Part shown: positions 1 to 64,000 of the stretch, one piece after another
Layout: every line of letters starts with the position of its first letter
Position numbering within the stretch: position 1 is the first letter of the stretch
NCBI RefSeq assembly: GCF_055900595.2
Contig: NZ_CM148325.1
Length of the DNA: 64,000 nucleotides
Strand: one strand, 5' to 3'
Translations under genes and position numbers: made by a program
Notes under the pieces: generated by a model
Told to the model about the DNA's origin: nothing
Seen by the model: only the letters and a program-made list of their open reading frames with translations
Databases searched by the model: none

Positions 1-881
1 AGCTCGCTTACCACGCGGTTTAAACGGTCGGCTTCTTTCGCCATCACCTGCGCCAATTGATGTGCTTCTCCTCCTGCTGGTGCGCGTTCGGCAAAATATT
101 TCGCCAGCCCTTTAATCGAGGAAAGAGGGTTACGGATTTCATGGGCGACGCCTGCGGCCAGATGTCCCAGCGCCACCAGCTTCTCTTTGCGCTTCATTTC
201 ATCCTGTAACAGCTGGCGCGAGCGAAGATAGCGGCGATACCAGAAGAATGACAACACGCTTGCCAGCAAGACCGTCGCCAGGGCGAAGAGGATAATCAGG
301 GTGTTTCTCTGCTCACGCTCTTCGGCACTCACAATGTTACTGGCGTCGAAAGCGATAAAAATTGCTTGTGGTGTCGTGGCATACTGCTGCATATGGCGCA
401 TCCGGTGCATTCCAGCAGCAAACATCGGTTGAAACTGGCGATAAATTTCCAGAACAGGCTCGCCGTCTGCGCTATCGATCCGCCGCCACGCTTCTTCGTC
501 TCCCGGATGTAACTGCTGCATTTCCTGCGGGGAATAAAGCTGTTTTCCCACCATGCCGGAGTTGCTATGCATCACGATTGTTCCTTGTTCATCCGTGACC
601 GCAAACCAACGCACTCCTGGCTGCCCAGCCATTTCTTCCAGTAAAGCCTGCTGCTGCGCATGATGCATGCGCATCCCCATACCGACGCGCGAGCCGGATT
701 CGAGAGCGCGGATAAGTACACTGCCTTTTTCCAGCAGAGTTTGTCTGGCGGCGGCAGTCTCGCGCCCATAATCGCGAATCACGGTCACCGCAAACAACCC
801 CACCAGTCCAACAATGACTACGGGAAGGATCGCGCTTAACCATTTTGCTAAGGCATCTTTTGATCGCTGCATAAAACGCAT
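1..881 (-). CDS. zraS: Sensor histidine kinase ZraS (HydH), N-terminal part; gene continues beyond window start
   Basis: Minus-strand reading from ATG at 881 gives [14 protein letters not shown]..., matching remembered ZraS N-terminus; open to position 1. Confidence 0.85.
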
Positions 882-910
882 CTTCTTCTTTGCCTGTTCA
901 TCCCTTTTTG

Positions 911-928
911 ACAGCAGAAATCATGCCA
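911..928 (-). promoter_or_regulatory. Candidate sigma54 promoter for zraS
   Basis: Minus strand reads TGGCAT-N5-CTGCT (GG-N10-GC spacing) upstream of zraS start. Confidence 0.5.
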
Positions 929-979
929 TCTTTTATTAGCACTTACCCTGCGCTTTAACACAAAGGCTTAAGTTTCAAT

Positions 980-1025
980 GAGTAAAAATGACTCGCTACA
1001 CACAGCAGGCGAGTCATTTTTACTC
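980..1025. promoter_or_regulatory. Perfect 17-bp inverted repeat, candidate ZraR enhancer-binding site
   Basis: GAGTAAAAATGACTCGC / GCGAGTCATTTTTACTC separated by 12 nt, centred in the divergent zraS-zraP intergenic region. Confidence 0.65.
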
Positions 1026-1067
1026 GTTTATCATGTCATATTGCCCGTCATATCAGCGTTTCGCCGT

Positions 1068-1083
1068 TGGCACGAAAGATGCA
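1068..1083 (+). promoter_or_regulatory. Candidate sigma54 promoter for zraP
   Basis: TGGCAC-N5-ATGCA (-24 GG / -12 GC) about 35 nt upstream of the zraP ATG. Confidence 0.65.
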
Positions 1084-1118
1084 ATACCCAAAGTAAGACA
1101 ACCACTGGAGGATTAACC

Positions 1119-1538
1119 ATGAAACGGAACACGAAAATTGCCCTGGTGATGATGGCGCTTTCAGCAATGGCGATGGGATCGACATCTGTATTTGCTCACG
1201 GCGGACACGGTATGTGGCAGCAAAATGCCGTGCCTTTGACCAGCGAACAACAGACAGCGTGGCAGAAAATCCATAATGACTTTTACGCTCAAAGCAGCGC
1301 ACTGCAACAGCAACTGGTGACGAAGCGTTATGAATACAATGCCCTGTTAGCCGCGAACCCACCGGATAGCAGCAAAATTAACGCGGTCGCCATAGAGATG
1401 GAGAATTTGCGTCAGTCGTTAGATGAGTTACGGGTGAAACGAGATATTGCGATGGCTGAAGCGGGTATTCCGCGCGGTACCGGAATGGGTTACGGCGGCT
1501 GCGGTGGTGGCGGTCATATGGGTATGGGCCACTGGTAA
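1119..1538 (+). CDS. zraP: Zinc resistance-associated periplasmic protein ZraP
   Basis: MKRNTKIALVMMALSAMAMG... signal peptide, Gly/His/Met-rich C-terminus; GGAGG RBS at 1106-1110; the ORF-track start at 978 is an upstream in-frame extension through the promoter. Confidence 0.9.
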   Translation: MKRNTKIALVMMALSAMAMGSTSVFAHGGHGMWQQNAVPLTSEQQTAWQKIHNDFYAQSSALQQQLVTKRYEYNALLAANPPDSSKINAVAIEMENLRQSLDELRVKRDIAMAEAGIPRGTGMGYGGCGGGGHMGMGHW

Positions 1539-1539
1539 A

Positions 1540-2241
1540 TCAGAACGTTTTCTCGTTGGGTTGCCAGCGACAGAAATCAGAGTTTGCCACTAACAGTAAT
1601 TGCGAACCTTCGGGCGCTTCCAGCCATGCCACGCTGACATCAACAGAAGAGCGGCTCTGGCGGCGCTCGATATGCGCTATCGCCTGCGAATCTAAATCAG
1701 GTTTAATGGTTTGCCCTTCGCAGGTGGTCACGGTCTGTTCCATCGCATGCCAGCGCCCCTGGCGCAGCACGACTCTCCCCTGACGTAAGGCATCGCTAAT
1801 CTGGCGGATCTGATCAGCACGATAACGGTATAAATCGATTTGGTCGTTAGAAAGCTGCTGCTTTTCCCCATCGGATTCACGTTGCATAAAGCTCAGATCG
1901 CCGCGATCGTCAAAACGCGCGCGAATATTCACCGGCGGTTTGCTGTAAACATTGATATTGATAAGCGTGAGGTTATCGCCCTGCCAGCGATACTCTCGCG
2001 TCGTGGTATCGCCACTGCGCCACGGGCTAAACACAGCAAGCAGATGCACATTATTGCCACTGTCTTTTCGCCAGATACGTACCGCGCCCTGATCTTCAGC
2101 AAATCCACTGGCGGTAAAGGGAGGAAGTGAAGAGTTGTGACTACAGGCAGTGAGAAACAGAGCGCCCGCCAGCATCAATGATCGACGCCAGAAAGACAAA
2201 AGGGGTGAAACCACCCCTTCGTTAAAACTGTTCACTGCCAC
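1540..2241 (-). CDS. yjaH: DUF1481 putative lipoprotein YjaH
   Basis: 233-aa ORF with lipobox-like LFLTAC; directly downstream of hupA on the same strand. Confidence 0.8.
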   Translation of the reverse strand: MAVNSFNEGVVSPLLSFWRRSLMLAGALFLTACSHNSSLPPFTASGFAEDQGAVRIWRKDSGNNVHLLAVFSPWRSGDTTTREYRWQGDNLTLININVYSKPPVNIRARFDDRGDLSFMQRESDGEKQQLSNDQIDLYRYRADQIRQISDALRQGRVVLRQGRWHAMEQTVTTCEGQTIKPDLDSQAIAHIERRQSRSSVDVSVAWLEAPEGSQLLLVANSDFCRWQPNEKTF

Positions 2242-2247
2242 GCAATC

Positions 2248-2520
2248 TTACTTAACTGCGTCTTTCAGTGCCTTGCCAGAAACAAATGCCGGCACGTTAG
2301 CTGCGGCAATTTTGATTTCTTTACCGGTCTGCGGGTTGCGGCCAGTACGCTCAGCGCGGTGGTTCACTTTGAAGGTACCGAAACCAACCAGTTGTACAGC
2401 ATCGCCTTCTTTCAGAGACTCAGTAATTGCAGCCAGAGTGGACTCCAGAGCAGCTTTAGCCTGGGTTTTGGACAGTTCTGCTTTCTCTGCAATTACATCA
2501 ATCAGTTGAGTCTTGTTCAT
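2248..2520 (-). CDS. hupA: DNA-binding protein HU-alpha
   Basis: 90-aa [29 protein letters not shown]...; HU family signature GFGTF. Confidence 0.95.
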
Positions 2521-2706
2521 AAGTTATCCTTACAATGTGTTTATCGCTTGCTAAGCATCGAGTGCGACGGAAATGCCAGAATAGCACTCTCCTGCATACA
2601 CGCACCGATAGCCACTTTTTTTCGCCCCCCAAATGTAGACCAGACGGGGGGCGAAAGGGAAGACTCCAGGTATGACAAATCAGGCGTTAAATCACGTTTT
2701 CTGGTC

Positions 2707-3297
2707 TTATTGCTGAAAAATTATACCAATATTGCTCTCGCCCGCCTCACGCAGGTCTGCCCTAAGGCCTTTTATCAGCTCGATATCGCGTTCTTCGCAC
2801 TCAGCTAAAAGTCGGAATATTTCCCACTGAATGTCCCACTCTTGCTCTACAGCTGGGTTTTCTTTGAGCTCTTCATCGCTCATTTCACGGCCAGCCTGAG
2901 TCATTTCCAGCATCGCCACGGTCGTGATGGAGGTCTTACTCACTTCTACCGCGTGTTCGAGCGTTTCGCCACTTAAACGCGAATGGACCAGTTCACTTAA
3001 CGCCACGCAAGCATCGATTGCCGGATAAACGCCGTACAGATCGAAATCGTCGGCTGAAGGAATCGCTTCTTCAAATTTCTCCAGTTGGCTGTCGAAATTT
3101 ACTTTTGCGTCTTTGACGGTCAGCGTTTCCCAGATGAGATCGAGAATACGGCGGTAAATTTGCCCATCACCAAAACCAGTTTGCTGACAGAACATGGCGT
3201 AATTAGGGTACATGCGTTCGCATAAGCAGGCCATAAAAGTGACGTGCTGCCAGCTTTCCAGGCGCTCCAGACGCAGATGAATTGGGTTTTGTAACAT
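2707..3297 (-). CDS. yjaG: DUF416 protein YjaG
   Basis: 196-aa ORF; last gene of the nudC-hemE-nfi-yjaG cluster. Confidence 0.85.
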   Translation of the reverse strand: MLQNPIHLRLERLESWQHVTFMACLCERMYPNYAMFCQQTGFGDGQIYRRILDLIWETLTVKDAKVNFDSQLEKFEEAIPSADDFDLYGVYPAIDACVALSELVHSRLSGETLEHAVEVSKTSITTVAMLEMTQAGREMSDEELKENPAVEQEWDIQWEIFRLLAECEERDIELIKGLRADLREAGESNIGIIFQQ

Positions 3298-3339
3298 GTT
3301 GAGTTCTCAAATACGGAAATTATCCGCAGTTTACCTGAA

Positions 3340-4011
3340 TTAGGGCTGATTTGCTGTATAGCGCACGAACGCCGGACGTTCCGAGGCCACCGCGTCTGCC
3401 CAGCGCGTTGGCTCCGGCAGACGATAGCCTTTCATGCAGCGTTGTACCCACGCCAGCGCGCTGTCCACGCTGACCCGATGACCGGTAGCGATAAATAGCG
3501 GGTTACAGCGCGCTTTGCTGCGCCAGACCCATGCCAGCTGCTCGCCTTTATCCATCAGTGGGGCCAGCGCGCCCGGTTCGCTGGAGAGCGGTTCGAATTT
3601 ACCGCAGAGCCGTTTTTTCGCTACGCCAATGGTCGGCACATCCACCAGCAAACCAAAGTGGCTGGCGACGCCAAGACGGCGAGGATGCGAGATCCCATGA
3701 CCATCGACAAACACTAAATCGGGCTTTTGCGACAGCATCTCCCACGCTGCCAGCAGCGCAGGATATTCGCGGAAGGAAAGAAAACCTGGAATGTAAGGCA
3801 TGGTGGTGGCGATGCGTGCCACTTTATACTCCACCAGCTCAAGAGAGGGGTATTTCAGCAGCACCATCGCCGCTCGCGTCACATCTCCGCCTTGCTCAAA
3901 CCCGACATCGGCTCCGGCGATCAGATCCGGCGGATCTTTATCAAGTCGATCCTCACGGATCACAGAAGAAGCCAGTTCGATTTGTTGAGCGCGTAATGAC
4001 GCGAGATCCAT
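3340..4011 (-). CDS. nfi: Endonuclease V
   Basis: Translation from [17 protein letters not shown]... (223 aa); ORF track begins 2 codons upstream. Confidence 0.9.
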
Positions 4012-4020
4012 AATCACTCC

Positions 4021-5085
4021 TTAGCGGTGATACTGTTCAGACAGGCGATGCACAGCCTCCACAAACACGCCAGCATGTTCTGGCGGCACATCCTGATGAA
4101 TGCCGTGACCAAGGTTAAATACATGACCTTCGCCGTGACCGAAACCTGCAAGTATAGTCGCGACTTCTTCTTCAATGCGGGCAGGTGGCGCGTACAGCAT
4201 CGACGGATCCATATTACCCTGCAGCGCGACTTTATTGCCCACGCGGCGGCGCGCATCGGCGATATCCGTTGTCCAGTCGAGGCCCAGCGCATCGCAACCC
4301 GTTTCCGCCATAGCTTCCAGCCACTGTCCACCGCCTTTGGTAAACAGGGTGACCGGTACACGGCGACCGTCGTTTTCACGCAGTAAACCATCAACTATTT
4401 TATGCATGTAATAGAGCGAGAACTGTTGATAATCGCGCCCGGTGAGCACGCCGCCCCAGGTATCGAAGATCATCACGGCCTGAGCACCAGCTTTAATTTG
4501 CGCATTCAGATACAAAGTGACGCTTTTCGCCAGTTTATCGAGCAGAGCGTGCAGCGCCTGTGGATCGGCATACATCATCTTTTTGATCACGGTGAACGCT
4601 TTGCTGCTGCCACCTTCCACCATATAGGTCGCCAGCGTCCACGGGCTGCCGGAAAAACCAATCAGCGGCACTTCGCCTTTCAGTTCGCGGCGAATAGTAC
4701 GCACCGCGTTCATCACATAACCCAGCTCATCTTCCGGGTCCGGAATTGGCAGTTTATCAACGTCAGCTTTGCAGGTGACTGGCGAGGTAAAACGCGGACC
4801 TTCTCCGGCTTCAAAATAGAGCCCTAACCCCATCGCGTCCGGCACGGTGAGGATATCGGAAAAGAGGATCGCCGCATCCAGCGGATAGCGACGCAGCGGT
4901 TGCAAAGTCACTTCGCACGCCAGCTCTGCATTTTTGCACAGCGACATAAAATCGCCCGCCTGGGCGCGCGTGGCTTTATATTCCGGTAGATAGCGACCCG
5001 CCTGGCGCATCATCCATACTGGAGTGACATCAACGGGCTGGCGCAGCAGCGCCCGCAGATAACGATCGTTTTTGAGTTCGGTCAT
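4021..5085 (-). CDS. hemE: Uroporphyrinogen decarboxylase
   Basis: 354-aa [39 protein letters not shown]... (URO-D signature). Confidence 0.95.
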
Positions 5086-5124
5086 TTTGGCTGTTCCTTA
5101 GTGCGTCAGGCGGTCAGTGTATCA

Positions 5125-5898
5125 TCACTCATACTCTGCCCGACACATCGCCACCGTATCTTCTATCAGACGGCGCGCCACGGTGCCGGGCGGCGGAAGT
5201 AACGGTAAATCATCGTAGCGATACCAGTTCGCCTCGAGCAGCTCTTTCGGATCAATCACGATGTCGCCGCTATCATATTCCGCCATAAATGCGGTCATCA
5301 GCGACTGGGGAAACGGCCACGGCTGGGAAGTCACGTACCGCAAGTTTTTAACTTTAATTCCGCTCTCTTCCATCACTTCCCGCGCGACCGCCTGCTCGAG
5401 GGTTTCGCCCACTTCGACGAATCCGGCAAGTACCGTATGGACACCGTTACGATGGCGGGTATGCTGGGCGAGGAGGATCGAATCATCGCGACGGATGGCA
5501 ACAATAATGCAGGGGGCGATTTGCGGGTAGTAACGCTCACGGCAATGGCTGCACAGCATCGCCCATTCGGTTTTGCTCGGATACATTTCATGCCCGCAGT
5601 AACCACAGTATTTATGCGATCGGTAAAACTCCGCCAGTTGCACGCCACGTCCGGCCAGTTGAAACAGCCCAACATCGAGATCAATGACCTGACGTACCGA
5701 CCCCATATCGTGACGCCGCTGCTGTTGTACTAACCAAACAGGTTCCCCCTGCCATTCGCCGATTTGTAGTGCGCGCTGACCCACAAGATCGAAATTTGCC
5801 GCTTCGCCATATGGCAATTCTCCCTTCGGCAACCATAATTTTTGTTCATGGCTGACGACCCACCAGCCGTGATCTAATTTTTCAATTATACGATCCAT
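5125..5898 (-). CDS. nudC: NADH pyrophosphatase (Nudix hydrolase)
   Basis: 257-aa ORF with C4 zinc motif (CGYCGHEM...CSHC) and Nudix box ([22 protein letters not shown]). Confidence 0.93.
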
Positions 5899-5992
5899 AG
5901 CTCTTGCACTACCTTTGCATCACTGGCATGTTTAACATGGTTTTTACATTTCTCACTGAGCAGTTTTTGAATACAAACTTGCGGAGTCAATC

Positions 5993-6469
5993 ATGCTTAA
6001 CCAGCTCGATAACCTGACGGAGCGCGTCAGAGGAAGTAACAAACTGGTTGATCGCTGGCTACATGTACGTAAGCATCTGCTCGTGGCTTACTACAATCTG
6101 GTTGGCATTAAGCCTGGCAAAGAATCGTACATGAGGCTAAACGAAAAAGCCCTTGATGATTTTTGTCAGAGCCTGGTCGATTACTTGTCTGCCGGACATT
6201 TCAGTATTTATGAGCGCATTCTTCATAAACTGGAAGGCAATGGGCAACTCGCACGCGCCGCGAAGATTTGGCCACAACTCGAAGCCAATACCCAACAGAT
6301 TATGGATTACTACGATTCCAGCCTTGAAACCGCTATCGATCATGATAATTACCTTGAGTTTCAACAAGTTTTATCTGACATCGGCGAGGCCCTGGAAGCG
6401 CGCTTTGTGCTGGAAGATAAGCTGATTCTGCTGGTGCTTGACGCCGCCCGCGTCAAACATCCTGCTTGA
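5993..6469 (+). CDS. rsd: Regulator of sigma D (anti-sigma70 factor Rsd)
   Basis: 158-aa ORF MLNQLDNLTERVRGSNKLVDRWLHVRKHLLVAYYNL... Confidence 0.92.
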   Translation: MLNQLDNLTERVRGSNKLVDRWLHVRKHLLVAYYNLVGIKPGKESYMRLNEKALDDFCQSLVDYLSAGHFSIYERILHKLEGNGQLARAAKIWPQLEANTQQIMDYYDSSLETAIDHDNYLEFQQVLSDIGEALEARFVLEDKLILLVLDAARVKHPA

Positions 6470-6489
6470 GTTCTGCGCTGTTAACGCGT

Positions 6490-6660
6490 AATTTACATTC
6501 AACGCCCCGTTTGCGGGGCTAATTTCTTGTCGGAGTGCCTTAACTGGCTGAGACCGTTTATTCGGGATCCGCGGAACCTGATCAGGCTAATACCTGCGAA
6601 GGGAACAAGAGTTAATCTGCTATCGCATCGCCTTTGCGGCGATCGTCTCTTGCTTCATCC
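6490..6660 (+). promoter_or_regulatory. TPP (THI-box) riboswitch in thiC leader
   Basis: Conserved CTGAGA ... ACCTGATCAGGCTAATACCTGCGAAGGGAAC elements just upstream of thiC. Confidence 0.85.
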
Positions 6661-6698
6661 GTCGTCTGACAAGCCACGTCCTTAACTTTTTGGAATGA

Positions 6699-9224
<2,526 letters not shown>

Positions 9225-9232
<8 letters not shown>

Positions 9233-9980
9233 CCGTGATTTTATGCGTTATAGCCGTCAAATCCTGCTCGACGATATTGCTCTTGACGGGCAACAAAAAC
9301 TGCTCGACAGCCAGGTGCTGATTATCGGTCTGGGTGGGTTGGGTACACCTGCTGCGCTATACCTGGCGGGAGCTGGTGTCGGGACGCTGGTACTGGCAGA
9401 TGACGACGATGTGCATTTGAGCAATCTGCAACGACAAATCCTCTTTACCACTGAAGATATCGATCGCCCGAAATCGCAGGTCAGCCAACAGCGACTGACA
9501 CAGTTAAATCCCGACATTCAACTGACAGCATTACAACAACGGTTAACGGGTGAGGCGTTAAAAGATGCGGTAGCACGGGCCGATGTGGTGCTCGACTGTA
9601 CCGACAACATGGCGACTCGCCAGGAGATTAATGCCGCCTGCGTAGCACTTAACACACCGCTTATCACCGCCAGCGCGGTCGGATTTGGTGGTCAGTTGAT
9701 GGTGCTGACACCGCCCTGGGAACAGGGGTGTTACCGCTGCCTGTGGCCGGATAACCAGGAGCCTGAACGCAACTGCCGCACGGCAGGCGTGGTTGGCCCG
9801 GTGGTCGGGGTCATGGGCACGTTACAGGCACTGGAAGCAATTAAGCTATTGAGTGGTATAGAGACCCCTGCGGGATATCTTCGACTGTTTGACGGTAAAT
9901 TAAACCAATGGCGCAACCTGGCGTTGCGCCGCGCCAGCAGTTGCCCGGTATGCGGAGGAAGCAATGCAGATCCTGTTTAA
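9225..9980 (+). CDS. thiF: ThiS adenylyltransferase ThiF
   Basis: Start at [15 protein letters not shown] (251 aa); ThiF/MoeB fold GLGGLG; C-terminal CPVCG; overlaps thiE end. Confidence 0.92.
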
Positions 9981-10164
9981 CGATCAACCGATGCAGTGCG
10001 TCGCCGGACTAACTGTTCACGAACTGCTGGAGCAACTCGATCAACAACAAGCAGGTGCGGCACTGGCGATTAATCAGCAAATCGTCCCGCGGGAACAATG
10101 GGCGCAACATATCGTGCAGGATGGCGACCAGATCCTGCTTTTTCAGGTTATTGCAGGGGGTTGA
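9964..10164 (+). CDS. thiS: Sulfur carrier protein ThiS
   Basis: 66-aa ORF ending ...VIAGG (C-terminal Gly-Gly). Confidence 0.93.
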
Positions 10165-10165
10165 G

Positions 10166-10936
10166 ATGTTACATATTGCGGACAAAACGTTTGATTCACA
10201 TCTGTTTACTGGCACCGGAAAATTCGCCTCTTCACAACTGATGGTGGAGTCTATTCGCGCTTCCGGCAGCCAACTGGTGACGCTGGCGATGAAACGTGTC
10301 GACTTGCGCCAGCACAACGACGCTATCCTCGAACCGCTTATCGCGGCGGGTGTGACCCTGCTGCCGAATACTTCCGGGGCGAAAACCGCGGAAGAAGCCA
10401 TTTTCGCCGCCCATCTGGCACGTGAAGCGTTAGGCACAAACTGGCTAAAATTAGAGATTCACCCTGACGCCCGCTGGCTGTTGCCCGATCCCATCGAAAC
10501 CCTGAAAGCCGCAGAAATGTTGGTGCAACAGGGATTTGTCGTGCTGCCTTACTGCGGTGCCGATCCAGTGTTGTGCAAACGTCTGGAGGAAGTGGGCTGT
10601 GCAGCAGTAATGCCGCTTGGCGCACCAATTGGCTCTAATCAAGGACTGGAAACCCGCGCCATGCTGGAGATTATTATCCAGCAAGCCACGGTTCCGGTGG
10701 TCGTTGATGCTGGCATTGGCGTTCCCAGCCATGCCGCGCAGGCGCTTGAAATGGGAGCCGATGCGGTGTTAGTGAATACGGCGATTGCCGTCGCTGACGA
10801 TCCCGTCAACATGGCGAAGGCATTTCGTCTGGCGGTAGACGCCGGCCTGCTGGCACGTCAGTCCGGGCCGGGCAGTCGCAGTCATTTTGCTCATGCCACT
10901 AGCCCGCTGACCGGATTTCTGGAGGCATCGGCATGA
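10166..10936 (+). CDS. thiG: Thiazole synthase ThiG
   Basis: Start at [20 protein letters not shown] (256 aa). Confidence 0.93.
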
Positions 10937-12066
10937 AAACCTTCAGCGATCGCTGGCGACAACTGGACTGGGACGACATCCGCCTGCGAATCAACAGCAA
11001 AACGGCAGCTGACGTAGAGCGGGCACTCAATGTTTCGCAACTCACTCGCGACGATATGATGGCATTGCTATCACCTGCCGCCGGTGAATACCTGGAACCA
11101 CTGGCTCAACGGGCGCAGCGCCTGACCCGCCAGCGATTTGGCAACATCGTCAGCTTCTACGTCCCGCTTTATCTCTCTAATCTTTGCGCTAACGACTGCA
11201 CTTACTGCGGATTTTCCATGAGCAATCGCATCAAGCGTAAAACGCTGGATGAAGCGGATATCGCCAGGGAAAGCGCCGCTATCCGGGAGATGGGCTTTGA
11301 ACATCTATTGCTGGTCACTGGTGAACATCAGGCGAAAGTGGGGATGGATTACTTTCGTCGTCATCTCCCTGTCCTGCGTGAACAGTTCTCTTCACTACAG
11401 ATGGAAGTACAGCCACTGGCGGAAGCGGAATACGCCGAGTTAAAGCAACTTGGTCTGGATGGGGTGATGGTTTATCAGGAGACATATCACGAGGCGACAT
11501 ACGCCCACCATCATCTGAAAGGGAAAAAACAGGACTTCTTCTGGCGGCTGGAAACGCCGGATCGGCTGGGCCGTGCGGGGATAGATAAGATAGGCCTCGG
11601 CGCGCTAATCGGCCTTTCCGACAGCTGGCGCGTTGACTGCTATATGGTTGCCGAACATTTGCTATGGCTGCAACAACATTACTGGCAAAGCCGTTACTCT
11701 GTCTCCTTCCCGCGCCTGCGCCCGTGTACTGGCGGGATTGAGCCAGCGTCGATTATGGATGAACGCCAGTTAGTACAAACTATCTGCGCCTTCCGCCTAC
11801 TTGCGCCGGAGATTGAACTGTCACTCTCCACGCGGGAATCACCGTGGTTTCGCGATCGCGTTATTCCGCTGGCGATCAATAACGTCAGCGCCTTCTCGAA
11901 AACGCAACCAGGTGGTTATGCCGACAATCATCCCGAGCTGGAACAGTTCTCACCGCACGACGATCGCAGACCAGAAGCGGTGGCCGCCGCGTTAACCGCT
12001 CAGGGTTTGCAGCCGGTGTGGAAAGACTGGGACAGCTATCTGGGACGCGCCTCGCAAAGGACATGA
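10933..12066 (+). CDS. thiH: 2-iminoacetate synthase (tyrosine lyase) ThiH
   Basis: 377-aa ORF with radical-SAM CANDCTYC motif. Confidence 0.93.
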
Positions 12067-12113
12067 GACAAAATGTAAGAACGTAAATTTATTCCGAGCA
12101 GCTACGGAAGATG

Positions 12114-12149
12114 AAAAACGCAAGGTTGTTGAAAGCGTTGCGTTTTTTT
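12114..12149. terminator. Bidirectional rho-independent terminator downstream of thiH
   Basis: AAAAACGCAA / TTGCGTTTTT 10-bp stem with 14-nt loop, U-run on both strands. Confidence 0.6.
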
Positions 12150-12260
12150 ATGTTAGTACCGTCAGCAGGAATGTTGTCCAGGGCGAAAAGCTTCTTCCTC
12201 GTTTCGCCCTGCCTTTCTTAATATTTCCCATGAAGAATTTGCCCTCTGAATAACACCCAT

Positions 12261-12286
12261 AAAAAAACCCGCCGAAGCGGGTTTTT
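12261..12286 (-). terminator. rpoC rho-independent terminator
   Basis: Minus strand: AAAACCCGC-TTCG-GCGGGTTTTTTT immediately after the rpoC stop. Confidence 0.8.
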
Positions 12287-12307
12287 ACGTTATTTGCGGA
12301 TTAACGA

Positions 12308-15300
12308 TTACTCGTTATCAGAACCGCCCAGACCTGCGTTCAGCAGTTCTGCCAGGCTGGCAGATGCGTCTTCTGCAGTCACCTGCGGTGCAGCCGGAGC
12401 TTCACCTGCAGCACGGCGACGCATACGATCCTGGTGGTACGCGTAACCGGTACCTGCCGGGATCAGACGACCTACGATAACGTTCTCTTTCAGGCCGCGC
12501 AGTTCGTCGCGTTTGCCCGCAACGGCTGCTTCGGTCAGCACGCGAGTGGTCTCCTGGAACGATGCCGCGGAGATGAAGGACTCGGTTGCCAGAGACGCTT
12601 TGGTGATACCCAGCAGATCGCGGGAGTAAGTTGCACCCACTTTGCCGTTCGCTTCCAGTTCGCGGTTTGCGATCTTGACGCGAGAGTATTCAACCTGTTC
12701 GCCTTCCAGGAAGTCGGAGCTGCCCGCGTTAACGATGGTAGCTTTACGCAGCATCTGACGAACGATAACTTCGATGTGTTTATCGTTAATCTTAACGCCC
12801 TGCAGACGGTATACGTCCTGTACTTCGTTAACGATGTAACGAGTCACAGCATGAACACCACGCAGACGCAGAATGTCATGCGGCGCTTCCGGACCGTCGG
12901 AAATTACGTCACCACGTTCTACACGTTCACCTTCGAACACGTTGAGCTGACGCCATTTCGGAATCATCTCTTCGTACGGCTCGCTACCGTCTACCGGGGT
13001 GATAACCAGACGACGTTTACCTTTGGTTTCTTTACCGAAGGAAACCACACCGCTGATTTCAGCCAGGATTGCCGGCTCTTTCGGACGACGTGCTTCGAAC
13101 AGGTCCGCAACGCGTGGCAGACCACCGGTGATGTCCTTGGTACCGCCAGATTCTTGCGGAATACGCGCCAGGGTGTCACCGGAGCTGATCTGTACGCCAT
13201 CTTCCAGCTGAACAATCGCTTTACCCGGCAGGAAGTACTGCGCAGGCATGTCGGTACCCGGGATCAGAACGTCGTTACCCTGAGCATCAACGATTTTCAG
13301 TGCCGGACGCAGATCTTTACCACCTGCGGTACGTTCTGCGGAATCCAGAACCACCAGCGAAGACAGACCGGTCAATTCGTCGGTCTGACGAGTAATGGTC
13401 TGGCCGTCGATCATGTCAGTAAAGCGTACAAAACCGCTTACTTCGGTGATAACCGGCATGGTGTGCGGGTCCCAGTTTGCAACGGTCTCGCCGCCAGCAA
13501 CCTGTTCGCCATCGCCTTTCGCCAGTACTGCACCGTAAGGCACTTTATAGCTTTCTTTGGTACGACCGAATTCGTCGATCAATTTCAGTTCGGTGTTACG
13601 GGAAGTGATAACCAGTTTGCCGCTGGAGTTCACAACCGACTTCACGTTGCTAAGCTTGATGCTACCTTTGTTTTTCACCTGGATGCTGGATTCAGCAGCC
13701 GCACGAGATGCCGCACCACCGATGTGGAACGTACGCATGGTCAGCTGTGTACCCGGTTCACCGATGGACTGTGCCGCGATAACACCGATTGCTTCACCTT
13801 TGTTGATGATGTGGCCACGCGCCAGGTCACGACCGTAGCAGTGCGCACATACACCAAAGTCGGTGTCACAAGATACAACAGAACGTACTTTTACCGCGTC
13901 GACAGAGTTCTCTTCCAGCAGGTCACACCACTGTTCGTGCAGCAGCGTGTTGCGCGGAACGAGGATATCAGCAGTACCCGGCTTCAGAACGTCTTCAGCA
14001 GTTACACGACCCAGTACGCGATCGCGCAGCGGCTCTTTAACGTCACCACCTTCGATAACCGGAGTCATCATGATACCTTCATGAGTACCACAATCGTCTT
14101 CGGTAACCACCAGGTCCTGCGCCACGTCAACCAGACGACGAGTCAGGTAACCGGAGTTCGCCGTTTTCAGTGCGGTATCCGCCAGACCTTTACGAGCACC
14201 GTGGGTTGAGATGAAGTACTGGAGTACGTTCAGACCTTCACGGAAGTTCGCGGTGATTGGCGTTTCGATGATGGAGCCATCCGGCTTCGCCATCAGACCA
14301 CGCATACCCGCCAGCTGACGAATCTGTGCCGCAGAACCACGCGCACCGGAGTCGGCCATCATGTAGATGCTGTTGAAGGAAACCTGCTTCTCTTCCTGAC
14401 CGTCACGGTTAATAACGGTTTCAGTTTGCAGGTTATCCATCATCGCTTTGGATACACGATCGTTCGCCGCAGCCCAGATATCGATAACTTTGTTGTAGCG
14501 TTCGCCCGCAGTTACCAGACCAGACTGGAACTGCTCCTGAATCTCAGCAACTTCAGCTTCTGCCTCGGAGATGATTTCGTGTTTCTTCTCCGGGATGACC
14601 ATGTCATCGATACCAACAGATGCACCAGAACGCGCTGCATATGCAAAGCCGGTGTACATGATCTGGTCCGCAAAAATAACGGTCGGTTTCAGACCGAGAA
14701 TGCGGTAGCAGGTGTTCAGCATTTTGGAGATTGCTTTCTTACCCAGCGCCTGGTTGACGATGGAGTAAGGCAGACCTTTCGGTACAATCATCCACAGAAT
14801 GGCACGGCCAACGGTCGTATCTTTCAGGCTGGTTTTCGCTACTAATTCACCGTTAGCATCTTTTTCATACTCGGTGATACGCACTTTAACGCGCGCATGC
14901 AGAGAAGCCAGACCAGAGCGATACAGACGTTCTGCTTCTTTCGGGCCAGTCAGCACCATGCCTTCGCCTTTGGCGTTAACACAGTCGCGGGTCATGTAGT
15001 ACAGACCCAGTACAACGTCCTGAGACGGAACGATGATTGGTTCGCCGTTCGCCGGGGACAGGATGTTGTTGGTAGACATCATCAGCGCACGCGCTTCCAG
15101 CTGGGCTTCCAGCGTCAGCGGTACGTGAACAGCCATCTGGTCACCATCGAAGTCGGCGTTATATGCCGCACAAACCAGCGGGTGCAGCTGGATAGCTTTA
15201 CCTTCGATCAGTACCGGTTCAAATGCCTGGATACCCAGACGGTGCAGAGTCGGTGCACGGTTCAGCAGTACCGGGTGTTCGCGGATAACTTCGTCCAGGA

Positions 15301-16531
15301 TATCCCAAACGACAGCTTCTTCGCGCTCAACCATTTTCTTCGCAGCTTTAATGGTGGTAGCAAGACCACGCAGTTCCAGCTTGCCGTAGATGAACGGTTT
15401 GAACAGTTCCAGTGCCATTTTCTTCGGCAGACCGCACTGATGCAGACGCAGGTATGGACCTACGGTGATTACAGAACGACCGGAGTAGTCAACACGCTTA
15501 CCGAGCAGGTTCTGACGGAAACGACCCTGTTTACCTTTGATCATGTCGGCCAAAGATTTCAGAGGACGCTTGTTAGAACCAGTGATCGCACGACCGCGAC
15601 GACCGTTATCCAGCAGGGCGTCTACCGCTTCCTGCAGCATACGTTTTTCGTTACGTACGATGATGTCCGGCGCAGCCAGATCCAGCAGACGTTTCAGACG
15701 GTTGTTACGGTTAATGACGCGACGATACAGATCGTTCAGGTCAGAAGTCGCGAAACGACCACCATCCAGCGGAACCAGCGGACGCAGATCTGGCGGCAGT
15801 ACCGGCAGAACGGTCAGGATCATCCACTCTGGTTTGTTACCAGACTGAACGAACGCTTCCAGCAGTTTGATACGCTTGGTCAGCTTCTTACGCTTAGTTT
15901 CGGAGTTGGTTTCGTTCAGCTCTTCACGCAGCTGTTCGCACTCTTGCTCCAGATCCATGCTCTTCAGCAGAGCCTGGATTGCTTCCGCACCCATTTTCGC
16001 GTCGAATTCGTCACCGAACTCTTCCAGCGCGTCCAGATACTGCTCTTCAGTCAGGATCTGCTGACGCTCCAGGTTGGTCATACCGCCTTCGATAACCACA
16101 TAGGATTCGAAGTACAGTACGCGTTCGATATCGCGCAGCGGCATATCGAGCAGCAGACCGATACGGGACGGCAGTGATTTCAGGAACCAGATGTGCGCAG
16201 TCGGGGAAGCCAGTTCGATGTGGCCCATACGCTCACGACGTACTTTGGTCTGGGTCACTTCAACGCCGCACTTCTCACAGATGACGCCACGGTGTTTCAG
16301 GCGCTTGTACTTACCGCACAGGCACTCGTAATCTTTTACCGGCCCAAAGATACGGGCGCAGAAAAGGCCGTCACGTTCTGGTTTGAACGTACGGTAGTTG
16401 ATGGTTTCCGGCTTTTTAACTTCACCGAAAGACCATGAACGGATCATGTCTGGCGAAGCCAGAGCAATTTTGATCGCATCAAACTCTTCGGTTTTAGTCT
16501 GCGCTTTCAGAAACTTTAATAAATCTTTCAC
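12308..16531 (-). CDS. rpoC: RNA polymerase subunit beta'
   Basis: 1407-aa [68 protein letters not shown]...; NADFDGD active site. Confidence 0.98.
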
Positions 16532-16607
16532 GGATTTGCTCCCGTCGGAGTTAGCACAATCCGCTGCCGGGTTTTACCCCGACAGCAGTGACCTGTTTGA
16601 GCGAGAA

Positions 16608-19600
16608 TTACTCGTCTTCCAGTTCGATGTTGATACCCAGCGAACGAATCTCTTTCAACAATACGTTGAAGGATTCTGGCATGCCCGGCTCCATCTGATG
16701 GTTGCCGTCCACGATGTTTTTATACATCTTGGTACGACCGTTCACGTCATCAGACTTAACGGTGAGCATTTCCTGCAGGGTGTATGCTGCGCCGTATGCT
16801 TCCAGCGCCCACACTTCCATCTCCCCGAAACGCTGACCACCGAACTGTGCCTTACCACCCAGCGGCTGCTGAGTAACCAGGCTGTAAGAACCGGTGGAAC
16901 GCGCGTGCATCTTGTCGTCGACCAGGTGGTTCAGTTTCAGCATGTACATGTAACCCACGGTTACCGGACGTTCGAACTGTTCACCAGTGCGACCGTCGTA
17001 CAGGCGGATCTGACCAGAAGTCGGCAGGTCGCCAAGTTTCAGCAGTTCTTTAATTTCTGCTTCTTTCGCACCGTCGAAGACCGGCGTTGCGATTGGCATA
17101 CCTTTGCGCAGGTTTTCAGCCAGACGCATAACTTCTTCATCGCTGAAGGTACTCAGGTCAACTTTCTGACGAACATCAGCGCCCAGATCGTATGCACGCT
17201 GGATGAATTCGCGCAGTTTCGCGACTTCTTGCTGCTGTTTCAGCATGGCGTTGATCTTGTCGCCGATACCTTTCGCAGCCATACCCAAGTGGGTTTCGAG
17301 GATCTGACCGATGTTCATACGAGACGGTACGCCCAGCGGGTTCAGTACGATGTCTACCGGCGTACCGTTTTCATCGTAAGGCATATCTTCGATCGGGTTG
17401 ATCTTAGAAATTACACCCTTGTTACCGTGACGACCTGCCATCTTGTCACCAGGCTGGATACGGCGTTTAACCGCCAGATATACCTTAACAATCTTCAGCA
17501 CGCCCGGTGCCAGATCGTCGCCCTGGGTGATTTTGCGGCGTTTCGCTTCGAGTTTCTTCTCGAACTCATGTTTCAGTTCGTCATACTGCTCAGCCAGCTG
17601 TTCCAGCTGATTTTGTTTCTCTTCGTCGGTCAGGCCCAGCTCCAGCCAGCGATCGCGCGGCAGTTTGTCGAGCTTCTCAGCTTCAACGCCACCGGCTACC
17701 AGCACAGCACGGATACGGCTGAACAGACCCGCTTCGAGGATCTGCAGTTCTTCAGACAGGTCTTTCTTCGCCTGTTTGAGCTGCATTTCTTCGATTTCCA
17801 GCGCACGTTTGTCTTTTTCTACGCCATCGCGAGTAAAGACCTGAACGTCGATAACCGTACCGGATACACCGTTTGGTACGCGCAGAGAAGAGTCTTTAAC
17901 GTCAGACGCTTTCTCACCGAAGATCGCACGCAGCAGTTTTTCTTCTGGGGTCAGCTGAGTTTCACCTTTCGGCGTTACCTTACCAACCAGAATGTCGCCA
18001 CCGGTCACTTCCGCACCAATGTAAACGATACCGGATTCATCCAGTTTGGAGAGCGCAGCTTCACCTACGTTCGGGATGTCAGCAGTGATCTCTTCTGGCC
18101 CCAGCTTGGTGTCACGGGACACACATGCCAGTTCCTGAATGTGGATGGTGGTGAAACGGTCTTCCTGAACAACACGCTCGGATACGAGGATGGAGTCTTC
18201 GAAGTTGTAACCATTCCACGGCATGAACGCTACGCGCATGTTCTGACCGAGCGCCAGTTCACCGAGGTCGGTGGACGGACCGTCTGCCAGCACGTCACCA
18301 CGTTCTACCGGTTCACCCAGAGACACACACGGCATCTGGTTGATACAGGTGTTCTGGTTAGAACGGGTGTACTTGGTCAGGTTGTAGATGTCGATACCTG
18401 CTTCACCCGGATACATCTCATCTTCGTTAACTTTGATAACGATACGGGAAGCATCCACGTACTGAACGACACCACCACGTTTAGCAACCGCAGTTACACC
18501 GGAGTCAACGGCAACAGCACGTTCCATACCCGTACCAACCAGCGGCTTATCAGCACGCAGAGTCGGAACGGCCTGACGTTGCATGTTCGCACCCATCAAT
18601 GCACGGTTGGCGTCATCGTGTTCAAGGAACGGGATCAGGGACGCACCGACGGATACCACCTGCTGGGTGGATACGTCCATGTAGTCAACCTGGTCGCGGC
18701 TGAACAAGCTGGATTCGCCTTTGCTACGGCAAGTTACCAGATCTTCTACGAAGTGGCCTTCTTCATCCAGGTTGGAGTTCGCCTGGGCGATAACGTAGTT
18801 GCCTTCTTCGATAGCAGACAGGTAGTGAATTTCGTCGGTTACAACACCGTCGATCACTTTACGGTACGGCGTCTCAAGGAAGCCATATTCGTTAGTCTGT
18901 GCGTACACGGACAGGGAGTTGATCAGACCGATGTTCGGACCTTCAGGGGTTTCGATTGGACATACGCGACCGTAGTGAGTCGGGTGTACGTCTCGAACTT
19001 CGAAGCCTGCACGTTCACGGGTCAGACCGCCTGGGCCGAGTGCGGAGATACGACGCTTGTGTGTAATCTCAGACAGCGGGTTGTTCTGGTCCATAAACTG
19101 AGACAGCTGGCTGGAACCAAAGAACTCTTTCACTGCTGCGGAAATCGGTTTGGCGTTGATCATATCCTGAGGCATCAGGGTATCCAGATCGCCCAGAGAC
19201 AAACGCTCTTTCACCGCACGCTCTACACGTACCAGGCCAACGCGGAACTGGTTTTCCGCCATTTCGCCAACGGAACGGATACGACGGTTACCGAGGTGGT
19301 CGATATCATCGACTTCGCCTTTACCGTTACGGATATCGATGAGCTTTTTCATAACATCAATGATGTCGTCTTTGCTCAGGATACCGGAACCTTCGATTTC
19401 GTCGCGCAGCAGAGAGCGGTTGAACTTCATACGACCAACCGCAGACAAGTCATAGCGGTCTTCAGAGAAGAACAGGTTCTCGAACAGGCTTTCAGCGGCT
19501 TCACGAGTCGGCGGCTCGCCAGGGCGCATCATGCGGTAGATTTCTACCAGTGCGCTCAGACGATCGTTAGTTGGGTCGACACGTAAGGTTTCAGAGATAT

Positions 19601-20636
19601 ACGGGCCGTGATCCAGATCGTTGGTGAACAGCGTTTCGATACGCTTGTGACCAGACTGGCTCAGCTTAGCCAGCAGATCCAGGCTCAGCTCCATGTTCGC
19701 AGCACAGATAAGCTCACCAGTAGACTCATCAATGTAGTCTTTAGCAACCACTTTACCTGCGATGTACTCAACCGGGACTTCGATCAGTTTGACGTCGTCT
19801 TTTTCCAGCTGGCGAATGTGGCGCGCAGTAATACGGCGGCCTTTTTCTACGTACACTTTACCGTTAGCTTCGATGTCAAAAGATGCGGTTTCACCACGCA
19901 GGCGTTCCGGCACCAGTTCCATCTGCAGCTTGTTATCACGGATTTCAAAGATAACTTTTTCAAAGAACAGGTCGAGGATCTGCTCTGTGGTGTAGTTCAG
20001 GGCACGCAGAATGATGGTCGCAGGCAGTTTACGGCGACGGTCGATACGTACGAACAGGTTGTCCTTCGGATCGAATTCGAAGTCCAGCCAGGAACCACGG
20101 TAAGGGATGATGCGCGCGTTATACAGCACTTTACCCGAAGAGTGGGTTTTACCTTTGTCGGAGTCAAAGAAGACGCCCGGACTACGGTGCAGCTGGGAAA
20201 CGATAACACGCTCAGTACCGTTGATAACAAAGGTACCGTTGTCCGTCATGAGCGGAATTTCGCCCATGTAGACTTCTTGTTCTTTAATGTCTTTTACGGT
20301 GCCTTCCGGCGCTTCGCGCTCATAGATCACCAGACGCAGTTTAACGCGCAGCGGTGCGGAATAGGTCACGCCACGGATTTGACATTCCTGGACGTCAAAC
20401 ACCGGTTCGCCAAGGCGGTAGCTGACGTATTGCAGCTCGGAATTACCGCTGTAGCTCTGAATCGGGAATACGGAACGGAAAGCAGCTTCCAGACCATACT
20501 GCCCTTCAGGATCTTGCTCGATAAATTTCTGAAACGAGTCAAGCTGGATAGAAAGGAGATAAGGTACATCCAGAACTTGTGGACGTTTACCAAAATCCTT
20601 ACGAATACGTTTTTTCTCGGTATAGGAGTAAACCAT
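16608..20636 (-). CDS. rpoB: RNA polymerase subunit beta
   Basis: Start at [35 protein letters not shown] (1342 aa); ORF track begins 11 codons upstream. Confidence 0.98.
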
Positions 20637-20885
20637 AGGGTTCCTCAGCTCGCTGACAAGTCGACCCATCTGTCCATTGAGCGGACAGTTTGTGCAACAC
20701 TATTTTGTTGACCGGAAAATGGAACACTTTCCGCAATGCCTGTTGCTATCACGCTTAAACCATTTCATTGCGATTTACACAGAACGGGCGTCCTGTCGCA
20801 GTATATTAAGTCGTCGATAGAAACAAGCATTGAAAGGCACAGCAGTAGTCAAACAGTGTGAAACGCTACTGGCGCCTTACAGCGC

Positions 20886-20921
20886 AAAAAGGCTGGTGAC
20901 TAAAAAGTCACCAGCCATCAG
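20886..20921 (-). terminator. rplL-rpoB intercistronic attenuator/terminator
   Basis: Minus strand GGCTGGTGACT-TTTT-AGTCACCAGCC followed by TTTTTGCGCTG, between rplL stop and rpoB. Confidence 0.75.
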
Positions 20922-20955
20922 CCTGATTTCTCAGGCTGCAACCGGAAGGGTTGGC

Positions 20956-21321
<366 letters not shown>

Positions 21322-21387
21322 TTAAATTGTTCCTGAATATCAGAATAAGTTTATACGTAAGCGAATGCGTTAAAAAGATAACTGCGA

Positions 21388-21885
21388 TTAAGCAGCTTCT
21401 TTCGCATCGCGTACAGCAGCCAGAGTACGAACCAGTTTGCCAGCCGAAGCTTCTTTCATGGTTGCCATCAGGCGTGCAATTGCTTCTTCGTAGGTCGGCA
21501 GAGTTGCCAGGCGGTCGATCTGAGACGCCGGGATCAGCTCACCTTCAAAGGCAGCGGCTTTGACCTCAAATTTTGCATTCGCTTTCGCGAACTCTTTGAA
21601 CAGACGAGCAGCTGCGCCCGGGTGTTCCATAGAGTATGCAATCAGGGTCGGACCAACAAACGCGTCTTTCAGGCACTCGAACGGAGTACCTTCAACAGCA
21701 CGGCGCAGCAGGGTGTTACGAACAACACGCATGTATACGCCAGCTTCGCGACCTGCTTTACGCAGTTCAGTCATTTTATCTACAGTTACGCCACGGGAAT
21801 CCGCAACTACTGCAGACAGCGCGCCTTTGGCTACTTCGCTGACTTCAGCAACAATCGCTTGTTTGTCTTGAAGATTTAAAGCCAT
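21388..21885 (-). CDS. rplJ: 50S ribosomal protein L10
   Basis: 165-aa [62 protein letters not shown]... Confidence 0.97.
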
Positions 21886-22297
21886 TAGCTTTGCTCCTGG
21901 ATGTTTGCCAGAGAAAATCTCTGGAACTCACTTCACTCCTCCAAACGGAGAGAGCGTCTTTATTACGGTGAGCAGAAACAAGCCAGAATATAAAAGAATA
22001 ATCTTAGCGTTCTGTCACCGTCTACGCAGGGGATTAAGTTTCTTGCGAAACTCCTGCGGTCTTCGACGGAGGCCTGGATAGGCCAGGCTCCAACGAACAA
22101 ATCTTTTCTATCCGTCGCTATTCAGCTTGTAGCGGCGTTGGCTTCCTTCGTTCGCACCAGTCACATAGTTAGCTATGCTCCTGGCGACTCACTCAGTTGC
22201 CGCCTTGCTACAACCCGAATATCTCGGATATACGTCTGCATTAAGCATTATACGTGGGGGTAAGATTGTAGACAAAATCACCGCCCACGTAAAGGCA
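21886..22297 (-). promoter_or_regulatory. rplJ leader region (promoter and L10/L12 autoregulatory leader)
   Basis: About 410 nt untranslated GC-rich structured region between rplA stop and rplJ start; role assigned from the known operon architecture. Confidence 0.55.
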
Positions 22298-23497
<1,200 letters not shown>

Positions 23498-23592
23498 TTA
23501 CGGGCAAGGCCCATAAAAACAAAAGGCGCGAAATTGTATTCCAATCTCGCGCCTTGTGCAACGATTAAATCGCCGCTTTTTTGATCGCTGGG

Positions 23593-24138
23593 TTAGGCTT
23601 TTTCAACCTGGCTGAAGTCCAGCTCTACCGGGGTCGCACGACCGAAGATAGAAACAGACACTTTCAGACGAGATTTCTCGTAATCAACTTCTTCAACAAC
23701 ACCGTTGAAGTCAGCGAACGGACCATCATTAACACGAACCATTTCACCCGGTTCAAACAGCGTTTTCGGACGCGGCTTATCGCCAACCTGCTGCAGGCGA
23801 TTCATAATCGCATCCACTTCTTTATCGCTGATTGGCGCAGGACGATCGGAAGTACCGCCGATGAAGCCCATCACACGCGGTACGCTGCGCACCAGGTGCC
23901 AGCTCGCGTCGTTCATCACCATCTGAACGAGGACGTAGCCAGGGAAGAATTTGCGTTCGCTTTTGCGACGCTGTCCGCCACGGATTTCAACCACTTCTTC
24001 GGTTGGTACCATGACTTCACCAAACAAATCTTCCATGTTATGTAATTTGATATGCTCACGTAGCGACGTTGCTACGCGGCCTTCAAAACCGGAAAACGCC
24101 TGAACGACGTACCAGCGCTTTTTAGGAGCTTCAGACAT
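23593..24138 (-). CDS. nusG: Transcription termination/antitermination factor NusG
   Basis: 181-aa [74 protein letters not shown]... Confidence 0.97.
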
Positions 24139-24139
24139 C

Positions 24140-24523
24140 TCAGAACCTCAGGCCAGTGATAAAGGATACCAGGCGAACCAGAATACCATCCAGTCCCCAC
24201 AGGATCAGTGACATTACTGCGGTAACCGCAGCCACAATCAGCGTGGTGTGCAATGTTTCCTGGCGAGTCGGCCAAATGACCTTACGGACTTCGGTACGCG
24301 CTTCACGGGCAAAAGCAACGGTTGCTTTTCCTTTTGTCGTTAACAGCGCGACACCACCCGCTGCAGCAATCAGAATTACTACGGCCAGCGCACGCAGCGG
24401 CAGCATAATGTCGCGATAAAGGTAGTTGCCGACAATTGCTACCAGGAGCAATGCCACCACAACGACCCACTTCATCGCTTCCAGGCCGCGCCCGCTTCCT
24501 TGAGCTTCGGTATTCGCACTCAT
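24140..24523 (-). CDS. secE: Protein translocase subunit SecE
   Basis: 127-aa membrane ORF directly upstream of nusG. Confidence 0.95.
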
Positions 24524-24752
24524 AAACCAACCTGTCAGAAGTATTCTACAAACATTTTCACCCCGCGATCGCGAGGCAAACCAAATCGAAACGCGTATTA
24601 GCTTTTCGGATTATACGCCCTCAACAGAGCCTGTCTCAGCAATGATTATGACAAAGAAAATCACTGATGAGCCAGGTTCTGGTACGAAAGCGTGCAAAAA
24701 GGGCATCAAATGATGCCCTTTTAGTGCGCATTGCGTCAAATGTTATCGGCAA

Positions 24753-25973
<1,221 letters not shown>

Positions 25974-26049
25974 TCACCACATCAACCAGGCAACATGCCC
26001 GACTTGTTGAATGCAATAAACAGAAGGAAAAAACAGGGAGGAGAAAAGA

Positions 26050-26125
26050 AGTGGTGCTGATAGGCAGATTCGAACTGCCGACCTCACCCTTACCAAGGGT
26101 GCGCTCTACCAACTGAGCTATATCA
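26050..26125 (-). tRNA. thrT: tRNA-Thr (anticodon GGU)
   Basis: Reverse complement reads GCTGATATAGCTCAGTTGGTAGAGCGCACCCTTGGTAAGGGTGAGGTCGGCAGTTCGAATCTGCCTATCAGCACCA. Confidence 0.95.
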
Positions 26126-26131
26126 GCACAT

Positions 26132-26208
<77 letters not shown>

Positions 26209-26322
26209 ATCCTGGAACTCGGCTACCTGATTTTCATTCTGCACTGAATATCGAGAGAAGCTCTCTTTATTCGAGCCGGTAAGCGAACTTATCGTCTCGG
26301 GCTACGCCATCGCGTGGCCGAA

Positions 26323-26407
<85 letters not shown>

Positions 26408-26415
26408 CCGGACTT

Positions 26416-26493
<78 letters not shown>

Positions 26494-26854
26494 ATCAAGT
26501 AGCGCGCATTCTATGGAGACATGCGAGTTCATGCAACTAAAAAATTGCATAATTTGTTTTATTGGTCATATTTTATGCGACACGATGAAGAAACAGTCGA
26601 ACAGAGGGCAAATTAGCACACTTTTTCAACATCATTGTTCTCAACAATGCGCTCCTTCTAAAGCGCAATTCTTTTTATCAGATGGAATATCTGTCACATT
26701 GCTTTTCAACGATAGCTTCCTGGGAGAGATTTTTTCTTATTATTCCTCCCCATCTGGTGTTACCCTCCTGCCCATTAACCCATTCAACAGAACTGTGACG
26801 CGCCATGGCAAATATCGTTTTGCCGATAGAGCTATGACCGCCAGAAACATGCTT

Positions 26855-27805
26855 ATGAGTATAAAAGAGCAAACGTTAATGACGCCTTACCTACAGTTTG
26901 ACCGCAACCAGTGGGCAGCTCTGCGTGATTCCGTACCTATGACGTTATCGGAAGATGAGATCGCCCGTCTCAAAGGTATTAATGAAGATCTCTCGTTAGA
27001 AGAAGTGGCCGAGATCTATTTACCTTTGTCACGTTTGCTGAACTTCTATATAAGCTCGAATCTGCGCCGTCAGGCAGTTCTGGAACAGTTTCTTGGTACC
27101 AACGGGCAACGCATTCCTTACATTATCAGTATCGCAGGTAGCGTCGCGGTGGGGAAAAGTACAACCGCCCGTGTATTGCAGGCACTATTAAGCCGTTGGC
27201 CGGAGCATCGTCGTGTTGAACTGATCACGACTGATGGCTTCCTTCACCCTAATCAGGTGCTGAAAGAACGTGGTCTGATGAAGAAGAAAGGCTTCCCGGA
27301 ATCGTATGATATGCATCGCCTGGTGAAGTTTGTTTCCGATCTCAAATCCGGCGTGCCAAACGTTACGGCACCTGTTTACTCGCATCTTATTTATGATGTG
27401 ATCCCGGATGGAGATAAAACTGTTGTTCAGCCTGATATTTTAATTCTTGAAGGGTTAAATGTCTTACAGAGCGGGATGGATTATCCTCACGATCCACATC
27501 ATGTATTTGTTTCTGATTTTGTCGATTTTTCGATATATGTTGATGCACCAGAAGACTTACTTCAAACGTGGTATATCAACCGTTTCCTGAAATTCCGTGA
27601 AGGGGCTTTTACAGACCCGGATTCCTATTTTCATAACTACGCGAAATTAACTAAAGAAGAAGCGATTAACACTGCCATGACATTGTGGAAAGAGATCAAC
27701 TGGCTGAACTTAAAGCAAAATATTCTACCTACTCGTGAGCGCGCCAGTTTAATCCTGACAAAGAGTGCTAATCACGCGGTAGAAGAGGTCAGACTACGCA
27801 AATAA
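26855..27805 (+). CDS. coaA: Pantothenate kinase (type I)
   Basis: Start at [24 protein letters not shown] (316 aa); P-loop [10 protein letters not shown]; ORF track extends 114 codons upstream into the tRNA operon promoter. Confidence 0.93.
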
Positions 27806-27810
27806 TTTTC

Positions 27811-27830
27811 AGGGGAGCTAATGCTCCCCT
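27811..27830. terminator. Bidirectional terminator between convergent coaA and birA
   Basis: AGGGGAGC-TAAT-GCTCCCCT hairpin flanked by T/A runs. Confidence 0.7.
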
Positions 27831-27833
27831 TTC

Positions 27834-28799
27834 TTATTTTTCTGCACTACGCAGGGATATTTCACCGCCCATCCAGGATTTTATTATTCCATCCTGCTCA
27901 AGCAATAAAGCGCCTTGTTTGTCTATTCCACGTGAAATGCCAAATATTTCTTTATCACCAATGATAAGTTTCACTGGGCGATTAATAAAATTATCCAGTT
28001 TTTCCCAGCGCGAAAGATAAGGTGCCAATCCTTCTTGCTCAAAGAGTTCCAGCGCCGCACGTAATTCACGTATTAGCATGGCCGCCAACGCATTACGATC
28101 GAGATTGATCCCAGCTTCCTGCAGCGTGATCCACCCCTGATTAACGACACTCTCTTCAACACGACGCATTGCCATGTTGATACCAGCACCAACGACTATT
28201 TGCGCCGCATCGCCGGTTTTGCCAGTCAGCTCCACAAGAATACCTGCCAGCTTGCGATCCTGCAGATAGAGGTCATTCGGCCATTTAACACGAACTTTAT
28301 CAGCGCCCAACTTGCGTAATACTTCCGCCATCACGATACCGATAACCAGACTTAAACCAATCGCCGCAGCCGGGCCTTGTTCCAGACGCCAGAACATCGA
28401 CAAATACAAGTTTGCGCCAAAAGGCGAAAACCATTTCCGACCTCGGCGACCACGACCAGCCTGCTGATATTCTGCAACGCAGGCATCACCCGATTTAAGC
28501 TCTCCGATACGATCAAGAAGGTACTGATTCGTAGAGTCAATAACTGGCAGCACGGCTACACTACCGCTATCCAGCTGACTCAATATCTGTTCAGCATTAA
28601 GTAACTGGATGGGCTCAGGCAGGCAGTATCCTTTACCCGGAACGGTAAAGACATCAACGCCCCAGTCACGCAGTGTTTGAATATGTTTATTAATGGCCGC
28701 CCGGCTCATTCCTAACGTTTCACCCAGCTGCTCGCCAGAGTGAAATTCGCCATTCGCTAATAGCGTGATTAATTTTAGCGGAACGGTATTATCCTTCAT
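27834..28799 (-). CDS. birA: Biotin-protein ligase / bio operon repressor BirA
   Basis: 321-aa [61 protein letters not shown]... Confidence 0.95.
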
Positions 28800-29824
28800 G
28801 AAATCGTCTCCACTGCGCTAACTTCACCTGATGCACCAATAAAGCGAACTTCTGGCTCAAGCCAGACATTAAATTTTTCACCCACTTTCTGTCTTACATG
28901 ATGTGCCAGCTGCACAATATCTTCGCTTTTTGCATTGCCTTCATTAATGAGAACTAACGCCTGTTGACGGTGTACCGCAGCCCCACCAATTTGTGTTCCT
29001 TTTAGCTGGCACTGATCGATAAGCCAACCAGCGGCCAGTTTTACTGAACCATCCGTCTGGGGATAATTTGGTGCTGTTGGAAATTGTGCCAGTAATGCTT
29101 TAGCCGTTTCGGCAGATACAACAGGGTTTTTGAAGAAACTACCGGCATTGCCATTCACTTTTGGATCAGGGAGTTTGGTGGTGCGCATATGACACACCGC
29201 ATCAAATACTTGCTGTGGCGTTACGGTTGTAGGATCCAGACGAGTTAAGTCACCATACGTTAGTACAGGTTGCCACTCTTTTGGCAGGCGCAGACCTACG
29301 GCTACAATGGCGAAGCGGTCCTGGTATTCATGTTTAAAAATACTGTCGCGATAGCCAAAACGGCACTCTTTGGCAGTTAAGCGCACTTGCTTGCCTGTCG
29401 CCAGTTCGACACAGTCAACATAAGCGCAAACTCGCTGTAATTCTACGCCATAAGCACCAATATTCTGGATAGGTGATGAGCCGACACAACCAGGAATTAA
29501 CGCCAGATTTTCCAGACCTGGCATACCTTCCTGCAAAGTGTATTTTACCAGGCGATGCCAGTTTTCTCCGGCTCCTACATGTAAATACCACGCATCAGGT
29601 TCATCATGAATTTCGATACCTTTGATCCGGTTGATGATCACCGTGCCGCGATAGTCTTCCAGAAAAAGTACATTACTTCCTTCACCCAGAATAAGAACGG
29701 GTTGCCCTTCTGCGGTTGCATGCTGCCAGGCATTGAGTAGTTGTTGTTCGTCTTCGGCACATACAATGTGCTGAGCATTATGATCAATGCCAAATGTGTT
29801 CCAGGGTTTTAAGGAGTGGTTCAT
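28796..29824 (-). CDS. murB: UDP-N-acetylenolpyruvoylglucosamine reductase MurB
   Basis: 342-aa [24 protein letters not shown]...; overlaps birA start by 4 nt. Confidence 0.95.
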
Positions 29825-29917
29825 AGCTGCTTTCCTGATGCAAAAACGAGGCTAGTTTACCGTATCTGTGGGGGGATGGCTTGTAGTTATGACGACAGGG
29901 AGAGTTTGTAGAAACGC

Positions 29918-29944
29918 AAAAAGGCCCAGTCTTCCGACTGGGCC
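29918..29944 (-). terminator. rRNA operon terminator (single hairpin)
   Basis: Minus strand GGCCCAGTC-GGAA-GACTGGGCC followed by TTTTTGCG, 14 nt after the 5S end. Confidence 0.8.
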
Positions 29945-29958
29945 TTCTGCTTAATTTG

Positions 29959-30078
29959 ATGCCTGGCAGTTCCCTACTCTCGCATGGGGAGACCCCACAC
30001 TACCATCGGCGCTACGGCGTTTCACTTCTGAGTTCGGCATGGGGTCAGGTGGGACCACCGCGCTAAGGCCGCCAGGCA
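29959..30078 (-). rRNA. rrfB: 5S ribosomal RNA
   Basis: 120-nt reverse complement TGCCTGGCGGCC...GGGAACTGCCAGGCAT. Confidence 0.95.
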
Positions 30079-30171
30079 AATTCTGTTTCATCAGACCGCT
30101 TCTGCGTTCTGATTTAATCTGTATCAGGCTGAAAATCTTCTCTCAATCCGCCAAAACATCTTCGGCGTTGT

Positions 30172-33076
<2,905 letters not shown>

Positions 33077-33269
33077 TCACAACCCGAAGATGTTTCTTTC
33101 GATTCATCATCGTGTTGCGAAAATTTGAGAGACTCACGAACAACTCTCGTTGTTCAGTGTTTCAATTTTCAGCTTGATCCAGATTTTTAAAGAGCAAATA
33201 TCTCAAACGTCACCCGAAGATGAGTTTTGAGATATTAAGGCAGGTGACTTTCACTCACAAACCAGCAAG

Positions 33270-33345
33270 TGGCGTCCCCTAGGGGATTCGAACCCCTGTT
33301 ACCGCCGTGAAAGGGCGGTGTCCTGGGCCTCTAGACGAAGGGGAC
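33270..33345 (-). tRNA. gltT: tRNA-Glu (anticodon UUC) in the 16S-23S spacer
   Basis: Reverse complement reads GTCCCCTTCGTCTAGAGGCCCAGGACACCGCCCTTTCACGGCGGTAACAGGGGTTCGAATCCCCTAGGGGACGCCA. Confidence 0.95.
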
Positions 33346-33430
33346 GTATCAGTCTGCTTCGCAAGACGCCTTGCTTTTCACTTTCTATCAGACAATCTGT
33401 GTGAGCACTGCAAAGAACAGTTCTTTAAGG

Positions 33431-34972
<1,542 letters not shown>

Positions 34973-35149
34973 AAAAGTTTGATGCTCAAAGAATTAAACT
35001 TCGTAATGAATTACGTGTTCACTCTTGAGACTTGGTATTCATTTTTCGTCTTGCGACGTTAAGAATCCGTATCTTCGAGTGCCCACACAGATTGTCTGAT
35101 AAATTGTTAAAGAGCAGTGCCGCTTCGCTTTTTCTCAGCGGCGCGGGGT

Positions 35150-35185
35150 GTGCATAATACGCTTTCCCGCTTCAGAGTCAAGCAT
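35150..35185 (-). promoter_or_regulatory. rrn promoter P2
   Basis: Minus strand TTGACT-N17-TATTAT (GCTTGACTCTGAAGCGGGAAAGCGTATTATGCACACC). Confidence 0.75.
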
Positions 35186-35261
35186 TTTTTTGCTTTTCTC
35201 TGTCGAGATTCTCAGGAGAATCTCGCTGACCCGGCGGCGTGTTTGCCGTTGTTCCGTGTCA

Positions 35262-35290
35262 GTGGTGGCGCATTATAGGGAGTTATTCCG
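35262..35290 (-). promoter_or_regulatory. rrn promoter P1
   Basis: Minus strand CTTGTCAGGCCGGAATAACTCCCTATAATGCGCCACCACTGAC (-35 TTGTCA, -10 TATAAT, GC-rich discriminator). Confidence 0.8.
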
Positions 35291-35344
35291 GCCTGACAAG
35301 AGGAAATTTAAAATAATTTTCCGACCGCGCAACATTCAACCAAA

Positions 35345-36202
35345 TCAGTCTAAAACTGCCAGTTTTTCGAGCGTTTCGAAGCCGTAGCGCTGTAAAACGG
35401 GCAATAATTGTTCAGCTTCTGGCGTCATTGCCATACAAAAGGCAATATTCGCATCGGCGGATTTTGCATCCGGGGCTTCATGTTCTAACAACCAGGCCGT
35501 TCGGCGAGCAATCGCTGCGCCAGAATCCACCAGCCGTGTTCCCTCTGGCAGCACTTGTAACAGTTCTTCTTGTAGTAGAGGGAAGTGGGTACACCCCAGA
35601 ACAACGGTATCTGGTGGCTCTTTCATTCTTAACCACGGGCGCAAGATACGCTTTAGTGCATCCAGAGAAACATCTTCGCCATGCAGCTTCGCTTCAGCCA
35701 ACTCAACCATCTCTGCCGAGCCCAGCATTTCTATCTGGCATTCATTAGCGAAACGCGCGATCAGCTCATGAGTATAAGAACGTTTAACTGTTCCGCGGGT
35801 TGCCAGTAATCCGACAATGCCATTTGCCGTCAGACGTGCAGCAGGTTTAATCGCCGGCACGACACCAACAACCGGGAAGTCGAACTTTTCGCGTAATGCA
35901 GGAAGTGAAACGGTACTGGCGGTGTTGCAAGCGACCACTGCCAGCGCAAGGGGATAGCGTTCTTGCACTGCGGTGACAATTGCCACCACTCGCTCAACAA
36001 TAAACTCTTCGCTTTTTTCGCCATAAGGGAAAGCGACGTTATCGAAAGCATAAATGTAATGGAGATCCGGCAAGAGATGCCGGATCTCGTCATAGACCGA
36101 CAACCCACCGACGCCGGAGTCAAACACCAGCACGGTGGGACGTGGTTCAGAAGGTGTAGCTGCCAGACAAGGTGTATTCCCGTCCTGCAGTTTGGTAGCC
36201 AT
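35345..36202 (-). CDS. murI: Glutamate racemase MurI
   Basis: Start at [40 protein letters not shown] (285 aa); ORF track begins 4 codons upstream. Confidence 0.92.
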
Positions 36203-37991
36203 AGACTGTCTCATAATCTTTGTCGAACAGGTTGGCTATTTTACCACGAACTGTCAGGTGAGAGGTGACCGGATACGCAACCGCAAGATCCCACAAGCTC
36301 ACACCGCCCATTTTCACGGTTTGATACGGCCAGGAGGAGTAATCCTTATCATAGCGAGTGCCTAAATACTGATAAGTAATACCCCAGTCGAAGTCATACA
36401 ACTGCCAGTCGAGCTGGTATTTCACCTGCTGTTTAGCACGGCGTAACAACGGCGTGTCGGTAATTGCATTGCGCGCATCGACATAATCATAACTCACAGT
36501 ATGCGTCAGTGGTCCGGTATCAAAATTGGCGGTCGCCTCGACGCCCTTAATTCGCGCTTTCCCTTCGTTATAGTATTTCAGGGTGTGATCATCGTAATCG
36601 ATCAAGTCACTGACATCGTTACGATATCCAGAAATACGCCAGTTCACCCCAGCGGTTAAGCCTTCAAACGCGCCTTCCCACTGTTTGCTTTTCTCAGGTT
36701 CCAGATTTGGATTTCCGTAGAAGCCATACAGTTGTCCAAGATTTGGTGCCTTATAAGATGTCCCGTAGGAAGCAATGAAGCGATAGCCTTCGATGAATTC
36801 CCAACCAGCGCTGGTTTGCCAGGTTCCATGACGACCAAACTGTGAGTTATCGTCGCTGCGTGCTGCGCCTTCAAAGGTAAAATCGCCGACTTGTTGCAGC
36901 CCGGTCAGATAGATGCCGGTATTACGTTGATCATATCCATCCTCAACGTAACCTGTACCCGGCGTCGTAGTCTGTTTCTGCCAGTCGACACCCGCACCAA
37001 TACTACCGTGACCAACGATGACATTGTTTGCCCACTGGACGGTGTATTGCTTCATCTCATCAAGCGTCGCCGACGAATCATAACGACCATAATGCGGATC
37101 GTAGTTGTAATCTTTGCTATGGCTATAGCTGGTAATGAGTTGTGATTTAATCAGTTCGCCGTTATAGCGCAGCCCGGCGTCCCAACTTTGGCTATAGAGT
37201 TTACGGGTATCGAGCAACGGTGAGCCGGGAGAATAATATGCGTCATAATTGGTATGGTTATCATAGCCATAGCCGCGCACAAAACCGCTCCAGACATCAG
37301 TAAAGTTATGCTCCAGCGCGCCATAAAGCGTTTTACTTAAAAAACCATCGTTATCTGGCTGAGCTTGCGTTCCGGTATTACCATAGGCGACAACATCATA
37401 ACCATGAGTATGGGCATAATCGCCCAACAGCGTTACCCGTGTCTTATCTCCCAGTAGTTGCTGTGTAGAAACATCATAGTTCTGATAGCTATTGCTTCCC
37501 CACCCTGCTGAAATTTCCGTTCCGGGTTGATCGCGCGTCGTGATGATATTCACGACCCCACCTATTGCATCGGAACCATAAACAGCGGAGCGCGGCCCAC
37601 GGATATATTCAACACGCTGGACAAGCGCAATAGGGAACTGGCTAAGGTCGGCAGAACCACTCACCCCCGCCAGATTCAGGCGTACGCCATCAATTAACAC
37701 CAACACATGACTGGCATTTGTACCGCGAATAAAAATAGAAGAGAGTTGACCTGAACCGCCGTTTTGGGTGATATCGACACCCGGAAGACGGCGCAGCACA
37801 TCATTGACCGAGGTCGACTGCCAGCGGTCGATATCCTGACGCGTCACAACGGTGGTTGGTGCAAGCACAGTGCTGCGCGGCTGTTCAAAACGGTTAGCCG
37901 TAACGACGAGAGTATCCGGGCTGGTATCCTGTGCCCAAGCAGAAAATGCCGTGACGGAACACGCCGTCAGCAGCGAAGCTTTTTTAATCAT
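36147..37991 (-). CDS. btuB: TonB-dependent vitamin B12 outer-membrane transporter BtuB
   Basis: Start at [35 protein letters not shown] (614 aa, TonB box DTLVVTA); 3' end overlaps murI start. Confidence 0.95.
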
Positions 37992-38232
37992 TGTAAAGCA
38001 TCCACAATAGAAGAAGGATGCCGCAGGCTTCATCAATATTACGCGATGATGAGAACCAGATGCGACGTTAGCCGGCAGGTCTTCGGGCTTGGAGGGGTAT
38101 ATAAAATACTAAGAGATGATGACTTCCCACCGGATGGCAGTGTCCGCATAACGCAATCATCGCACCTTTCCTTACCGCTGCGCGTCAGCTCCAGATTTGC
38201 ACTGGATTCCCTATTAACTCACAGGACCGGCG
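37992..38232 (-). promoter_or_regulatory. Cobalamin (AdoCbl) riboswitch in btuB leader
   Basis: Minus strand GCCGGTCCTGTGAGTTAATAGGGAATCCAGTGCAAATCTGGAGCTGACGCGCAGCGGTAAGGAAAGGTGCG..., the long btuB 5' UTR. Confidence 0.85.
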
Positions 38233-38359
38233 AGTGGATGCTACAGGTTGTAACAAGTTGCTGTCCAGACGTAGCTCACAAATAGAAATACATCAAGATC
38301 TGGACATCTGATGAGCAATCCCTACAATCGCCGCGTACATTTCATTTTCAGGATACATC

Positions 38360-39460
38360 ATGACCCCCGAACACCTTCCAACAGAACAGTATGAAGCGCA
38401 GTTAGCCGAAAAAGTGGTACGTTTGCAAAGTATGATGGCGCCGTTTTCTGACCTGGTTCCGGAAGTGTTTCGCTCGCCGGTCAGTCATTACCGGATGCGT
38501 GCGGAGTTCCGCATCTGGCACGATGGCGATGACCTGTACCACATCATTTTCGATCAACAAACCAAAAGCCGTATCCGCGTGGATAGCTTCCCCGCCGCCA
38601 GTGAACTTATCAACCAGTTGATGACGGCGATGATTGCGGGTGTGCGTAATAATCCCGTTCTGCGCCACAAGCTATTCCAGATTGATTACCTCACTACGCT
38701 GAGTAATCAGGCGGTGGTTTCCCTGCTGTACCATAAAAAGCTGGATGACGAATGGCGTCAACAGGCGGAAGCTCTGCGCGATGCGTTGCGCGCACAAAAT
38801 TTAAATGTGCATCTGATTGGTCGGGCAACGAAAACCAAAATCGCGCTGGATCAAGATTACATCGACGAACGTCTGCCGGTCGCAGGGAAAGAGATGATCT
38901 ACCGTCAGGTAGAAAACAGCTTTACCCAGCCGAACGCGGCGATGAATATTCAGATGCTGGAATGGGCGCTGGACGTCACCAAAGGCTCAAAAGGCGATTT
39001 ACTGGAGCTGTACTGCGGCAACGGTAACTTCTCATTAGCCCTGGCGCGCAATTTTGATCGGGTATTAGCCACCGAAATCGCCAAGCCGTCGGTCGCTGCC
39101 GCGCAATACAACATTGCCGCTAACCATATTGATAACGTCCAAATTATTCGTATGGCGGCAGAAGAATTTACTCAGGCGATGAATGGTGTGCGCGAGTTTA
39201 ATCGCCTGCAAGGGATCGACTTGAAGAGTTATCAGTGCGAAACCATTTTTGTCGACCCACCGCGCAGCGGTCTGGACAGTGAAACCGAGAAAATGGTGCA
39301 GGCGTATCCACGTATTCTGTATATCTCCTGCAACCCGGAAACATTATGTAAGAATCTGGAAACATTAAGCCAGACGCACAAGGTTGAACGTCTGGCTCTG
39401 TTTGATCAGTTCCCCTATACGCACCATATGGAGTGCGGCGTATTACTGACCGCTAAGTAA
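38360..39460 (+). CDS. trmA: tRNA (uracil54-C5)-methyltransferase TrmA
   Basis: 366-aa [32 protein letters not shown]... Confidence 0.94.
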
Positions 39461-39467
39461 AGCCCAT

Positions 39468-39489
39468 GCCGGATGCGCTAGCATCCGGC
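39468..39489. terminator. Hairpin between convergent trmA and yijD
   Basis: Perfect palindrome GCCGGATGC-GCTA-GCATCCGGC. Confidence 0.6.
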
Positions 39490-39498
39490 ATGAACCGA

Positions 39499-39858
39499 TT
39501 ACTCAGCAACTTCCTGCTTACGGTTACGCATCTTCGCGCCAATCCAGAACACCATAATGACGGACAGTACGGCCGGGAAGAAGTTAGAACCTATATCCGG
39601 ATATTCCGCACGAACCACAGTGCTATACAGCAGAACGCCGAGAATAAAACAGGCAGCTGCCAGACCCGGCAAGCCTACCGGCATAGTGCGATTAAGATAA
39701 CGTTGATGCAGGCAGTAAACCGTCAGCACCAGGGAAATAATCGGGAATACAGAAAATGGCACAATGGAGCTAAACAGCGCTGCGAAAGTACCATTAATCG
39801 ATAAGCCAGCCACCAGCGCCAGCAGCAGCGTACCTCTATCTTGATTTGCTTGTTTCAT
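39499..39858 (-). CDS. yijD: Inner-membrane protein YijD
   Basis: 119-aa hydrophobic ORF; start overlaps fabR stop. Confidence 0.88.
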
Positions 39859-40562
39859 TACTCGTCCTTCACATTTCCCGGAATAATTGCGGTTTTCTCT
39901 TGTTCACGGCGATACCAGTAATAAGCCCCTTTCGAAATCATTCGCAGTTGCAGTACCAGTCGCTCTTCTAATTGCCGACGTTGTTCGACGCCGACGTCCA
40001 ACGCCTCGGCACCCGCACTGAAGACAATCGTCACCATGGCTTCGGCTTGCGCTTCAGTAAACGCACGCGGCATATGGTTTTCGAGTTCCAGATAGTCCGC
40101 AAGTTCCGCAATGAAGTGCTGAATTTCACGCGCAACGGCGGCACGAAACGCAGCGGAGGTGCCGGAGCGTTCCCGCAATAATAACCGGAAGGCGTTAGGA
40201 TTATTACCGATGAACTCCATAAATGTGGAGACCGAGGTGCGGATCACACTCCCGCCTTTGGCGATACGCTGACGCGCCTGGCGCATGAGTTGGCGCAGCA
40301 TTAAACCGCTCTCATCAACCATGGTCAGACCGAGTTCGTCTACGTCGCGAAAATGCCGGTAAAAAGAGGTGGGAGCAATGCCCGCTTCACGCGCCACTTC
40401 ACGCAAACTCAGGCTGGCGAAGCTGCGTTCAGCACTTAATTGGCTAAATGCGGCTTCCACCAACGAACGGCGGGTTTTTTCTTTTTGTTGCGCTCTTACG
40501 CCCATCACGATGTCTGAATCCTTGCCAAAAGTACTGCTGGCACTATACCAGAGAATGAACAT
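39858..40562 (-). CDS. fabR: TetR-family repressor of unsaturated fatty-acid synthesis FabR
   Basis: TetR HTH ([21 protein letters not shown]); start taken at MFILWY... (234 aa), alternative upstream ATG at 40601. Confidence 0.88.
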
Positions 40563-40839
40563 ACTGGATTGCTCCAGTGTTGTGAATGAACCGTAACGCA
40601 ATAAAACATATTTACTGCAATTCTTTGGCTGGTTCTTTTACGAACAACGGAAACCTGCCACTTAAACGGTGAGTACTGGCGATAAAAATCCAATAAAACG
40701 TTCAAGGCAAAAGTAAGAAACAGACAAAGCAAAGGCCGCTCACGATATAGCCAGATAAATGACGGGGATCAATTGGCTTACCCGCGATAAAATGTTACCA
40801 TTCTGTTGCTTTTATGTATAAGAACAGGTAAGCCCTACC

Positions 40840-42240
40840 ATGCCACATTCCTACGATTACGATGCCATAGTAATAGGTTCCGGCCCCGGCGGCGAAGGCG
40901 CTGCAATGGGCCTGGTTAAGCAAGGTGCGCGCGTCGCAGTTATCGAGCGTTATCAAAATGTTGGCGGCGGTTGCACCCACTGGGGCACCATCCCGTCGAA
41001 AGCTCTCCGTCACGCCGTCAGCCGCATTATAGAATTCAATCAAAACCCACTTTACAGCGACCATTCCCGACTGCTCCGCTCTTCTTTTGCCGATATCCTT
41101 AACCATGCCGATAACGTGATTAATCAACAAACGCGCATGCGTCAGGGATTTTACGAACGTAATCACTGTGAAATATTGCAGGGGAACGCTCGCTTTGTTG
41201 ACGAGCATACGTTGGCGCTGGATTGCCCGGACGGCAGCGTCGAAACACTAACTGCTGAAAAATTTGTTATTGCCTGCGGTTCTCGTCCATATCATCCAAC
41301 AGATGTTGATTTCACCCATCCACGCATTTATGACAGCGACTCAATTCTTAGCATGCACCACGAACCGCGCCATGTACTTATTTACGGTGCTGGAGTGATC
41401 GGCTGTGAATATGCGTCGATCTTCCGCGGTATGGATGTAAAAGTGGATCTGATCAACACCCGCGATCGTCTGCTGGCGTTTCTCGATCAAGAGATGTCAG
41501 ATTCTCTCTCCTATCACTTCTGGAACAGTGGCGTAGTGATTCGTCACAACGAAGAGTACGAGAAGATCGAAGGCTGTGACGACGGTGTGATCATGCATCT
41601 GAAGTCGGGTAAAAAACTGAAAGCTGACTGTCTGCTCTATGCCAACGGTCGCACCGGTAATACCGATTCGCTGGCGTTACAGAACATTGGGCTGGAAACT
41701 GACAGTCGCGGACAGCTGAAGGTCAACAGCATGTATCAGACCGCGCAGCCGCACGTTTACGCGGTGGGCGACGTGATTGGTTATCCGAGCCTGGCGTCGG
41801 CAGCCTATGACCAGGGGCGTATTGCCGCACAGGCGCTGGTGAAAGGTGAAGCCACCGCACATCTGATTGAAGATATCCCTACCGGTATTTACACCATCCC
41901 GGAAATCAGCTCTGTGGGCAAAACCGAACAGCAGCTGACCGCGATGAAAGTGCCATATGAAGTGGGCCGCGCCCAGTTCAAACATCTGGCACGCGCACAA
42001 ATCGTCGGCATGAACGTGGGCACGCTGAAAATTTTGTTCCATCGGGAAACAAAAGAGATTCTGGGCATTCACTGCTTTGGCGAGCGCGCTGCCGAAATTA
42101 TTCATATCGGTCAGGCGATTATGGAACAGAAAGGTGGCGGCAACACTATTGAGTACTTCGTCAACACCACCTTTAACTACCCGACGATGGCGGAAGCCTA
42201 TCGGGTAGCCGCGTTAAACGGTTTAAACCGCCTGTTTTAA
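40840..42240 (+). CDS. sthA: Soluble pyridine nucleotide transhydrogenase SthA (UdhA)
   Basis: 466-aa [41 protein letters not shown]... with FAD/NAD Rossmann motifs. Confidence 0.95.
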
Positions 42241-43140
42241 CACTTTATCGAAATGGCCATCCATTCTTGCGCGGATGGCCTCTGCCAGCTGCTCATAGCG
42301 GCTGCGCAGCGGTGAGCCCGGACGATAAACCAGGCCAATAGTGCGGCGTGGTTCCGGCTTAATACACGGCAAATAAACAACCCCATCGCGTTTACGCTCC
42401 GGCGGCACAGCCAGCGCAGGCAGTAAAGTGATCCCGCTACCTGCCGCCACCATGTTGCGCAGAGTTTCCAGGCTGGTCGCGCGGAAGTGTGTATCTTCAT
42501 CCGCCCCGGCTTCAAAGCAGAAACCCATTGCCTGATCGCGCAAACAGTGACCATCTTCCAGCATCAGCAGTTTTTCCCCTGCCAGATCGGCCATTGGTAC
42601 GCATTCGCGGTTCGCCCACGGGTGATCTTCATAGATAGCCAGCAACATTGGCTCATCAAACAACGGCACTTCAATGAATGCTTCGCTCTCTTTCACCAGC
42701 GCGAGGATCACGCAATCGAGTTTGCCGCTGTCCAGTTGCGCCAGTAACTGGTGGGTCTGTGCTTCATGCAGATACATTTCCAGCTTTGGAAAGGTCTGGT
42801 GCAGCATCGGGATAATATGCGGTAACAGGTAAGGCCCAACCGTGGGAATCAAACCAATATGCAGCGGCCCGGACATTGTCTCGCCCTGCTGGCTTGCCAT
42901 CTCTTTAAGGACTTTCACCTCACGCAGCACGGTACGCGCCTGATCCACCAGCAGCATTCCCGCCTGGGTGAATAACACTTTACGGCTGGTCCGCTCCAGC
43001 AACATCACGCCCAGCTCATCTTCCAGCTTACGAATTTGCCCGCTAAGCGTCGGCTGGCTAACGTGGCAGGAATCTGCCGCACGCCGAAAATGACGGTGTT
43101 CAGCCAATGCCACCAGGTACTCAAGATCACGAATATTCAT
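42223..43140 (-). CDS. oxyR: LysR-family oxidative-stress regulator OxyR
   Basis: Start at [44 protein letters not shown] (305 aa); redox Cys pair (HCLRDQ, HFRATS region). Confidence 0.96.
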
Positions 43141-43235
43141 TATCCATCCTCCATCGCCACGATAGTTCATGGCGATAGGTAGAATAGCAATGAACGATTA
43201 TCCCTATCAAGCATTCTGACTGATAATTGCTCACA

Positions 43236-43347
43236 GAAACGGAGCGGCACCTCTTTTAACCCTTGAAGTCACTGCCCGTTTCGAGAGTTTCTCAACTCGA
43301 ATAACTAAAGCCAACGTGAACTTTTGCGGATCTCCAGGATCCGCTTT
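43236..43347 (+). ncRNA. oxyS: OxyS small regulatory RNA
   Basis: GAAACGGAGCGGCACCTCTTTTAACCCTTGAAGTCACTGCCCGTTTCGAGAGTTTCTCAACTCGAATAACTAAAGCCAACGTGAACTTTTGCGGATCTCCAGGATCCGCTTTTTTTT, divergent from oxyR and ending in a terminator hairpin plus U-run. Confidence 0.93.
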
Positions 43348-43391
43348 TTTTTATTCTACAGGCCCACAGCAAGAGAGCCTGATAGTAACAG

Positions 43392-44675
43392 TTACTCAAT
43401 CCGATCTTTGACAATAAAGAAGTAACACAGCGCCCCGGTGAACGTCACACAGGCCGCGATAACCAGCGCCAGATTAAACGAGTGCGTGGTATCCACTACC
43501 CAACCGGTTACGATCGGAGCAAAGGAAGCAAAAACAAAACTGCCAAAGTTTTGAATCCCGGCGATGGAAGCCACTTTTGTTTCTGACACCATCACCTGCA
43601 CCAGTCCCCATGCAGATGTTCCCGCGAAATGCACGCAGAACAGCGCCATTGAGATAAACGCTACAGCCTGGGCTGGCGAGGAGGATTGCACGACCAGCAA
43701 CGTGCCTAATGCCGACATCATCAAACCGCAGACAATAGCCGTTTTACGCGTCTTCGCCAGGTCGTAGCCTTTTTTCGCCAGCCGATCGACAACAATACCG
43801 TTAACCCACATCCCGACCGCCGCCGCGAGGAAAGGAATCGCCGCCACCCAACCGGTTTTCGCCAGACTGAAGCCTTGCTCGGCTTGTAAATAACCGGGTA
43901 ACCACGCGATGTAGAGCCAACCGGTATAATTGACGCCAGAGAAACCTAAAATCATCCCCCAGGTTGTCCGATGCTTAAACAGCGCCAGCCACTCGCTAAA
44001 TTGTAATTGTGGACGCGGTTTAACCGGCGCGGAGAGATAGGTCCGTTCTTCGTCGGTCAGGACAAACTGCGCCCGGTTGCGATACCACGCGTACCAACAG
44101 ATCCCAACCAGAATCCCCGCCACGCCGATGATGACGAACATTGCCCGCCAGCCCCATGCCAGCTGCATCAATACAAGAGCAGGAGGCGCAATAGCCTGAC
44201 CGATAACGGTAGATGAGTTAAAAATCCCCAGCGCCGTGCCGCGTTCTTTTTGCGCATACCAGTCGGTGATCGACTTTACTCCCGCAGGCATAAATGGCGC
44301 TTCGCCAATACCCAGACCGATACGCATTAAAATAAAGTGGCTAAAAGAATTAACCATTCCTGTTAATGCCTGCATTAATGACCAGAATATTAAGCCTGCA
44401 CCTAAAACTATTCGTGGGCCAAAGCGGTCTAGCAAAATACCGGAAGGGAGTTGTGAAAAACCATAAGACAGAGAAAATGCAGAAAGCAAAACGCCAAATT
44501 CTGTCGCCGATAATCCTAACTCGCCACGAATCGCTTCGCCTGCCACGCTCAATGACGAACGGTCGAGGAAATTAACGATCCCCGCCATAAATAATAAAAC
44601 CAGCGTTACTGTCTGAATACGACGAATCCGTTGCGGTTTATTACCCGCAACACTGGTTGACACATCAACGTCCAT
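43392..44675 (-). CDS. MFS transporter, anion:cation symporter (ACS) family; predicted sugar-acid (aldonate/hexuronate-type) permease
   Basis: 427-aa ORF with 12 predicted TM segments and MFS motifs (DRFGPR; DgoT/ExuT-like); accessory relative to K-12 gene order. Confidence 0.8.
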   Translation of the reverse strand: MDVDVSTSVAGNKPQRIRRIQTVTLVLLFMAGIVNFLDRSSLSVAGEAIRGELGLSATEFGVLLSAFSLSYGFSQLPSGILLDRFGPRIVLGAGLIFWSLMQALTGMVNSFSHFILMRIGLGIGEAPFMPAGVKSITDWYAQKERGTALGIFNSSTVIGQAIAPPALVLMQLAWGWRAMFVIIGVAGILVGICWYAWYRNRAQFVLTDEERTYLSAPVKPRPQLQFSEWLALFKHRTTWGMILGFSGVNYTGWLYIAWLPGYLQAEQGFSLAKTGWVAAIPFLAAAVGMWVNGIVVDRLAKKGYDLAKTRKTAIVCGLMMSALGTLLVVQSSSPAQAVAFISMALFCVHFAGTSAWGLVQVMVSETKVASIAGIQNFGSFVFASFAPIVTGWVVDTTHSFNLALVIAACVTFTGALCYFFIVKDRIE

Positions 44676-44741
44676 TTTTAGCTCCTTGAGCGGAATTAAT
44701 CGATTTGCTGACTATTCAGAAAATAATTAAGCGAACCGTTA

Positions 44742-45956
44742 TTACCAGTTCCACAATGTGCCATCTTCCAGTCGTGCGACGGGGAGATACGCCGGGTCAT
44801 ACGGATATTTCGCCGCCAGTTTCTCATCGAAAGAAATACCCAGCCCCGGTTCATCGCCTGGGTGCATATAACCTTCATCGAAGCGCCAGCTGTGCGGGAA
44901 GACTTCAAGCATTTGTTCGGAATAGCCCATGTACTCCTGAACACCAAAGTTTGGCACCCAGAGGTCAAAATGCAGCGCCGCCGCATGACAAACAGGCGAT
45001 AAATCTGAAGGGCCATGCGAACCGGTACGTACCTGATAAAGCGATGCAAAATCGGCAATCCGTCGCATCCCGGTAATGCCGCCTGCATGGGTAATCGTCG
45101 TGCGAATATAGTCAATCAGCTGCTCTTCGATTAACTGCTTGCAGTCCCAGATACTGTTAAACACTTCACCGACCGCAATCGGCGTCACAGTATGCTGGCG
45201 AATCAGACGAAAACATTCCTGGTTCTCGGCAGGCGTCGGATCTTCCATCCAGAACAGGCGGTAATCCTCTATGCTCTTCCCAAAGCGTGCCGCTTCGATA
45301 GGAGTCAGGCGATGGTGCATGTCATGCAACAGATGTTCGTTAAAACCGAACTTATTACGCACCGCTTCAAATAACTTCGGTGTAAAATCGAGATACTTTT
45401 CTGAAGACCACAACTGCTCTTCCGGCCACAGGCCTTTGGTTGCCGGTTCATACGCCAGTCCTTTGCCCTTCGCCAGGCCATAAGTGGTTTGCATACCCGG
45501 TACACCGCACTGCACACGAATCGCCTTAAAGCCCATCTGCTGGTGCTTTGCATAGTCTTCAAGGACTTCATCAATCGTGCGCCCGGTGGTGTGGCAATAA
45601 ACCATCACGCCTTCACGAGAAGCCCCACCAAGCAGTTGATACAATGGCATATTTGCCGCTTTGGCTTTGATATCCCACAACGCCATATCAATGGCAGAAA
45701 TGGCCGACATCGTGACGGGGCCACGTCGCCAGTAAGCACCTTTATAAAAGAATTGCCAGATATCTTCGATACGACTGGCATCGCGGCCAATTAATTGTGG
45801 ACAAAGATGATCTTTCAGATAAGAAGCGACCGACAATTCGCGACCATTTAATGTGGCATCTCCCAATCCACAAAGTCCGCTTGCAGTGGTTATTTTAAGC
45901 GTAACGAAATTACGTCCTGGGCAAGTAACAAAAACATCTGCAGCAATAATTTTCAT
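44742..45956 (-). CDS. Enolase-superfamily dehydratase, mannonate dehydratase (ManD)/RspA-like subgroup
   Basis: 404 aa from [24 protein letters not shown]...; AGGAG RBS 9 nt upstream; ORF track begins 20 codons earlier. Confidence 0.8.
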
Positions 45957-46346
45957 TATTGCAATCTCCTGTGTTGTAAATAGACGCTTCAAACTTAATT
46001 TTACGCCTACTACCATACAAGAGAGAAAGAGCGATTATTCAACCGTGATCACATTAAAAATAAAAATTTCCACCGAGGAACAAAAATATCCTCAAATCTC
46101 ACCTACACTATTAACTACCATCGTTAAAACAACGTGTTAAATAATCACATAACAAATTCCTTTAAGGAAGGGAGTTATAACAACAACAAAAGATAATCAT
46201 ATTTTACTTAATTCAATACGTATCGATAGGTTTATTTAAAAAGGATTTTTCGGAATGAGAGATGAAAAGAAGATACACAAGCAGGAAGAAATACGATTAA
46301 TATTAGTTGCGGTAAGGGTAGCCGTTCCTCCCTTCCGCAACCCATT

Positions 46347-46443
46347 AACCGTTGAAGTCACAGACTATTTCAGGCATTTCTCAACTCAAAATAACGACAG
46401 CCAACGTGAACTTTATGGCTCTCCAGGATCTGCTTTGTTTTCC
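46347..46443 (+). repeat. Diverged copy of the oxyS 3' portion (oxyS-like remnant), direct orientation
   Basis: ACCGTTGAAGTCAC...TTTCTCAACTC...AGCCAACGTGAACTTT...CTCCAGGATCTGCTTTGTTTT aligns with oxyS 43258-43347 at roughly 80% identity by eye; terminator stem not conserved. Confidence 0.7.
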
Positions 46444-46444
46444 A

Positions 46445-47923
46445 TCAAACAACGGAGCTCAGCGCACTGGCTACCTGTTTAAAGCGAGCAAACCGTCGCC
46501 TGAGCATGTGTGCTTTTTCTACATTCGGTTCAAGACGAATCACGTTGAGCTGCGTAGCCTTCATGGCCTGTTTGAATCCAGAATAAGCCCCTCCTCCTAC
46601 TGCCGCACACATTGCAGCCGCTCTACAACCTGACTGTTCAATATCGACAATTTCAAGAGGCATTTTGCTGGCATCACAAAACATCTGCATCCAGATTCTG
46701 GAATGCGTTGGCCCGCCAGAGAAACGAATCGTTTGCAATGACTTATCAATCTCAATAAGACGGTCCTGATGCAACAAATGAGAAAAGACAATGCCCTGAT
46801 AAATAGCGTACACCAAATCTTCTCTTTTATGATGCCCACACAGCCCCAAAAATCCCCCGCTTAATGCCTCATGGTAATTCGAGCCAAACAACCACGGGAA
46901 AAAGAGAATATCATTCTGCTTCTCATACCCTCGTTCCACCCACTCATTAATCACCCGATAACTGTCAGGAAGATCCGGTAAAAATTGCTGCAAGAACCAT
47001 GTCAAATTACTGGCTGATGTAGGGCTTCCCTCATGGGCGAAAAATGTACCTGGAATGCTAAATTTCCCCCATACATAGGGATAATCAGAAGGAATAATGC
47101 GATCAAAGATTCGCGTTGCAATTGACCAGGTGCCAGCAACCGCACTTAACGTTGTACTGTCATAGATGCCAGAAGTGAGCGCCGCACCAACGACATCAAA
47201 AACACCACCAAAAACAGGCGTTCCGGCGAGAAGCCCACATTGGCTGGCTGCTTCAGATGTCACAAACCCAGCTAAATCAGCGGAGCCAATAATATCGGGA
47301 ACCTTACCCGCAACTTCCTTAATCTCAAATAGGCGAAAAAGTTCAGCATCATAAGCACTGGTATATTGATTATAAAAATTACTGCCTGAAATATTGGTTT
47401 CTTCACAAGCCAGTTTGCCAGTAAGCCGTGAACGTATGTAATCATGAACCATCAAAATGGTTCCGATGCGGCCATAATTGTCAGTCTCATGTTTTTTCAA
47501 CCAATGCAATAGTGCTACAGGGTGCGATGGCCAGAGCTGTTGCAGACTACGGTGATAACTTTCGCGGTCAATTCCTTGTTCTTTCCAGCTTGCAACCAGT
47601 TGTTGTGCGCGAGAATCAGAGGAAACAATGCCGTGTCGTAAGGGCTTACCTTGCCGGTCGAGCAGGTACAAACCTTTACCATGAGCAGAAAAACTGATGC
47701 CATCAATCTGACTCGCAGTAATATTGTTATCTGACATCGACAGTGAAATGACCTGGCACGTTACCTTCCATAACGCCTCCATGTCGCGTTCGCAAAAACC
47801 AGGACATGGGCTTAACAGAGGTAACGCCTGCGAAGAGACACCTATTTCACGTCCTTCTGCCGTATAAATTCCCGCTTTGGTTTCTGTACCACCTAAATCG
47901 ACACCAATAAAATACCGCTCCAT
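46445..47923 (-). CDS. FGGY-family carbohydrate kinase, L-xylulose/3-keto-L-gulonate kinase (LyxK)-like
   Basis: 492-aa ORF; N-terminal FIGVDLGGTETKAGIY and C-terminal FSGGPTHSRIWMQM actin-fold motifs. Confidence 0.8.
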   Translation of the reverse strand: MERYFIGVDLGGTETKAGIYTAEGREIGVSSQALPLLSPCPGFCERDMEALWKVTCQVISLSMSDNNITASQIDGISFSAHGKGLYLLDRQGKPLRHGIVSSDSRAQQLVASWKEQGIDRESYHRSLQQLWPSHPVALLHWLKKHETDNYGRIGTILMVHDYIRSRLTGKLACEETNISGSNFYNQYTSAYDAELFRLFEIKEVAGKVPDIIGSADLAGFVTSEAASQCGLLAGTPVFGGVFDVVGAALTSGIYDSTTLSAVAGTWSIATRIFDRIIPSDYPYVWGKFSIPGTFFAHEGSPTSASNLTWFLQQFLPDLPDSYRVINEWVERGYEKQNDILFFPWLFGSNYHEALSGGFLGLCGHHKREDLVYAIYQGIVFSHLLHQDRLIEIDKSLQTIRFSGGPTHSRIWMQMFCDASKMPLEIVDIEQSGCRAAAMCAAVGGGAYSGFKQAMKATQLNVIRLEPNVEKAHMLRRRFARFKQVASALSSVV

Positions 47924-47939
47924 GATCCCTCCTTAGTTT

Positions 47940-48803
47940 CTAAATATTATCCCAGCCGGCAAAGCGCATTTTCTCTTCAATCCATTGACGTGCATGAATA
48001 ATTTCTAATAGAGGTTCCGTCGCTTTTTCTGTCCACATTTCTATCAGAAACGTTCCGCGATAATTAAGATTACGCAGGATCTTAAATAATTTAATAAAAT
48101 CTACACACCCTTCACCAAAAGGAACGTCACGAAATTGCCCTGGAGAATCAGGCGTTACTGGGTACGTATCTTTAAGATGGATTGCGGCAATTCGATCAAT
48201 CCCCTTTACCAGCTCACTTTCCAGTTCATTACCCCATGCGGTCAGATTGCCAACATCCGGATAAACGGTAAACCAAGGGGAATTAATTTTTGTATCCAGG
48301 ACTTTCCATTTACTAATAGAATTAATAAATGGCGTATCCATGATCTCTACAGCACACATAACTTGTGCCGCTGCGGCCTGTTCAGCTGTCCAGGCCATCG
48401 CATCTTCAAACCAGGCGATAGTTTCTTCATTCTGCGGCTCATAATAAACGTCATAGCCTGCCAGTTGGATTGTTCGAATCCCCAAATCCTGCGCCAGGCG
48501 TAACGCCTTCAACATAATCGTACGTGCCTGCTGACGAGTATCTCTATCATGGCTACCAAATGGAAAACGCCGGTGAGCAGACAGGCACATTGTCGGAATA
48601 CGGATCCCCGTTTGCTGAATGGCGCTAATAAGCTCCATACGCTCGGTGAGCGACCAGTCCAGGCGGGCGAGTCGTTCATCATTCTCATCTACCGACATCT
48701 CAACAAAATCAAAACCGCAAGATTTAGCCAGGGCTAGTTTCTCTACCCAACTGGTATTCCTGGGTAGCGCTTTTTCATAAATACCTAACGGGTGGCGTCG
48801 CAT
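47940..48803 (-). CDS. Sugar-phosphate 3-epimerase, UlaE/SgbU-like (L-ribulose-5-P / L-xylulose-5-P 3-epimerase family, xylose-isomerase-like TIM barrel)
   Basis: 287-aa ORF with LGIYEKALP...GFDFVEMSVDE...LAGYDVYYE...GEG.VDF motifs; start overlaps upstream permease stop. Confidence 0.8.
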   Translation of the reverse strand: MRRHPLGIYEKALPRNTSWVEKLALAKSCGFDFVEMSVDENDERLARLDWSLTERMELISAIQQTGIRIPTMCLSAHRRFPFGSHDRDTRQQARTIMLKALRLAQDLGIRTIQLAGYDVYYEPQNEETIAWFEDAMAWTAEQAAAAQVMCAVEIMDTPFINSISKWKVLDTKINSPWFTVYPDVGNLTAWGNELESELVKGIDRIAAIHLKDTYPVTPDSPGQFRDVPFGEGCVDFIKLFKILRNLNYRGTFLIEMWTEKATEPLLEIIHARQWIEEKMRFAGWDNI

Positions 48804-49849
48804 TATTTTCCCTCACGAGTGATCAATTGTTGTTGAAAGATTTTCCGGCTCTTATTCATGTCACGCTGCAACTGCCATTTTTGTTTGATGAATTTAAATG
48901 CCAGTGCGGCGATCAATGTGATCCCCCATACCGCCAGATTGAAATGCAAACTAAGTCCCAACAGACTAAGGCCGGTAGCAATAACCTGAAGCACAAGTAA
49001 GGCACAAAAAACATGACTGACTTTACCCGCCCCACCGAATGGATCTGTGCCTCCCAATACAATTGCAAGAACCGTCAAGAGCAGATAGGAATCGCCATAG
49101 CCCATACGCGCCGAATTAAATCGCGCGAGCATAATAAGACCTGCTAATACACACAACATGCTGGATATAGCATATATAGCAATTAATACGCGGTCGGTGC
49201 GAATACCGCTAAACCATGTGGCGTTAATATTACTGCCACACATATAAATCGTTTTTCCCGTACGGGTTTTGCCGAGGAACAGAGCTAAAGCAACGGTGGT
49301 GACGATAAAAATTATCATCGGTACTGGGATCCCCATGATAACTTCAGACCCAATACTGCGGACTACTGGTGGCATACCACTTAAAGCTGCCCCCTTAGTC
49401 AGGTAAATACCGATACCACTAATAATGGTCATGCTACCCAATGTGACCAAAATAGGGTGAGCGCCTATATGAGAAATAATTGACCCAGTAATAGCTCCAA
49501 TGATGATGGCAATAAGCATCGCCCCGACAATAGCCAGGAAGAGCCAAAACAACTGACTACCTGTAGATGCATCTGCGGGTACATATTGAATCAACAGCCA
49601 GGCCATAAACAGGCTGGTCAGATTCGCAGTACCGATGATTGCCAGATTGAGCCCCCCGCTCAACATGGGTATAAACATCGCAAACGTGAGCAACCCAAGC
49701 TCTGGCAATTGAAATGCAATGCTCAGAAAAGTATTGCCGGTGAAAAAACGCCCCGGCATTACCAGACTAAATAACACCACCGCAATAAAACATATTGATA
49801 ATAAGCCTGAACTGGTACCATCTAGTGGAAAAAATATCCGCTTGTTCAT
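48803..49849 (-). CDS. Sugar ABC transporter permease (CUT2 / RbsC-like)
   Basis: Polytopic membrane ORF; start taken at MNKRIFFPLDG with GGAGG RBS 6 nt upstream (ORF track starts 10 codons earlier). Confidence 0.8.
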   Translation of the reverse strand: MNKRIFFPLDGTSSGLLSICFIAVVLFSLVMPGRFFTGNTFLSIAFQLPELGLLTFAMFIPMLSGGLNLAIIGTANLTSLFMAWLLIQYVPADASTGSQLFWLFLAIVGAMLIAIIIGAITGSIISHIGAHPILVTLGSMTIISGIGIYLTKGAALSGMPPVVRSIGSEVIMGIPVPMIIFIVTTVALALFLGKTRTGKTIYMCGSNINATWFSGIRTDRVLIAIYAISSMLCVLAGLIMLARFNSARMGYGDSYLLLTVLAIVLGGTDPFGGAGKVSHVFCALLVLQVIATGLSLLGLSLHFNLAVWGITLIAALAFKFIKQKWQLQRDMNKSRKIFQQQLITREGK

Positions 49850-49862
49850 TTCGATCCTCCCG

Positions 49863-50855
49863 TTAGACGAAACCAACATCAGTTTCTTTACGTTTTTTGT
49901 AATGGGTCACACAAATCGCCGAGACAATAACCACTCCAATAACGATATTGACGAAATAACTCGAGATGCCAATCAAATTAAGGCCGTTTTTAAGAATACC
50001 GATAAGAAATACGCCCATAAGCGTACCAATGACCGTACCACGTCCGCCTGATAAACTGGCACCGCCCAATACCGCTGCAGCCAGCACATCCAACTCTCCG
50101 CCAACCAATGCATTCGGCACAACTTCACTCATACGGTAAGCTTGCAGCATTCCACCAATTGCTGCAGCGGCACCAAGATAACCATAAGCAAACAGATAAA
50201 TTAGCGACACCCGAATCCCAATACGTCTTGCTGATTCGGTATTCCCTCCCACGGCATAAAGCTGACGCCCAATATGGGTTTTGTTCATTATCATCCACGT
50301 CAGAAATGCCATTCCCAGCATAACCACTAACGGTAATCCGATCTGGTAATCTTCTCCGCCAAATTCAAAACTCAGGAAAGAACGCTGCGTAATCCACCAA
50401 TCCGGTAAATCGTAAATACTGTGGCCATTAGTCAACCACATCAACATACCGAACAGTAGCGACTGCATACTAATCGTAATGATGATGGAAACGACATTAA
50501 GGTAATAAATAAGAATAGCGTTTATCAAACCAAAAATGATGCCAAGAAAAACAGCAAACACCAGACAGAAAAATGGATTTGATAGCGTTTCATTAAGCAG
50601 TAACGACGCCACAACATATTGCACAACCGAAGCTACTGCTGCAAAAGAGATATCAATTCCGCCAGTAACCAATACGACAAATAATCCGAGGGCGAAAATA
50701 CCCGTTACGGCATAACTTTCCGAGAGATCGAGCAAGTTCTGTATTGATAAAAACTCATCGCTCATGATGGAAAAAAATACCAGCATGAGAACAATGACCC
50801 ATCCTAACCAAGCTTCGACTGAACGAGGAAACCGCAGCCGCATAAAGCTAACCAT
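49863..50855 (-). CDS. Sugar ABC transporter permease (CUT2 / RbsC-like)
   Basis: 330-aa polytopic membrane ORF; start overlaps the ATPase gene stop by 8 nt. Confidence 0.8.
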   Translation of the reverse strand: MVSFMRLRFPRSVEAWLGWVIVLMLVFFSIMSDEFLSIQNLLDLSESYAVTGIFALGLFVVLVTGGIDISFAAVASVVQYVVASLLLNETLSNPFFCLVFAVFLGIIFGLINAILIYYLNVVSIIITISMQSLLFGMLMWLTNGHSIYDLPDWWITQRSFLSFEFGGEDYQIGLPLVVMLGMAFLTWMIMNKTHIGRQLYAVGGNTESARRIGIRVSLIYLFAYGYLGAAAAIGGMLQAYRMSEVVPNALVGGELDVLAAAVLGGASLSGGRGTVIGTLMGVFLIGILKNGLNLIGISSYFVNIVIGVVIVSAICVTHYKKRKETDVGFV

Positions 50856-52365
50856 TAATCACCTCCGCCAACTGCTGCTCGGTATAATTCGAAGGCAACA
50901 GCTCATTAATAATCTTTCCGCGCTTCATATGAAAAATACGATCGCAGTTATAATAAGCTTCTGGTGCTTCATCAGTAATTAATATCACTGAAATACCCAC
51001 ACCTGAAAGCCGATGAATAAGCTGGTAAATACTATCTTTTGCGCCAATATCTACACCTACCGTTGGCGCATCCAGAATTAAAACCTTAGGTCGTGTTAAA
51101 ATCCATTTAGCCAGGACAACCTTTTGTTGATTGCCGCCAGATAGCGTTGAAAGTGGATTATTTGGATCGGTGACTTTAATATCCAAATCCTGGATCCACT
51201 CCTTGACTAAGGTTTCTTTTCGATTTTCATCAATAAACCCCGATGCCGTCTTTAAACGATCCAGAATCGAGAGCACCATATTATCGCTGATAGATTGGGG
51301 TAATACGGCCCCCAGTGTCAGGCGATCTTCTGAAACATATGCTATTCCCAGTTTTACCGCATGCGTGTTGTCTTTAATTGTAACGGGCTTACCTTCCAGA
51401 TAAATATCACCACTATCTGGTCGAGTAATACCGAAAAGACTCAATGCTAATTCAGTTCTCCCCGCACCAAGTAAACCACACAATCCCAGAACCTCGCCCT
51501 GGTGTAGTTTTAGAGAAACATCTTCAAATTGCCCTTTTCTGCATAATTTGTTTAGTTCAAGGACTACTTTGCCTTCAACGCTATTTGGTAGCTTCTTCTG
51601 GTGGACTATAGTTTTTCCGGTCATTAACTCAGTAATATCGCCCGGAGAAAGTTGATTGGCAGCCCACGTTCCAATTATCTCTCCATCACGGATGACCGTA
51701 ATCCGATCTGAAATTTCCTTAACTTCATCAAGGCGGTGGCTAACAAAAACTACGGTAATATTTTTATCGCGTAAGTAATTCACTGTGCGTAGTAATTGAT
51801 TAACTTCTGTACGCGTCAATGATGCCGTTGGCTCGTCCATGATGACTAAGCGGGCATCGGCAATCAGAGCCCGGCAAATCGCGACCTGTTGGCGTTGTGC
51901 AATCGGCAAATGTTGTACTAACGCATCAGGATCGAGATTGAATTGCAGCTCCTGAATTATTTTCTGCGATACATCTCGAAGTTGTTTTTTTCTGTGCAGC
52001 CCTAAATATCCCTTCAGGTTGTATTCAAAAGCGATATTTTCAGCAACAGAAAGATTTGGGAATAAAGAAAGATCCTGATATATCACCTGAATACCCAGTT
52101 CCCGAGCTTTATCAGGAGAAAGACGAGTCCAGGACTTACCATCTATAATAATTTCACTTCCCGAATCAGGGACATAAACACCACACAGCGTTTTGATCAG
52201 AGTACTTTTACCACACCCATTCGCACCAGCAAGACAATGAACCTCACCTTTATTTAAGGTAAGATTGATATTCTTTAGAGCCCTATGGCCACCGAAACTT
52301 TTCGTTAGTGACCTTAGCGTCACTAATGGTTGCTCCGCATTCTTCTCTATAATATGAGGCATCAT
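50848..52365 (-). CDS. Sugar ABC transporter ATP-binding protein with two fused nucleotide-binding domains (RbsA/MglA-like)
   Basis: 505-aa ORF; Walker A GANGCGKST in the N-terminal domain, ABC signature LSGGNQQKVVLAKW in the second. Confidence 0.85.
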   Translation of the reverse strand: MMPHIIEKNAEQPLVTLRSLTKSFGGHRALKNINLTLNKGEVHCLAGANGCGKSTLIKTLCGVYVPDSGSEIIIDGKSWTRLSPDKARELGIQVIYQDLSLFPNLSVAENIAFEYNLKGYLGLHRKKQLRDVSQKIIQELQFNLDPDALVQHLPIAQRQQVAICRALIADARLVIMDEPTASLTRTEVNQLLRTVNYLRDKNITVVFVSHRLDEVKEISDRITVIRDGEIIGTWAANQLSPGDITELMTGKTIVHQKKLPNSVEGKVVLELNKLCRKGQFEDVSLKLHQGEVLGLCGLLGAGRTELALSLFGITRPDSGDIYLEGKPVTIKDNTHAVKLGIAYVSEDRLTLGAVLPQSISDNMVLSILDRLKTASGFIDENRKETLVKEWIQDLDIKVTDPNNPLSTLSGGNQQKVVLAKWILTRPKVLILDAPTVGVDIGAKDSIYQLIHRLSGVGISVILITDEAPEAYYNCDRIFHMKRGKIINELLPSNYTEQQLAEVING

Positions 52366-52392
52366 AATATTCCTGAATACGACTAAAGGAAT

Positions 52393-52412
52393 TCCGGGTC
52401 AAATTTGACCCG
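52393..52412. promoter_or_regulatory. Perfect 20-bp palindrome (intercistronic stem-loop) between binding-protein and ATPase genes
   Basis: CCGGGTCAAATTTGACCCGG within the 63-nt gap. Confidence 0.5.
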
Positions 52413-52428
52413 GTGATTTACAGTAAAA

Positions 52429-53433
52429 TTACAAGCCTAGCTTCACTAAACGTCGTGTATTTTCAAGATCGAGCTTTTCTGGATTATCACTATAAATAGT
52501 GTTGTTATTAACCTTGATCTCGCCCATATCACCGATTTTTACACCGTCTTTAATAGGTTCACCGTTCATCATTGCCGTCGCAACCTGGACAAAAACCTTA
52601 CCCGCAATCATAGGGTTTGAAATATATCCCCCATCAATGGCACCTTTTTCGAGTAGCTTAATTCCCTGACCTGGAGTGAAGGTTCCAAAAACGCAAATTG
52701 CATCATTTTTCTTCCGCTTATCAATAGCACGCCCCGCACCAATTGGTCCTTGTGAACCAAATGACATAATGCCTTTAAGATCTTTATATTTAGACATTAA
52801 ATCGTTCGTCGTGCGCATTGAATCATCCACCGACTCAGCAACACCAAAACGATCTTCAACCAACGTCATATTTGGATAATGTTCTTTTTGATAGGCAATC
52901 GCGGCATTGGCCCAGTCATTTACCAAAGGCACAGTCAGACTGCCGACAAACATGGCGTATTTACCTTCTTCGCCCATACACTTCGCCATATCTTTCATAT
53001 GATTGGCACCCATTGTCTGGGTATTTAACAACTCAAAATCCCAATCTGCATTTTTTTGATCTGGTGATTCGTGGGTAATAACTTTAATACCGGCTTCTTG
53101 TGCACGCTTAAGTACAGGTTCAAGAACCTTTGCATCGTTAGGAACAACACCAATAACATCCACTTTTCGTGCAATTAAATCTTCAATCGCCCGAACCTGT
53201 TCAGCTGGATCTGCCGTTGTAGGGCCGACCTGCCATGCATCAACCCCCAATAGTTTTCCTTCATTTTTAATGCCTTGTTCCATCACATTAAACCAGGGAA
53301 TTCCACCGACTTTTACTACTACCCCCATCGTAAAAGGTTTATTCGCTTTTTGTGATGTTACAGTCTGATCAGCCCATGCAGCAGTGGAAGATAATACGGT
53401 AGCAATAAGGCAGGGTAAGATTAATTTTTTCAT
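52429..53433 (-). CDS. Periplasmic sugar-binding protein (type I PBP, RbsB-like)
   Basis: 334-aa ORF with signal peptide MKKLILPCLIATVLSSTAAWA; first gene of the ABC operon. Confidence 0.85.
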   Translation of the reverse strand: MKKLILPCLIATVLSSTAAWADQTVTSQKANKPFTMGVVVKVGGIPWFNVMEQGIKNEGKLLGVDAWQVGPTTADPAEQVRAIEDLIARKVDVIGVVPNDAKVLEPVLKRAQEAGIKVITHESPDQKNADWDFELLNTQTMGANHMKDMAKCMGEEGKYAMFVGSLTVPLVNDWANAAIAYQKEHYPNMTLVEDRFGVAESVDDSMRTTNDLMSKYKDLKGIMSFGSQGPIGAGRAIDKRKKNDAICVFGTFTPGQGIKLLEKGAIDGGYISNPMIAGKVFVQVATAMMNGEPIKDGVKIGDMGEIKVNNNTIYSDNPEKLDLENTRRLVKLGL

Positions 53434-53461
53434 CGTAATTTCCTTAAGAAATAGTTCAGGT

Positions 53462-53493
53462 GTCAGGAAAACTCGATATAATATCGACCTGAC
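53462..53493. promoter_or_regulatory. Nested inverted repeats in the binding-protein promoter region, candidate operator for the adjacent DeoR regulator
   Basis: GTCAGG-AAAAC-TCGATATAATATCGA-C-CTGAC, 36 nt upstream of the binding-protein start. Confidence 0.35.
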
Positions 53494-53555
53494 TATTTAT
53501 ATAATTTATAATCCCTTAGGCATTGATTAATAATTTAGACAATAAATAACGCCTA

Positions 53556-54365
53556 TTATTTATCAACCTCCACAATGTTTAATTGTGGAAATTGTGTTCG
53601 ATACCGAGTATCTGTACAAACATTAGTCACCAGAATATCGATTTCATCCAGCGTGCATATTTTACTAAATGCATACTGTTCAAACTTAGTGGAGTCGACC
53701 AGCAATATTTTTTGTCCTGACACCTGAAGCATCACCTGTTTAAGTCTGGCATTAATTTCACTGCCATCGCGGACACCATTCCCCAGATTCAACCCCTGGC
53801 ATGAAAAGAAAAAACTGTTGATTTGAAAATTTCGGATCGCACTCTCTGCAACCGGGCCATGAAAATCATCATGTCGCTCAGAATACTCACCACCGATACC
53901 AATAATTCGAACTCGATCACGGCAAGCTAACGCCTGAATTATCCGTAATGAATTTGTAACTACGGTAACATCTATATCGGGAATTTGACGAGCTAAAAAC
54001 CAACAAGTACTACTGTTATCCATTAAAATACAATCACCAGGGTGAATAAATTGCAATGCGGCCTTCGCAATTCTGGCTTTTATATCAGGATTTTCTTCAG
54101 TCCGTTTACGGAATGATTCCGCACGATCGATACTATTATCTTGCCACGCATTATCGGCGAGCATAACCGGAGCGCTATCAGATGAATCCAGAGCGACCGC
54201 GCCACCAAAGCTACGGATTAACTTTTTGTTGCGCTCCAGTACCGTTAAATCCCGACGAATTGTCTCAGGAGACGCTTTAAATAATCGTGATAATTCAGTT
54301 ACCCGCACAGCACCTTGTTTTTGTACATGTGCGCATATCATTTTATGGCGCTCTGCCTGCAACAT
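53556..54365 (-). CDS. DeoR-family transcriptional regulator
   Basis: 269-aa ORF with N-terminal HTH (VRVTELSRLFKASPETIRRDLTVLE) and C-terminal DeoR sugar-binding domain. Confidence 0.85.
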   Translation of the reverse strand: MLQAERHKMICAHVQKQGAVRVTELSRLFKASPETIRRDLTVLERNKKLIRSFGGAVALDSSDSAPVMLADNAWQDNSIDRAESFRKRTEENPDIKARIAKAALQFIHPGDCILMDNSSTCWFLARQIPDIDVTVVTNSLRIIQALACRDRVRIIGIGGEYSERHDDFHGPVAESAIRNFQINSFFFSCQGLNLGNGVRDGSEINARLKQVMLQVSGQKILLVDSTKFEQYAFSKICTLDEIDILVTNVCTDTRYRTQFPQLNIVEVDK

Positions 54366-54744
54366 AGTATCGGTCCGTTATTATCAAATTAGCATGCTTA
54401 TATAATTAACTGTTCCCTCATAAAATAAAGTGATAGGAATCAAGATTCATTTTATAATTATAATCGCAAACAGGAATGGTGATCTTTATCACAAATTAAA
54501 TTGAGAACACTCTACTATTTGACATTACTTTGAGATATCGGTCACTAAATAAGTCTTATTCTGCCATCTAACGAAAAATTTAAATACAAAAACAAAAATA
54601 ATCGGGCATAGCAATCGCTTCCATTCATGACCGAATACGCCCGAATAAAACCGTTTATACCCACTTATCCTCTTTCGTTGCCTTCTTACATGCCTTGAAT
54701 ATTTTACATTTCTTATATTCAGCGTAATTTAGGAAACATAATTT

Positions 54745-54816
54745 ATGAGCAAAAAAAGCCCAAACTCAAAAGTTAAAGTTTATTTATATAATACATACAG
54801 ATTATCGTGGAGTTAA
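54745..54816 (+). CDS. Candidate 23-codon upstream ORF ([23 protein letters not shown])
   Basis: AGGAAA 8 nt before the ATG; TAA stop ends 2 nt before the 4-epimerase ATG; no homology claimed. Confidence 0.25.
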
Positions 54817-54818
54817 AA

Positions 54819-55511
54819 ATGGATATGCTAAAGGAAAAAGTTCTTGCTGCGAATTTATCATTACCCCTTCATCAGTTAGTGACGTTTACCTGGGGAAATG
54901 TTAGTGGTGTTGATCGCGAAAAAGGTGTCATGGTTATTAAACCTTCTGGGGTCGAATACAGCCAAATGGGCATTGCAGATATGGTGGTAGTGGATTTACA
55001 AAGTGGTGAAGTTATTGATGGACACAGGAAACCCTCTTCAGACACCGATACTCATCTGGCGCTATACCGTGCTTTCCCGGATATTGGTGGTATCGTTCAT
55101 ACCCATTCCCGACACGCCACAATATGGGCTCAGGCCGGAAAAGATCTCACGGCCTTTGGGACAACCCACGCTGATTATTTCTACGGCACTATCCCCTGTA
55201 CACGCCCCATGAAGGATGACGAAATTAATGGACAATATGAATATGAAACGGGGCGAGTGATTATTGAAACGTTCAGACAACGAGAAATATCTCCCGCTGA
55301 CATTCCGGCTGTTTTAGTAAACAGTCATGGCCCCTTTGCCTGGGGAACTGATCCCGCGAACGCCGTGCATAACGCCGTTGTACTTGAAGAAATTGCCTAT
55401 ATGAATCTCTTTACACAACAACTACAGCCCCATCTTACGGCTATTCAACAGCCTCTACTGGATAAGCATTTTTTACGCAAGCATGGTGCCAATGCTTATT
55501 ACGGGCAGTAA
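54819..55511 (+). CDS. Class II aldolase-family L-ribulose-5-phosphate 4-epimerase (AraD/SgbE/UlaF-like)
   Basis: 230 aa from [34 protein letters not shown]...; GGAG RBS 6 nt upstream; HTHS and HADYFYG motifs; ORF track uses a GTG at 54807. Confidence 0.85.
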
Positions 55512-55560
55512 CCCTCTTAGCATGGCCTGGCGTTTTGCCAAGCCATAAATCGCCTAAGAC

Positions 55561-56934
55561 TTACTCCAACCGCGCCTGCGCAAAAGCAATCGCCTGCGCC
55601 ACCTGCTGCGGTGAGACGCCGCCTTTTGCCGCACGCTTGTCGAGGCACGATTGCAGCGACAGAATCGGATAGACATCTTCGCCAATCACCTGACTGAATT
55701 TCTGCAACTCACTGAGCGGCAGATCTTCCAGCGGTTTGCCCTGACGAATGGCTTCCACCACCGCTTCACCAACAATATGGTGCGCCTCGCGGAACGGCAC
55801 ACCTTTCGCCACCAGGTAATCCGCCAGTTCAGTGGCGTTCGCATACCCCTGCTGCGCCGCTTCCTGGCAACGTGGGCGTTTCACCTGAATGCCGTCCAGC
55901 ACCAGCGCCGCCATATGCAGGCAGTCCAGCCAGGTATCGAGCGCGTCGAACAGACCTTCTTTGTCTTCCTGCATATCTTTGTTATAAGCCAGCGGCAAAC
56001 CTTTCAGCGTCATCATCATGCCAGTCAACGCGCCCTGAACACGACCGCATTTACCGCGAATCAGCTCCAGCGCATCCGGGTTTTTCTTCTGCGGCATTAA
56101 TGATGAACCGGAAGTCACGCGATCAGAAAGCTCCACAAAACCCGCTTCGCCGGTGTTAAAGAAAATCAGATCTTCGGCAAAACGCGACAAATGCACCATA
56201 CCGATAGCGGCGGCAGAAAGCAGTTCCAGCACGTGGTCGCGGTCAGAAACGCTGTCGAGACTGTTACGGGTCGCCGAAGCAAAGCCCAGCCAGCCTGCTA
56301 ACTGTTCACGGTCGATTTCATAGGCCGTTCCCGCTAGTGCGCCACAGCCTAACGGGCTGACATCCAGACGCTTAAGCGCATCCTGCAAACGGCTTTCATC
56401 ACGCGCCAGCATCTCAACATAGGCCAGGCACCAGTGCGCGAACGTCACCGGTTGGGCGCGTTGCAGGTGAGTGTAACCTGGCATTACCGCGTCCTGATTG
56501 TTTTGTGCGGTTTCCACCAGCGCCGATTGCAGCTGTCGGTTAGCCGTCAGCAACTCGCTAACGGTATCCTTGCACCACAGTTTCAGATCGGTCGCCACCT
56601 GATCATTACGGCTACGCCCGGTGTGCAGTTTTTTGCCTAACTGGCCCACTTTGTCGATCAGTTTGCCTTCCACCCAGCTATGGATATCTTCGGCGTCGCT
56701 TTCAAGAATTTGTTGTGGCCTGGCGCGAACATCTTCCAGCAGCACATTGAGCGCCTCTTCCAGTTGCACCTGTTCTTCTGCGGTTAACACGCCTACCGTT
56801 ACCAGCGCTTTGGACCAGGCCACAGAGCCAACAATATCCTGCTCCGCCAGACGGTAATCAAAGCGCAGTGAGTCGTTGAATTGTTTAAACCGTTGATCTG
56901 CTGCCTGGGTAAAACGCCCGCCCCAAAGTGCCAT
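55561..56934 (-). CDS. argH: Argininosuccinate lyase
   Basis: 457-aa [47 protein letters not shown]... Confidence 0.96.
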
Positions 56935-56994
56935 AACTCTGTTTCCTTATTTTGAAATTCAATGCCGGAAAGCTACATCTCCGGCCAACAAAAC

Positions 56995-57771
56995 TTAAGC
57001 TAAAATCCGTGTACCCATCGGCATACCGTTAAACAGTGCCGGAAGCTGTTCCGCATGACGCCAGGAGGCAATATCTACCGGGCGACCCAGTGTGCGCGCA
57101 GCGTCCAGCGCCGCGTTCACTTTCACTATCATGCCGTCAGTAATAATGCCCTGCTCAATCAGTTGTTCTGCTTTCGCTGCGGTCATTTCGGCAATACGTT
57201 GCCCTTTGCCGTCGAGAATACCGCTGACATCAGAGAGCAAAATCAGATCCGCGCCCAGCGTTGCCGCCAGCGCCGTCGCCGCCTGGTCAGCATTGACGTT
57301 CATCAGTTGCCCTTCGTCCGTTACGCCAATGGAGCTGACCACTGGTAGATAACCGTTTTCCAGCAACGTGTTGATAAGCTTAGGCGAACCTGGCTGCGCC
57401 AGTCCAACATGGCCTAACTCTTCATCGAGCTGGGTCACTTTTACGCTGTCGCCGTCGCCAAGAAACAAACCTACGGCTGCAATCTGATGTTTCTTCGCCC
57501 ATGCCAGCAGGGTTTTATTTGCCGTTCCCGCCAGCGCTCCGGTGATAATGTCTATCTGATCCGCAGGCGTCACCCGCAGGCCGTTTTTCTTTTTCACCGG
57601 CAGATTCAGTCCTTTCATCAGCTCATCCACCACGCAGCCGCCGCCGTGGACAATCACCAGCGGACGCTGATGTGACTCGCGATAATTCACCAGGGCGCTA
57701 AACAGACGTTCCAGCGCCTCTTCACTATCCAGCAGTACGCCGCCCAGTTTGATAATTAATGGATTCATCAT
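56995..57771 (-). CDS. argB: Acetylglutamate kinase
   Basis: Start at [24 protein letters not shown] (258 aa); ORF track begins 11 codons upstream. Confidence 0.94.
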
Positions 57772-57778
57772 TGCACCC

Positions 57779-58783
57779 CTAAATAAGAGACTGCGTTTCC
57801 GCATAGCCGAAACGAATATTGGCGCACTGTACCGCTTGTGCTGCCGCGCCTTTCAATAAGTTGTCTTCGGTCGCCACAATAATCAGATGTTCCCCCTGAA
57901 CGGCAAAACCGATATCGCAGAACGGCAGCCCGACGACATTTTTCAGCGCCGGAACGCCTTTGTCATACAACCGTACCAGCGGTTTATGGGCATACGCCTG
58001 CTGTAACGCTTGCGCGACTTGCGCCTGGTTCACGCCTGGCTTCAGGCGGCAGGTAATGGTTTCGAGAATGCCGCGCGGGAAATTGCCCAGATGCGGGGTA
58101 AAAATAACGTCAGCACCGAGATGCGTGGCGATCTCCGGCTGGTGGCGATGGGTAAAGACACCATACGGTTGCAGGCTAACTTCACAAAAACTATTTGAAA
58201 TCGCTGCCTTACGTCCTGCTCCGCTCACACCACTGGTGGCGTTGATAACCGGCCACTGATTGAGGTCAAGAAGATCGGCATCAATCAACGGTTTCAGCGC
58301 CAATTGCGCCGCCGTCGGATAACAGCCAGGCACCGCAATTAAGTTCGCTTCTTTTAATTTATGACCGCACCACTCCGCCAGACCGTAAGCTGCCTGTTCC
58401 AACAGTTCCGGGTATTGATGGCTAAAGCCGTAATATTTTTCATAGAAGGTGGCGTCGTTAACACGAAACGCGCCGGAAAGGTCGAACACCACACAGCCCG
58501 CTTCAAGAAATTGTGGCGCTAAATCGTGACTAACTTCATGGGCAGTAGCAAGAAACACCACGTCCACCCCTGGGCTAAACTCACTGATATCCGACATCGG
58601 CTGCAACGGCAGATCAACGATGCCTTTTAGCTGCGGATGCAAATCGGAGATTAACTTTCCCGCATCATTGCTTTGCGCTGAAACAGTCAAAGCGGTTATG
58701 TTCATATGCGGATGGCGATTTACATAGGTCACTAGCTCTGCGCCAGCGTAACCGCTGGCACCCACAATCAGCGTATTCAACAT
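57779..58783 (-). CDS. argC: N-acetyl-gamma-glutamyl-phosphate reductase
   Basis: 334-aa [46 protein letters not shown]... Confidence 0.95.
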
Positions 58784-58936
58784 CGGGGCTATTCACCTTC
58801 TTATGTCTGGTTGCCTGGTTAAACGTAAAACATTCACCTTACGGCTGGTGGGTTTTATTACGCTCAACGTTAGTGTATTTTTATTCACAAATACTGCATG
58901 AATATTGATACTATCATGACCAGAGGTGTGTCAACA
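58784..58936. promoter_or_regulatory. Divergent argE/argCBH control region with ARG-box-like operators
   Basis: AT-rich palindromic motifs ATTTTTATTCACAAATACTGCATGAATATTGATACTATCAT between divergent argC and argE starts. Confidence 0.7.
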
Positions 58937-60088
58937 ATGAAAAACAAATTACCGCCATTTATCGAGATTTACCGTGCTCTGATTGCCACACCTTCAATAA
59001 GCGCCACGGAAGAGGCACTCGATCAAAGCAATGCAGATTTAATCACTCTGCTGGCGGACTGGTTTAAAGATTTGGGCTTCAATGTGGAAGTGCAGCCCGT
59101 GCCGGGAACTCGCAACAAATTTAATATGCTAGCCAGTTGCGGACAGGGAGCTGGCGGTTTGCTGCTGGCGGGGCATACCGATACGGTGCCATTTGATGAC
59201 GGCCGCTGGACGCGCGATCCGTTTACGCTGACGGAGCATGACGGCAAGCTTTACGGCTTAGGCACCGCCGACATGAAAGGCTTTTTTGCGTTTATCCTCG
59301 ATGCACTACGCGATGTCGACGTCACGAAACTGAAAAAACCGCTCTACATTCTGGCGACTGCCGATGAAGAGACCAGTATGGCAGGAGCGCGTTATTTTGC
59401 CGAAACTACCGCCCTGCGCCCGGATTGCGCCATCATTGGCGAACCGACGTCGCTGCAACCGGTACGCGCGCATAAAGGCCATATCTCGAACGCCATCCGT
59501 ATTCAGGGCCAGTCGGGGCACTCCAGCGATCCAGCACGCGGAGTTAACGCGATCGAATTGATGCACGACGCCATCGGGCATATTTTGCAATTGCGCGATA
59601 ACCTGAAAGAACGTTATCACTACGAAGCATTTACCGTGCCATACCCTACGCTCAACCTCGGGCATATTCACGGTGGCGATGCATCTAACCGTATTTGCGC
59701 TTGCTGTGAGTTGCATATGGATATTCGTCCGCTGCCAGGCATGACACTCAATGAACTTAATGGTTTGCTCAACGATGCATTGGCTCCGGTGAGCGAACGC
59801 TGGCCGGGTCGTCTGACGGTCGACGAGCTGCATCCACCGATCCCTGGCTATGAATGCCCACCGAATCATCAACTGGTTGAAGTGGTTGAGAAATTGCTCG
59901 GAGCAAAGACCGAAGTAGTGAACTACTGTACCGAAGCGCCGTTTATTCAGACGTTATGCCCGACGCTGGTGCTGGGACCTGGCTCAATTAATCAGGCTCA
60001 TCAGCCTGATGAATACCTGGAGACACGGTTTATCAAGCCCACCCGCGAACTGATCACCCAGGTGATTCACCATTTCTGCTGGCATTAA
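58937..60088 (+). CDS. argE: Acetylornithine deacetylase
   Basis: Start at [23 protein letters not shown] (383 aa); M20 peptidase motifs. Confidence 0.94.
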
Positions 60089-60091
60089 AAC

Positions 60092-60141
60092 GTAGGCCAA
60101 ACAATGTCGGATGCGATGCTTGCGCATCTTATCCGACCTAC
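60092..60141. repeat. REP (repetitive extragenic palindromic) element
   Basis: GTAGGCCAAACAATGTCGGATGCGATGCTTGCGCATCTTATCCGACCTAC downstream of argE. Confidence 0.7.
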
Positions 60142-60389
60142 ACCTTTGGTGTTACTCAAGGCGATTTTTTAACATTTCCATAAGTTACGCTTATTTAAAG
60201 CGTCGTGAATTTAATGGCGTAAATTCCTGCTATTTATTCGTTTGCTGAAGCGATTTCGCAGCATTTGACGTCATCGCTTTTACGTGGCTTTATAAAAGAC
60301 GACGAAAAGCAAAGCCCGAGCATATTCGCGCCAATGCGACGTGAAGGATACAGGGCTATCAAACGATAAGATGGGGTGTCTGGGGTAAT

Positions 60390-63041
60390 ATGAACGAACA
60401 ATATTCCGCATTGCGTAGTAATGTCAGTATGCTCGGCAAAGTGCTGGGGGAAACCATCAAGGATGCGTTGGGAGAACACATTCTTGAACGCGTAGAAACT
60501 ATCCGTAAGTTGTCCAAATCTTCACGCGCTGGCAATGATGCTAACCGCCAGGAGTTGCTCACCACTTTACAAAATTTGTCGAACGACGAGCTGCTGCCCG
60601 TTGCGCGTGCGTTTAGTCAGTTCCTGAACCTGGCTAACACCGCCGAGCAATACCATAGCATTTCGCCGAAAGGCGAAGCAGCCAGCAATCCGGAAGTGAT
60701 CGCCCGCACCCTGCGTAAACTGAAAAACCAGCCGGAACTGAGCGAAGACACCATCAAAAAAGCAGTTGAATCGCTGTCGCTGGAACTGGTCCTCACGGCT
60801 CACCCAACCGAAATTACCCGTCGTACGCTGATCCACAAAATGGTGGAAGTGAACGCCTGCTTAAAACAGCTCGACAACAAAGATATCGCCGACTACGAAC
60901 ATAACCAACTGATGCGCCGCCTGCGCCAGTTGATCGCCCAGTCATGGCATACCGATGAAATCCGTAAGCTGCGCCCAAGCCCGGTAGATGAGGCCAAATG
61001 GGGCTTTGCCGTAGTAGAAAACAGCCTGTGGCAAGGCGTACCGAATTACCTGCGCGAACTGAACGAACAACTGGAAGAGAACCTCGGCTACAAACTACCC
61101 GTCGAATTTGCTCCGGTGCGTTTTACCTCGTGGATGGGCGGCGACCGCGACGGAAACCCGAACGTCACTGCCGATATCACCCGCCACGTCCTGCTGCTCA
61201 GCCGCTGGAAAGCCACCGATCTGTTCCTGAAAGATATTCAAGTTCTGGTTTCTGAACTGTCGATGGTTGAAGCAACTCCGGAACTGCTGGCGCTGGTCGG
61301 CGAAGAAGGTGCCGCAGAACCGTATCGCTATCTGATGAAAAACCTGCGTTCCCGCTTGATGGCGACACAGGCATGGCTGGAAGCGCGCCTGAAAGGTGAA
61401 GAAGTACCAAAACCAGAGGGTCTGCTGACGCAGAACGAAGAACTGTGGGAGCCGCTCTACGCTTGCTACCAGTCCCTTCAGGCGTGTGGCATGGGTATTA
61501 TTGCCAACGGCGATCTGCTCGACACCCTGCGCCGCGTGAAATGTTTCGGTGTACCGCTGGTCCGTATTGATATCCGTCAGGAGAGCACCCGTCATACCGA
61601 AGCGCTGGGCGAACTGACCCGCTACCTCGGCATCGGCGACTACGAAAGCTGGTCAGAGGCCGACAAACAGGCGTTCCTGATCCGCGAACTGAACTCCAAA
61701 CGCCCTCTTCTGCCGCGTAACTGGCAACCGAGCGCCGAAACGCGCGAAGTACTTGATACCTGTCAGGTAATTGCTGAAGCACCGCAAGGTTCCATTGCCG
61801 CCTACGTGATCTCGATGGCAAAAACGCCGTCCGACGTACTGGCTGTACACCTGCTGCTGAAAGAAGCGGGTATTGGATTTGCGATGCCGGTTGCACCGCT
61901 GTTTGAAACCCTTGATGACCTGAACAACGCCAACGATGTCATGACCCAGTTGCTCAATATCGACTGGTATCGCGGCCTGATTCAGGGCAAACAGATGGTG
62001 ATGATTGGCTATTCCGACTCAGCAAAAGATGCGGGGGTGATGGCGGCTTCCTGGGCGCAATATCAGGCACAGGATGCATTAATCAAAACCTGCGAAAAAG
62101 CGGGTATTGAACTGACGCTGTTCCACGGCCGCGGCGGTTCCATTGGTCGCGGCGGCGCACCTGCCCATGCGGCGCTGCTGTCACAACCGCCAGGAAGCCT
62201 GAAAGGCGGCCTTCGCGTGACCGAACAGGGCGAGATGATCCGCTTTAAATATGGTCTGCCAGAAATCACCGTTAGCAGCCTGTCGCTGTACACCGGGGCA
62301 ATTCTGGAAGCCAACCTGCTGCCACCGCCGGAGCCGAAAGAGAGCTGGCGTCGCATTATGGATGAACTGTCAGTCATCTCCTGCGATCTCTACCGTGGCT
62401 ACGTACGTGAAAACAAAGATTTTGTGCCGTACTTCCGCTCCGCTACGCCGGAACAAGAGCTGGGCAAACTGCCGTTGGGTTCACGTCCGGCGAAACGTCG
62501 CCCGACCGGCGGCGTCGAGTCACTGCGCGCCATTCCGTGGATTTTTGCCTGGACACAAAACCGCCTGATGCTCCCCGCCTGGCTGGGTGCAGGTACGGCG
62601 CTGCAAAAAGTGGTCGAAGATGGCAAGCAGAGCGAACTGGAAGCCATGTGCCGCGACTGGCCATTCTTCTCGACGCGTCTCGGCATGCTGGAGATGGTCT
62701 TCGCCAAAGCAGACCTGTGGCTGGCGGAATACTATGATCAACGTCTGGTAGACAAAGCATTGTGGCCGTTAGGTAAAGAGTTACGTAATCTGCAAGAAGA
62801 AGACATCAAAGTGGTGCTGGCGATTGCCAACGATTCTCACCTGATGGCCGATCTGCCGTGGATTGCGGAGTCTATTCAGCTGCGAAATATTTACACCGAC
62901 CCACTGAACGTATTGCAGGCCGAGTTGCTGCACCGCTCCCGCCAGGCAGAAAAAGAAGGCCAGGAACCGGATCCTCGCGTCGAGCAAGCGTTAATGGTTA
63001 CTATTGCCGGGATTGCGGCAGGTATGCGTAATACCGGCTAA
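60390..63041 (+). CDS. ppc: Phosphoenolpyruvate carboxylase
   Basis: 883-aa [46 protein letters not shown]... ending ...AGMRNTG. Confidence 0.97.
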
Positions 63042-63061
63042 TCTTCCCCCCTCCTGCAAAC

Positions 63062-63088
63062 CCTCGTGCTTTTGCGCGAGGGTTTTCT
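63062..63088 (+). terminator. ppc rho-independent terminator
   Basis: CCCTCGTGC-TTTT-GCGCGAGGG followed by TTTTCTG. Confidence 0.7.
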
Positions 63089-63224
63089 GAAATACTTCTG
63101 TTCTAACACCCTCGTTTTCAATATATTTCTGTCTGCATTTTATTCAAATTCTGGATATCCCTTCAGATATCCTTAAGGAATTGTCGTTACATTCGGCGAT
63201 ATTTTTTCAAGACAGGTTCTTACT

Positions 63225-64000
63225 ATGCATTCCACAGAAGTCCAGGCTAAACCTCTTTTTAGCTGGAAAGCCCTGGGTTGGGCACTGCTCTACTTTTGGT
63301 TTTTCTCTACCTTGCTACAGGCCATTATTTACATCAGTGGTTATAGTGGCACTAACGGCATTCGCGACTCGCTGTTATTCAGTTCGCTGTGGTTGATCCC
63401 GGTATTCCTCTTTCCGAAGCGGATTAAAATTATTGCCGCAGTAATCGGCGTAGTGCTATGGGCGGCCTCTCTGGCAGCGCTGTGCTACTACGTCATCTAC
63501 GGTCAGGAGTTCTCGCAGAGCGTTCTGTTTGTGATGTTCGAAACCAACACCAACGAAGCCAGCGAGTATTTAAGCCAGTATTTCAGCCTGAAAATTGTGC
63601 TTATCGCGCTGGCCTATACGGCGGTGGCAGTTCTGCTGTGGACACGCCTGCGCCCGGTCTATATTCCAAAGCCGTGGCGTTATGTTGTCTCTTTTGCCCT
63701 GCTTTATGGCTTGATTCTGCATCCGATCGCCATGAATACGTTTATCAAAAACAAGCCGTTTGAGAAAACGTTGGATAACCTGGCATCGCGTATGGAGCCT
63801 GCCGCACCGTGGCAATTCCTGACCGGCTATTATCAGTATCGTCAGCAACTAAACTCGCTAACAAAGCTACTGAATGAAAATAATGCCTTGCCGCCGCTGG
63901 CTAATTTCAAAGATGAATCGGGTAACGAACCGCGCACCTTAGTGCTGGTGATTGGCGAGTCGACCCAGCGTGGACGCATGAGTCTGTACGGTTATCCGCG
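63225..64000 (+). CDS. eptC: Phosphoethanolamine transferase EptC (YijP/CptA), N-terminal part; continues past window end
   Basis: MHSTEVQAKPLFSWKALGWALLYFWFFSTLLQAIIYISGYSG... membrane N-terminus, open to the window end. Confidence 0.8.
   Translation, partial: MHSTEVQAKPLFSWKALGWALLYFWFFSTLLQAIIYISGYSGTNGIRDSLLFSSLWLIPVFLFPKRIKIIAAVIGVVLWAASLAALCYYVIYGQEFSQSVLFVMFETNTNEASEYLSQYFSLKIVLIALAYTAVAVLLWTRLRPVYIPKPWRYVVSFALLYGLILHPIAMNTFIKNKPFEKTLDNLASRMEPAAPWQFLTGYYQYRQQLNSLTKLLNENNALPPLANFKDESGNEPRTLVLVIGESTQRGRMSLYGYP

Follow-up and report, generated by a model that had tools for sequence, protein, structure and literature searches.

The 237-bp spacer at positions 882–1118 of the 64-kb stretch of DNA analysed here (the window) lies between two divergent genes and carries a perfect inverted repeat flanked by two outward-facing promoter motifs. 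The control region is in itself already known and ordinary: it was characterized in 2001 and has since been confirmed by sigma54 ChIP-seq, ZraR ChIP-exo and gSELEX. What is considered here is how its parts are laid out, how far this layout is kept between genera and how the repeat is best read.

The spacer separates zraS and zraP

Positions 882–1118 are the zraS(−)/zraP(+) spacer of the E. coli chromosome. Megablast of window positions 700–1300 (601 bp) against complete E. coli genomes found this stretch once per genome in 5,420 of 5,426 genomes, with annotated zraS and zraP, and several strains were 100% identical over all of it. In these strains, the spacer is the exact gap between the RefSeq starts of zraS (881, minus strand) and zraP (1119, plus strand). 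The protein read from 881 begins MRFMQRSKD... and matched the ZraS equivalog NCBIfam NF007688 with 546.7 bits (cut-off 479), even though the gene is cut by the window edge. The protein read from 1119 begins MKRNTKIAL... and matched the ZraP equivalog NCBIfam NF008584 with 272.7 bits (cut-off 200); Pfam Metal_resist was also matched. The regulator gene zraR is itself outside the window and, according to RefSeq, lies directly downstream of zraS in a strain with 100% identity over 700–1300. The ZraR protein (from locus L001) matched its equivalog NF007689 with 994 bits (cut-off 760) and contains the Pfam domains Response_reg, Sigma54_activat and HTH_8; a crystal structure covers the central plus C-terminal domains of ZraR (1OJL). 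Equivalog matches and RefSeq annotation together place zraP divergent from zraS-zraR, as in a ZraPSR locus. A dispersed repeat or the end of a mobile element (REP, MITE or IS inverted repeat) does not fit, as the median E. coli genome has the 601-bp region at a single place.

The start codon of zraP determines how much of this DNA is non-coding. The list of open reading frames gives 978–1538 for zraP, and the earlier note had cautioned that a frame from 978 runs through regulatory DNA. This caution was justified: the true zraP start is 1119, because RefSeq annotates it there, a ribosome-binding site lies at 1107–1112 and conservation across genera begins at 1118. Position 978 was rejected because genera differ by 11 bp in length inside 978–1118 and because the predicted zraP transcription start lies downstream of it. 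The 47-aa extension that a start at 978 would add had no Pfam match. For annotation, the zraP start is hence fixed at 1119, and 978–1118 is marked as non-coding regulatory DNA. The features of the region are listed in Table 1.

Table 1. Features of the zraS-zraP control region, in window coordinates
Feature	Position	Strand	Basis and remarks
zraS 5' part (sensor histidine kinase)	1..881	−	Start codon 881-879; window opens inside gene; RefSeq in identical strains
zraS-zraP intergenic regulatory region	882..1118	.	237 bp; same length in K-12
zraSR sigma54 promoter, ATGGCATGATTTCTGCT	913..929	−	GG 927-926, GC 915-914; conserved island 911-933
Semi-conserved block, AACCCTG-N8-ACACAAAC (Escherichia, Citrobacter)	943..964	.	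~−41 to −62 of zraS start
Whole enhancer (proposed)	980..1025	.	Arms 980-996 and 1009-1025 (17 bp, perfectly complementary); 12-nt spacer between them varies in sequence
Left ZraR box (predicted), GAGTAAAAATGACTC	980..994	.	Dyad GAGT-N7-ACTC, centre 987; conserved island 979-994; under K-12 ChIP-exo peak
Right ZraR box (predicted), GAGTCATTTTTACTC	1011..1025	.	Mirror image of left box, centre 1018; conserved island 1008-1028
zraP sigma54 promoter, TTGGCACGAAAGATGCA	1067..1083	+	GG 1069-1070, GC 1081-1082; conserved island 1067-1086
zraP ribosome-binding site, GGAGGA	1107..1112	+	Sequence; conserved island 1103-1110
zraP CDS	1119..1538	+	139 aa, periplasmic ZraP; RefSeq start

Two outward-facing sigma54 promoters

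On either side of the repeat, a GG-N10-GC motif faces outward toward its own gene, as expected of sigma54 promoters. Divergent promoters of this type had been proposed at 911–928 and 1068–1083, positions that cover both motifs (929–913 on the minus strand and 1067–1083 on the plus strand). The zraS motif, in the form TGGCATGATTTCTGCT on the minus strand, matches TGGCAYN5YTGC exactly and is one of only two such matches in the window. The zraP motif, in the form TGGCACGAAAGATGCA on the plus strand, has one mismatch to the same pattern and is not distinctive by pattern alone, with 38 one-mismatch matches in the window versus ~19 expected. Placing each transcription start 19 nt downstream of the motif centre, a rule taken from PMC4591121, predicted starts at ~902 for zraS and ~1094 for zraP, with leaders of 21 and 25 nt, respectively. 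No sigma70-like promoter was found in 780–1220 at the threshold of the tool, including for basal zraSR expression, and in this stretch no competing sigma70 −35/−10 promoter is needed to explain expression. An IHF site between the enhancer and the promoters was likewise not found, with no WATCAANNNNTTR match at one mismatch or fewer in 882–1118.

A 13-nt direct repeat, 85% identical between its copies, is also present in the spacer: one copy, ATCATGCCATCTT at 920–932, is the −24 region of the zraS promoter, and the other is ATCATGTCATATT at 1030–1042. The copy at 1030–1042 has no GG and shows no conservation beyond Escherichia. We rejected this pair as an element; it probably arose by chance.

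The inverted repeat is better read as two dyad boxes

Between the two promoters, the arms GAGTAAAAATGACTCGC (980–996) and GCGAGTCATTTTTACTC (1009–1025) are complementary at 17 of 17 positions and enclose the 12-nt spacer TACACACAGCAG, so the perfect inverted repeat reported in the earlier note is present as described. It extends to 20-nt arms at 95% (977–996 and 1009–1028). Scanning the whole 64-kb window for perfect arms with a loop of 3–30 nt returned it as the longest perfect inverted repeat, followed by one of 12 bp, and 12 bp was also the longest repeat in dinucleotide-preserving shuffles (n = 40). The description of the arrangement as unusually clean in this sequence was, however, overstated, as K-12 and other Escherichia carry the same 17/17 repeat.

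Judged by its sequence, the repeat makes more sense as a pair of 15-bp dyad boxes (GRGT-N7-ACYC) with 31 bp between their centres than as a single hairpin-like palindrome, because each arm is itself a dyad (GAGT-N7-ACTC) and because the sole covarying position is within the left box. At this position, 7 sequences have GAGT/ACTC and 9 have GGGT/ACCC; the observed score was reached by 4 of 500 shuffles, in a control that is lenient for related sequences. Measured from box centres, the left box is at −85 from the predicted zraS start and −107 from the predicted zraP start, and the right box is at −76 and −116 from the predicted zraP and zraS starts, respectively. Dyad-symmetric sites ~70–150 bp upstream of a −24/−12 promoter are characteristic of an enhancer, and its cognate activator, with an AAA+ sigma54-interaction domain and a C-terminal HTH, is encoded nearby by zraR.

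The perfect symmetry could instead mean that a single symmetric ZraR oligomer reads the enhancer as one long palindrome, with 17-bp arms and a 12-nt spacer. Not only Escherichia but also Salmonella arizonae has 17/17 complementarity, in the latter via changes on both arms (GGGT...ACTC / GAGT...ACCC). Nonetheless, we consider this reading improbable: the dyad within each arm and the covariation inside the left box speak against it, the same positions compared across the arms are mostly mismatched, and the distance between the boxes is not constant among genera (30–33 bp). HydG (ZraR) was reportedly found to bind a pair of inverted repeats with 14 bp between them (Leonhartsberger et al. 2001, J Mol Biol 307:93), a description that also counts against a single palindrome and that we take to fit boxes at 979–995 and 1010–1026, 14 bp apart. 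Reading the repeat as two boxes, one ZraR dimer would most likely occupy each of them.

Conservation is confined to promoters, arms and translation start

Searching one genome per species with the ZraP protein yielded 21 loci in Escherichia, Citrobacter and Salmonella. An alignment of 16 spacers (the window and 15 of the 21 loci) had a mean column identity of 68%, and its only conserved islands were 911–933, 979–994, 1008–1028, 1067–1086, 1103–1110 and 1118–1132. These correspond to the zraS promoter, the two arms, the zraP promoter, the ribosome-binding site and the zraP start. Across the window and the 21 loci, the 12 nt between the arms are free in sequence and kept in length. Conserved islands around a spacer that varies in sequence but is fixed in length are the pattern expected of protein-binding sites and promoters. 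The 11-nt core of the right box, GTCATTTTTAC, is invariant in the 21 loci and that of the left box, GTAAAAATGAC, nearly so, the only changes being one base each in E. albertii and C. youngae. The box spacing is 31 bp in the window and in 20 of the 21 loci; the sites are, as expected of an enhancer, conserved as sequence with their spacing kept across species.

This pattern also bears on the possibility that the 46-bp palindrome works through nucleic-acid structure (cruciform DNA, hairpin RNA or a terminator) and not as protein sites. Its single-strand folding is indeed strong (−18.8 kcal/mol as DNA; z = −9.1 versus shuffles). However, the palindrome is transcribed by neither promoter, as both fire away from it, and 780–1220 contains no terminator-like site, with no T-run after the stem. 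Rfam returned no family at threshold and only sub-threshold miRNA models, which are typical of any hairpin. Arm pairing across 21 sequences showed no covariation beyond shuffles: 11 of the 17 pairs never vary, the variable ones mostly break pairing, and pair 21/40 is unpaired in 13 of the 21 sequences. In Citrobacter, arm complementarity drops to 13–16 of 17 while the 11-nt cores are essentially invariant, and the stem-to-stem distance shifts by 1–2 nt between genera. Lacking a T-run, an Rfam match and covariation, the hairpin, terminator or structured-RNA reading was rejected, and we regard a structural role for the palindrome as highly improbable compared with the two protein-binding boxes.

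To the zraS side the geometry is fixed, to the zraP side it falls into two classes

A scan of metagenome contigs with GTAAAAATGAC-N19-22-GTCATTTTTAC gave at least 120 matches. Among the 80 matches listed, 75 were flanked by ZraP and/or ZraS homologues, down to ~50% and ~60% identity, respectively. The other five (L046, L060, L088, L102 and L104) were unrelated AT-rich hairpins without sigma54 context and were discarded. As this set was chosen on the cores, core conservation in it is circular, whereas the flanks, sigma54 motifs and distances are independent of the choice.

Distances were determined for 128 loci with the full architecture, comprising 83 distinct sequences. From the left box to the predicted zraS start, 83–85 bp were found in 82 of the 83 distinct sequences, and the two boxes were 30–33 bp apart across all 83. 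From the right box to the predicted zraP start, the distance was 75–76 bp in Escherichia versus 85–89 bp in Citrobacter, Salmonella and more distant genera. The difference on the zraP side is ~11 bp, about one helical turn, with Escherichia being shorter, and falls within window positions 1026–1066 and the equivalent stretch of loci L008–L023. Presence, non-randomness, selective conservation and fixed geometry of the elements are observed directly in these sequences. One metagenome contig (L145) had a 9-bp shorter zraS side; as a single case and possibly an assembly artefact, it was given no weight.

A semi-conserved block at 943–964 lies between the zraS promoter and the left box, is without counterpart on the zraP side and fades in distant zra loci. 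Neither an IHF consensus nor a sigma70-like promoter was found in the block, which may stand outside the zra system. It is possible, if rather doubtful, that the enhancer geometry is functional and asymmetric, with a zraS side that is fixed together with the 943–964 block and a zraP side that is sequence-free in two length classes. Were this the case, it would imply looping that depends on the face of the helix, and an unrecognized element, either architectural or a basal promoter, by which autoregulation of zraSR is tuned independently of zraP output.

Published data place sigma54 and ZraR on these elements

The available binding and expression data all come from E. coli K-12 or Salmonella, on identical or near-identical sequence. 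The zraP-zraSR (hydHG) region of K-12 is the same locus, with a 237-bp spacer, identical arms and zraS motif and the same distances. In its zraP motif, a single base in the stretch separating the −24 and −12 elements is different (GGAAG in K-12, GAAAG here), the spacer elsewhere differs at ~5–6% of nucleotides, including two bases of the 12-nt inter-arm spacer, and the sensor domain of the adjoining zraS is of a different allele class from that in the window. The promoters given for this K-12 region in EcoCyc and RegulonDB are zraPp and zraSp.

In K-12, sigma54 ChIP-seq yielded the peaks OS38 (TTGGCACGGAAGATGCA) upstream of zraP and OS39 (ATGGCATGATTTCTGCT) upstream of zraS, with predicted starts 25 nt before zraP and 21 nt before zraS (PMC4591121). 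Sigma54 ChIP-chip in Salmonella LT2 found sites at the equivalent motifs of both promoters, and a promiscuous activator raised zraP 16-fold and hydHG 3.7-fold in this strain (PMC3844500). For ZraR, the strongest ChIP-exo peak in K-12 (peak_9, S/N 73) is at NC_000913.3 4201786–4201818 (PMC7657598 supplement). We mapped the K-12 repeat, whose arms are identical to those in the window, to NC_000913.3 4201782–4201827, with peak_9 nested inside. Knockout of zraR under zinc lowered zraP by log2 12.7 and zraS by log2 3.2 (PMC7657598 supplement). In gSELEX with purified ZraR, the spacer was the single high-affinity target, with 81 of 86 clones (PMC8249747). In K-12 or Salmonella, it has thus been demonstrated that sigma54 occupies both motifs, that ZraR occupies the repeat and that induction depends on ZraR, which bears out the ZraR-dependent enhancer architecture that the earlier note had expected at this locus.

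A second ZraR ChIP-exo peak in K-12 (peak_8, S/N 34) spans 4201673–4201698, equivalent to window positions 1109–1134 (PMC7657598 supplement). Running from +15 to +40 relative to the predicted start, it covers the zraP ribosome-binding site, the ATG and the codons that follow, where there is no ZraR box, and may represent a cross-link through a looped polymerase complex.

The same data address whether the repeat might be the site of another regulator, either a NorR-like GT-N7-AC binder or a repressor, with ZraR acting elsewhere. Each box does hold GT-N7-AC, the core that defines NorR enhancer sites (PMC2831303; PMC4987338 table), and one review gives the ZraR enhancer sequence in Salmonella as 'not known' (PMC4987338 table). 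However, the strongest K-12 ZraR peak is nested in the repeat and, in the gSELEX data, NorR selected only norR/norVW while the spacer was the single target of ZraR (PMC8249747). Moreover, among the metagenome matches listed, the double box occurs essentially only between zraP and zraS, and the zra spacer is the one place in the 64-kb window where the box pattern has no mismatch. A site for a different regulator is therefore very hard to credit, and we continue with ZraR as the protein bound at the two boxes.

Elsewhere in the window, including the surroundings of rsd, a search for further ZraR boxes gave only two-mismatch matches that are not clearly above chance; the rsd promoter has been reported to be bound by ZraR in vitro (PMC10003395). 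When the full-text literature was searched for the box sequence or for a description of a 'ZraR binding site', nothing but unrelated primers came back. A consensus ZraR box that holds across genera can now be given as GRGTAAAAATGACYC and its mirror image.

A proposed shared enhancer for two divergent promoters

We conclude that 882–1118 is, with high probability, the shared control region of the zinc- and envelope stress-responsive ZraPSR system, in which the paired ZraR boxes would form one enhancer for two divergent sigma54 promoters. In the mechanism we propose, ZraS would sense zinc, lead or envelope stress and phosphorylate ZraR, an activator of the NtrC family that has receiver, AAA+ sigma54-interaction and Fis-type HTH domains. 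The two boxes (980–994 and 1011–1025), 31 bp or ~three helical turns apart, would constitute a single enhancer. Phospho-ZraR would occupy them, most likely as one dimer each, and form an active AAA+ ring that could reach sigma54 RNA polymerase in the closed complex at either promoter by DNA looping. ATP hydrolysis would then open the promoter and lead to synthesis of ZraP and of more ZraS and ZraR. As the boxes are arranged as mirror images, the nearer box looks alike from either promoter and is at −76 (zraP) or −85 (zraS). That each box takes one dimer, that the ring assembles on the boxes, that the DNA loops and that helical phase matters is suggested by analogy with related activators.

A closely related arrangement is the NtrC enhancer at glnAp2, where two dyad sites ~three helical turns apart lie roughly 100 bp upstream of a −24/−12 promoter and NtrC activates by oligomerization and looping. 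The zra enhancer resembles it in having two dyad-symmetric sites for an NtrC-family response regulator at a distance of ~three helical turns. In contrast to glnAp2, it serves two divergent promoters, and its box is GRGT-N7-ACYC with an A-tract centre. By NCBIfam score, the closest paralogue model to ZraR is AtoC, which binds an inverted pair of ~20-bp sequences upstream of the sigma54 promoter of atoDAEB. Compared with zra, the AtoC enhancer appears to serve a single promoter and to have a different sequence. At norR-norVW, only one of the promoters is known to be sigma54-dependent. Like the zra boxes, NorR sites at norR-norVW are GT-N7-AC inverted repeats in a divergent spacer beside the activator's own gene (PMC2831303). 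NorR, however, needs three sites and has an IHF site between enhancer and promoter, whereas zra has two boxes and no IHF consensus.

Two allele classes of ZraS and other neighbouring observations

The periplasmic sensor domain of ZraS occurs in two deeply diverged allele classes in E. coli. Compared with window positions 1–700, 4,183 of the matching genomes were at least 95% identical, 1,236 (including K-12) were 60–80% identical and one was in between. The divergence between the classes is strongest at ~250–700 and does not extend beyond the periplasmic sensor domain: at the periplasmic core, only 51–56% of nucleotides are identical, with a 21-nt indel, and at the protein level the periplasmic part is 63% identical versus 98% for the cytoplasmic part. 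E. whittamii (93%) and E. albertii (84%) fall in with the K-12 class; the class in the window is just as distant from that class as from the orthologues in Citrobacter and Salmonella (66–71%). The regulatory boxes beside both classes are unchanged. No paper on dimorphism of the ZraS sensor domain was found by a full-text search of the available literature. We regard these allele classes as more interesting than the control region, as they could bear on the signal that ZraS actually senses.

ZraP is not dimorphic and is 96% identical to its K-12 counterpart, with four substitutions. It has 139 aa here and 141 aa in K-12, owing to a 2-residue deletion in the Gly/Met-rich C-terminal tail at residues ~121–123 (region of window positions 1479–1484).

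Beside argH, at ~45,800–55,511, the window contains an accessory sugar-utilization island with genes for a DeoR-family regulator, an ABC transporter, L-ribulose-5-phosphate 3- and 4-epimerases and an FGGY kinase, as well as manD. The window holds just one further exact sigma54-core match, TTGGCACCATGCTTGCG at 55,476–55,492 on the minus strand. It lies in the araD-like gene of this island, antisense within its 3' end and just downstream of argH; this motif is absent from the K-12 sigma54 ChIP-seq tables searched. Of 5,426 complete E. coli genomes, only 146 cover at least 80% of the 2.2 kb at 54,800–57,000, which span the araD-like end of the island and argH.

Follow-up and report, generated by a model that had tools for sequence, protein, structure and literature searches.

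Between the genes yjaG and hupA of the Escherichia coli chromosome lies a conspicuous inverted repeat, built of G and C tracts and bordered by a homopolymer run, and the question that it raises is whether it acts as a terminator, as a structure in RNA, as a binding site for a regulatory protein, or as some other element of the DNA itself. The analysis described here, conducted on a stretch of 64,000 nucleotides (the window), leads us to conclude, with a probability of roughly 0.8, that the repeat forms the core of hupAp1, the one major promoter of hupA, and is read at the level of DNA, each arm being a promoter sub-element in its own right and their complementarity in Escherichia incidental. 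The feature is an ordinary one that had already been described, as the hupAp1 core promoter and a published palindrome; it is neither a terminator nor a structure in the leader RNA, and it carries little weight beyond its correct annotation under that label.

An inverted repeat downstream of yjaG

A 501-nucleotide stretch surrounding the repeat was found to be 100% identical to many complete E. coli genomes, in which the flanking genes are annotated as yjaG and hupA, and the window is accordingly E. coli chromosome. Its positions convert to those of K-12 MG1655 (U00096.3) as 4202801 minus the window position. The genes flanking the repeat are as follows:

3297..2707, minus strand: yjaG coding sequence (DUF416)
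2520..2248, minus strand: hupA coding sequence (HU-alpha, 90 amino acids), with yjaH next

The intergenic region between them, in which RefSeq annotates no feature, is 186 nucleotides long, differs from that of K-12 MG1655 at one base outside of the repeat, and holds the repeat where an earlier note on this DNA had correctly placed it, downstream of yjaG and upstream of hupA.

A repeat search returned two arms, TTTCGCCCCCC at 2620-2630 and GGGGGGCGAAA at 2646-2656, each of 11 nucleotides and 100% complementary to one another, with 15 nucleotides between them; the sense (minus) strand across the element reads CCCTTTCGCCCCCC-GTCTGGTCTACATTT-GGGGGGCGAAAAAAAG. The G/C-tract inverted repeat that the earlier note had claimed was thereby borne out, its arms perfect and beyond chance expectation, with slightly different limits: it had been given as 2616-2655 around a 16-nucleotide spacer, but at 2616 a T7 run begins, the right arm extends to 2656, and 15 nucleotides separate the arms. 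When the intergenic region was shuffled 5000 times with its dinucleotides preserved, a perfect 11-base-pair inverted repeat with a spacer of 3-20 nucleotides arose in only 2 of the shuffles, and the 64-kb window contains a single C6-N(5-30)-G6 pattern where 0.04 would be expected. The element folds as a hairpin of -26.2 kcal/mol in RNA (z = -3.7), and as hairpins of -14 and -13.3 kcal/mol on the two strands of DNA (z = -5.4 and -4.1). The inverted repeat is not a chance event.

Within the species the element is both fixed and solitary: of 5388 complete E. coli genomes with a match to its 60-nucleotide core, 5355 carry it with 100% identity, and the median genome holds one copy (two places at the highest). 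While REP/BIME and other repeated extragenic palindromes are likewise G/C-rich, intergenic and found in E. coli, the hupA repeat differs from them in being single-copy (a median of one place per genome) and orthologously retained in place as part of a promoter; the notion of a repeated element was rejected on the basis of that single copy per genome.

Anatomy of hupAp1

A transcription start for hupA (p1) at -105 from the ATG was already known (Kohno 1990 and Claret 1996, by S1 and primer extension as cited) when it was listed by Mendoza-Vargas et al. 2009 (PMC2760140), whose own 5'-RACE experiments returned exactly the same start, at -105 (Table 1 and Table S1 of that paper); as those authors point out, their 5'-RACE did not select for 5'-triphosphate ends. 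When this start is placed upon the window, the repeat resolves into the successive parts of a promoter (all on the minus strand, in order of transcription, and numbered relative to the start):

2656..2661 (-36..-31), minus strand: probable -35 hexamer TTCCCT with an 18-bp spacer, an assignment that we infer
2646..2656 (-31..-21), minus strand: upstream arm TTTCGCCCCCC, the C-tract, in the spacer between the -35 and -10 elements and overlapping the last base of the -35 hexamer
2631..2645 (-20..-6), minus strand: 15-nucleotide spacer ('loop') of the repeat, GTCTGGTCTACATTT, containing the -10 element
2632..2637 (-12..-7), minus strand: -10 hexamer TACATT, preceded by TC at -14/-13 and ending 7 nucleotides upstream of the mapped start
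2620..2630 (-5..+6), minus strand: downstream arm GGGGGGCGAAA, comprising the G/C-rich discriminator, the +1 G and the first transcribed bases
2625 (K-12 U00096.3 4200176), minus strand: hupAp1 transcription start, G at +1, which lies -105 from the ATG at 2520, is the last G of the G6 run, and falls inside the downstream arm
2616..2622 (+4..+10 of the hupA mRNA), minus strand: A7 tract, largely conserved, and the 'wrong-side' run of the earlier note

The hexamer TACATT displays an A at its second position and a T at its sixth, and it ends within 5-9 nucleotides of +1; Table S1 of PMC2760140 lists TCTACATTTG as a -10 box, and predicts GTCTTCCCT as the -35 box of this start. The -35 element of E. 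coli, TTCCCT, matches the consensus at three of six positions, while TTCACA, which occupies the same place at the same 18-bp spacing in Kluyvera, Erwinia, Dickeya and others, matches at five of six. A simple promoter scan missed hupAp1, because its -35 element is too weak for the threshold of the scan, and the supplements of the Cappable-seq, Kim 2012 and Conway 2014 studies contained no usable entry for hupA.

Each of the three segments of the repeat would work as duplex promoter DNA: the C-tract arm within the -35/-10 spacer, the 'loop' as carrier of TACATT, and the G-tract arm as discriminator and start. A G/C-rich discriminator would be expected to make open-complex formation dependent on negative supercoiling and growth state, as we infer from other 'early' promoters that drive nucleoid-protein and stable-RNA genes, and the complementary arms in principle allow the E. 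coli promoter to extrude a cruciform. That G/C-rich discriminators contribute to supercoiling and stringent responses is established in general (PMC9221221), and its application to hupA is by analogy, so that such a role would be a presumptive one. The sigma-70 promoters of that class (rrn P1, tyrT and fis) resemble hupAp1 in having a G/C-rich run between the -10 element and +1 and a suboptimal -35 element; a further likeness is that expression of hupA is highest in early growth and that FIS is reported to activate the gene (PMC9221221). Stringent promoters, however, typically possess a short spacer of 16 bp, while that of hupAp1 is 18 bp. The literature searched held no direct statement on control of hupAp1 by ppGpp/DksA or by supercoiling through the discriminator.

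Both CRP and FIS are reportedly regulators of hupA, the former being named in the title of Claret 1996, and published positions for their sites at hupA were not found in the literature searched. A conserved block, AAAACGTGA, which resembles a CRP half-site, is located at 2692-2700 (minus strand; about -75..-67), just past the stop codon of yjaG.

A secondary 5' end was recorded at 2572 on the minus strand (-52; 3 reads, by 454 sequencing), with an extended -10-like sequence, TGcTATTCT, upstream of it at 2578-2586. A promoter at that sequence (2586..2578) was rejected as the main promoter of hupA, for it accounts only for the minor -52 end and its hexamer reads TTTTCT outside of Escherichia. 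Since most other genera have that hexamer, the -52 end and TGcTATTCT would represent either a minor promoter particular to Escherichia or a site of RNA processing.

Sequence conservation without covariation

A scan of a genome collection with YjaG returned 80 loci from different species of Enterobacteriaceae, 78 of which possess a yjaG-hupA intergenic region, and four more distant loci (from Cronobacter, Erwinia, Pantoea and Dickeya) were added. The intergenic region is exactly 186 nucleotides long in 72 of the 78 loci. The frequency of the majority base was calculated over the 73 genomes with a 186-nucleotide region, and covariation was assessed over 58 distinct sequences.

The start site lies inside the downstream arm, and the sequences of the -10 block, the C-run and most of the G-run are conserved. 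The majority frequency across the 73 genomes is 1.00 for the -10 hexamer, 0.998 for -20..-13, 0.96 for the C-run (-26..-21), 0.94 for -6..+3 and 0.98 for the leader, as compared to 0.89 and 0.71 for the third codon positions of hupA and yjaG, respectively; the entire stretch from -27 to the ATG (0.94-1.00) is therefore more conserved than the third codon positions of either gene. TACATT is invariant in 73 of 73 fixed-length intergenic regions, and the 'loop' that contains it (-20..-6) displays a majority frequency of 0.99-1.00 at each position in these 73 Enterobacteriaceae and is retained in Erwinia, Pantoea and Dickeya as well, save for position -20. Further upstream, CTTC at -37..-34 is invariant in the alignment of relatives. 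By comparison, the outer bases of the upstream arm at -31, -29 and -28 (0.56, 0.73 and 0.48) are as variable as synonymous sites, and accordingly look neutral.

The pairing of the arms presents a different picture. While the core of each arm is conserved as sequence across the 83 Enterobacterales genomes, the complementarity between them shows no covariation: none of the 11 pairs (0/11) is changed on both sides among the 58 distinct sequences, and the fraction of paired cells (80.8%) corresponds to that found in column shuffles (81.0%). The upstream arm drifts (TTCCG, TTCTG, ATCTG, ATTGG, ATTAG and so on) while its partner GCGAAA remains fixed, and the G-run is often interrupted at -4..-2 (GGAGGG, GGGAGG, GGAAGG, GTGGGG) with the C-run unchanged. 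Only 8 of the 83 genomes, namely those of Escherichia species, one Citrobacter amalonaticus and two Enterobacter, carry the 11-bp repeat in its perfect form, which in E. coli lies a single transition away from the common TTCCG form. A reduced C5-6/G-rich dyad of at least 7 contiguous pairs is retained in 37 of the 83 genomes. The Salmonella counterpart of the arms reads TTCTGCCCCCC/GGGAGGCGAAA, and the DNA hairpins of Salmonella, Klebsiella and Dickeya amount to about -5 to -6 kcal/mol (z -0.7 to -1.4), no better than shuffled sequence, as compared to -14 (z -5.4) in E. coli. These alignments indicate that selection probably acts on the sequence of each arm and not on the pairing between them.

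The standard promoter model does not account for one part of this pattern. A run of six C in the spacer corresponds to no recognised sigma-70 element, yet it is strongly conserved (0.96), perhaps through some other selection, for example on pairing with the G-run or on binding by some factor. It is this C-tract spacer and the ultra-conserved 105-nucleotide leader that the comparison singles out as being under strong selection.

A more ambitious interpretation of the same conservation is that the C-tract/G-tract dyad flanking the -10 element is a conserved topology-sensing device that couples HU-alpha synthesis to chromosome supercoiling across the Enterobacteriaceae, either through transient pairing (as a cruciform or slipped structure) or by being read by HU or another structure-specific protein, with a G:C core of 6-8 bp sufficing and the outer pairs dispensable. 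We regard such a device as quite unlikely.

Proposed cruciform extrusion and autoregulation by HU

A specific role for the palindrome was proposed thirty years ago. According to the HU-induced cruciform switch of Kohno et al. (1994), negative supercoiling promoted or stabilised by HU causes the repeat to extrude; with the -10 element then in an unpaired loop and the spatial relation of -35 to -10 disturbed, RNA polymerase cannot bind and hupA represses itself. A secondary source (PMC3969353, citing Kohno et al. 1990, 1994) states that hupA is negatively regulated by HU and that an inverted repeat with the capacity for cruciform formation overlaps its promoter, and also that HU is proposed to favour extrusion, sterically blocking promoter domains; according to that source, HU-dependent repression and a structural transition were reported by Kohno 1994. 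That a model for this very promoter has been published is itself a point in its favour.

The repeat search identified the arms at 2620-2630 and 2646-2656 as the sole significant inverted repeat overlapping the hupA promoter, and because no other such repeat overlaps it, the element described here is almost certainly the palindrome that Kohno published. When set beside the repeat of Kohno et al. (J Mol Biol 1990; J Biochem 1994), which belongs to the same gene and the same promoter and is again the only one that overlaps it, the present element shows no difference in kind; what is added here is that the perfect palindrome is largely confined to Escherichia, without covariation.

As a selected function the model implies that palindromy is itself maintained, and in E. 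coli it is compatible with the promoter reading as an added layer. In its favour, no other significant inverted repeat overlaps the promoter, the arms (-31..-21 and -5..+6) match one another perfectly, this perfect form is fixed in E. coli, and strong hairpins form from both DNA strands (-14 and -13.3 kcal/mol). HU, moreover, prefers cruciform and four-way junction DNA. Set against these points is the comparative record, in which pairing occurs without covariation, independent changes in the arms break it in most genera, the outer 5 pairs fall on neutrally varying bases, and the E. coli form is a single transition away from the widespread TTCCG variant; complementarity has not been maintained in evolution, which argues against the cruciform as a selected function. 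The energetics seem to weigh on the same side, for a spacer of 15 nucleotides is long for extrusion: a rough nearest-neighbour estimate places the cost at 28-30 kcal/mol before any junction penalty, and the critical unconstrained sigma at about -0.06, which exceeds the normal supply in vivo and, again as a rough estimate, makes extrusion marginal without a junction-stabilising protein. Stabilisation of the junction by a protein such as HU would therefore be required. Autoregulation by HU was also not mentioned in the later HU-regulon and HU ChIP literature that was searched. On this balance the cruciform switch appears possible in E. coli but doubtful.

The comparative result is of modest value in that respect: outside of Escherichia and a few relatives, the palindrome on which a 30-year-old model of cruciform autoregulation depends is imperfect, and the limited spread of that perfect form argues against the cruciform as a general mechanism of HU homeostasis in enterobacteria.

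Transcripts across the repeat and candidate binding proteins

Readings that treat the repeat as a structure in RNA are constrained by the position of the start. The earlier note had suggested an RNA processing structure in the hupA leader, but the hupA transcript begins at 2625, within the downstream arm, and its mRNA holds only the last 6 nucleotides of the repeat; the hairpin therefore cannot form in the hupA leader. The transcript end that maps to the repeat is a 5' end, the hupA start itself, and not a Term-seq 3' end.

The earlier note was right that the U-run lies on the wrong side (on the minus strand the hairpin is followed by A7, and on the plus strand T7 precedes it), and its conclusion that the element is not a canonical intrinsic terminator on either strand was confirmed by a terminator scan without a match. 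The resemblance to a Rho-independent terminator lies in an 11-bp G/C-rich stem beside a homopolymer run; the differences are that the run is A7 on the sense strand (with T7 5' of the stem on the other strand), that the loop is 15 nucleotides long, and that no 3' end has been mapped to it. A scan for the terminator consensus across 2200-3000 found 0 terminator-like sites, and the Term-seq tables of Adams et al. 2021 contain nearby 3' ends only at K-12 4200253 (in the hupA leader), 4200389 (in hupA) and 4200605 (the hupA terminator). An intrinsic terminator was rejected on these three grounds: the lack of a scan match, the U-run on the wrong side, and the lack of a Term-seq 3' end at K-12 4200181-4200190. 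A known RNA family was likewise rejected, an Rfam covariance-model search of window 2200-3300 having returned no match at E <= 1.

There remains the suggestion that the hairpin forms in read-through transcripts from yjaG, where it might act as a terminator that lacks a U-tract, as a barrier to 3' exonucleases, or as a processing site that separates the yjaG mRNA from that of hupA. The entire repeat would indeed be transcribed, though only from upstream promoters, its RNA hairpin is stable (-26.2 kcal/mol, z -3.7), and there is no other terminator-like site between the two genes, a point on which the literature searched offered no direct statement. The absence of a U-tract from both strands, of any Term-seq 3' end at K-12 4200181-4200190 and of an Rfam match to the read-through hairpin region, together with a stem that is weak in most genera and without covariation, nevertheless makes this reading very unlikely.

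The 'loop' sequence TCTGGTCT can also pair with AGACCAGA at the yjaG stop codon, a pairing that was treated as chance because the upstream copy is not conserved.

The earlier note's other suggestion, a protein-binding palindrome, fared better in part. Since RNA polymerase binds there, and since the HU/cruciform model has been published for the promoter, the most suitable description of the repeat is that of an element of the DNA which proteins contact. No sign of an operator for a dimeric transcription factor was seen, the arms varying independently across species. Perfect dyad symmetry over a promoter is typical of repressor operators, and the C-run is more conserved than is normal for a spacer, as might be expected if a dimer recognised both G/C-tract half-sites. 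The centres of those half-sites are, however, 26 bp apart, or about 2.5 helical turns, which places them on opposite faces of the helix; in addition to the independent variation of the half-sites, the outer half of one arm is neutral, and each genome, like the window, contains the motif a single time. The literature searched names no such factor for hupA (of the known regulators, FIS is stated to activate hupA in PMC9221221, and CRP appears in the title of Claret 1996), and a dimeric operator is the least probable of the readings weighed here. The hupAp1 core promoter is the reading that we retain.

The hupA leader and neighbouring elements

The leader that begins within the downstream arm is itself of some note:

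2521..2625, minus strand: 105-nucleotide 5' leader of hupA, extremely conserved and predicted to be structured

Its majority frequency of 0.98 compares with 0.89 for the third codon positions of hupA (73 species of Enterobacteriaceae). RNAalifold predicted a long stem, spanning +11 to +91, whose pairs are almost all unchanged, with a few one-sided G-U changes and no compensatory change; so nearly invariant a stem gives no basis for judging covariation in the leader. Such conservation suggests that the leader, which matches no Rfam family, is an uncharacterised post-transcriptional element. Within it lies a Term-seq 'orphan' 3' end at window 2548 (K-12 4200253, minus strand), 28 nucleotides upstream of the ATG (Adams 2021). 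That end implies a 5'-UTR-derived fragment of roughly 78 nucleotides, or premature termination or processing.

In Dickeya fangzhongdai, an insertion of roughly 125 nucleotides (at about 1915-2040 of that locus, L082) occupies the apical loop of the leader hairpin, and the remainder of the leader is unchanged. The inserted sequence, GAGCTTACTTGAGTAAGTGA...GGGGTGAGCGAGGAAAGCCAACGCAC, resembles an ERIC/IRU repeat.

At the distal end of hupA, an intrinsic terminator (GGGGTGGTTTCACCCC, followed by a T-run) is located at about 2196-2225 on the minus strand, with a strong Term-seq 3' end at K-12 4200605; it lies inside yjaH as annotated, at the 5' end of a coding sequence that opens 12 nucleotides past the hupA stop codon. 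Elsewhere in the window, a long perfect inverted repeat with arms of at least 15 bp (GTAAAAATGACTCGC...) was observed at 982-1023, upstream of zraP, and may be the enhancer-binding site of ZraR.

Follow-up and report, generated by a model that had tools for sequence, protein, structure and literature searches.

The 64,000-nucleotide stretch of DNA analysed here (the window) was found to carry a short form of the spacer between thiH and rpoC, in which yjaZ and the small RNA gene sroH of K-12 are both absent. This unoccupied form is probably the older state of the site in Escherichia. In the history that we favour, the thiCEFSGH and rplKAJL-rpoBC operons would have ended 241 bp apart, each at an intrinsic terminator of its own and with a conserved extra hairpin in between. 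A 920-bp AT-rich block, composed of yjaZ and the convergent sroH, would then have come from the pool of mobile genes and been inserted directly upstream of the rpoC terminator, and homologous recombination would since have carried both alleles from one background to another. The lineage of the window would itself have undergone no deletion here, and would lack no essential function.

Anatomy of the thiH-rpoC spacer in the window

The first-pass annotation, which was made from the sequence alone, had placed the stop codons of thiH and rpoC at 12066 and 12308 with 241 bp between them, and these coordinates were borne out by the list of open reading frames (Table 1). It had also reported that the gap holds no ORF of meaningful length, and indeed the largest ORF of the spacer (12111-12221) encodes 36 aa; this ORF was dropped as a gene candidate, as it merely spans two hairpins. 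A tblastn search with the K-12 YjaZ protein over the 64-kb window gave no match (best E = 0.43), in agreement with the reported absence of yjaZ from the interval. Furthermore, an Rfam search of the window returned no sroH (RF00372) at the gathering threshold or at E <= 1. The first reading was thus right about yjaZ and had overlooked the absence of sroH.

Table 1. Features of the thiH-rpoC region in the window (positions from the first letter of the window)
Feature	Position	Strand	Remarks
thiH	10933-12066	+	last gene of the thiCEFSGH operon; 377-aa ORF; ThiH in the 100%-identical record NZ_CP098223.1
Short-allele spacer	12067-12307		241 bp between convergent operons, without yjaZ and sroH
Hairpin with U7 tail	12114-12149	+	likely thi-operon terminator, from folding; weaker on the - strand
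10-bp-stem hairpin	12179-12211	+	13-nt loop; from folding; invariant among the Escherichia loci compared
Junction (empty site)	12218-12260		from alignments; the 920-bp block of the long allele comes after about 12231
Predicted intrinsic terminator of rpoC (rplKAJL-rpoBC operon)	12261-12286	-	from folding; U7 tail
rpoC	12308-16531	-	1,407-aa ORF; annotated rpoC in the identical record NZ_CP098223.1

A simple terminator scan recovered one of the three hairpins of the spacer, and the energies were therefore taken from folding. The hairpin at 12114-12149 folded at -17 kcal/mol (z = -4.1) on the + strand versus -8.2 kcal/mol on the - strand, and that at 12261-12286 folded at -18.5 kcal/mol (z = -3.7) on the - strand. 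As judged by the marks of an intrinsic terminator, a GC-rich hairpin followed by a U tract, both of them beat shuffled sequence and both carry U7 tails, and they probably act as the terminators of the two operons. The rpoC terminator hairpin is conserved across Enterobacteriaceae, and was found 3' of rpoC in Atlantibacter, Kosakonia, Enterobacter, and Citrobacter freundii. Two Rfam matches on this terminator, rsmX (31 bits) and Trp leader (25 bits), were dismissed as terminator look-alikes because they were far under the gathering scores and recurred identically in K-12.

The 10-bp-stem hairpin between the two terminators, CAGGGCGAAA...TTTCGCCCTG, was confirmed as a structure, but the first-pass annotation had put it at 12169-12201, which is 10 nt too low. 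The stretch that holds it (12160-12225) folded at -19.6 kcal/mol (z = -2.9), and its stem and loop showed zero substitutions across the E. coli, E. fergusonii, E. albertii, and E. ruysiae loci. It may serve as a back-up terminator or as an RNA 3'-end element. Moreover, the thiH-proximal 155 nt of the spacer (12067-12221) were 95-99% conserved between loci whose thiGH genes are only 92-95% identical, and this part of the spacer had no match in the non-Escherichia loci tested. Such conservation, together with the invariant hairpin, suggests a constrained 3'-UTR element downstream of thiH.

The K-12 block and the distribution of the two alleles

The first-pass annotation had placed yjaZ between rpoC and thiH on the K-12 map, and this order was seen in a K-12-type genome, where yjaZ is on the rpoC strand. 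A size of about 540 bp for the missing DNA did not hold: the thiH and rpoC stops are 1,161 bp apart in the K-12-type genome as against 241 bp in the window, a difference of 920 bp. Nor does yjaZ abut thiH in K-12, since 409 bp, sroH included, separate them. The block that the window is without comprises yjaZ (NCBIfam NF007263, Pfam PF27200; the Pfam assignment comes from precomputed tables, and a direct Pfam-A scan gave no match) and sroH (RF00372, 201 bits in K-12). The two genes are convergent in K-12; sroH ends 2 nt from the yjaZ stop codon, and they share a palindromic terminator. The flanking genes, the rpoC terminator, and the thiH-proximal 155 nt with both hairpins (96% identity) are common to the window and K-12, whereas the approximately 26 nt adjoining the rpoC terminator differ in sequence between the short allele of the window and the long allele of K-12.

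The frequency of the two alleles was determined in 5,426 complete E. coli genomes; the short allele was sought with a 181-bp query that spans its junction, and contiguous coverage was required. The contiguous junction of the window was found in 1,630 genomes (30%) and the sroH-yjaZ block in 3,741 (69%); the remaining 55 or so showed other states, such as an IS1 insertion in the block. The E. coli short-allele spacers sampled were 239-241 bp long. In some lineages the long allele is decaying: 71 bp are deleted from within yjaZ in one of the E. coli genomes compared and in O157:H7 records such as EDL933 and TW14359, where it is annotated as a 147-aa 'protein HtrC', and IS1 is inserted in the block in strain ET650.

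The spread across Escherichia and Shigella, for which the first-pass annotation had proposed a survey, extends to the sister species. Their loci were found through exact ThiH proteins, so that the species labels are NCBI protein names only. The sample comprised E. albertii, E. fergusonii (two alleles, one of them on the 4.93-Mb chromosome CP079891.1), and E. ruysiae; E. marmotae, E. whittamii, and clade I fall outside it. A scan of species-representative genomes with a pattern for the rpoC 3' end yielded 10 loci and missed the E. albertii, E. fergusonii, and E. coli representatives. All of the loci labelled E. albertii, E. fergusonii, and E. ruysiae have a 241-bp spacer, and the spacer of the window is colinear over its full length with them and with the 1,630 E. 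coli spacers. That yjaZ was collapsed out of the assembly of the window is an explanation with a negligible chance of being right: nothing was found in its favour, and the identical contiguous junction occurs in the 1,630 independent complete genomes and in the sister-species loci. With some 30% of E. coli genomes and loci of three sister species in the same state at this site, that of the window is an ordinary one.

Presence/absence variation of this kind has been known for sroH since 2012. Skippington and Ragan (PMC3318445) described sroH as patchy, absent from phylogroups B2 and D, ATCC 8739, S. flexneri, and S. sonnei 046, and they read the pattern on an E. coli-only tree as loss rather than gain. 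The polymorphism in that paper is identical to the one seen in the window, but yjaZ, the other Escherichia species, and the plasmid copies were left out of it. The states of the sister-species loci favour the opposite polarity for the absence in B2 and D. As for the other gene of the block, yjaZ is dispensable in K-12, and the Keio deletion (yjaZ::kan) serves as a neutral marker linked to rpoC (PMC4666387). Its designation as htrC has been retracted (PMC11551758). The function of SroH is given as unknown in the literature (PMC5389530, PMC6172242).

Junction sequence and polarity of the change

The first-pass annotation had offered a lineage-specific deletion and an ancestral state as alternatives. 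The ancestral state was favoured by the 30% of E. coli genomes and the three sister labels that carry the short form, and the deletion found no support. Comparison of the junctions bears on the same choice. The junction was placed by exact flanking words, as a MAFFT alignment of the window, K-12, and O157 put the right flank wrongly. Positions 12232-12257 of the window (GAAGAATTTGCCCTCTGAATAACACC) are specific to the short allele. They are identical in the short allele of KO11FL and in the E. fergusonii-labelled loci; four further short alleles were sampled from E. coli, and these depart from them by one substitution or a 1-nt deletion. The equivalent stretch of the long allele reads ACAAATGCTCTTTCCCTAAACTCCCC, and about 40% of the positions differ. 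As the long allele of E. coli contains nothing closely similar to these approximately 26 nt, a recent deletion of the K-12 form cannot have given rise to the short one. In shuffle tests, the 43-nt short junction proved homologous to the 42 nt nearest to rpoC in the long allele, and better so than to the left end. The short allele is therefore fully represented in the long one, with the block lying to the left of that stretch.

The long allele has at its edges an imperfect direct repeat of about 20 nt, TTAAAAATTCCGTAATGC and TTAAATATTCTGACAAATGC, whose copies are 910-921 bp apart. We therefore considered a de novo deletion of sroH-yjaZ between these repeats, in the lineage of the window or in a recent ancestor, which would also accord with the classification of the sroH distribution as loss (PMC3318445). 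However, the right part of the short junction matches neither the right repeat of the long allele nor its continuation, so that the chimera of two repeat copies expected of a deletion scar was not seen. The E. coli long allele could not have supplied the 26 nt to the right of the junction, the junction is common to three species labels, each with its own variants, and identical independent deletions are implausible. A de novo deletion is accordingly very improbable, and the 26-nt junction sequence by itself already largely refutes it.

The divergence between the species labels amounts to 6-8% in the spacer, 7-8% in thiH, and 3-4% in rpoC, and each label has a specific junction variant. Since the spacers are 6-8% apart and the junction variants follow the labels, the short form may have been inherited vertically among the labelled species. 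Insertion of the block, rather than its deletion, is thus the polarity that we infer from the compared loci.

Several observations weigh against the short form having come first. The GTDB representative E69 (CP089930.1), although labelled E. coli, probably falls outside E. coli sensu stricto, since its rpoC matches the E. ruysiae-labelled locus at 98.95% identity and E. coli at about 97%; yet it carries the long allele with the same junctions. Its sroH-yjaZ block is 92.5% identical to every E. coli copy. The dS of its yjaZ versus that of K-12 is 0.28, which is about species-level divergence, and the long allele must therefore be old as well. In addition, an edge repeat of about 20 nt fits a target duplication and equally a deletion between repeats, and Skippington and Ragan (PMC3318445) inferred a loss of sroH. 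An ancient polymorphism of two alleles is thus also conceivable. Against these points, we still regard the short form as probably the earlier one.

Exchange of the alleles between backgrounds is indicated by KO11FL (E. coli W), in which the short allele lies next to thiGH genes that are 99.1% identical to those of K-12. This combination argues that the alleles have been moved by homologous recombination, and the state of KO11FL would have been swapped in by a short recombination tract.

The window itself comes from a genome labelled E. coli that belongs to a rare lineage, matched at >=99% by 10 of the 5,426 genomes. Its thiH is only 93% identical to that of K-12. Over the thi-rpoC region (7433-15566), the window shares 94-99.8% identity with genomes labelled E. 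fergusonii, as against only about 93% with K-12 in thiGH, a pattern that points to introgression or to a conflict of species labels. Hence a secondary loss by allelic replacement has to be weighed, in which the lineage once had the long allele and an E. fergusonii-type thiH-rpoC tract with the short spacer replaced it. The identity of 99.6% to the E. fergusonii-labelled CP079891.1 in thiH and rpoC, and of 94-99.8% over 8 kb, would agree with such an event, as would the identity of about 96.0-96.6% between the source genome and mainstream E. coli at a distant locus; KO11FL shows that exchange of this type happens. Nevertheless, all 10 genomes that match the flanking 10.9 kb at >=99% fall in a group that showed no long allele. 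The likeness also extends over at least the full 8 kb compared, which could equally mean that the genomes labelled E. fergusonii are this lineage under another label. We consider this replacement unlikely, and retain the inherited short spacer as the reading for the window.

Elsewhere in the window, a sugar-utilisation island of 12.2 kb (43352-55560) separates oxyS (43236-43345) from argH. Its products comprise two transporters, one of the MFS and one of the sugar ABC type, together with a ManD-type dehydratase, an FGGY kinase, L-ribulose-5-P 3- and 4-epimerases, and a DeoR regulator. The island is absent from K-12 and was found at full length in only 145 of the 5,426 E. coli genomes.

The yjaZ-sroH pair and its meaning for the site

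The block has a GC content of 41% versus 55% in its flanks, and it looks like acquired DNA. The relatives of YjaZ are patchily distributed among Enterobacterales, Aeromonas, Oceanimonas, and cyanobacteria, and tblastn with YjaZ matched 559 plasmid records. The yjaZ-sroH pair, convergent as in K-12, was found on two annotated plasmids, namely a 5-kb ColE1-type E. coli plasmid and a conjugative Serratia plasmid, and on two plasmid-like contigs. In these four loci, the strand opposite the yjaZ homologue carries, near the stop codon of that gene, an sroH homologue that scores 99-144 bits (gathering score 80). A YjaZ copy named E. fergusonii, with 78% amino acid identity, lies on an 88-kb record and adjoins RdgC and HigBA genes, and another plasmid-like copy of the pair adjoins RdgC and UmuDC-like genes. 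YjaZ and SroH co-occurred in all six loci compared.

Both members of the pair appear to be under constraint. The dN/dS of yjaZ was 0.19 versus E69 and 0.06 versus the plasmid-like copy, as under purifying selection. Residues H52, K56, R84, H106, K138, R141, and H143 of YjaZ are invariant. Between K-12 and E69, sroH is 98.8% conserved while its neighbours are 88-91% conserved, and SroH contains blocks of 100% conservation across the six loci as well as one hairpin with a compensatory change. The recurrence of the pair on plasmids, the purifying selection on yjaZ, and the conservation of sroH indicate that the block is likely a functional, mobile two-gene unit.

As for the nature of the protein, an AlphaFold2 model of YjaZ built with 30 homologues was confident, with a pLDDT of 86 and a pTM of 0.81, and its best fold matches in the PDB were all toxins of the RelE/ParE/YoeB/HigB type. 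The model may point to a RelE/ParE-like fold; a Pfam-A scan, PADLOC, and a PDB profile search gave no relevant match that would mark YjaZ as a toxin by sequence profile, and a PHROGs search with YjaZ returned nothing. In Bacillus subtilis, txpA/RatA is a type I toxin-antitoxin pair with an antisense RNA that overlaps at the 3' end. The yjaZ-sroH pair resembles such a system in its convergence and its shared terminator hairpin, and we hypothesize that YjaZ may be a toxin-like protein with a dedicated convergent RNA. A more far-reaching reading, which we put forward as speculative and judge to be rather improbable as a whole, would make yjaZ-sroH a mobile two-part cassette, in which a RelE/ParE-fold protein is paired with a conserved convergent RNA that acts as its antitoxin or regulator. 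The cassette would move between plasmid and chromosome, and an old lineage of Escherichia would have received it at the rpoC terminator; the window would show the virgin target site, and the genus-wide indel polymorphism would be about as old as the species.

The same position between the rpoC terminator and thiH holds lineage-specific DNA in other genera. The cargo is of another kind there, and none is present in the window. A pair of PTS IIB/IIA genes was found at the site in Citrobacter, Enterobacter, Kosakonia, and Atlantibacter, and a gene of the SseK/NleB family in Salmonella enterica. In S. enterica subsp. arizonae, the final ~90 nt of rpoC recur as a partial second copy, 919 bp past the real stop codon, which brackets an insert (1193-1326 and 2161-2245 in the reverse-complement coordinates of that locus). 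Such an arrangement resembles the outcome of integration at the 3' end of rpoC.

The absence of yjaZ from the window reflects common natural variation in an accessory block that the cell can do without, and the DNA beside rpoBC is not damaged. The gene order of K-12 is not the Escherichia default between rpoC and thiH, and the published 'loss' of sroH in phylogroups B2 and D may be an ancestral absence. Furthermore, yjaZ-sroH as a linked, mobile pair of protein and RNA offers a testable lead on two K-12 genes.

Follow-up and report, generated by a model that had tools for sequence, protein, structure and literature searches.

The window, that is, the whole 64-kb stretch of DNA analysed here, carries an rRNA operon on its minus strand, and this region is the rrnB neighbourhood of E. 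coli. Along the minus strand, the operon consists of the 16S gene (33431–34972, Rfam match), the spacer tRNA-Glu(UUC) between 16S and 23S (33270–33345), the 23S gene (30172–33076, Rfam match) and the 5S rRNA gene rrfB, the last gene of rrnB (29959–30078, 120 nt). The Rfam 5S_rRNA model matches 29961–30076 with 93 bits, and the 120-nt limits of the gene, 30078 to 29959, were set by comparison with the K-12 gene. The operon is followed on the same strand by murB (UDP-N-acetylenolpyruvoylglucosamine reductase; 28796–29824), a 342-aa ORF annotated as murB in matching genomes, and then by birA. Also downstream of the rrnB 5S lie coaA, on the strand opposite to murB-birA, and the Thr-Tyr-Gly-Thr tRNA cluster. 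The order 16S, tRNA-Glu, 23S, 5S and murB-birA, with coaA and thrU-tyrU-glyT-thrT beyond, identifies the operon by position as rrnB, and the rrnB annotation in matching genomes agrees with this gene order. We also looked for tRNA-linked repeats in the thrU-tyrU-glyT-thrT cluster of the window and found only the similarity of one tRNA to another. A StyR-44 match of 123 bits (33084–33192, minus strand) is located directly upstream of the 23S gene; StyR-44 is an established family from the rrn spacers of enterobacteria. The window 5S gene differs from MG1655 rrfB at two adjacent bases only (30066–30067, minus strand), which are positions 12–13 of the 5S. The window reads GGCGGC-CT-TAGCG at this place and MG1655 reads GGCGGC-AG-TAGCG. 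The same positions are CG in strain E69 and AC in E1V33, which makes them a small variable dinucleotide near the 5S 5' end.

The murB ATG lies at 29824, so that 134 nt (29825–29958) separate the 5S gene from murB. The first 14 nt of this interval are the 5S trailer CAAATTAAGCAGAA (29945–29958, minus strand), delimited by sequence reading and folding. The 18-nt sequence AACTGCCAGGCATCAAAT, composed of the 5S 3' end and the following 5 nt, was read at 29954–29971 (minus strand) in a single copy. In K-12, an RNase E site lies 3 nt past the mature 5S (PMC8144298), and by analogy this site may apply to the window trailer too. The hairpin GGCCCAGTC-GGAA-GACTGGGCC begins 14 nt after the 5S end at 29959 and occupies 29923–29944 on the minus strand (arms entered in the feature list as GGCCCAGUC-GGAA-GACUGGGCC). 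Sequence reading and folding give it 9 bp, 7 of them G-C pairs, and a tetraloop. It is followed by TTTTT (29918–29922) and GCGTTTC, the whole stretch 3' of the hairpin being TTTTTGCGTTTC. The U-tract UUUUUGCGUUUC at 29911–29922 (minus strand) is the expected site of transcript release. The initial annotation had placed the 5S end at 29959, a hairpin with a U-run within 14 nt of it, and murB 134 nt away, and the sequence, the ORF and the fold agree with all three positions.

These elements are those of an intrinsic terminator: a G+C-rich RNA hairpin (within about 5–14 bp) with a short loop, a U-rich tract directly 3' of the stem, and a location at the end of a transcription unit, 14 nt past the last gene of rrnB, with the structure conserved in relatives. 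The 71-nt context folds with −28.9 kcal/mol (z = −5.1 relative to dinucleotide shuffles), and none of 200 shuffles folds as well. The A-rich 3' part of the trailer CAAATTAAGCAGAA can pair with the U-run, and in the minimum-energy structure this lengthens the stem into GCAGAA/UUUUUGC. A hairpin followed by TTTTTGC is found at the equivalent place in dozens of species, and TTTTTGCG comes 3' of the hairpin in most related loci. In an alignment of 34 sequences, compensatory double changes were observed at 7 of the 15 consensus stem pairs. The hairpin behaves as a selected structure. No second hairpin, and hence no tandem pair, is present in the 134 nt that separate 5S from murB on the minus strand. 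The consensus promoter and terminator scanner reported no terminator in 29600–30200, though the hairpin is obvious by eye and by folding. We infer that the scanner missed it because the stem extends into the U-run, which leaves the T count of the tail below the threshold.

The remainder of the interval is the murB leader (29825–29910, minus strand), with the conserved block ATACGGTAAACTA at 29853–29865 and an AGGAAA ribosome-binding site at 29831–29836. When 80 Enterobacteriaceae murB loci were compared position by position, this block and the GTTTTTGCATCAGGA that follows it turned out to be the best conserved part of the leader. The same scanner found no match to a sigma-70 consensus, that is, no murB promoter, in 29600–30200. 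From its sequence, the region of the block ATACGGTAAACTA may hold a regulatory site, such as a weak −10 element (TAAACT).

The rrfB-murB gap of MG1655 is 300 nt, compared to 134 nt in the window, and in the pairwise alignment the window lacks 166 nt relative to MG1655. In K-12 rrnB, the 5S gene is followed by the terminator T1, a spacer, a repeat of the 18-nt 5S tail and the terminator T2, with the two tail copies 168 nt apart. Thus, AACTGCCAGGCATCAAAT occurs twice in K-12, flanking the rrB cassette, and once in the window interval, which contains no repeat of it; the 18-nt repeat itself has been described (PMC8144298). The module T1-spacer-tail-T2 is present in three K-12 operons, rrnA, rrnB and rrnD. 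As for the other four K-12 rrn ends, rrnG has a single T2-type hairpin, rrnE has a different single hairpin, and rrnC and rrnH run on into tRNAs. Stenum et al. (2021, PMC8144298) identified the K-12 T1-T2 interval as the gene rrB, a member of the tRNA-linked repeat (TLR) family together with rrA and rrF. Characteristically, TLR elements end in 18–19 nt that duplicate the 3' end of the RNA gene lying upstream of them. The rrA, rrB and rrF genes are transcribed by read-through of T1, the transcripts are processed to RNAs of about 173 nt and 115 nt, and the RrA, RrB and RrF RNAs bind Hfq and CsrA; the measured termination in K-12 is 87% at T1 and 100% at T2 (PMC8144298). The initial annotation had described tandem T1 and T2 terminators with a duplicated 5S tail for K-12. 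The MG1655 alignment shows exactly this, and the 300-nt gap removes the possibility, which the annotation had allowed for, that K-12 has the same short interval.

We compared the K-12 5S-murB interval with the whole 64-kb window using BLAST, and only the terminator and murB leader parts match. For the rrB body (positions 40–155 of the K-12 interval, about 115 nt), this search gave no match in the window. The rrnB end of the window is rrB-free: it has one tail copy, no small-RNA body and no second terminator. At the same time, it keeps the attachment context, the 18-nt 5S tail, at the exact site that rrB fills in K-12. Two observations concern the K-12 spacer itself. In MG1655, Rfam gives a weak RtT match (RF00391, 17 bits, E = 0.7, below the threshold) in the T1-T2 spacer (L001, 344–387); RtT is the tyrT-linked repeat RNA, and the match fits the assignment of rrB to the tRNA-linked repeat family. 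The 168-nt period is about that of a 5S gene with its trailer, and we considered whether the spacer could be a decayed second 5S gene. This was rejected: in a global alignment to 5S of the spacer minus the common 18-nt tail, 1,175 of 2,000 shuffles score at least as well, and the Rfam search of the K-12 T1-T2 spacer gave no 5S match. Single deletions in K-12 rrnB were considered as well, and none gives the window sequence.

The window hairpin combines features of both K-12 terminators. It has the same position relative to the 18-nt tail as K-12 T2, the type of hairpin that also ends rrnG on its own and stands second in rrnA. Its flanks TAAGCAGAAGGCC...GGCCTTTTTGCGTTTC equal those of K-12 T2; in rrnB, the T2 flanks CAAATTAAGCAGAAGGCC ... 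GGCCTTTTTGCGTTTC are identical in the window, and the murB leader downstream is also the same. The uninterrupted U5 tract is T2-like. The top of the stem and the loop, however, are CAGTC-GGAA-GACTG in the window (9-bp stem, −18.8 kcal/mol) and ATCC-TGAC-GGAT in K-12 T2 (8-bp stem, −14.7 kcal/mol). The 14-nt core CAGTCGGAAGACTG is that of T1 in K-12 rrnA and rrnD, where stem core and loop CAGTCGGAAGACTGGGCC are identical to those of the window, and it is one loop base off the T1 of rrnB. The predicted free energy of the core is −18.8 kcal/mol for the window, compared to −15.8 kcal/mol for K-12 T1 and −14.7 kcal/mol for T2. In K-12 T1, the stem includes a G-U pair (GGCU...), the U-tract UUUCGUUUUAUC is interrupted and the left flank is A-rich and of T1 type, whereas the window has an all Watson–Crick stem and UUUUU. 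K-12 T1, reported to be leaky (87%, PMC8144298), is followed by the rrB, rrA or rrF small-RNA body; the window hairpin is followed by the murB leader alone. The description of a T1-like stem in a T2-like context, given in the initial annotation, is therefore accurate, since the flanks are those of K-12 T2 and the core is that of rrnA and rrnD T1.

The frequency of the arrangement was assessed in 5,426 complete E. coli genomes, where the allele counts reflect BLAST coverage and identity bands rather than inspection of each genome. The K-12-type tandem adjoins murB in 2,521 of the 5,426 genomes; genomes without it align to K-12 from the 5S tail onward only. About 550 records, such as TKEC21-59 (L090), have a single pure T2 directly after a real 5S and at least 99% identity to K-12 from the tail on. 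The window-type single hairpin accounts for 2,280 records, counted by an identity to K-12 of 90–95%, the band typical of the window allele. The window allele, with small differences in some strains, is present in about 40% of the 5,426 genomes. The 71-nt terminator context of the window is covered to at least 80% in 2,153 genomes, and 932 records match it with an identity of 99% or more. At least 8 independent complete E. coli genomes share the 401-nt stretch around the interval with 100% identity, and 611 records share it with 99% or more. The initial annotation had proposed that other strains be checked for the same arrangement, and it was found in more than 2,000 genomes, including Sakai and CFT073. 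Both have a single terminator and a 134-nt gap to murB, as in the window. In O157:H7 Sakai, the leader is identical over the compared region, and a single A-to-G change in the stem produces a G-U pair; in CFT073, the left flank is altered and the leader resembles that of K-12. The arrangement of the window is a common natural variant, neither a rearrangement nor an assembly error. It is already known in kind, as a standard intrinsic terminator found in thousands of public genomes; our literature search found no description of strain-to-strain variation at the rrfB-murB interval.

The cassette also varies at other rrn operons. NZ_CP098223.1 is identical to the window over the 401 nt; its rrnA, rrnB and rrnE each end in one terminator, and rrnD is the only one of its operons found with the cassette. 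Its rrA/rrB/rrF family consists of one copy, compared to three in K-12. In this genome (loci L095, L093 and L097), the rrnA end has a single T2-type terminator without the rrA cassette, and the gap to mobB is about 90 nt versus 269 nt in K-12. Its rrnE has a K-12-like hairpin, and T1-spacer-T2 is present at rrnD alone, after rrfF. In strain C11, rrnE ends in the same 51 nt as the window rrnB: the 5S tail, GGCCCAGTCGGAAGACTGGGCC and TTTTTGCG. The C11 rrnE (L089, NZ_CP010133.1, 2060407–2062857; about 1191–1330 of the locus) is followed directly by yjaB. The yjaA gene, present after rrnE in K-12 and NZ_CP098223.1, is absent from this place. A megablast search with the 130-nt K-12 T1-T2 spacer (the rrB body) gives one matching place in O157:H7 genomes and three in K-12-like ones, and for 1,452 of the 5,426 complete E. 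coli genomes it gives none. The rrA/rrB/rrF family may thus be entirely absent from about a quarter of the sequenced strains, and its copy number, to judge from these matches, varies between E. coli strains. The pattern would fit a model in which conversion that extends out of the conserved 5S gene copies cassettes from one rrn 3' end to another or removes them.

In order to see the site in other species, one genome per species was scanned, and the best 80 of 242 murB loci were taken, a set in which Salmonella and E. fergusonii are not present. Informative sequence upstream of murB is available in 46 of the 80 loci; the other 34 are uninformative, many being contigs that break at the rrn repeat. 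Among the 46 informative Enterobacteriaceae species, 39 have a genuine 5S gene with one hairpin and 7 are tandem-like. In the 39 single-terminator loci, the median 5S-murB gap is 143 nt (range 112–259). Every informative non-coli Escherichia locus has a single terminator. Escherichia whittamii has GGCTCAGTC-GAAA-GACTGAGCC alone in T2-type flanks, a close variant of the window hairpin, Escherichia sp. E1V33 and strain E69 have single T2-type hairpins, and E. albertii has GGCCCGGTC-GAAA-GACCGGGCC on a contig that starts within the left flank. In Citrobacter amalonaticus (L022) and Kosakonia oryzendophytica (L086), the only hairpin before murB is exactly that of the window. The tandem module precedes murB in Kluyvera, Enterobacter, Citrobacter portucalensis and Raoultella. 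The complete genome of Kluyvera genomosp. 3 has the tandem before murB with the tails 168 nt apart, and in one tandem (L076) a window-type hairpin occupies the T2 position. With this distribution, the tandem module is old. Since both singles and tandems with varied hairpins are found across species, hairpin type and cassette presence vary independently.

Two of the scanned loci have further peculiarities. In Escherichia sp. MOD1-EC7003 (L013), about 300 nt of foreign sequence lie between a T2-type terminator remnant and the murB leader (about 1–421 of the locus). An ORF start in it (MDEKQLQALANELAKNLKTPEDL...) looks like a transposase N-terminus and is a candidate for one. In Enterobacter sp. 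BIGb0383 (L075), 137 nt upstream of murB, a T1-type hairpin and a T1-type 3' flank TTTTGTTTTATCTGTTGTTTGCC are joined directly to the murB leader, an arrangement suggestive of an rrB-like cassette cut off just after T1.

The initial annotation had suggested that the T1-to-T2 interval collapsed by recombination between the repeated 5S tails. The K-12 interval is indeed absent from the window, but the proposed route does not fit, since recombination between the repeats would produce a pure T2. According to this idea, an ancestor with a K-12-like T1-rrB-T2 lost the interval between the 18-nt repeats. Both repeats are present in K-12, 168 nt apart, the tandem module is old enough for an ancestor to have had it, and the exact predicted product, a 5S gene with a pure T2 and the K-12 leader, exists in about 550 genomes, for example in TKEC21-59. 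In the window, however, the core is CAGTCGGAAGACTG and not the predicted T2 core ATCCTGACGGAT. Because the core is not that of T2, this history would require a further step in which the hairpin core was replaced. Moreover, non-coli Escherichia and most Enterobacteriaceae are single at the site, and NZ_CP098223.1 is without the module at rrnA too. We consider such a loss unlikely.

Still less probable is an unequal crossing-over inside the hairpins themselves, which would join the 5' part of T1 to the 3' part of T2 at the shared GGCCTTT. It would explain why the core is that of T1 and the 3' flank that of T2, and the 166-nt alignment gap falls exactly between GACTG and GGCCTTT. Yet a hybrid of this kind should carry the T1-type left flank AAATAAAACGAAAGGCT, whereas the window has the T2-type AAATTAAGCAGAAGGCC with 5 differences, the shared homology is only 7 nt, and the same combination of hairpin and flanks occurs in distant genera that are single at the site. 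These points make the crossing-over very improbable. The short direct repeat of K-12 at the edge of a multi-copy rrn operon is also a typical place for assembly errors, and a repeat could have been collapsed in the assembly of the source genome. Against this, the 401-nt region recurs without a mismatch in at least 8 independent complete genomes and at 99% identity or more in 611 records, and the arrangement is also that of Sakai, CFT073 and over 2,000 genomes. As these more than 2,000 genomes were completed independently of one another, an assembly collapse is excluded, and the chance left to it is negligible.

We are therefore rather confident that the window shows the natural rrnB 3' end of an E. 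coli lineage without the rrB cassette, with one Rho-independent terminator, and that this single state is probably ancestral. Most likely, the hairpin would function as one efficient intrinsic terminator that ends rrnB and shields murB-birA. By this model, RNA polymerase would transcribe the 14-nt trailer, the 9-bp G+C-rich hairpin would form in the nascent RNA, and the transcript would be released in the UUUUU tract about 40–45 nt past the 5S end. RNase E and exonucleases would then trim the trailer, as the work on K-12 suggests by analogy. The hairpin itself is one of several stem cores that are interchangeable in Enterobacteriaceae rrn operons within the same flanks (GGCC...GGCC UUUUUGC). 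Operons probably exchange these cores through gene conversion that extends out of the 5S gene.

In K-12, the cassette is made up of T1, the TLR small-RNA body of roughly 115 nt and the second 18-nt 5S tail, and it separates the 5S gene from the final terminator. The single-terminator state is probably the ancestral one here, and the dual-terminator state of K-12 with rrB probably a secondary acquisition. Outgroup parsimony, with one genome per species, makes it somewhat probable that the single state is ancestral at rrnB in Escherichia. Our confidence in this is limited because the tandem module is old and repeated loss is possible. It is more tentative, and in our estimate slightly less probable than the contrary, that the window keeps an unoccupied ancestral rrnB end and that T1-rrB-T2 of K-12 is a later gain of a TLR cassette, gene-converted from a resident rrnD copy. 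If this is true, the dosage of RrA/B/F would differ by E. coli lineage, with three copies in K-12, one in NZ_CP098223.1 and none detectable in roughly one in four complete genomes; we found no discussion of such variation across E. coli in PMC8144298. Lineages without a copy would be natural knock-outs of a small RNA that binds CsrA and Hfq, and the filled and empty sites would bear on how TLR elements spread.

For biology at large the meaning is small, as the window has an ordinary terminator in an arrangement common to thousands of genomes, including reference pathogens. For E. coli, the T1-T2 architecture of K-12 rrnB, used in countless vectors, is not the norm of the species but one of three common alleles. 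Strains with the window allele are natural rrB nulls, and NZ_CP098223.1 is an rrA null as well, which fits the weak phenotypes reported for deletions. Such nulls can be used for studying the role of the small RNA, and the filled and empty sites together offer a clean comparison for the gain and loss of tRNA-linked repeats.

Follow-up and report, generated by a model that had tools for sequence, protein, structure and literature searches.

Two nested accessory modules of different age, with a dead oxyS copy at their junction, lie between oxyS and argH in Escherichia coli

We analysed a 64-kb stretch of E. coli DNA (the window), in which alignment to a K-12-type genome lost homology at 43,352 and regained it at 55,560/55,561, delimiting an accessory block of ~12.2 kb (43,353-55,560) between oxyS and argH (Table 1). 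The block is bounded on its left by a functional OxyS small RNA gene (139.5 bits on the Rfam model, gathering score 75) and on its right by the stop of argH at 55,561. It holds ten intact open reading frames, the same ten that appear in the RefSeq annotation of the identical record NZ_CP098223.1, and each of them has an NCBIfam match to a family of metabolism, transport or regulation. Since the remainder of the window aligns to K-12 at essentially every position, it contains no other sizeable accessory block.

Table 1 Features of the oxyS-argH interval and its borders, in window coordinates
Feature	Position	Strand	Basis
OxyS, functional sRNA gene, left boundary of the block	43236..43345	+	Rfam RF00035
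MFS transporter, anion:cation symporter / D-galactonate-transporter type (sugar-acid importer), module A gene 1	43392..44675	-	TIGR00893
ManD, enolase-superfamily D-mannonate dehydratase, RspA paralogue, module A gene 2	44742..45956	-	NF043051
Relic (pseudo) oxyS, left edge of module B	46312..46441	+	BLAST, Rfam model; orientation as functional oxyS
FGGY-family kinase, LyxK-like, predicted L-xylulokinase	46445..47923	-	LyxK homology
L-ribulose-5-phosphate 3-epimerase (SgbU/UlaE type)	47940..48803	-	NF009689
ABC transporter permease 2	48803..49849	-	NCBIfam monosaccharide ABC permease families, all below cut-offs; RefSeq annotation
ABC transporter permease 1	49863..50855	-	NCBIfam RbsC/AraH-like, below cut-offs; RefSeq annotation
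ABC transporter ATPase, two nucleotide-binding domains	50848..52365	-	NCBIfam XylG/AraG/RbsA-like, 452 bits, below cut-offs
Periplasmic substrate-binding protein, AauA family	52429..53433	-	PDB 9I1M and 3D02 matches
DeoR/GlpR-family transcription regulator	53556..54365	-	NCBIfam FucR/SrlR/AgaR-like, below cut-offs; RefSeq annotation
Divergent control region, GC 30%	54366..54818	.	Seven-genus alignment, conserved blocks
L-ribulose-5-phosphate 4-epimerase (AraD/SgbE type), divergently transcribed	54819..55511	+	NF009002
argH	55561..56934	-	
Part of argH next to the island (1.1 kb), imported together with module B in the window lineage	55561..56660	-	Mismatches vs N96

These results bear out much of a preliminary description made from the sequence alone, which had placed a ten-gene, 12.2 kb block of carbohydrate-related genes in a K-12 gene order where oxyR/oxyS is directly followed by the convergent argH, and had taken it to be the only clearly accessory block in the window, free of integrase, transposase, tRNA and IS. 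No integrase or transposase gene was found among the ten reading frames with NCBIfam, the RefSeq annotation of the block contains no mobile element, and no tRNA gene lies across 42-58 kb. Direct repeats flanking the whole block, as in integrase/tRNA islands, were absent; the sole direct repeat, formed by oxyS and a relic copy of it, brackets the two left-hand genes (module A) and not the whole island. A classical integrase/tRNA-associated genomic island was rejected because mobility genes and a tRNA site with flanking direct repeats are lacking; the atypical base composition and codon usage of such islands were found in the eight right-hand genes (module B) alone.

The interval consists of two nested accessory modules that differ in age, module A (43,353 to ~46,249) and module B (~46,250-55,560), with a dead oxyS copy at the junction. 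Windowed GC was ~50% over 43.4-45.5 kb and 37-46% over ~45.5-55.0 kb, which confirms the AT-richness noticed by eye at 48.8-54.8 kb but extends it on both sides. GC3 was 34-46% in the eight right-hand genes and 51-55% in the MFS gene (54.7%) and manD, the background of the window being 57.5 +/- 7.2, and RSCU correlations ranged from -0.07 to 0.43 in module B, while codon usage in module A was host-like. The eight-gene module is foreign-looking in composition and module A is backbone-like, so that the atypical GC and codon usage expected of the island relative to its flanks were found in the former but not in MFS+manD.

Complete E. coli genomes (5,426 in all) show the locus in three states. The junction is empty, as in K-12, in 3,553 of them (65%), which agrees with the expectation that K-12 and most E. 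coli would lack the block genes; ~1,720 (32%) hold the MFS transporter and ManD alone at this site, and 146 (2.7%) hold all ten genes. The eight-gene cassette comes in only two allele classes, and the genomes that bear it form two lineages, one of them large and clonal. The clonal carrier group includes a strain labelled ST38.

Module A, whose composition is host-like, is a long-standing polymorphism of E. coli. The best NCBIfam match of its transporter was TIGR00893 (275 bits, under the cut-off of 395), whereas the dehydratase scored 731.5 bits on the equivalog NF043051, above the cut-off of 550 for ManD membership. ManD matches RspA (PDB 4IL2) at ~90% of its amino acids, as read by eye from the alignment, and the manD DNA is 81% identical to rspA elsewhere in E. 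coli. The likeness to rspAB lies in this ManD subgroup; unlike there, manD is here partnered by an MFS transporter rather than by the RspB dehydrogenase, and the pair sits at another locus and occurs, alone or with the cassette, in ~34% of E. coli (~1,868 of the 5,426 genomes). The importer would take up a hexonate such as D-mannonate, which ManD would then dehydrate to 2-keto-3-deoxygluconate, feeding the core KdgK/Eda route. Module B adjoins this module, whose predicted substrate is a related sugar acid.

Both epimerases of module B exceeded their family cut-offs: the 3-epimerase scored 475 bits on NF009689 (cut-off 200) and is 71% identical to K-12 SgbU, and the 4-epimerase scored 433.7 bits on NF009002 (cut-off 386) and is 72% identical to K-12 SgbE. 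The kinase fell under every NCBIfam equivalog cut-off, including that of the D-ribulokinase family TIGR01315 (94 bits, cut-off 409), and is 42% identical to K-12 LyxK over its full length (E=2e-144). Some sources name its orthologues L-xylulokinase or 3-keto-L-gulonate kinase. Its identity to the Citrobacter/Atlantibacter orthologues is only 69-70%, compared with 81-95% for the neighbouring genes, and its 90% cluster contains E. coli only, the next matches being at <=70%; this long branch could reflect altered specificity or partly relaxed constraint. The binding protein matched PDB 9I1M (AauA, E=5e-84, 49% identity) and 3D02 (1e-84). It keeps five of the six AauA ligand contacts (Lys37, Trp43, Glu118, His167, Glu196 and Ser223), His167 being replaced by Val171, and the resulting K-W-E-V-E-S signature does not vary among 21 orthologues from six genera.

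The control region carries a conserved CRP-like candidate site at 54,478-54,493, with one mismatch to the CRP consensus. ATTCGG half-sites are repeated in tandem over 54,600-54,646, and a further block, at 54,716-54,730, is also conserved. The eight-gene synteny is kept in 21 of 21 loci with complete data, and dN/dS of 0.05-0.43 between the two island-bearing lineages is a signature indicating purifying selection on module B. No decarboxylase, dehydrogenase or isomerase was found in module B or in the orthologous loci; specifically, neither the block nor any of the 21 orthologous loci mapped by tblastn has SgbH/UlaD (3-keto-L-gulonate-6-P decarboxylase).

Together LyxK, SgbU and SgbE convert L-xylulose to D-xylulose-5-P, and module B encodes the same three enzyme families as this branch of the K-12 yiaK-S operon (L-xylulose / 2,3-diketo-L-gulonate). 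It differs from that operon in its ABC importer, in a DeoR regulator in place of the IclR-type YiaJ, and in the lack of the YiaK dehydrogenase, the SgbH/UlaD decarboxylase and the TRAP transporter YiaMNO; on these grounds a diketogulonate or ascorbate pathway (yiaK-S, ula) was rejected. The Lsr autoinducer-2 system was rejected as well (LsrB 103 bits, cut-off 384; LsrK 138, cut-off 528; no LsrF/LsrG homologue).

The transport genes resemble those of Aau, from EHEC O-island 17, and Rbl, from Citrobacter rodentium, which are ketopentose ABC transporters (Cottam et al. 2024, PMC11127945; 2025, PMC12307932). Module B likewise encodes a four-component monosaccharide ABC importer with adjacent ATPase and two permeases, shares the Lys, Trp, two Glu and Ser contacts with AauA and, as in Rbl, is linked to an FGGY kinase. 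It lies, however, at a different chromosomal site, brings a DeoR regulator of its own (Aau relies on AraC, while Rbl lacks a regulator), and combines a LyxK-like kinase, not one of the D-ribulokinase family, with two L-pentulose-phosphate epimerases. AauA, the D-ribulose binder of EHEC, binds this sugar at 2 micromolar and holds it in the crystal structure (PMC11127945, PMC12307932). His167 of AauA, which bonds the C2 and C4 hydroxyls of the ligand, is Val throughout the module B family, whose own substrate is a prediction. D-ribulose and L-xylulose differ at a single stereocentre, C4.

We propose that the DeoR-family repressor and CRP would control the divergent promoters, and that a ketopentose would be taken up through the AauA-family binding protein and the ABC importer, phosphorylated by the LyxK-like kinase, and turned by the SgbU-type 3-epimerase and the AraD/SgbE-type 4-epimerase into D-xylulose-5-P for the pentose-phosphate pathway. 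L-xylulose is our best single guess for the substrate, with about an even chance of being right, since only its presumed route (L-xylulose to L-xylulose-5-P, L-ribulose-5-P and D-xylulose-5-P) calls for all three enzymes without requiring a further one; L-ribulose could also feed into it. Alternatively, the importer may take D-ribulose or L-ribulose, or ketopentoses broadly, with the epimerases being accessory or serving the L-ribulose branch only. The nearest characterised binding protein, AauA, does bind D-ribulose, rather than L-xylulose, with most of the same contacts, FGGY kinases can be promiscuous (AraB with D-ribulose, for example), and L-ribulose-5-P is an intermediate of the route above. 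We nevertheless consider this unlikely: D-ribulose-5-P requires neither epimerase and L-ribulose-5-P just the 4-epimerase, yet an SgbU-type 3-epimerase is present in every orthologous locus, the closest characterised relative of the kinase is LyxK, not TIGR01315, and the binding-protein family shows the His-to-Val change at the C2/C4-hydroxyl contact without exception. Keeping to L-xylulose, we tentatively suggest that module B is a dedicated high-affinity uptake and catabolism system for this sugar, which would add to the Aau/Rbl group a third member with a stereochemistry of its own, and in which the His-to-Val switch at the C4-hydroxyl contact would set specificity. A literature search found no paper on the cassette.

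In Citrobacter amalonaticus, two Citrobacter species and Atlantibacter the cassette also lies between oxyS and argH in the same gene order, and in the Citrobacter/Atlantibacter loci a genuine OxyS adjoins the kinase gene. In Yersinia, Providencia and Serratia it occupies other places, and it also occurs on IncF plasmids. Distance trees place the E. coli cassette as sister to the Citrobacter/Atlantibacter versions. Neither 5.8 billion proteins nor 100,044 species representatives yielded a donor with an intermediate allele, and none of the representatives of other Escherichia species matched.

The whole cassette is present on eleven plasmids from Citrobacter, Enterobacter and Klebsiella, and the one inspected, a conjugative IncFIC plasmid, has it beside an ars operon and IS1, as might be expected had a conjugative plasmid delivered it for integration by transposition or IS-mediated recombination. 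We regard this origin as very improbable, since neither E. coli border shows an IS, a transposase or inverted-repeat scars, no plasmid copy exists among the complete E. coli genomes, the allele on the plasmids belongs to the Pantoea/Erwinia type (~70% nucleotide identity) and not to the Citrobacter/Atlantibacter type seen in E. coli, and the relic oxyS points to a chromosomal source adjoining oxyS.

The relic is ~80% identical to oxyS over 46,345-46,449 (BLAST). On the Rfam OxyS model it scored 30.1 bits (E=3.5e-4, model positions 1-110, gathering score 75), with many broken or non-canonical pairs, and its predicted fold is weaker than that of the functional gene (-18.7 vs -32.9 kcal/mol). Its sub-threshold score and its disrupted terminator stem and stem-loops led us to reject it as a true OxyS member. 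The two E. coli lineages differ at 8 of its 130 nt, a neutral-like rate, and comparison with E. coli-like and Citrobacter-like sequences assigned it to neither ancestry.

The closest island-less relative of the window is strain N96, whose MFS+manD genes are 99.4-99.6% identical to those of the window. Few mismatches separate the two as far as 45,985, and from 46,072 onwards they are dense, which places the left crossover at 45,986-46,071, upstream of manD, and the alignment ends at 46,249. To the right, 55,561-56,660 of argH carries 31 mismatches (2.8%) and the next 2,140 bp only 8 (0.37%), placing the other crossover inside the argH region, at 56,623-56,967. Homologous replacement through flanking core genes, as suggested in the preliminary description, thus holds for the right side, within a clear recombination tract, but not for the left, where the crossover lies in accessory DNA. 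With this left crossover, the eight-gene cassette spreads into genomes that already hold the two-gene module.

This tract and the 146 of 146 cassette genomes that also carry MFS+manD could be read as a single gain of all ten genes, the more so as the import in the window lineage starts just upstream of manD. Such a one-event island, which the preliminary description assumed, is extremely improbable. The block is accessory relative to K-12, but its unity is contradicted by the three locus states with MFS+manD often alone, by the composition split that leaves module A host-like, by the near-identity of module A in the island-less N96, by the relic oxyS between the modules, and by synonymous divergence between the two island-bearing lineages, which is flank-like in module A and 0.016-0.065 in module B (flanks 0.08-0.19).

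Shared site, gene order and sister position in the trees would also suit an ancestral cassette, present in the Escherichia/Citrobacter/Atlantibacter ancestor and lost by most E. coli, with the 146 genomes as vertical survivors. We find this improbable. Cassette GC3 in E. coli is 34-46% next to an argH at 61%, while in other hosts it tracks the host; cassette synonymous divergence is 2-5 times below that of the flanks; there are two allele classes only, in 146 of 5,426 genomes, and no match in other Escherichia species; and a discrete tract separates the window from a 99.5-99.9% identical relative without the cassette. For one lineage, the cassette was indeed found off the clonal phylogeny, with breakpoints at its edges.

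We infer instead that module B was at first immediately adjacent to oxyS, the arrangement still seen in Citrobacter amalonaticus and Atlantibacter, and joined an E. coli locus already holding module A by recombination that was probably homologous on one side and illegitimate on the other; the decaying oxyS copy at the junction, which has no promoter, would be what remained of this event. The ten-gene allele has since moved among E. coli lineages by ordinary homologous recombination, one crossover lying upstream of manD and the other within argH. The source of module B and the order of joining are both inferred; nested modules, a ketopentose cassette and spread by homologous recombination together form what is probably the best overall explanation. 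The locus resembles other integrase-less segments exchanged at fixed sites in having no mobility genes, in its empty, two-gene and ten-gene alleles and in crossovers within flanking homologous DNA, but differs in that a decaying duplicate of the bordering sRNA gene appears to record the join.

As accessory metabolic loci go, this one is of an ordinary kind; the present description is more detailed than the database annotation, and current understanding is not overturned. With three alleles, mapped crossovers and a dead sRNA duplicate, the locus is a clean example of accessory gene build-up and spread without an integrase, and its restriction to two E. coli lineages makes it a possible lineage marker and niche determinant. 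Transporters of the Aau/Rbl family confer a gut fitness advantage on EHEC and Citrobacter rodentium (PMC11127945, PMC12307932). If the substrate prediction is true, module B would be an uncharacterised nutrient-scavenging system of this family and, should the sugar be L-xylulose, its carriers (an E. coli group, Yersinia, Providencia and others) would gain a host-derived pentose of the glucuronate-xylulose pathway.

The window belongs to E. coli, and over this region it is 100% identical to NZ_CP098223.1 (strain Z0117EC0005). When compared with a K-12-type genome, in which the stop of the convergent argH lies about 55 bp after oxyS, homology ended at 43,352 and restarted at 55,560/55,561, and between the oxyS and argH boundaries we found ten intact ORFs, with no tRNA there and no mobility gene among the ten. 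Outside this block, K-12 aligned at essentially every position of the 64 kb. The preliminary description was thus right in placing a ten-ORF accessory block here, in finding it free of tRNA and mobility genes, and in its K-12 order, with argH directly after oxyS.

Features of the oxyS-argH region (window positions)
Feature	Position	Strand	Remarks
OxyS sRNA gene	43,236-43,345	+	Rfam, 139.5 bits; oxyR to its left
Relic oxyS	46,312-46,441	+	Same strand as functional oxyS; between manD and the kinase gene, directly left of the kinase stop
Kinase gene	46,445-47,923	-	LyxK-like
Hairpin	52,394-52,413		CCGGGTCAAATTTGACCCGG
CRP-like palindrome	54,478-54,493		Candidate operator
Tandem ATTCGG half-sites	54,600-54,646		Candidate operator
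argH	55,561-56,934	-	

The same description had treated the ten genes as a single island, and this was contradicted by the states in which the site occurs among 5,426 complete E. coli genomes. The junction was empty in 3,553 genomes (65.5%), an MFS transporter gene and manD were present at 95% identity or more in about 1,868, and all ten genes, always chromosomal and single-copy, were found in 146 (2.7%). Every one of the 146 genomes with the right-hand eight genes also had the MFS gene and manD and is included in the second figure, leaving about 1,720 genomes with the two genes alone; example genomes were obtained for each of the three states. Base composition broke at the same place. GC3 was 51-55% in the MFS gene and manD and 34-46% in the eight right-hand genes, against a window background of 57.5 ± 7.2%, while the RSCU correlation with the background (mean 0.70) was 0.54-0.71 and -0.07 to 0.43, respectively, so atypical composition holds for the eight right-hand genes and not for the other two, which are near background. 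The oxyS-argH content is therefore two modules: module A (MFS gene and manD; 43,353 to about 46,249) and module B (the eight-gene cassette; about 46,250-55,560). The locus also failed the tests for a classical genomic island, and in its behaviour it resembles other integrase-less replacement segments.

How module B entered this lineage could be read from N96, the closest relative without it, which is 99.5-99.9% identical to the window across most of the 64 kb and is in the two-gene state, with a module A 99.4-99.6% identical to that of the window. The two differ by one tract at oxyS-argH. Mismatches are dense from 46,072, placing the left crossover at 45,986-46,071, and positions 46,250-55,560 of the window stand in place of a 190-bp REP/hairpin segment of N96. 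On the other side, the 1.1 kb of argH next to module B carries 31 mismatches to N96 (2.8%) versus 0.37% past 56,660, which puts the right crossover at 56,623-56,967. Homologous replacement, proposed earlier to have run through flanking core genes, is supported as the route of spread, with the correction that the left crossover lies outside any core gene and that recipients of module B carried module A beforehand. Elsewhere, core DNA of the window is 2-5% divergent from K-12 throughout, and discrete patches at 95-98.8% identity to N96, especially at 3001-4000, 7001-11000 and 37001-43000, make it mosaic for further recombination tracts. Just 16 of the 5,426 genomes have the argH-ppc flank allele at an identity of at least 99%.

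Only two allele classes of module B exist, one with 9 genomes at least 99% identical to the window, the other with 137 whose identity is about 98.4%. Between the window and the carrier L026 (ST38 by the strain label of its record), dS was 0.016-0.065 for module B genes, 0.09-0.105 for module A genes and 0.08-0.19 for oxyR, sthA, argH and argB; since it is lower in module B, the cassette is younger than the split of its carrier lineages. Between the two classes dN/dS ranged from 0.05 to 0.43, indicating that module B genes are under purifying selection.

One scan of 100,044 species-representative genomes recovered the eight genes in identical order in Citrobacter amalonaticus, two Citrobacter species and Atlantibacter, as well as in Serratia, Erwinia, Pantoea, Yersinia (including Y. 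pestis) and Providencia. In Citrobacter and Atlantibacter the cassette occupies the oxyS-argH site too, as argH-[8 genes]-oxyR, an identification based on Rfam OxyS beside the kinase gene and on ArgH at 92-96%. Of four loci scanned with Rfam, the three from Citrobacter had a genuine OxyS directly adjoining the kinase gene; the Atlantibacter locus gave no OxyS match at the Rfam gathering score. Seven proteins of the E. coli cassette are 81-95% identical to these versions and the kinase 69-70%, and in distance trees the E. coli cassette is their sister on a long branch. Cassette GC3 follows the host elsewhere; E. coli and, in part, Citrobacter sp. MGH106 are the exceptions, with a cassette GC3 far under that of the adjacent argH. 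At 90% the E. coli kinase falls into one cluster restricted to E. coli, and no kinase between 99% and 70% identity was found among 5.8 billion proteins or the 100,044 species representatives, so that the immediate donor is unsampled.

Divergence of the kinase from Citrobacter and Atlantibacter jumps sharply at the kinase/3-epimerase boundary, yet within E. coli the kinase has a dN/dS of just 0.18. This could reflect accelerated evolution or altered specificity. Separate acquisition of the kinase, which would make the cassette a mosaic, was not supported, as the distance tree leaves it sister to the Citrobacter/Atlantibacter kinases, merely on a longer branch.

The whole cassette was also present on 11 plasmids of Citrobacter, Enterobacter and Klebsiella. 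On one of these, the conjugative IncFIC plasmid pRHBSTW-00120_2 of C. freundii, it lies at 6850-16064, between an arsRDABC operon and IS1; the allele is of the Pantoea/Erwinia type and is shared by the ten further plasmids. In Y. pestis NCTC5923 about 860 bp (4494-5357) separate the binding-protein gene from the ATPase gene, compared with about 65-150 bp in other loci, and a Y. pestis kinase entry spans just 71% of the query, which suggests insertion or decay. In C. amalonaticus AUH_CA_2023_1 (4300-11500) tblastn recovered the binding-protein gene as two separate segments, and neither the kinase nor the 3-epimerase had a full-length match; pseudogenisation or assembly indel errors could account for this.

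A decayed second copy of oxyS marks the junction of the two modules. BLAST aligned it to oxyS at about 80% identity over 46,345-46,449, and the Rfam OxyS model aligned in full length at 46,312-46,434, with many broken pairs and a score of 30.1 bits, under the gathering score of 75. Its terminator stem is broken up, the predicted fold is weak, and upstream of it hardly any oxyS promoter or OxyR-site sequence can be recognised. The two E. coli lineages differ at 8 of 130 positions, a neutral-like rate. As to an E. coli-like versus a Citrobacter-like ancestry, the relic is heavily decayed and its terminator was misaligned by MAFFT. Together with the functional oxyS 3 kb upstream, it forms direct repeats on either side of module A. 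We infer an order of events in which a donor segment with the Citrobacter/Atlantibacter arrangement would have been cut near oxyS +1 and then fused to the region upstream of manD in a locus where module A was already present, anchored by homology on the argH side only; the relic would be the expected remnant of such a join.

Module B encodes, in order on the minus strand, a DeoR regulator, a binding protein, an ATPase, two permeases, a 3-epimerase and a kinase, with a 4-epimerase transcribed divergently. Both epimerases scored above curated cut-offs and are 71% (3-epimerase, to SgbU) and 72% (4-epimerase, to SgbE) identical to K-12 proteins. The kinase fell below all curated equivalogs, its nearest characterised relative being LyxK (42% identity, full length, E=2e-144). 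All three have their paralogues in the LyxK-SgbU-SgbE branch of yiaK-S, through which L-xylulose is converted to L-xylulose-5-P, L-ribulose-5-P and finally D-xylulose-5-P. No decarboxylase, dehydrogenase or isomerase was present in the block or in any of the orthologous loci. Absence of the first two ruled out an ascorbate or diketogulonate pathway, and an Lsr/AI-2 system was dismissed because LsrB and LsrK matches were far under cut-offs and LsrF and LsrG were absent.

The transporter is a member of the Aau/Rbl family. Its binding protein matched PDB 9I1M (E=5e-84), the entry for AauA from the Aau transporter of EHEC, with 49% identity in an alignment without gaps. D-ribulose, with which AauA was crystallised, is bound by it at about 2 micromolar, and His167 of AauA contacts the C2 and C4 hydroxyls of this sugar (PMC12307932). 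Lys37, Trp43, Glu118, Glu196 and Ser223 of AauA are all kept in the module B protein, His167 is replaced by Val171, and the resulting K-W-E-V-E-S signature was the same in all 21 orthologues, which come from six genera. In stereochemistry, L-xylulose departs from D-ribulose at C4 alone. Taken with the LyxK/SgbU/SgbE route and the lack of a decarboxylase, dehydrogenase or isomerase, this makes L-xylulose import and catabolism the most economical reading of module B; L-xylulose is the substrate predicted from sequence, at roughly even probability, and D-ribulose, the ligand of AauA, or L-ribulose are the main alternatives. Just past the binding-protein gene lies a GC-rich hairpin without a T-tail, which may act as an intra-operon stabiliser or attenuator, raising expression of the binding protein relative to the membrane components.

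In a seven-genus alignment of the deoR-araD control region, both a CRP-like palindrome, with one mismatch to the consensus, and tandem ATTCGG half-sites were conserved. These candidate operators would fit DeoR repression plus catabolite control. A generic promoter/terminator scan gave fewer promoter-like matches than in shuffled sequence.

In module A, the manD product scored 731.5 bits against the curated ManD equivalog (cut-off 550). It is a paralogue of RspA (PDB 4IL2, about 90% identity), and we dropped its equation with 4IL2, the crystallised CFT073 protein, which is that paralogue. The MFS protein that accompanies it is of the D-galactonate-transporter/anion:cation symporter type, and from family knowledge module A is predicted to carry out hexonate uptake and dehydration to 2-keto-3-deoxygluconate.

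Full-text searches of the literature found no published description of the module B cassette or of an oxyS-argH island, and module B is a new, uncharacterised representative of known kinds. The locus has a modest bearing on the biology of nutrient niches in the gut and could be used to mark lineages.

Follow-up and report, generated by a model that had tools for sequence, protein, structure and literature searches.

A strain-variable D-mannonate dehydratase and sugar-acid transporter operon between oxyS and argH of Escherichia coli, probably an additional branch of the rsp system

Many strains of Escherichia coli carry, between oxyS and argH, a pair of genes that RefSeq labels "ManD" and "MFS transporter," and the locus raises the questions of which sugar acid these genes handle and from where they are controlled. 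The window (the whole stretch of DNA analyzed here, 64 kb of contig NZ_CM148325.1, assembly GCF_055900595.2) is E. coli chromosome. A preliminary description had presented the locus as a two-gene unit with the dehydratase upstream, the transporter downstream, and a gap of 66 bp between them, and the open reading frame (ORF) listing agrees: both genes lie on the minus strand, both are intact, and they are 66 bp apart. The pair, its spacer, and the small-RNA gene at the oxyR-side edge of the insertion are as follows.

43236 to 43345, plus strand: genuine oxyS (Rfam OxyS, 139.5 bits), convergent with the transporter gene
43392 to 44675, minus strand: MFS sugar-acid:H+ symporter of the ACS family (LgoT-like), 427 amino acids, identified from the RefSeq label and from homology to LgoT and DgoT
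44676 to 44741, minus strand: intergenic spacer of 66 bp with an AAGGAG ribosome-binding site at 44682 to 44687 and no promoter motif
44742 to 45956, minus strand: manD2, enolase-superfamily D-mannonate dehydratase and RspA paralogue, 404 amino acids, identified from the NCBIfam ManD model, identity to 4IL2, and catalytic residues

The pair was found at the oxyS-argH site in 1860 of 5426 complete E. coli genomes (about 34%), including that of CFT073; K-12 and O157:H7 are among the two-thirds of E. coli without it. In a DNA search, K-12-like genomes matched query positions 1 to 353 only, and homology to K-12-type strains stops at 43352. Both are real genes rather than chance ORFs, as judged from the low dN/dS, from the 731 bits that the ManD equivalog model gives the dehydratase, and from an annotated E. 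coli chromosome whose DNA matches the region at 100%. Within E. coli, dN/dS is 0.01 to 0.02 for either gene, which reflects strong purifying selection, and the dS of the module genes among strains (0.09 to 0.11) is the same as for oxyR, the core gene next to them. All four E. coli strains examined have unbroken reading frames, ribosome-binding sites, and promoter core; some E. coli database entries hold shortened transporter versions of 388 to 399 amino acids. Literature searches under the RefSeq protein accessions of the pair, or for manD together with mannonate and uropathogenic, found no published work, and a search for papers on the oxyR/argH island gave irrelevant matches only.

On its other side, in 145 genomes like that of the window, the module adjoins an island of L-xylulose-type kinase, epimerase, and ABC transporter genes (the FGGY island), at the edge of which lies a relic that is outside the function of the operon.

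46345 to 46441, plus strand: decayed second copy of oxyS (the 3' 85 nucleotides plus terminator)

This copy scores 30 bits against Rfam OxyS, below the gathering score of 75, and aligns with the true oxyS at 81% over 98 nucleotides (BLASTN, E = 5e-20). With its stems broken and a 12-nucleotide insertion, it is unlikely to be a working second small RNA, and it is also unlikely to terminate the kinase operon, since on the minus strand there is no T-tract after it. The island is also found in Citrobacter amalonaticus, where it lies directly against a genuine oxyS (95 bits).

The dehydratase begins later than was first proposed. Its ORF had been listed as 44742 to 46016, a start that is 60 nucleotides too far upstream; the functional start is the ATG at 45956, which is annotated by RefSeq and gives a protein of 404 amino acids beginning MKIIAADVF, the length of every ManD orthologue compared. 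An AGGAG ribosome-binding site precedes this ATG by 9 nucleotides (45966 to 45970, minus strand). The upstream ATG (46016 to 46014) is the ATG within TTGTATGG, that is, within the predicted -35 and operator core of the promoter described below.

The assignment of the product as a ManD/RspA-like dehydratase was borne out. Over residues 1 to 404, ManD2 scores 731.5 bits against NCBIfam NF043051, the ManD equivalog (cutoff, 550), and it scores 806 bits against NF011654 (cutoff, 430); PF02746 and PF13378 are present in its orthologues. It is 91% identical to the crystallized RspA of E. coli CFT073 (PDB 4IL2). The catalytic residues of the ManD subgroup, for which a check had been proposed, were all found (R147, Y159, D212, H214, E238, and E264), with R147, Y159, and H214 of the D-x-H motif identical to those of 4IL2. 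In the ManD of Novosphingobium, the metal ligands are reportedly D210, E236, and E262, at the ends of barrel strands 3 to 5, and a Tyr159-Arg147 dyad is said to act as the base and His212 as the acid; D212, E238, and E264 of ManD2 have the same 26-residue spacing as those ligands, offset by 2. An identity of 91 to 94% to the RspA proteins of rsp loci, together with a score far above the ManD cutoff, places ManD2 by sequence in the D-mannonate-specific enterobacterial cluster. Since ManD2 carries 10 substitutions of its own, among them K156Q and M161L on either side of the catalytic Y159, its efficiency and specificity are not to be read directly from RspA, which in CFT073 is reportedly a low-efficiency ManD.

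The relation to rspA is that of an old paralogue or xenologue. E. coli rspA lies at the ynfA-ydfJ site, between ynfA and rspB/ydfJ, and is followed by the gene for the dehydrogenase RspB, whereas manD2 sits between oxyS and argH and is followed by an ACS transporter gene. Because of this position, and because the true rspA is found elsewhere in the same genomes, manD2 is a paralogue of rspA and not its orthologue, in agreement with the original proposal of an RspA paralogue away from the rsp locus. CFT073 C_RS23255, which is 99% identical to ManD2, is likewise the paralogue and not the protein crystallized as 4IL2. ManD2 and E. coli RspA share 91% amino acid and 80% nucleotide identity, with dS saturated at about 2, and the distance to all rsp-locus RspA proteins is nearly equal (91 to 94% amino acid identity, about 80% nucleotide identity, dS of about 2). 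With this dS and an equal distance to all genera, manD2 did not arise by recent duplication of E. coli rspA.

The product of the second gene belongs, by sequence, to the ACS family (TC 2.A.1.14), as had been claimed, and it groups with the sugar-acid symporters of that family rather than with MFS families for other substrates. Along its full length it shares 56% of residues with K-12 LgoT (E = 4e-173); identity to DgoT is 33% over residues 13 to 424 (E = 4e-57) and to RhmT/YfaV 23%; PF07690 is assigned to an identical protein. LgoT (YjjL) is the L-galactonate:H+ symporter of K-12, and the new protein is predicted to be a proton-coupled sugar-acid symporter of the same type; its N terminus is 26 residues shorter than that of LgoT. 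Because identity is only 56% and neither lgoD nor lgoR is nearby, it is a paralogue of LgoT and not its orthologue. L-Galactonate has L-gulonate as its C3 epimer, and oxidation of L-gulonate by LgoD has been reported as well (Kuivanen & Richard 2014). With DgoT, the D-galactonate:H+ symporter (PDB 6E9N and 6E9O), the transporter shares the MFS fold over residues 13 to 424 and the residues D46, R47, Y79, E133, and N393 (DgoT numbering; D46, R47, and E133 are D38, R39, and E125 of the transporter). In DgoT, Asp46 and Glu133 serve in proton coupling and Arg47 in carboxylate binding (PMC6532931). The two proteins differ at Y44F, Q164T, Q264F, and S370G (DgoT to transporter), so that the transporter has T, F, and G in place of Q164, Q264, and S370, the DgoT ligands for the galactonate hydroxyls. 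TIGR00893, the D-galactonate transporter subfamily, was the best-scoring model, yet its 275 bits fall below the cutoff of 395, which argues against a label of DgoT-type galactonate transporter. The protein is not a paralogue of YdfJ of the rsp locus, an MHS family member to which it is only 27% identical. Six ACS transporters have been stated for K-12; this one would be a seventh, strain-variable ACS transporter of E. coli.

We infer that manD2 and the transporter gene form one transcription unit, read in that order. The AAGGAG of the spacer lies 6 nucleotides before the transporter ATG, and searches of the 66 bp for the rsp core motif and for a consensus promoter found neither. A single weak hairpin across the manD2 stop (44751 to 44733) is within chance expectation.

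No regulator had been seen in the module, and control had been presumed to come from elsewhere in the genome. The analysis agrees with the first point: among ORFs of at least 20 amino acids in the 488 bp upstream of manD2, none has any support, and the module thus encodes no regulator. A small regulator gene in this leader is thereby excluded, the only candidates being unsupported ORFs of 20 to 95 amino acids. The stretch, described as about 430 bp and AT rich, is indeed 35.0% GC versus 50.6% for the whole window and extends to the stop of the next gene at 46445, 428 bp away from 46016 and 488 bp away from the functional start. The decayed oxyS copy falls within it. As to the second point, the following elements suggest which regulators are involved.

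45957 to 46165, minus strand: upstream region of manD2, about 97% conserved among E. coli strains with or without the FGGY island
45992 to 46020, minus strand: predicted promoter with -35 TTGTAT (46015 to 46020), a 17-nucleotide spacer, and -10 TAAGTT (45992 to 45997), by homology to rspAp
46009 to 46024, minus strand: RspR-operator-like element, TCTC-TTGTATGGTAGT, with the right arm and core of the RspR box kept
46045 to 46053, minus strand: CRP-type half-site TGTGATCAC, 23 nucleotides upstream of the operator core, as in E. coli rspAp

In strains that lack the FGGY island, matches end at query position 3166 (window position 46165). No sigma-70 promoter was detected before manD2 in a scan for consensus promoters, and the promoter is therefore proposed only from its homology to the mapped promoter of E. 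coli rspA, with which it aligns position for position. The Kluyvera rspA promoter aligns likewise, and its -10 TAAGTT is identical. TAAAAT, 11 nucleotides after TTGTAT, was rejected as a -10 element since the spacing is impossible; TAAGTT at 17 nucleotides fits the Kluyvera promoter. Transcription of manD2 is predicted to start near 45985; that of E. coli rspA has been mapped to 30 nucleotides before the ATG (PMC8249747).

The RspR box, ATACnnGTAT, has been footprinted and overlaps the -35 element of rspA (PMC8249747). At manD2 the box reads TCTCTTGTAT, which keeps the right arm together with the invariant core TTGTATGGTAG, of which that arm is part, whereas the left arm, present at rspA, is TCTC instead of ATAC. 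RspR binding to this operator may therefore be weak or absent. Left arms are degenerate also at the promoters of the rsp-locus MFS gene and of ydfI (ATTC, GTCC, and CTTC), and TCTC is within that range. The 13-mer CTTGTATGGTAGT occurs a single time in the 64-kb window, as does the 11-mer TTGTATGGTAG; in about 320 kb of fetched loci the latter occurs 18 times, every copy just upstream of rspA, the rsp-locus MFS gene, ydfI, or manD2. At 13 anchored promoters, TGTGA lies about 32 nucleotides upstream of the invariant 11-mer. The promoters of rspA and manD2 both have TGTGATCAC, then 23 nucleotides, then CTTGTATGGTAGTAG. The CRP site at rspAp is given as known (bioRxiv 10.1101/2025.05.13.653802). 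At manD2, TGTGATCAC is centered at about -60.5 relative to the predicted start; a full site, TGTGA-N6-TCACA, was sought upstream of the gene and not found, only the left half-site being conserved and fitting the consensus. The manD2 promoter shows homology to rspAp and contains the core motif of the rsp regulon; the regulator absent from the module is therefore probably RspR, acting with CRP, which gives the presumed external control two candidate names. The rspR gene is present in 5416 of the 5426 genomes.

The origin of the pair becomes clearer from other genera. Orthologues of the transporter, with about 87% identity (86.9 to 87.4% in the three genera compared directly), were found inside the rsp loci of Raoultella, Klebsiella aerogenes, Pluralibacter, Cedecea, and Kluyvera. 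In all five they adjoin rspA, whose product is 91 to 94% identical to ManD2, under the same promoter core motif, and rspR (GntR/FCD) lies within a few genes of them. Four of the five also have rspB and ydfI with the transporter gene; in Kluyvera, rspB is missing and rspA is followed by the MFS gene, the same order as in the module. Elsewhere the pair is embedded with rspB, ydfJ, ydfI, and rspR, whereas in E. coli the two genes stand alone, away from their likely regulator. The rsp-locus position of these orthologues and the homology of the manD2 promoter to the rspA promoter are the new observations made here. The locus had been taken for a minimal sugar-acid uptake and dehydration unit. The sequences support the assigned functions of uptake and dehydration. 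Since transporter orthologues are rsp-locus genes in other genera, the module probably belongs to the rsp (L-gulonate/D-mannonate) system as an additional branch, rather than forming a self-sufficient minimal pathway.

Our favored explanation, which we hold with slightly better than even confidence, is that an accessory copy of the rsp core occupies the oxyS-argH site, as a single unit repressed by RspR and activated by CRP that imports a hexonate and dehydrates D-mannonate. RspR (YdfH), encoded at the rsp locus where it represses rspAB, would repress the operon in trans through the operator core overlapping the -35 element, and cAMP-CRP would activate it from the half-site at about -60. The LgoT-like proton symporter would import a hexonate, most likely L-gulonate or D-mannonate, the substrates to which the sequences point. 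L-Gulonate would be converted to D-mannonate by RspB and YdfI/UxuB, encoded elsewhere, ManD2 would dehydrate D-mannonate to 2-keto-3-deoxy-D-gluconate, and KdgK and Eda would pass this product into central metabolism.

A rather unlikely alternative is that the operon scavenges D-mannonate on its own, by direct import and dehydration by ManD2, with no need of RspB or YdfI and perhaps with no involvement of RspR, expression depending on CRP only or being constitutive. The module holds just the two genes that such a route needs, the Kluyvera locus keeps rspA and the MFS gene without rspB, and manD2 has lost the left arm of the RspR box; KdgK and Eda of E. coli take 2-keto-3-deoxy-D-gluconate in an established pathway and would handle the product. 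However, free D-mannonate is not known to be an abundant nutrient, the invariant rsp core motif is still in place, and the orthologous transporter keeps company with rspB and ydfI in four of the five other genera. LgoT, the nearest characterized transporter, is moreover strict for an L-aldonate (bioRxiv 10.64898/2026.05.20.726482).

We regard it as very unlikely that the module is cryptic or a relic, with a low-efficiency enzyme, no current role, and a leader silenced, for example, by H-NS acting on its 35% GC. The AT richness of that region, the absence of the module from two-thirds of E. coli, the shortened transporters, and the reported lack of an identifiable physiological role for low-efficiency ManD enzymes would suit this explanation, but the dN/dS of both genes, at a dS like that of the neighboring core gene, is incompatible with neutral decay, and all four strains examined keep the frames, ribosome-binding sites, and promoter core intact. 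Highly improbable, finally, is that the dehydratase uses another acid sugar, for example D-gluconate or a further aldonate, or has the historical "starvation-sensing/homoserine-lactone" role of RspA, in which case the transporter would carry that other compound. Members of the ManD subgroup are said to differ in specificity for D-mannonate or D-gluconate, substitutions specific to ManD2 flank Y159, and the hydroxyl-binding positions of the transporter are unlike those of DgoT. Against this stand the closeness of ManD2 to the rsp-locus RspA proteins and its ManD score, and we know of no enzymology that backs a homoserine-lactone activity of RspA. Within the preferred reading of an accessory rsp core, one point concerns the substrate: the L-gulonate pathway of CFT073 has reportedly been termed "cryptic," and CFT073 carries the module, which argues against a simple role in growth on L-gulonate.

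The module is an ordinary two-gene sugar-acid operon and not a new kind of system, and its significance is modest. A strain-variable operon with no annotation beyond "ManD" and "MFS transporter" would be recognized as a transplanted piece of the rsp system, with RspR and CRP named as its likely trans-acting regulators and with L-gulonate or D-mannonate as the candidate substrate of a seventh ACS transporter in the uropathogenic model strain CFT073. The module also bears on what purpose the "low-efficiency" ManD enzymes serve. RspR has been published as a single-target regulator in K-12, and our reading implies that it may have more than one target outside that strain. L-Gulonate and L-xylulose are intermediates of the mammalian glucuronate-xylulose cycle and are present in urine. 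A further proposal, which we consider quite unlikely, is that the LgoT-like transporter may provide uptake, a step missing or lost from the rsp locus of E. coli, so that the "cryptic" L-gulonate pathway works in the roughly one-third of strains that carry the module. If this is true, RspR would regulate two operons rather than one, and the oxyS-argH hot spot would gather pathways for both L-gulonate and L-xylulose.

The window is part of an E. coli chromosome: positions 43000 to 46600 match strain Z0117EC0005 at 100%, and in the RefSeq annotation of that strain the gene order, in window orientation, is fabR, sthA, oxyR, MFS transporter, manD, FGGY-kinase island, and argH-argB-argC. The preliminary description had proposed a two-gene minus-strand layout with a 66-bp gap, and both open reading frames were found and are annotated in RefSeq, with an AAGGAG ribosome-binding site inside the 66-bp spacer. 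Its coordinates stood for the gene pair but not for the 5' end of manD (here manD2, encoding ManD2), which RefSeq, the ribosome-binding site, and orthologue lengths place at 45956 rather than 46016. The ATG at 45956 follows an AGGAG and is common to all orthologues (404 amino acids); position 46016 is the longest-ORF start, and the ATG there lies inside the promoter -35/operator core. The features of the region are as follows.

43236-43345, genuine oxyS
43392-44675, minus strand, MFS transporter gene (ORF and RefSeq annotation)
44742-45956, minus strand, manD2 (annotated start ATG 45956)
45992-45997, minus strand, predicted manD2 -10, TAAGTT (identical to that of Kluyvera; 17-nt spacer from the -35)
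46015-46020, minus strand, predicted manD2 -35, TTGTAT (homology to rspAp, the E. coli rspA promoter)
46345-46441, plus strand, decayed second oxyS copy at the FGGY island edge (Rfam match, 46312-46434)
46445-55511, nine-gene FGGY island (RefSeq annotation; 23446-32512 in comparison locus L001)

ManD2 scores 731 bits against the NCBIfam ManD equivalog (curated cutoff, 550) and carries R147, Y159, D212, H214, E238, and E264, spaced as in the published ManD catalytic set, for which roles have reportedly been assigned. It was correctly described as an RspA paralogue away from the rsp locus (rspA, rspB, ydfJ, ydfI, and rspR), being 91% identical to the crystallized CFT073 RspA (4IL2) and sited between oxyS and argH. 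Since the oxyR-linked copy of CFT073 is 99% identical to the window ManD2, 4IL2 is the rsp-locus paralogue, and ManD2 is the copy without a solved structure. Identity to the RspAs encoded at the rsp loci of E. coli, Kluyvera, Raoultella, and Cedecea is 91 to 94% for protein and 77 to 81% for DNA, and dS is ~2 against both rspA genes tested, those of E. coli and Kluyvera. This dS rules out a recent duplicate of rspA; ManD2 is a paralogue or xenologue of ancient origin. It has 10 copy-specific substitutions, with K156Q and M161L flanking Y159.

The affinity of the transporter to a sugar-acid family was likewise borne out. Its top NCBIfam model is ACS-family TIGR00893 (275 bits, under the cutoff of 395), and it is 56% identical over its full length to K-12 LgoT, an L-galactonate:H+ symporter, and 23% identical to RhmT. 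In comparison with DgoT, the nearest solved structure (33% identity), the proton-coupling residues D46 and E133, the carboxylate ligands R47 and Y79, and N393 are conserved, whereas other residues stand in place of the hydroxyl ligands Q164, Q264, and S370 (residue roles from PMC6532931). Six ACS transporters have been counted in E. coli K-12 (2026 preprint); the module transporter would be a seventh, strain-variable one.

Raoultella, Klebsiella aerogenes, Pluralibacter, Cedecea, and Kluyvera have orthologues of the transporter (~87% identity), encoded inside the rsp locus in every case examined. The locus reads ynfA, MFS, rspA, rspB, ydfJ, ydfI, rspR (GntR/FCD), and ydfG in Raoultella, K. aerogenes, and Pluralibacter; in Cedecea it differs in having the MFS gene after ydfJ. 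Kluyvera has rspA, MFS, ydfI, usp, and rspR, with the same dehydratase-then-transporter order as the window module. The E. coli rsp locus has rspA, rspB, ydfJ, ydfI, and rspR but not this transporter gene. Together, these arrangements point to the oxyS-argH module being the core gene pair of an rsp-type locus, moved to a new site.

The leader of manD2 (45957-46444) is AT rich, as had been noted (35% GC versus 50.6% for the window), and no credible ORF was found in it, in agreement with a module that lacks its own regulator. The leaders of manD2 and E. coli rspA have TGTGATCAC, 23 nt, and CTTGTATGGTAGTAG in common and are otherwise dissimilar. When 13 promoters (4 E. coli manD2, 5 rspA, and 4 rsp-locus MFS) were anchored on TTGTATGGTA, all 13 showed the invariant core and a TGTGA ~32 nt upstream. 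At rspAp, the GntR-type regulator RspR has been footprinted on the box ATACnnGTAT, and the transcription start was mapped 30 nt before the ATG (Shimada et al., PMC8249747); known RspR and CRP sites there are referred to in the Reg-Seq preprint (bioRxiv 10.1101/2025.05.13.653802). All rspA promoters have the box as ATAC-TT-GTAT followed directly by GGTAG, and manD2 keeps TT-GTAT-GGTAG with a left arm of TCTC; degenerate left arms (ATTC, GTCC, and CTTC) are also found at rsp-locus MFS and ydfI promoters. The 11-mer TTGTATGGTAG occurs 18 times in ~320 kb of comparison loci, and the gene directly downstream is always rspA, ydfI, manD2, or the MFS gene of the rsp locus. Its ydfI (mannitol-dehydrogenase family) sites in Raoultella/K. 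aerogenes lie at 13193-13203 of locus L005 and 10555-10565 of L011. The 13-mer core occurs once in the 64-kb window. By homology, the manD2 start is predicted near 45985, with the TGTGA element centered at about -60; a generic promoter scan did not detect the manD2 promoter. We conclude from these shared elements that the manD2 promoter is homologous to rspAp and that RspR and CRP probably regulate it in trans; rspR is present in 5,416 of 5,426 genomes. Loss of one RspR half-site may make repression of manD2 weaker. In K-12, a single target has been published for RspR, whereas its regulon in Raoultella and K. aerogenes appears to comprise three transcription units.

Of 5,426 complete E. coli genomes, 1,860 carry the pair in the oxyS-argH interval, including uropathogenic CFT073 (C_RS23255 and C_RS23260) and EC18; in K-12- and O157:H7-type genomes the match ends at 43352, just beyond the oxyS terminator. 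Within E. coli, dN/dS is 0.01 to 0.02 for both genes, which rules out neutral decay, and their dS (0.09 to 0.11) is the same as for oxyR, the core gene beside them. The module is therefore an old resident of its carrier lineages, kept by selection.

Upstream of manD2, strains agree as far as 46165, beyond which the window strain carries the FGGY island, including an FGGY kinase, an L-ribulose-5-P 3-epimerase, a sugar ABC transporter (two permeases, an ATPase, and a substrate-binding protein), a DeoR regulator, and a divergent AraD-type 4-epimerase. Only 145 of the 5,426 E. coli genomes have this island, which lies beside manD2 in all carriers checked. Relatives of its kinase are named L-xylulokinase or 3-keto-L-gulonate kinase, the closest outside E. 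coli (Citrobacter, Brenneria, and Serratia) being ≤70% identical, and the island looks like an L-xylulose-type pentulose pathway. The oxyS relic at its edge, ~3 kb from genuine oxyS, scores 30 bits (Rfam gathering score, 75) and is 81% identical to true oxyS over 98 nt, with a 12-nt insertion and broken stems. Because the same island in Citrobacter amalonaticus lies between argH and genuine oxyS-oxyR, the relic is a remnant of an oxyS that formerly bordered it. Strains without the island have instead an apparent REP/BIME-type palindromic repeat in the argH-manD2 spacer, seen by eye in EC18 (L002 11380-11440). The window strain lacks a further two-gene insertion that CFT073 carries between sthA and fabR (M20 aminoacylase and citrate-proton symporter; L013 30896-33421), so the oxyR neighborhood has several strain-variable slots.

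Prediction of intrinsic terminators gave none from the kinase stop to manD2 and, on the minus strand, none from the end of the transporter gene to oxyS/oxyR, so transcription could read through into manD2 and run antisense to oxyS. Only 46 bp (43346-43391) separate the convergent transporter gene and oxyS, and on the minus strand the oxyS terminator hairpin (43326-43344) lacks a T-tract, so manD2-MFS transcripts may continue antisense through oxyS into oxyR. In K-12, argH transcripts could do likewise.

ManD converts D-mannonate to 2-keto-3-deoxy-D-gluconate (KDG), which is then processed by KdgK and Eda. The closest characterized relative of the transporter carries L-galactonate, of which L-gulonate is the C3 epimer, and RspB, an LgoD homologue, is encoded in the same loci as the transporter orthologues. 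The rsp genes reportedly form an L-gulonate to D-fructuronate to D-mannonate to KDG route, with E. coli RspA said to be a low-efficiency ManD. The best reading is that the module would be an accessory branch of the rsp system, controlled by RspR and CRP, whose transporter would import L-gulonate or D-mannonate. The main rival reading, in line with the minimal unit of the preliminary description, is a self-contained D-mannonate unit. The CFT073 pathway has reportedly been called "cryptic." The module may be silent yet maintained. The observation is confirmed with one coordinate corrected, and its interpretation is supported: this is an already annotated, ordinary sugar-acid operon of known kind, to which our analysis adds a probable rsp-locus origin, a specific regulator hypothesis, and a candidate substrate class.

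Follow-up and report, generated by a model that had tools for sequence, protein, structure and literature searches.

The window, by which we mean the whole stretch of 64,000 nucleotides analysed here, is part of an E. coli chromosome, in which sthA (+), oxyR, oxyS, an insert of 12 kb and argH follow one another (Table 1). OxyS is an Hfq-dependent sRNA induced by OxyR, and its genuine gene, beside oxyR, is 100% identical in ST38, MIN10, ZYS9073 and Escherichia sp. E4694. The insert comprises two cassettes of sugar-utilisation genes, referred to below as module A and module B, and between them lies a second, incomplete copy of oxyS, which we call the remnant. At the far end of the insert the spacer between the araD-like gene and argH retains a hairpin (GGCCTGGCG...GCCAAGCC), and the same hairpin follows oxyS at the empty site of K-12.

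Table 1. Coordinates of the features between oxyR and argH in the window.
Feature	Position	Strand	Basis or remark
oxyR	42223-43140	-	Divergent from genuine oxyS; ORF and RefSeq annotation of the identical region
Genuine oxyS with terminator T-run, left repeat copy	43236-43352	+	Rfam RF00035, 139.5 bits at 43236-43345
Module A gene 1, MFS transporter, D-galactonate transporter family	43392-44675	-	NCBIfam, RefSeq
Module A gene 2, D-mannonate dehydratase ManD, RspA paralogue	44742-45956	-	NCBIfam NF043051, 731 bits; RefSeq manD
Proximal manD upstream region	45957-46165		~97% identity between A+B and A-only genomes; A-only megablast match stops at 46165
Distal manD upstream region, old haplotype boundary	46166-46305		A-only allele homologous, only ~68% identical
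Strong hairpin closing the distal end of module A	46306-46341		-19.5 kcal/mol; directly 5′ of the remnant
oxyS remnant, decayed, right repeat copy	46345-46441	+	Alignment, Rfam, folding, repeat finder
Module B gene 1, FGGY-family sugar kinase	46445-47923	-	ORF, profile match, RefSeq
Rest of module B	47940-55511		L-ribulose-5-P 3-epimerase, two ABC permeases, ABC ATPase, substrate-binding protein, DeoR regulator (-)
Module B araD-like 4-epimerase	within 47940-55511, ends at 55511	+	Profile match, RefSeq
Spacer hairpin GGCCTGGCGTTTTGCCAAGCC adjoining argH	55524-55544		Counterpart of the post-oxyS hairpin at the empty K-12 site (alignments)
argH, right flank of the hotspot	55561-56934	-	ORF, RefSeq

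The similarity between the two copies is far above chance. When 43100-43400 was compared with 45950-46480 by Smith-Waterman alignment, 46345-46441 paired with 43256-43352 at a score of 98; the top score in 500 shuffles was 30, and 232 other segments of the window, taken on both strands, reached at most 27. A global pairwise alignment of the remnant with oxyS contains 80 matches, 15 mismatches and 4 gap positions (80.8% identity), and blastn gives 80.6% over 98 nt with E = 2e-18, so that homology of primary sequence amounts to 80.6-80.8% over 97-98 nt. Independently, a repeat finder reported the same direct repeat in three blocks with a spacing of 3089-3090. The Rfam model of OxyS (RF00035) matches 46312-46434 with 30.1 bits (E = 3e-4), below its gathering threshold of 75 bits. 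Together, the alignment score, the blastn result and the Rfam E-value rule out a chance or low-complexity similarity.

The original prediction had placed a copy of the oxyS 3′ end, about 80% identical and in the same orientation, near 46347-46443, and had proposed a pairwise alignment as its check, with chance similarity as the outcome that would speak against it; the alignment confirms the copy and moves its borders to 46345-46441. The remnant lies on the same strand as oxyS and covers the last ~97 nt of the gene, from about nt 21 to the terminator T-run. Local alignments of the sequence upstream of 46345 with oxyS nt 1-20, with the oxyS promoter and with oxyR revealed no significant similarity, scoring at the level of shuffles. 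This indicates that the remnant is truncated at its 5′ end, and for the same reason the full-length alignment that Rfam draws through 46312-46344 is not trusted. At the other end, homology stops with the T-run at 46441, and the stop codon of the kinase (46445-46447, minus strand) follows 3 nt beyond; the predicted distance of 1-2 nt, counted from 46443, is right. Module A is accordingly flanked by two oxyS 3′ ends (43256-43352 and 46345-46441), as had been proposed, the left one belonging to a complete gene and the right one to a 5′-truncated copy.

To place the remnant in the population we counted haplotypes in 5426 complete E. coli genomes. The oxyS-argH junction is empty, as in K-12, in 3553 of them (65%); module A is present in 1860, module B in 146 and the remnant in 145. 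Three haplotypes, namely empty (65%), A only (about 32%) and A+B (2.7%), together account for 5413 of the 5426 genomes. All the B-bearing E. coli genomes inspected were A+B, and there was no B-only genome among the 5426. A single B-bearing genome lacks the remnant; in it an IS1 deletion spans the region from the MFS gene to the kinase. The IS1-mediated deletion in RIVM_C036569 (4258-7013 of the locus) has removed the 5′ end of the MFS gene, manD, the oxyS remnant and the 3′ end of the kinase gene. A scan of metagenomes with a remnant-specific 33-mer returned only five contigs, all E. coli-like, A+B and collinear with the window. In A-only genomes manD is followed by about 500 bp and then by argH; no decayed remnant was detected in them, where Rfam gave only a weak REP-like match (naRNA4) and alignments with oxyS and with the remnant stayed at chance level. 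The remnant is a clean marker of the A+B haplotype, to which the clinically important ST38 lineage belongs.

Outside E. coli, module B is found beside an intact oxyS. A comparison of the kinase protein with GTDB species-representative genomes yielded 21 loci at 60-70% identity, with a maximum of 70%, and among 5.8 billion proteins there were no relatives of the kinase between 70% and 99% identity. Five of the 21 loci have the order argH, module B, kinase, intact oxyS, oxyR, without module A. These are Citrobacter sp. MGH106, two C. amalonaticus, Citrobacter sp. Cu233 and Atlantibacter sp. RC6, in which the kinase is only 67-70% identical in protein sequence to that of E. coli. Genomes in which the kinase/ABC module abuts oxyS directly, without module A, had been suggested as something to search for, and these five supply them. 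Since module B adjoins an intact oxyS without module A in these genera, the remnant marks an old oxyS/module B junction; in E. coli it occupies precisely the place at which this oxyS would be expected. No Escherichia genome was found in which B alone is present with an intact oxyS adjoining the kinase, so the precursor that we propose is drawn from other genera only. The oxyS-kinase junctions are moreover not identical: in Citrobacter and Atlantibacter a second hairpin and ~60 nt lie between oxyS and the kinase, whereas the E. coli T-run reaches right up to the stop codon, so that one more deletion has to be postulated.

The second hairpin in these genera is one of a pair. In Citrobacter and Atlantibacter a copy of the spacer hairpin, AAAAAAGCCTGGC...GCCAGGC, lies at each end of module B, the first in the oxyS-kinase interval and the second in the araD-argH interval (at about 11480-11535 and about 2335-2400 in the coordinates of one locus; the same arrangement is seen in the four others). 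The E. coli A+B genomes have a copy of the spacer hairpin only beside argH. The bracketing pair has the appearance of a further duplication of a junction at this hotspot. Cargo of a third type was seen in a C. braakii/freundii genome, where a gene for an 814-aa GH18 chitinase-like protein lies between oxyS and argH (1074-3518 of the locus). The oxyS-argH spacer has thus taken up cargo repeatedly: A or A+B in E. coli, B in the C. amalonaticus group and Atlantibacter, and the GH18 chitinase in C. braakii/freundii. A literature search on oxyS, argH and the island returned nothing relevant.

The structural features of OxyS have been lost from the remnant. Genuine oxyS folds at -32.9 kcal/mol (z = -2.8), and its terminator contributes a stem of -12.4 kcal/mol. 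The fold of the remnant is no better than that of shuffled sequences, with z = +1.4 for the window allele and +0.2 for the ST38 allele, and its terminator reaches -1.0 kcal/mol (ATGGCTCTCCAGGATCTGC in the remnant versus GCGGATCTCCAGGATCCGC in the genuine copy), in agreement with the predicted loss of the terminator stem. Folding and a terminator search did not find in the remnant the three stem-loops with a strong Rho-independent terminator. There is no promoter-like (sigma-70-like) or terminator-like site in 45900-46560. The OxyR-dependent promoter arrangement next to oxyR is absent, the upstream neighbour being manD, and the oxyR-oxyS intergenic region bears no significant likeness to the sequence upstream of the remnant. 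Fourteen differences fall on the 78 columns that are invariant in the oxyS genes of E. coli and three Citrobacter, 10 of them common to both remnant alleles, and 11 fall on the 53 columns at which the nine functional sequences all agree. Multiple alignment with MAFFT puts the terminator and the AACTC region of the remnant out of register and thereby inflates mismatch counts; the identities quoted are pairwise.

Compared with OxyS RNA (RF00035), the remnant is ~81% homologous from about nt 21 onwards in the same orientation and keeps the blocks AGCCAACGTGAACTTT and TCTCCAGGATC, but the first ~20 nt, the OxyR-controlled promoter and an adjacent oxyR are missing from it; stem-loop a and the terminator are destroyed, and it evolves at a neutral-like rate whereas the real gene is invariant. 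It resembles enterobacterial sRNA pseudogenes and decayed paralogues in being a recognisable but unstructured and promoterless copy that drifts neutrally, and it differs from them in being tied to a specific junction event of two accessory cassettes and to three coexisting haplotypes. Judged by its sequence features, the remnant gives no sign of function. We consider it probable (about 75%) that 46345-46441 is a non-functional, 5′-truncated pseudo-copy of an Escherichia-type oxyS, which would stem from the old oxyS/module B junction and would since have drifted neutrally.

That the segment instead acts as a second OxyS-like sRNA or, on the minus strand, as an anti-OxyS sequence in the 3′ UTR of the kinase operon seems very unlikely. 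A perfect block of 16 nt, AGCCAACGTGAACTTT, which belongs to the OxyS linker, and three blocks of 10-11 nt have survived in it, but with 19% mismatch over 97 nt the longest perfect run is estimated at ~14 nt, which makes a run of 16 nt unremarkable. Antisense read-through of the remnant is probable, as no terminator-like site occurs from the kinase stop codon to the hairpin at 46341-46306, and the predicted pairing gain with OxyS is -54 kcal/mol versus -7 ± 2.5 kcal/mol for shuffles; this energy, however, is a trivial consequence of the homology. The absence of a promoter and of structure, the neutral-like divergence between the remnant alleles and the loss of the segment in one lineage through the IS1 deletion all speak against a function. 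We give still less credit to the idea that the 3′ UTR of the kinase mRNA, which would carry ~100 nt antisense to OxyS, was co-opted as an sRNA sponge or target. If it were true, this UTR could titrate OxyS or be its target in the ~3% of E. coli with A+B, and a sugar-catabolic island would be linked in this way with the response to peroxide stress.

To trace the origin of the remnant, functional oxyS sequences were gathered by way of their OxyR genes from Escherichia sp. E4694 (identical to that of E. coli), Salmonella, Enterobacter, C. braakii/freundii and Klebsiella, and the Citrobacter loci were added. In pairwise comparisons Escherichia oxyS was the closest to the remnant (80.8-81.6% identity), followed by Citrobacter sp. 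MGH106, the best of the Citrobacter sequences (76-77.5%), Salmonella (73-74.5%), the other Citrobacter (69-74.5%), and Enterobacter and Klebsiella (about 65%). Over 97 nt the lead of Escherichia (~81%) over the best Citrobacter (~77%) is a modest one. Among the 23 columns at which E. coli and Citrobacter differ, the remnant agrees with E. coli at 18-19, and it carries features confined to Escherichia, namely TTTCTCAACTC without the TC(A) insertion and the terminator core/loop motif TCTCCAGGATC. On the evidence of its sequence, then, the remnant is a descendant of an Escherichia-type oxyS that subsequently decayed. Its divergence lies mostly at positions that are invariant in all functional copies, which points to decay after loss of function and not to divergence of a donor.

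These comparisons bear on the suggestion that the tail was carried in by a donor species, for which oxyS of Salmonella, Citrobacter, Klebsiella and Enterobacter had been named as the sequences to compare. Module B would then have been imported from another genus together with the 3′ end of the donor's oxyS, and the 20% divergence would be that of the donor. Module B natively adjoins oxyS in Citrobacter and Atlantibacter, and functional oxyS differs by ~19-25% between genera, which is close to the distance between the remnant and E. coli oxyS. Nevertheless, the remnant is nearer to Escherichia oxyS than to any of the seven non-Escherichia sequences (65-77.5% for the four genera), it shares the Escherichia-only motifs and the E. 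coli state at most of the discriminating columns, and its 11-14 changes at universally invariant columns, together with its destroyed structure, are not expected of a functional donor oxyS. The gap between 70% and 99% in kinase identity in the database of 5.8 billion proteins also counts against an import. We therefore regard a foreign tail as improbable, and the donor genera named in the original prediction did not hold up; an Escherichia-like donor outside the sampled set would be a possible source.

The left border of the remnant coincides with the end of module A. The hairpin that closes this module (z = -5.6; none of 200 shuffles was as good) is unique in the window, and hairpins occur at the aligned place in the ST38 allele (-18.4 kcal/mol) and the A-only allele (-15.7 kcal/mol), which assigns the hairpin to module A. 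In the locus coordinates of these two alleles it is found at about 5462-5497 and about 11107-11142. Its arms read GTTGCGG/CCGCAAC in A+B genomes versus GTTCTGG/CCAGAAT in A-only genomes, two double changes that look compensatory. A possible role of the hairpin is to stop, or to shield against, transcription that enters from the kinase operon or argH. The joint between module A and the truncated oxyS is sharp: it lies at 46342-46344, between this terminal hairpin and oxyS nt ~21.

Within module A the manD gene, the MFS gene and the proximal upstream region as far as 46165 are ~97% identical between A+B and A-only genomes. Beyond this point 46179-46313 aligns with the A-only allele at a score of 39, versus a shuffle maximum of 18, with ~68% identity (about 0.2 per lineage). 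We infer from this that A-only and A+B are old haplotypes, whose shared left part would have been homogenised by recombination within E. coli. The closest relatives of module A outside E. coli, an MFS protein of ~87% identity and an rspA-like dehydratase, were found at the ynfA-rspA-ydfI locus of Raoultella, Kluyvera, Cedecea and Atlantibacter. These relatives at the ynfA-rspA locus are ordinary chromosomal genes, and the E. coli module looks like a relocated copy of the operon at this locus. No source of the non-coding end of module A emerged from these four genera, whose relatives align in the coding regions only.

Islands integrate at tRNA and tmRNA genes and at some sRNA genes, and the ryeA/ryeB sRNA insertion hotspot in Salmonella is an example of integrase-borne islands with partial 3′ repeats. 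The arrangement around module A has the topology of such islands, with an intact RNA gene at the proximal end and a truncated direct 3′ repeat at the distal end, beside the original neighbour. One could thus imagine that module A integrated site-specifically into the 3′ end of oxyS, regenerating the gene and leaving the displaced 3′ end behind. The repeat is indeed the 3′ part of oxyS in direct orientation, but it is 97 nt long and 81% identical (19% diverged), not a short near-identical core, and short near-identical repeats in all island-bearing genomes were not found: the commoner A-only haplotype, ~1700 genomes, has no distal repeat. Furthermore, 43353-46341 contains no integrase, excisionase or other mobility gene, only the ORFs of the MFS transporter and ManD, and the relatives of module A elsewhere are the ordinary chromosomal genes described above. 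An att-type origin of the repeat is therefore highly doubtful. The same three observations (no integrase, 97 nt at 81% identity, A-only genomes without a repeat) exclude a recent target-site duplication, in line with the original prediction. General or illegitimate recombination, and not site-specific recombination, is implied behind the repeat.

The three E. coli haplotypes and the native adjacency of oxyS and module B elsewhere bear out the proposal of a composite island built in steps at the oxyS/argH junction. The ancestral state would have been an Escherichia-type oxyS 3′ end lying directly against module B, as in the C. amalonaticus group and Atlantibacter. Later, oxyR and module B would have become separated by module A together with an intact oxyS, and the old oxyS would have lost its promoter and first ~20 nt. 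Such a structure would need one homologous exchange and one illegitimate joint, the latter at 46342-46344, just after the module A hairpin. It could have arisen by homology-facilitated illegitimate recombination (HFIR) of a linear fragment, or by a single crossover of the Campbell type, in which a circularised fragment recombines within the ~97 nt of oxyS homology; both routes would predict the observed structure, and the sequence does not tell them apart. Afterwards the promoterless right copy would have drifted neutrally, with the left copy staying under selection. Entry of A into a B-bearing chromosome and of B into an A-bearing one would give the same product. The mechanism of recombination, the order in which A and B arrived and the age of the event are conjectured from the present structure. 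A gradient of foreign DNA or a crossover gradient was not detected in argH and oxyR of the A+B genomes, which are ordinary E. coli alleles.

HFIR has been demonstrated in E. coli (PMC3240628). With it and with the orphan immunity-gene arrays of the Vibrio cholerae T6SS (PMC5361080) the present locus shares cargo added beside a conserved anchor, as well as a prior occupant displaced outward that leaves truncated relics at the junction. It differs from both in that the relic derives from a gene for a non-coding RNA and not for a protein, and in that the mechanism is read from structure only. The cassettes have been stacked beside a conserved sRNA gene without the machinery of mobile elements, and the remnant is a scar left by the stepwise assembly of the island, ordinary though well resolved, and a dated fossil of the filling of an accessory-gene hotspot. 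It also calls for caution in annotation, as sub-threshold sRNA matches beside islands can be junction relics and not paralogous regulators.

The rate at which the remnant changes can be estimated from its alleles. The window and ST38 alleles differ at 8 of 97 positions, whereas the two genomes have one and the same genuine oxyS sequence. For this pair of genomes dS amounts to 0.08-0.16 in sthA, oxyR, argH and both genes of module A, and to 0.016-0.065 in the genes of module B. As the divergence of the alleles is similar to the neighbouring dS, the remnant appears to drift at a roughly neutral rate. Its distance from the invariant functional copy is ~0.18 substitutions per site, versus ~0.04 per remnant allele since their split, which would make the duplication roughly four times older than the split of the alleles. 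The remnant may thus be used as an internal neutral clock, by which the composite looks several-fold older than the split of the two E. coli alleles. The divergence of the distal manD upstream region (~0.2 per lineage) would correspond to a depth similar to that of the remnant.

Two further observations concern the surroundings of the island. Between the window and ST38, dS is lower in module B (46445-55511) than in module A and the core flanks, and E. coli lineages may have traded module B at a later time than the sequence on either side of it. Genome EC42405 is near-identical to the window over the island, yet it differs by ~45% over ~1.7 kb of btuB (36194-37907), a gene that encodes a phage and colicin receptor. 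The ST38 btuB is only a few percent different from that of the window, and the allele in EC42405 has apparently been replaced or is highly divergent.
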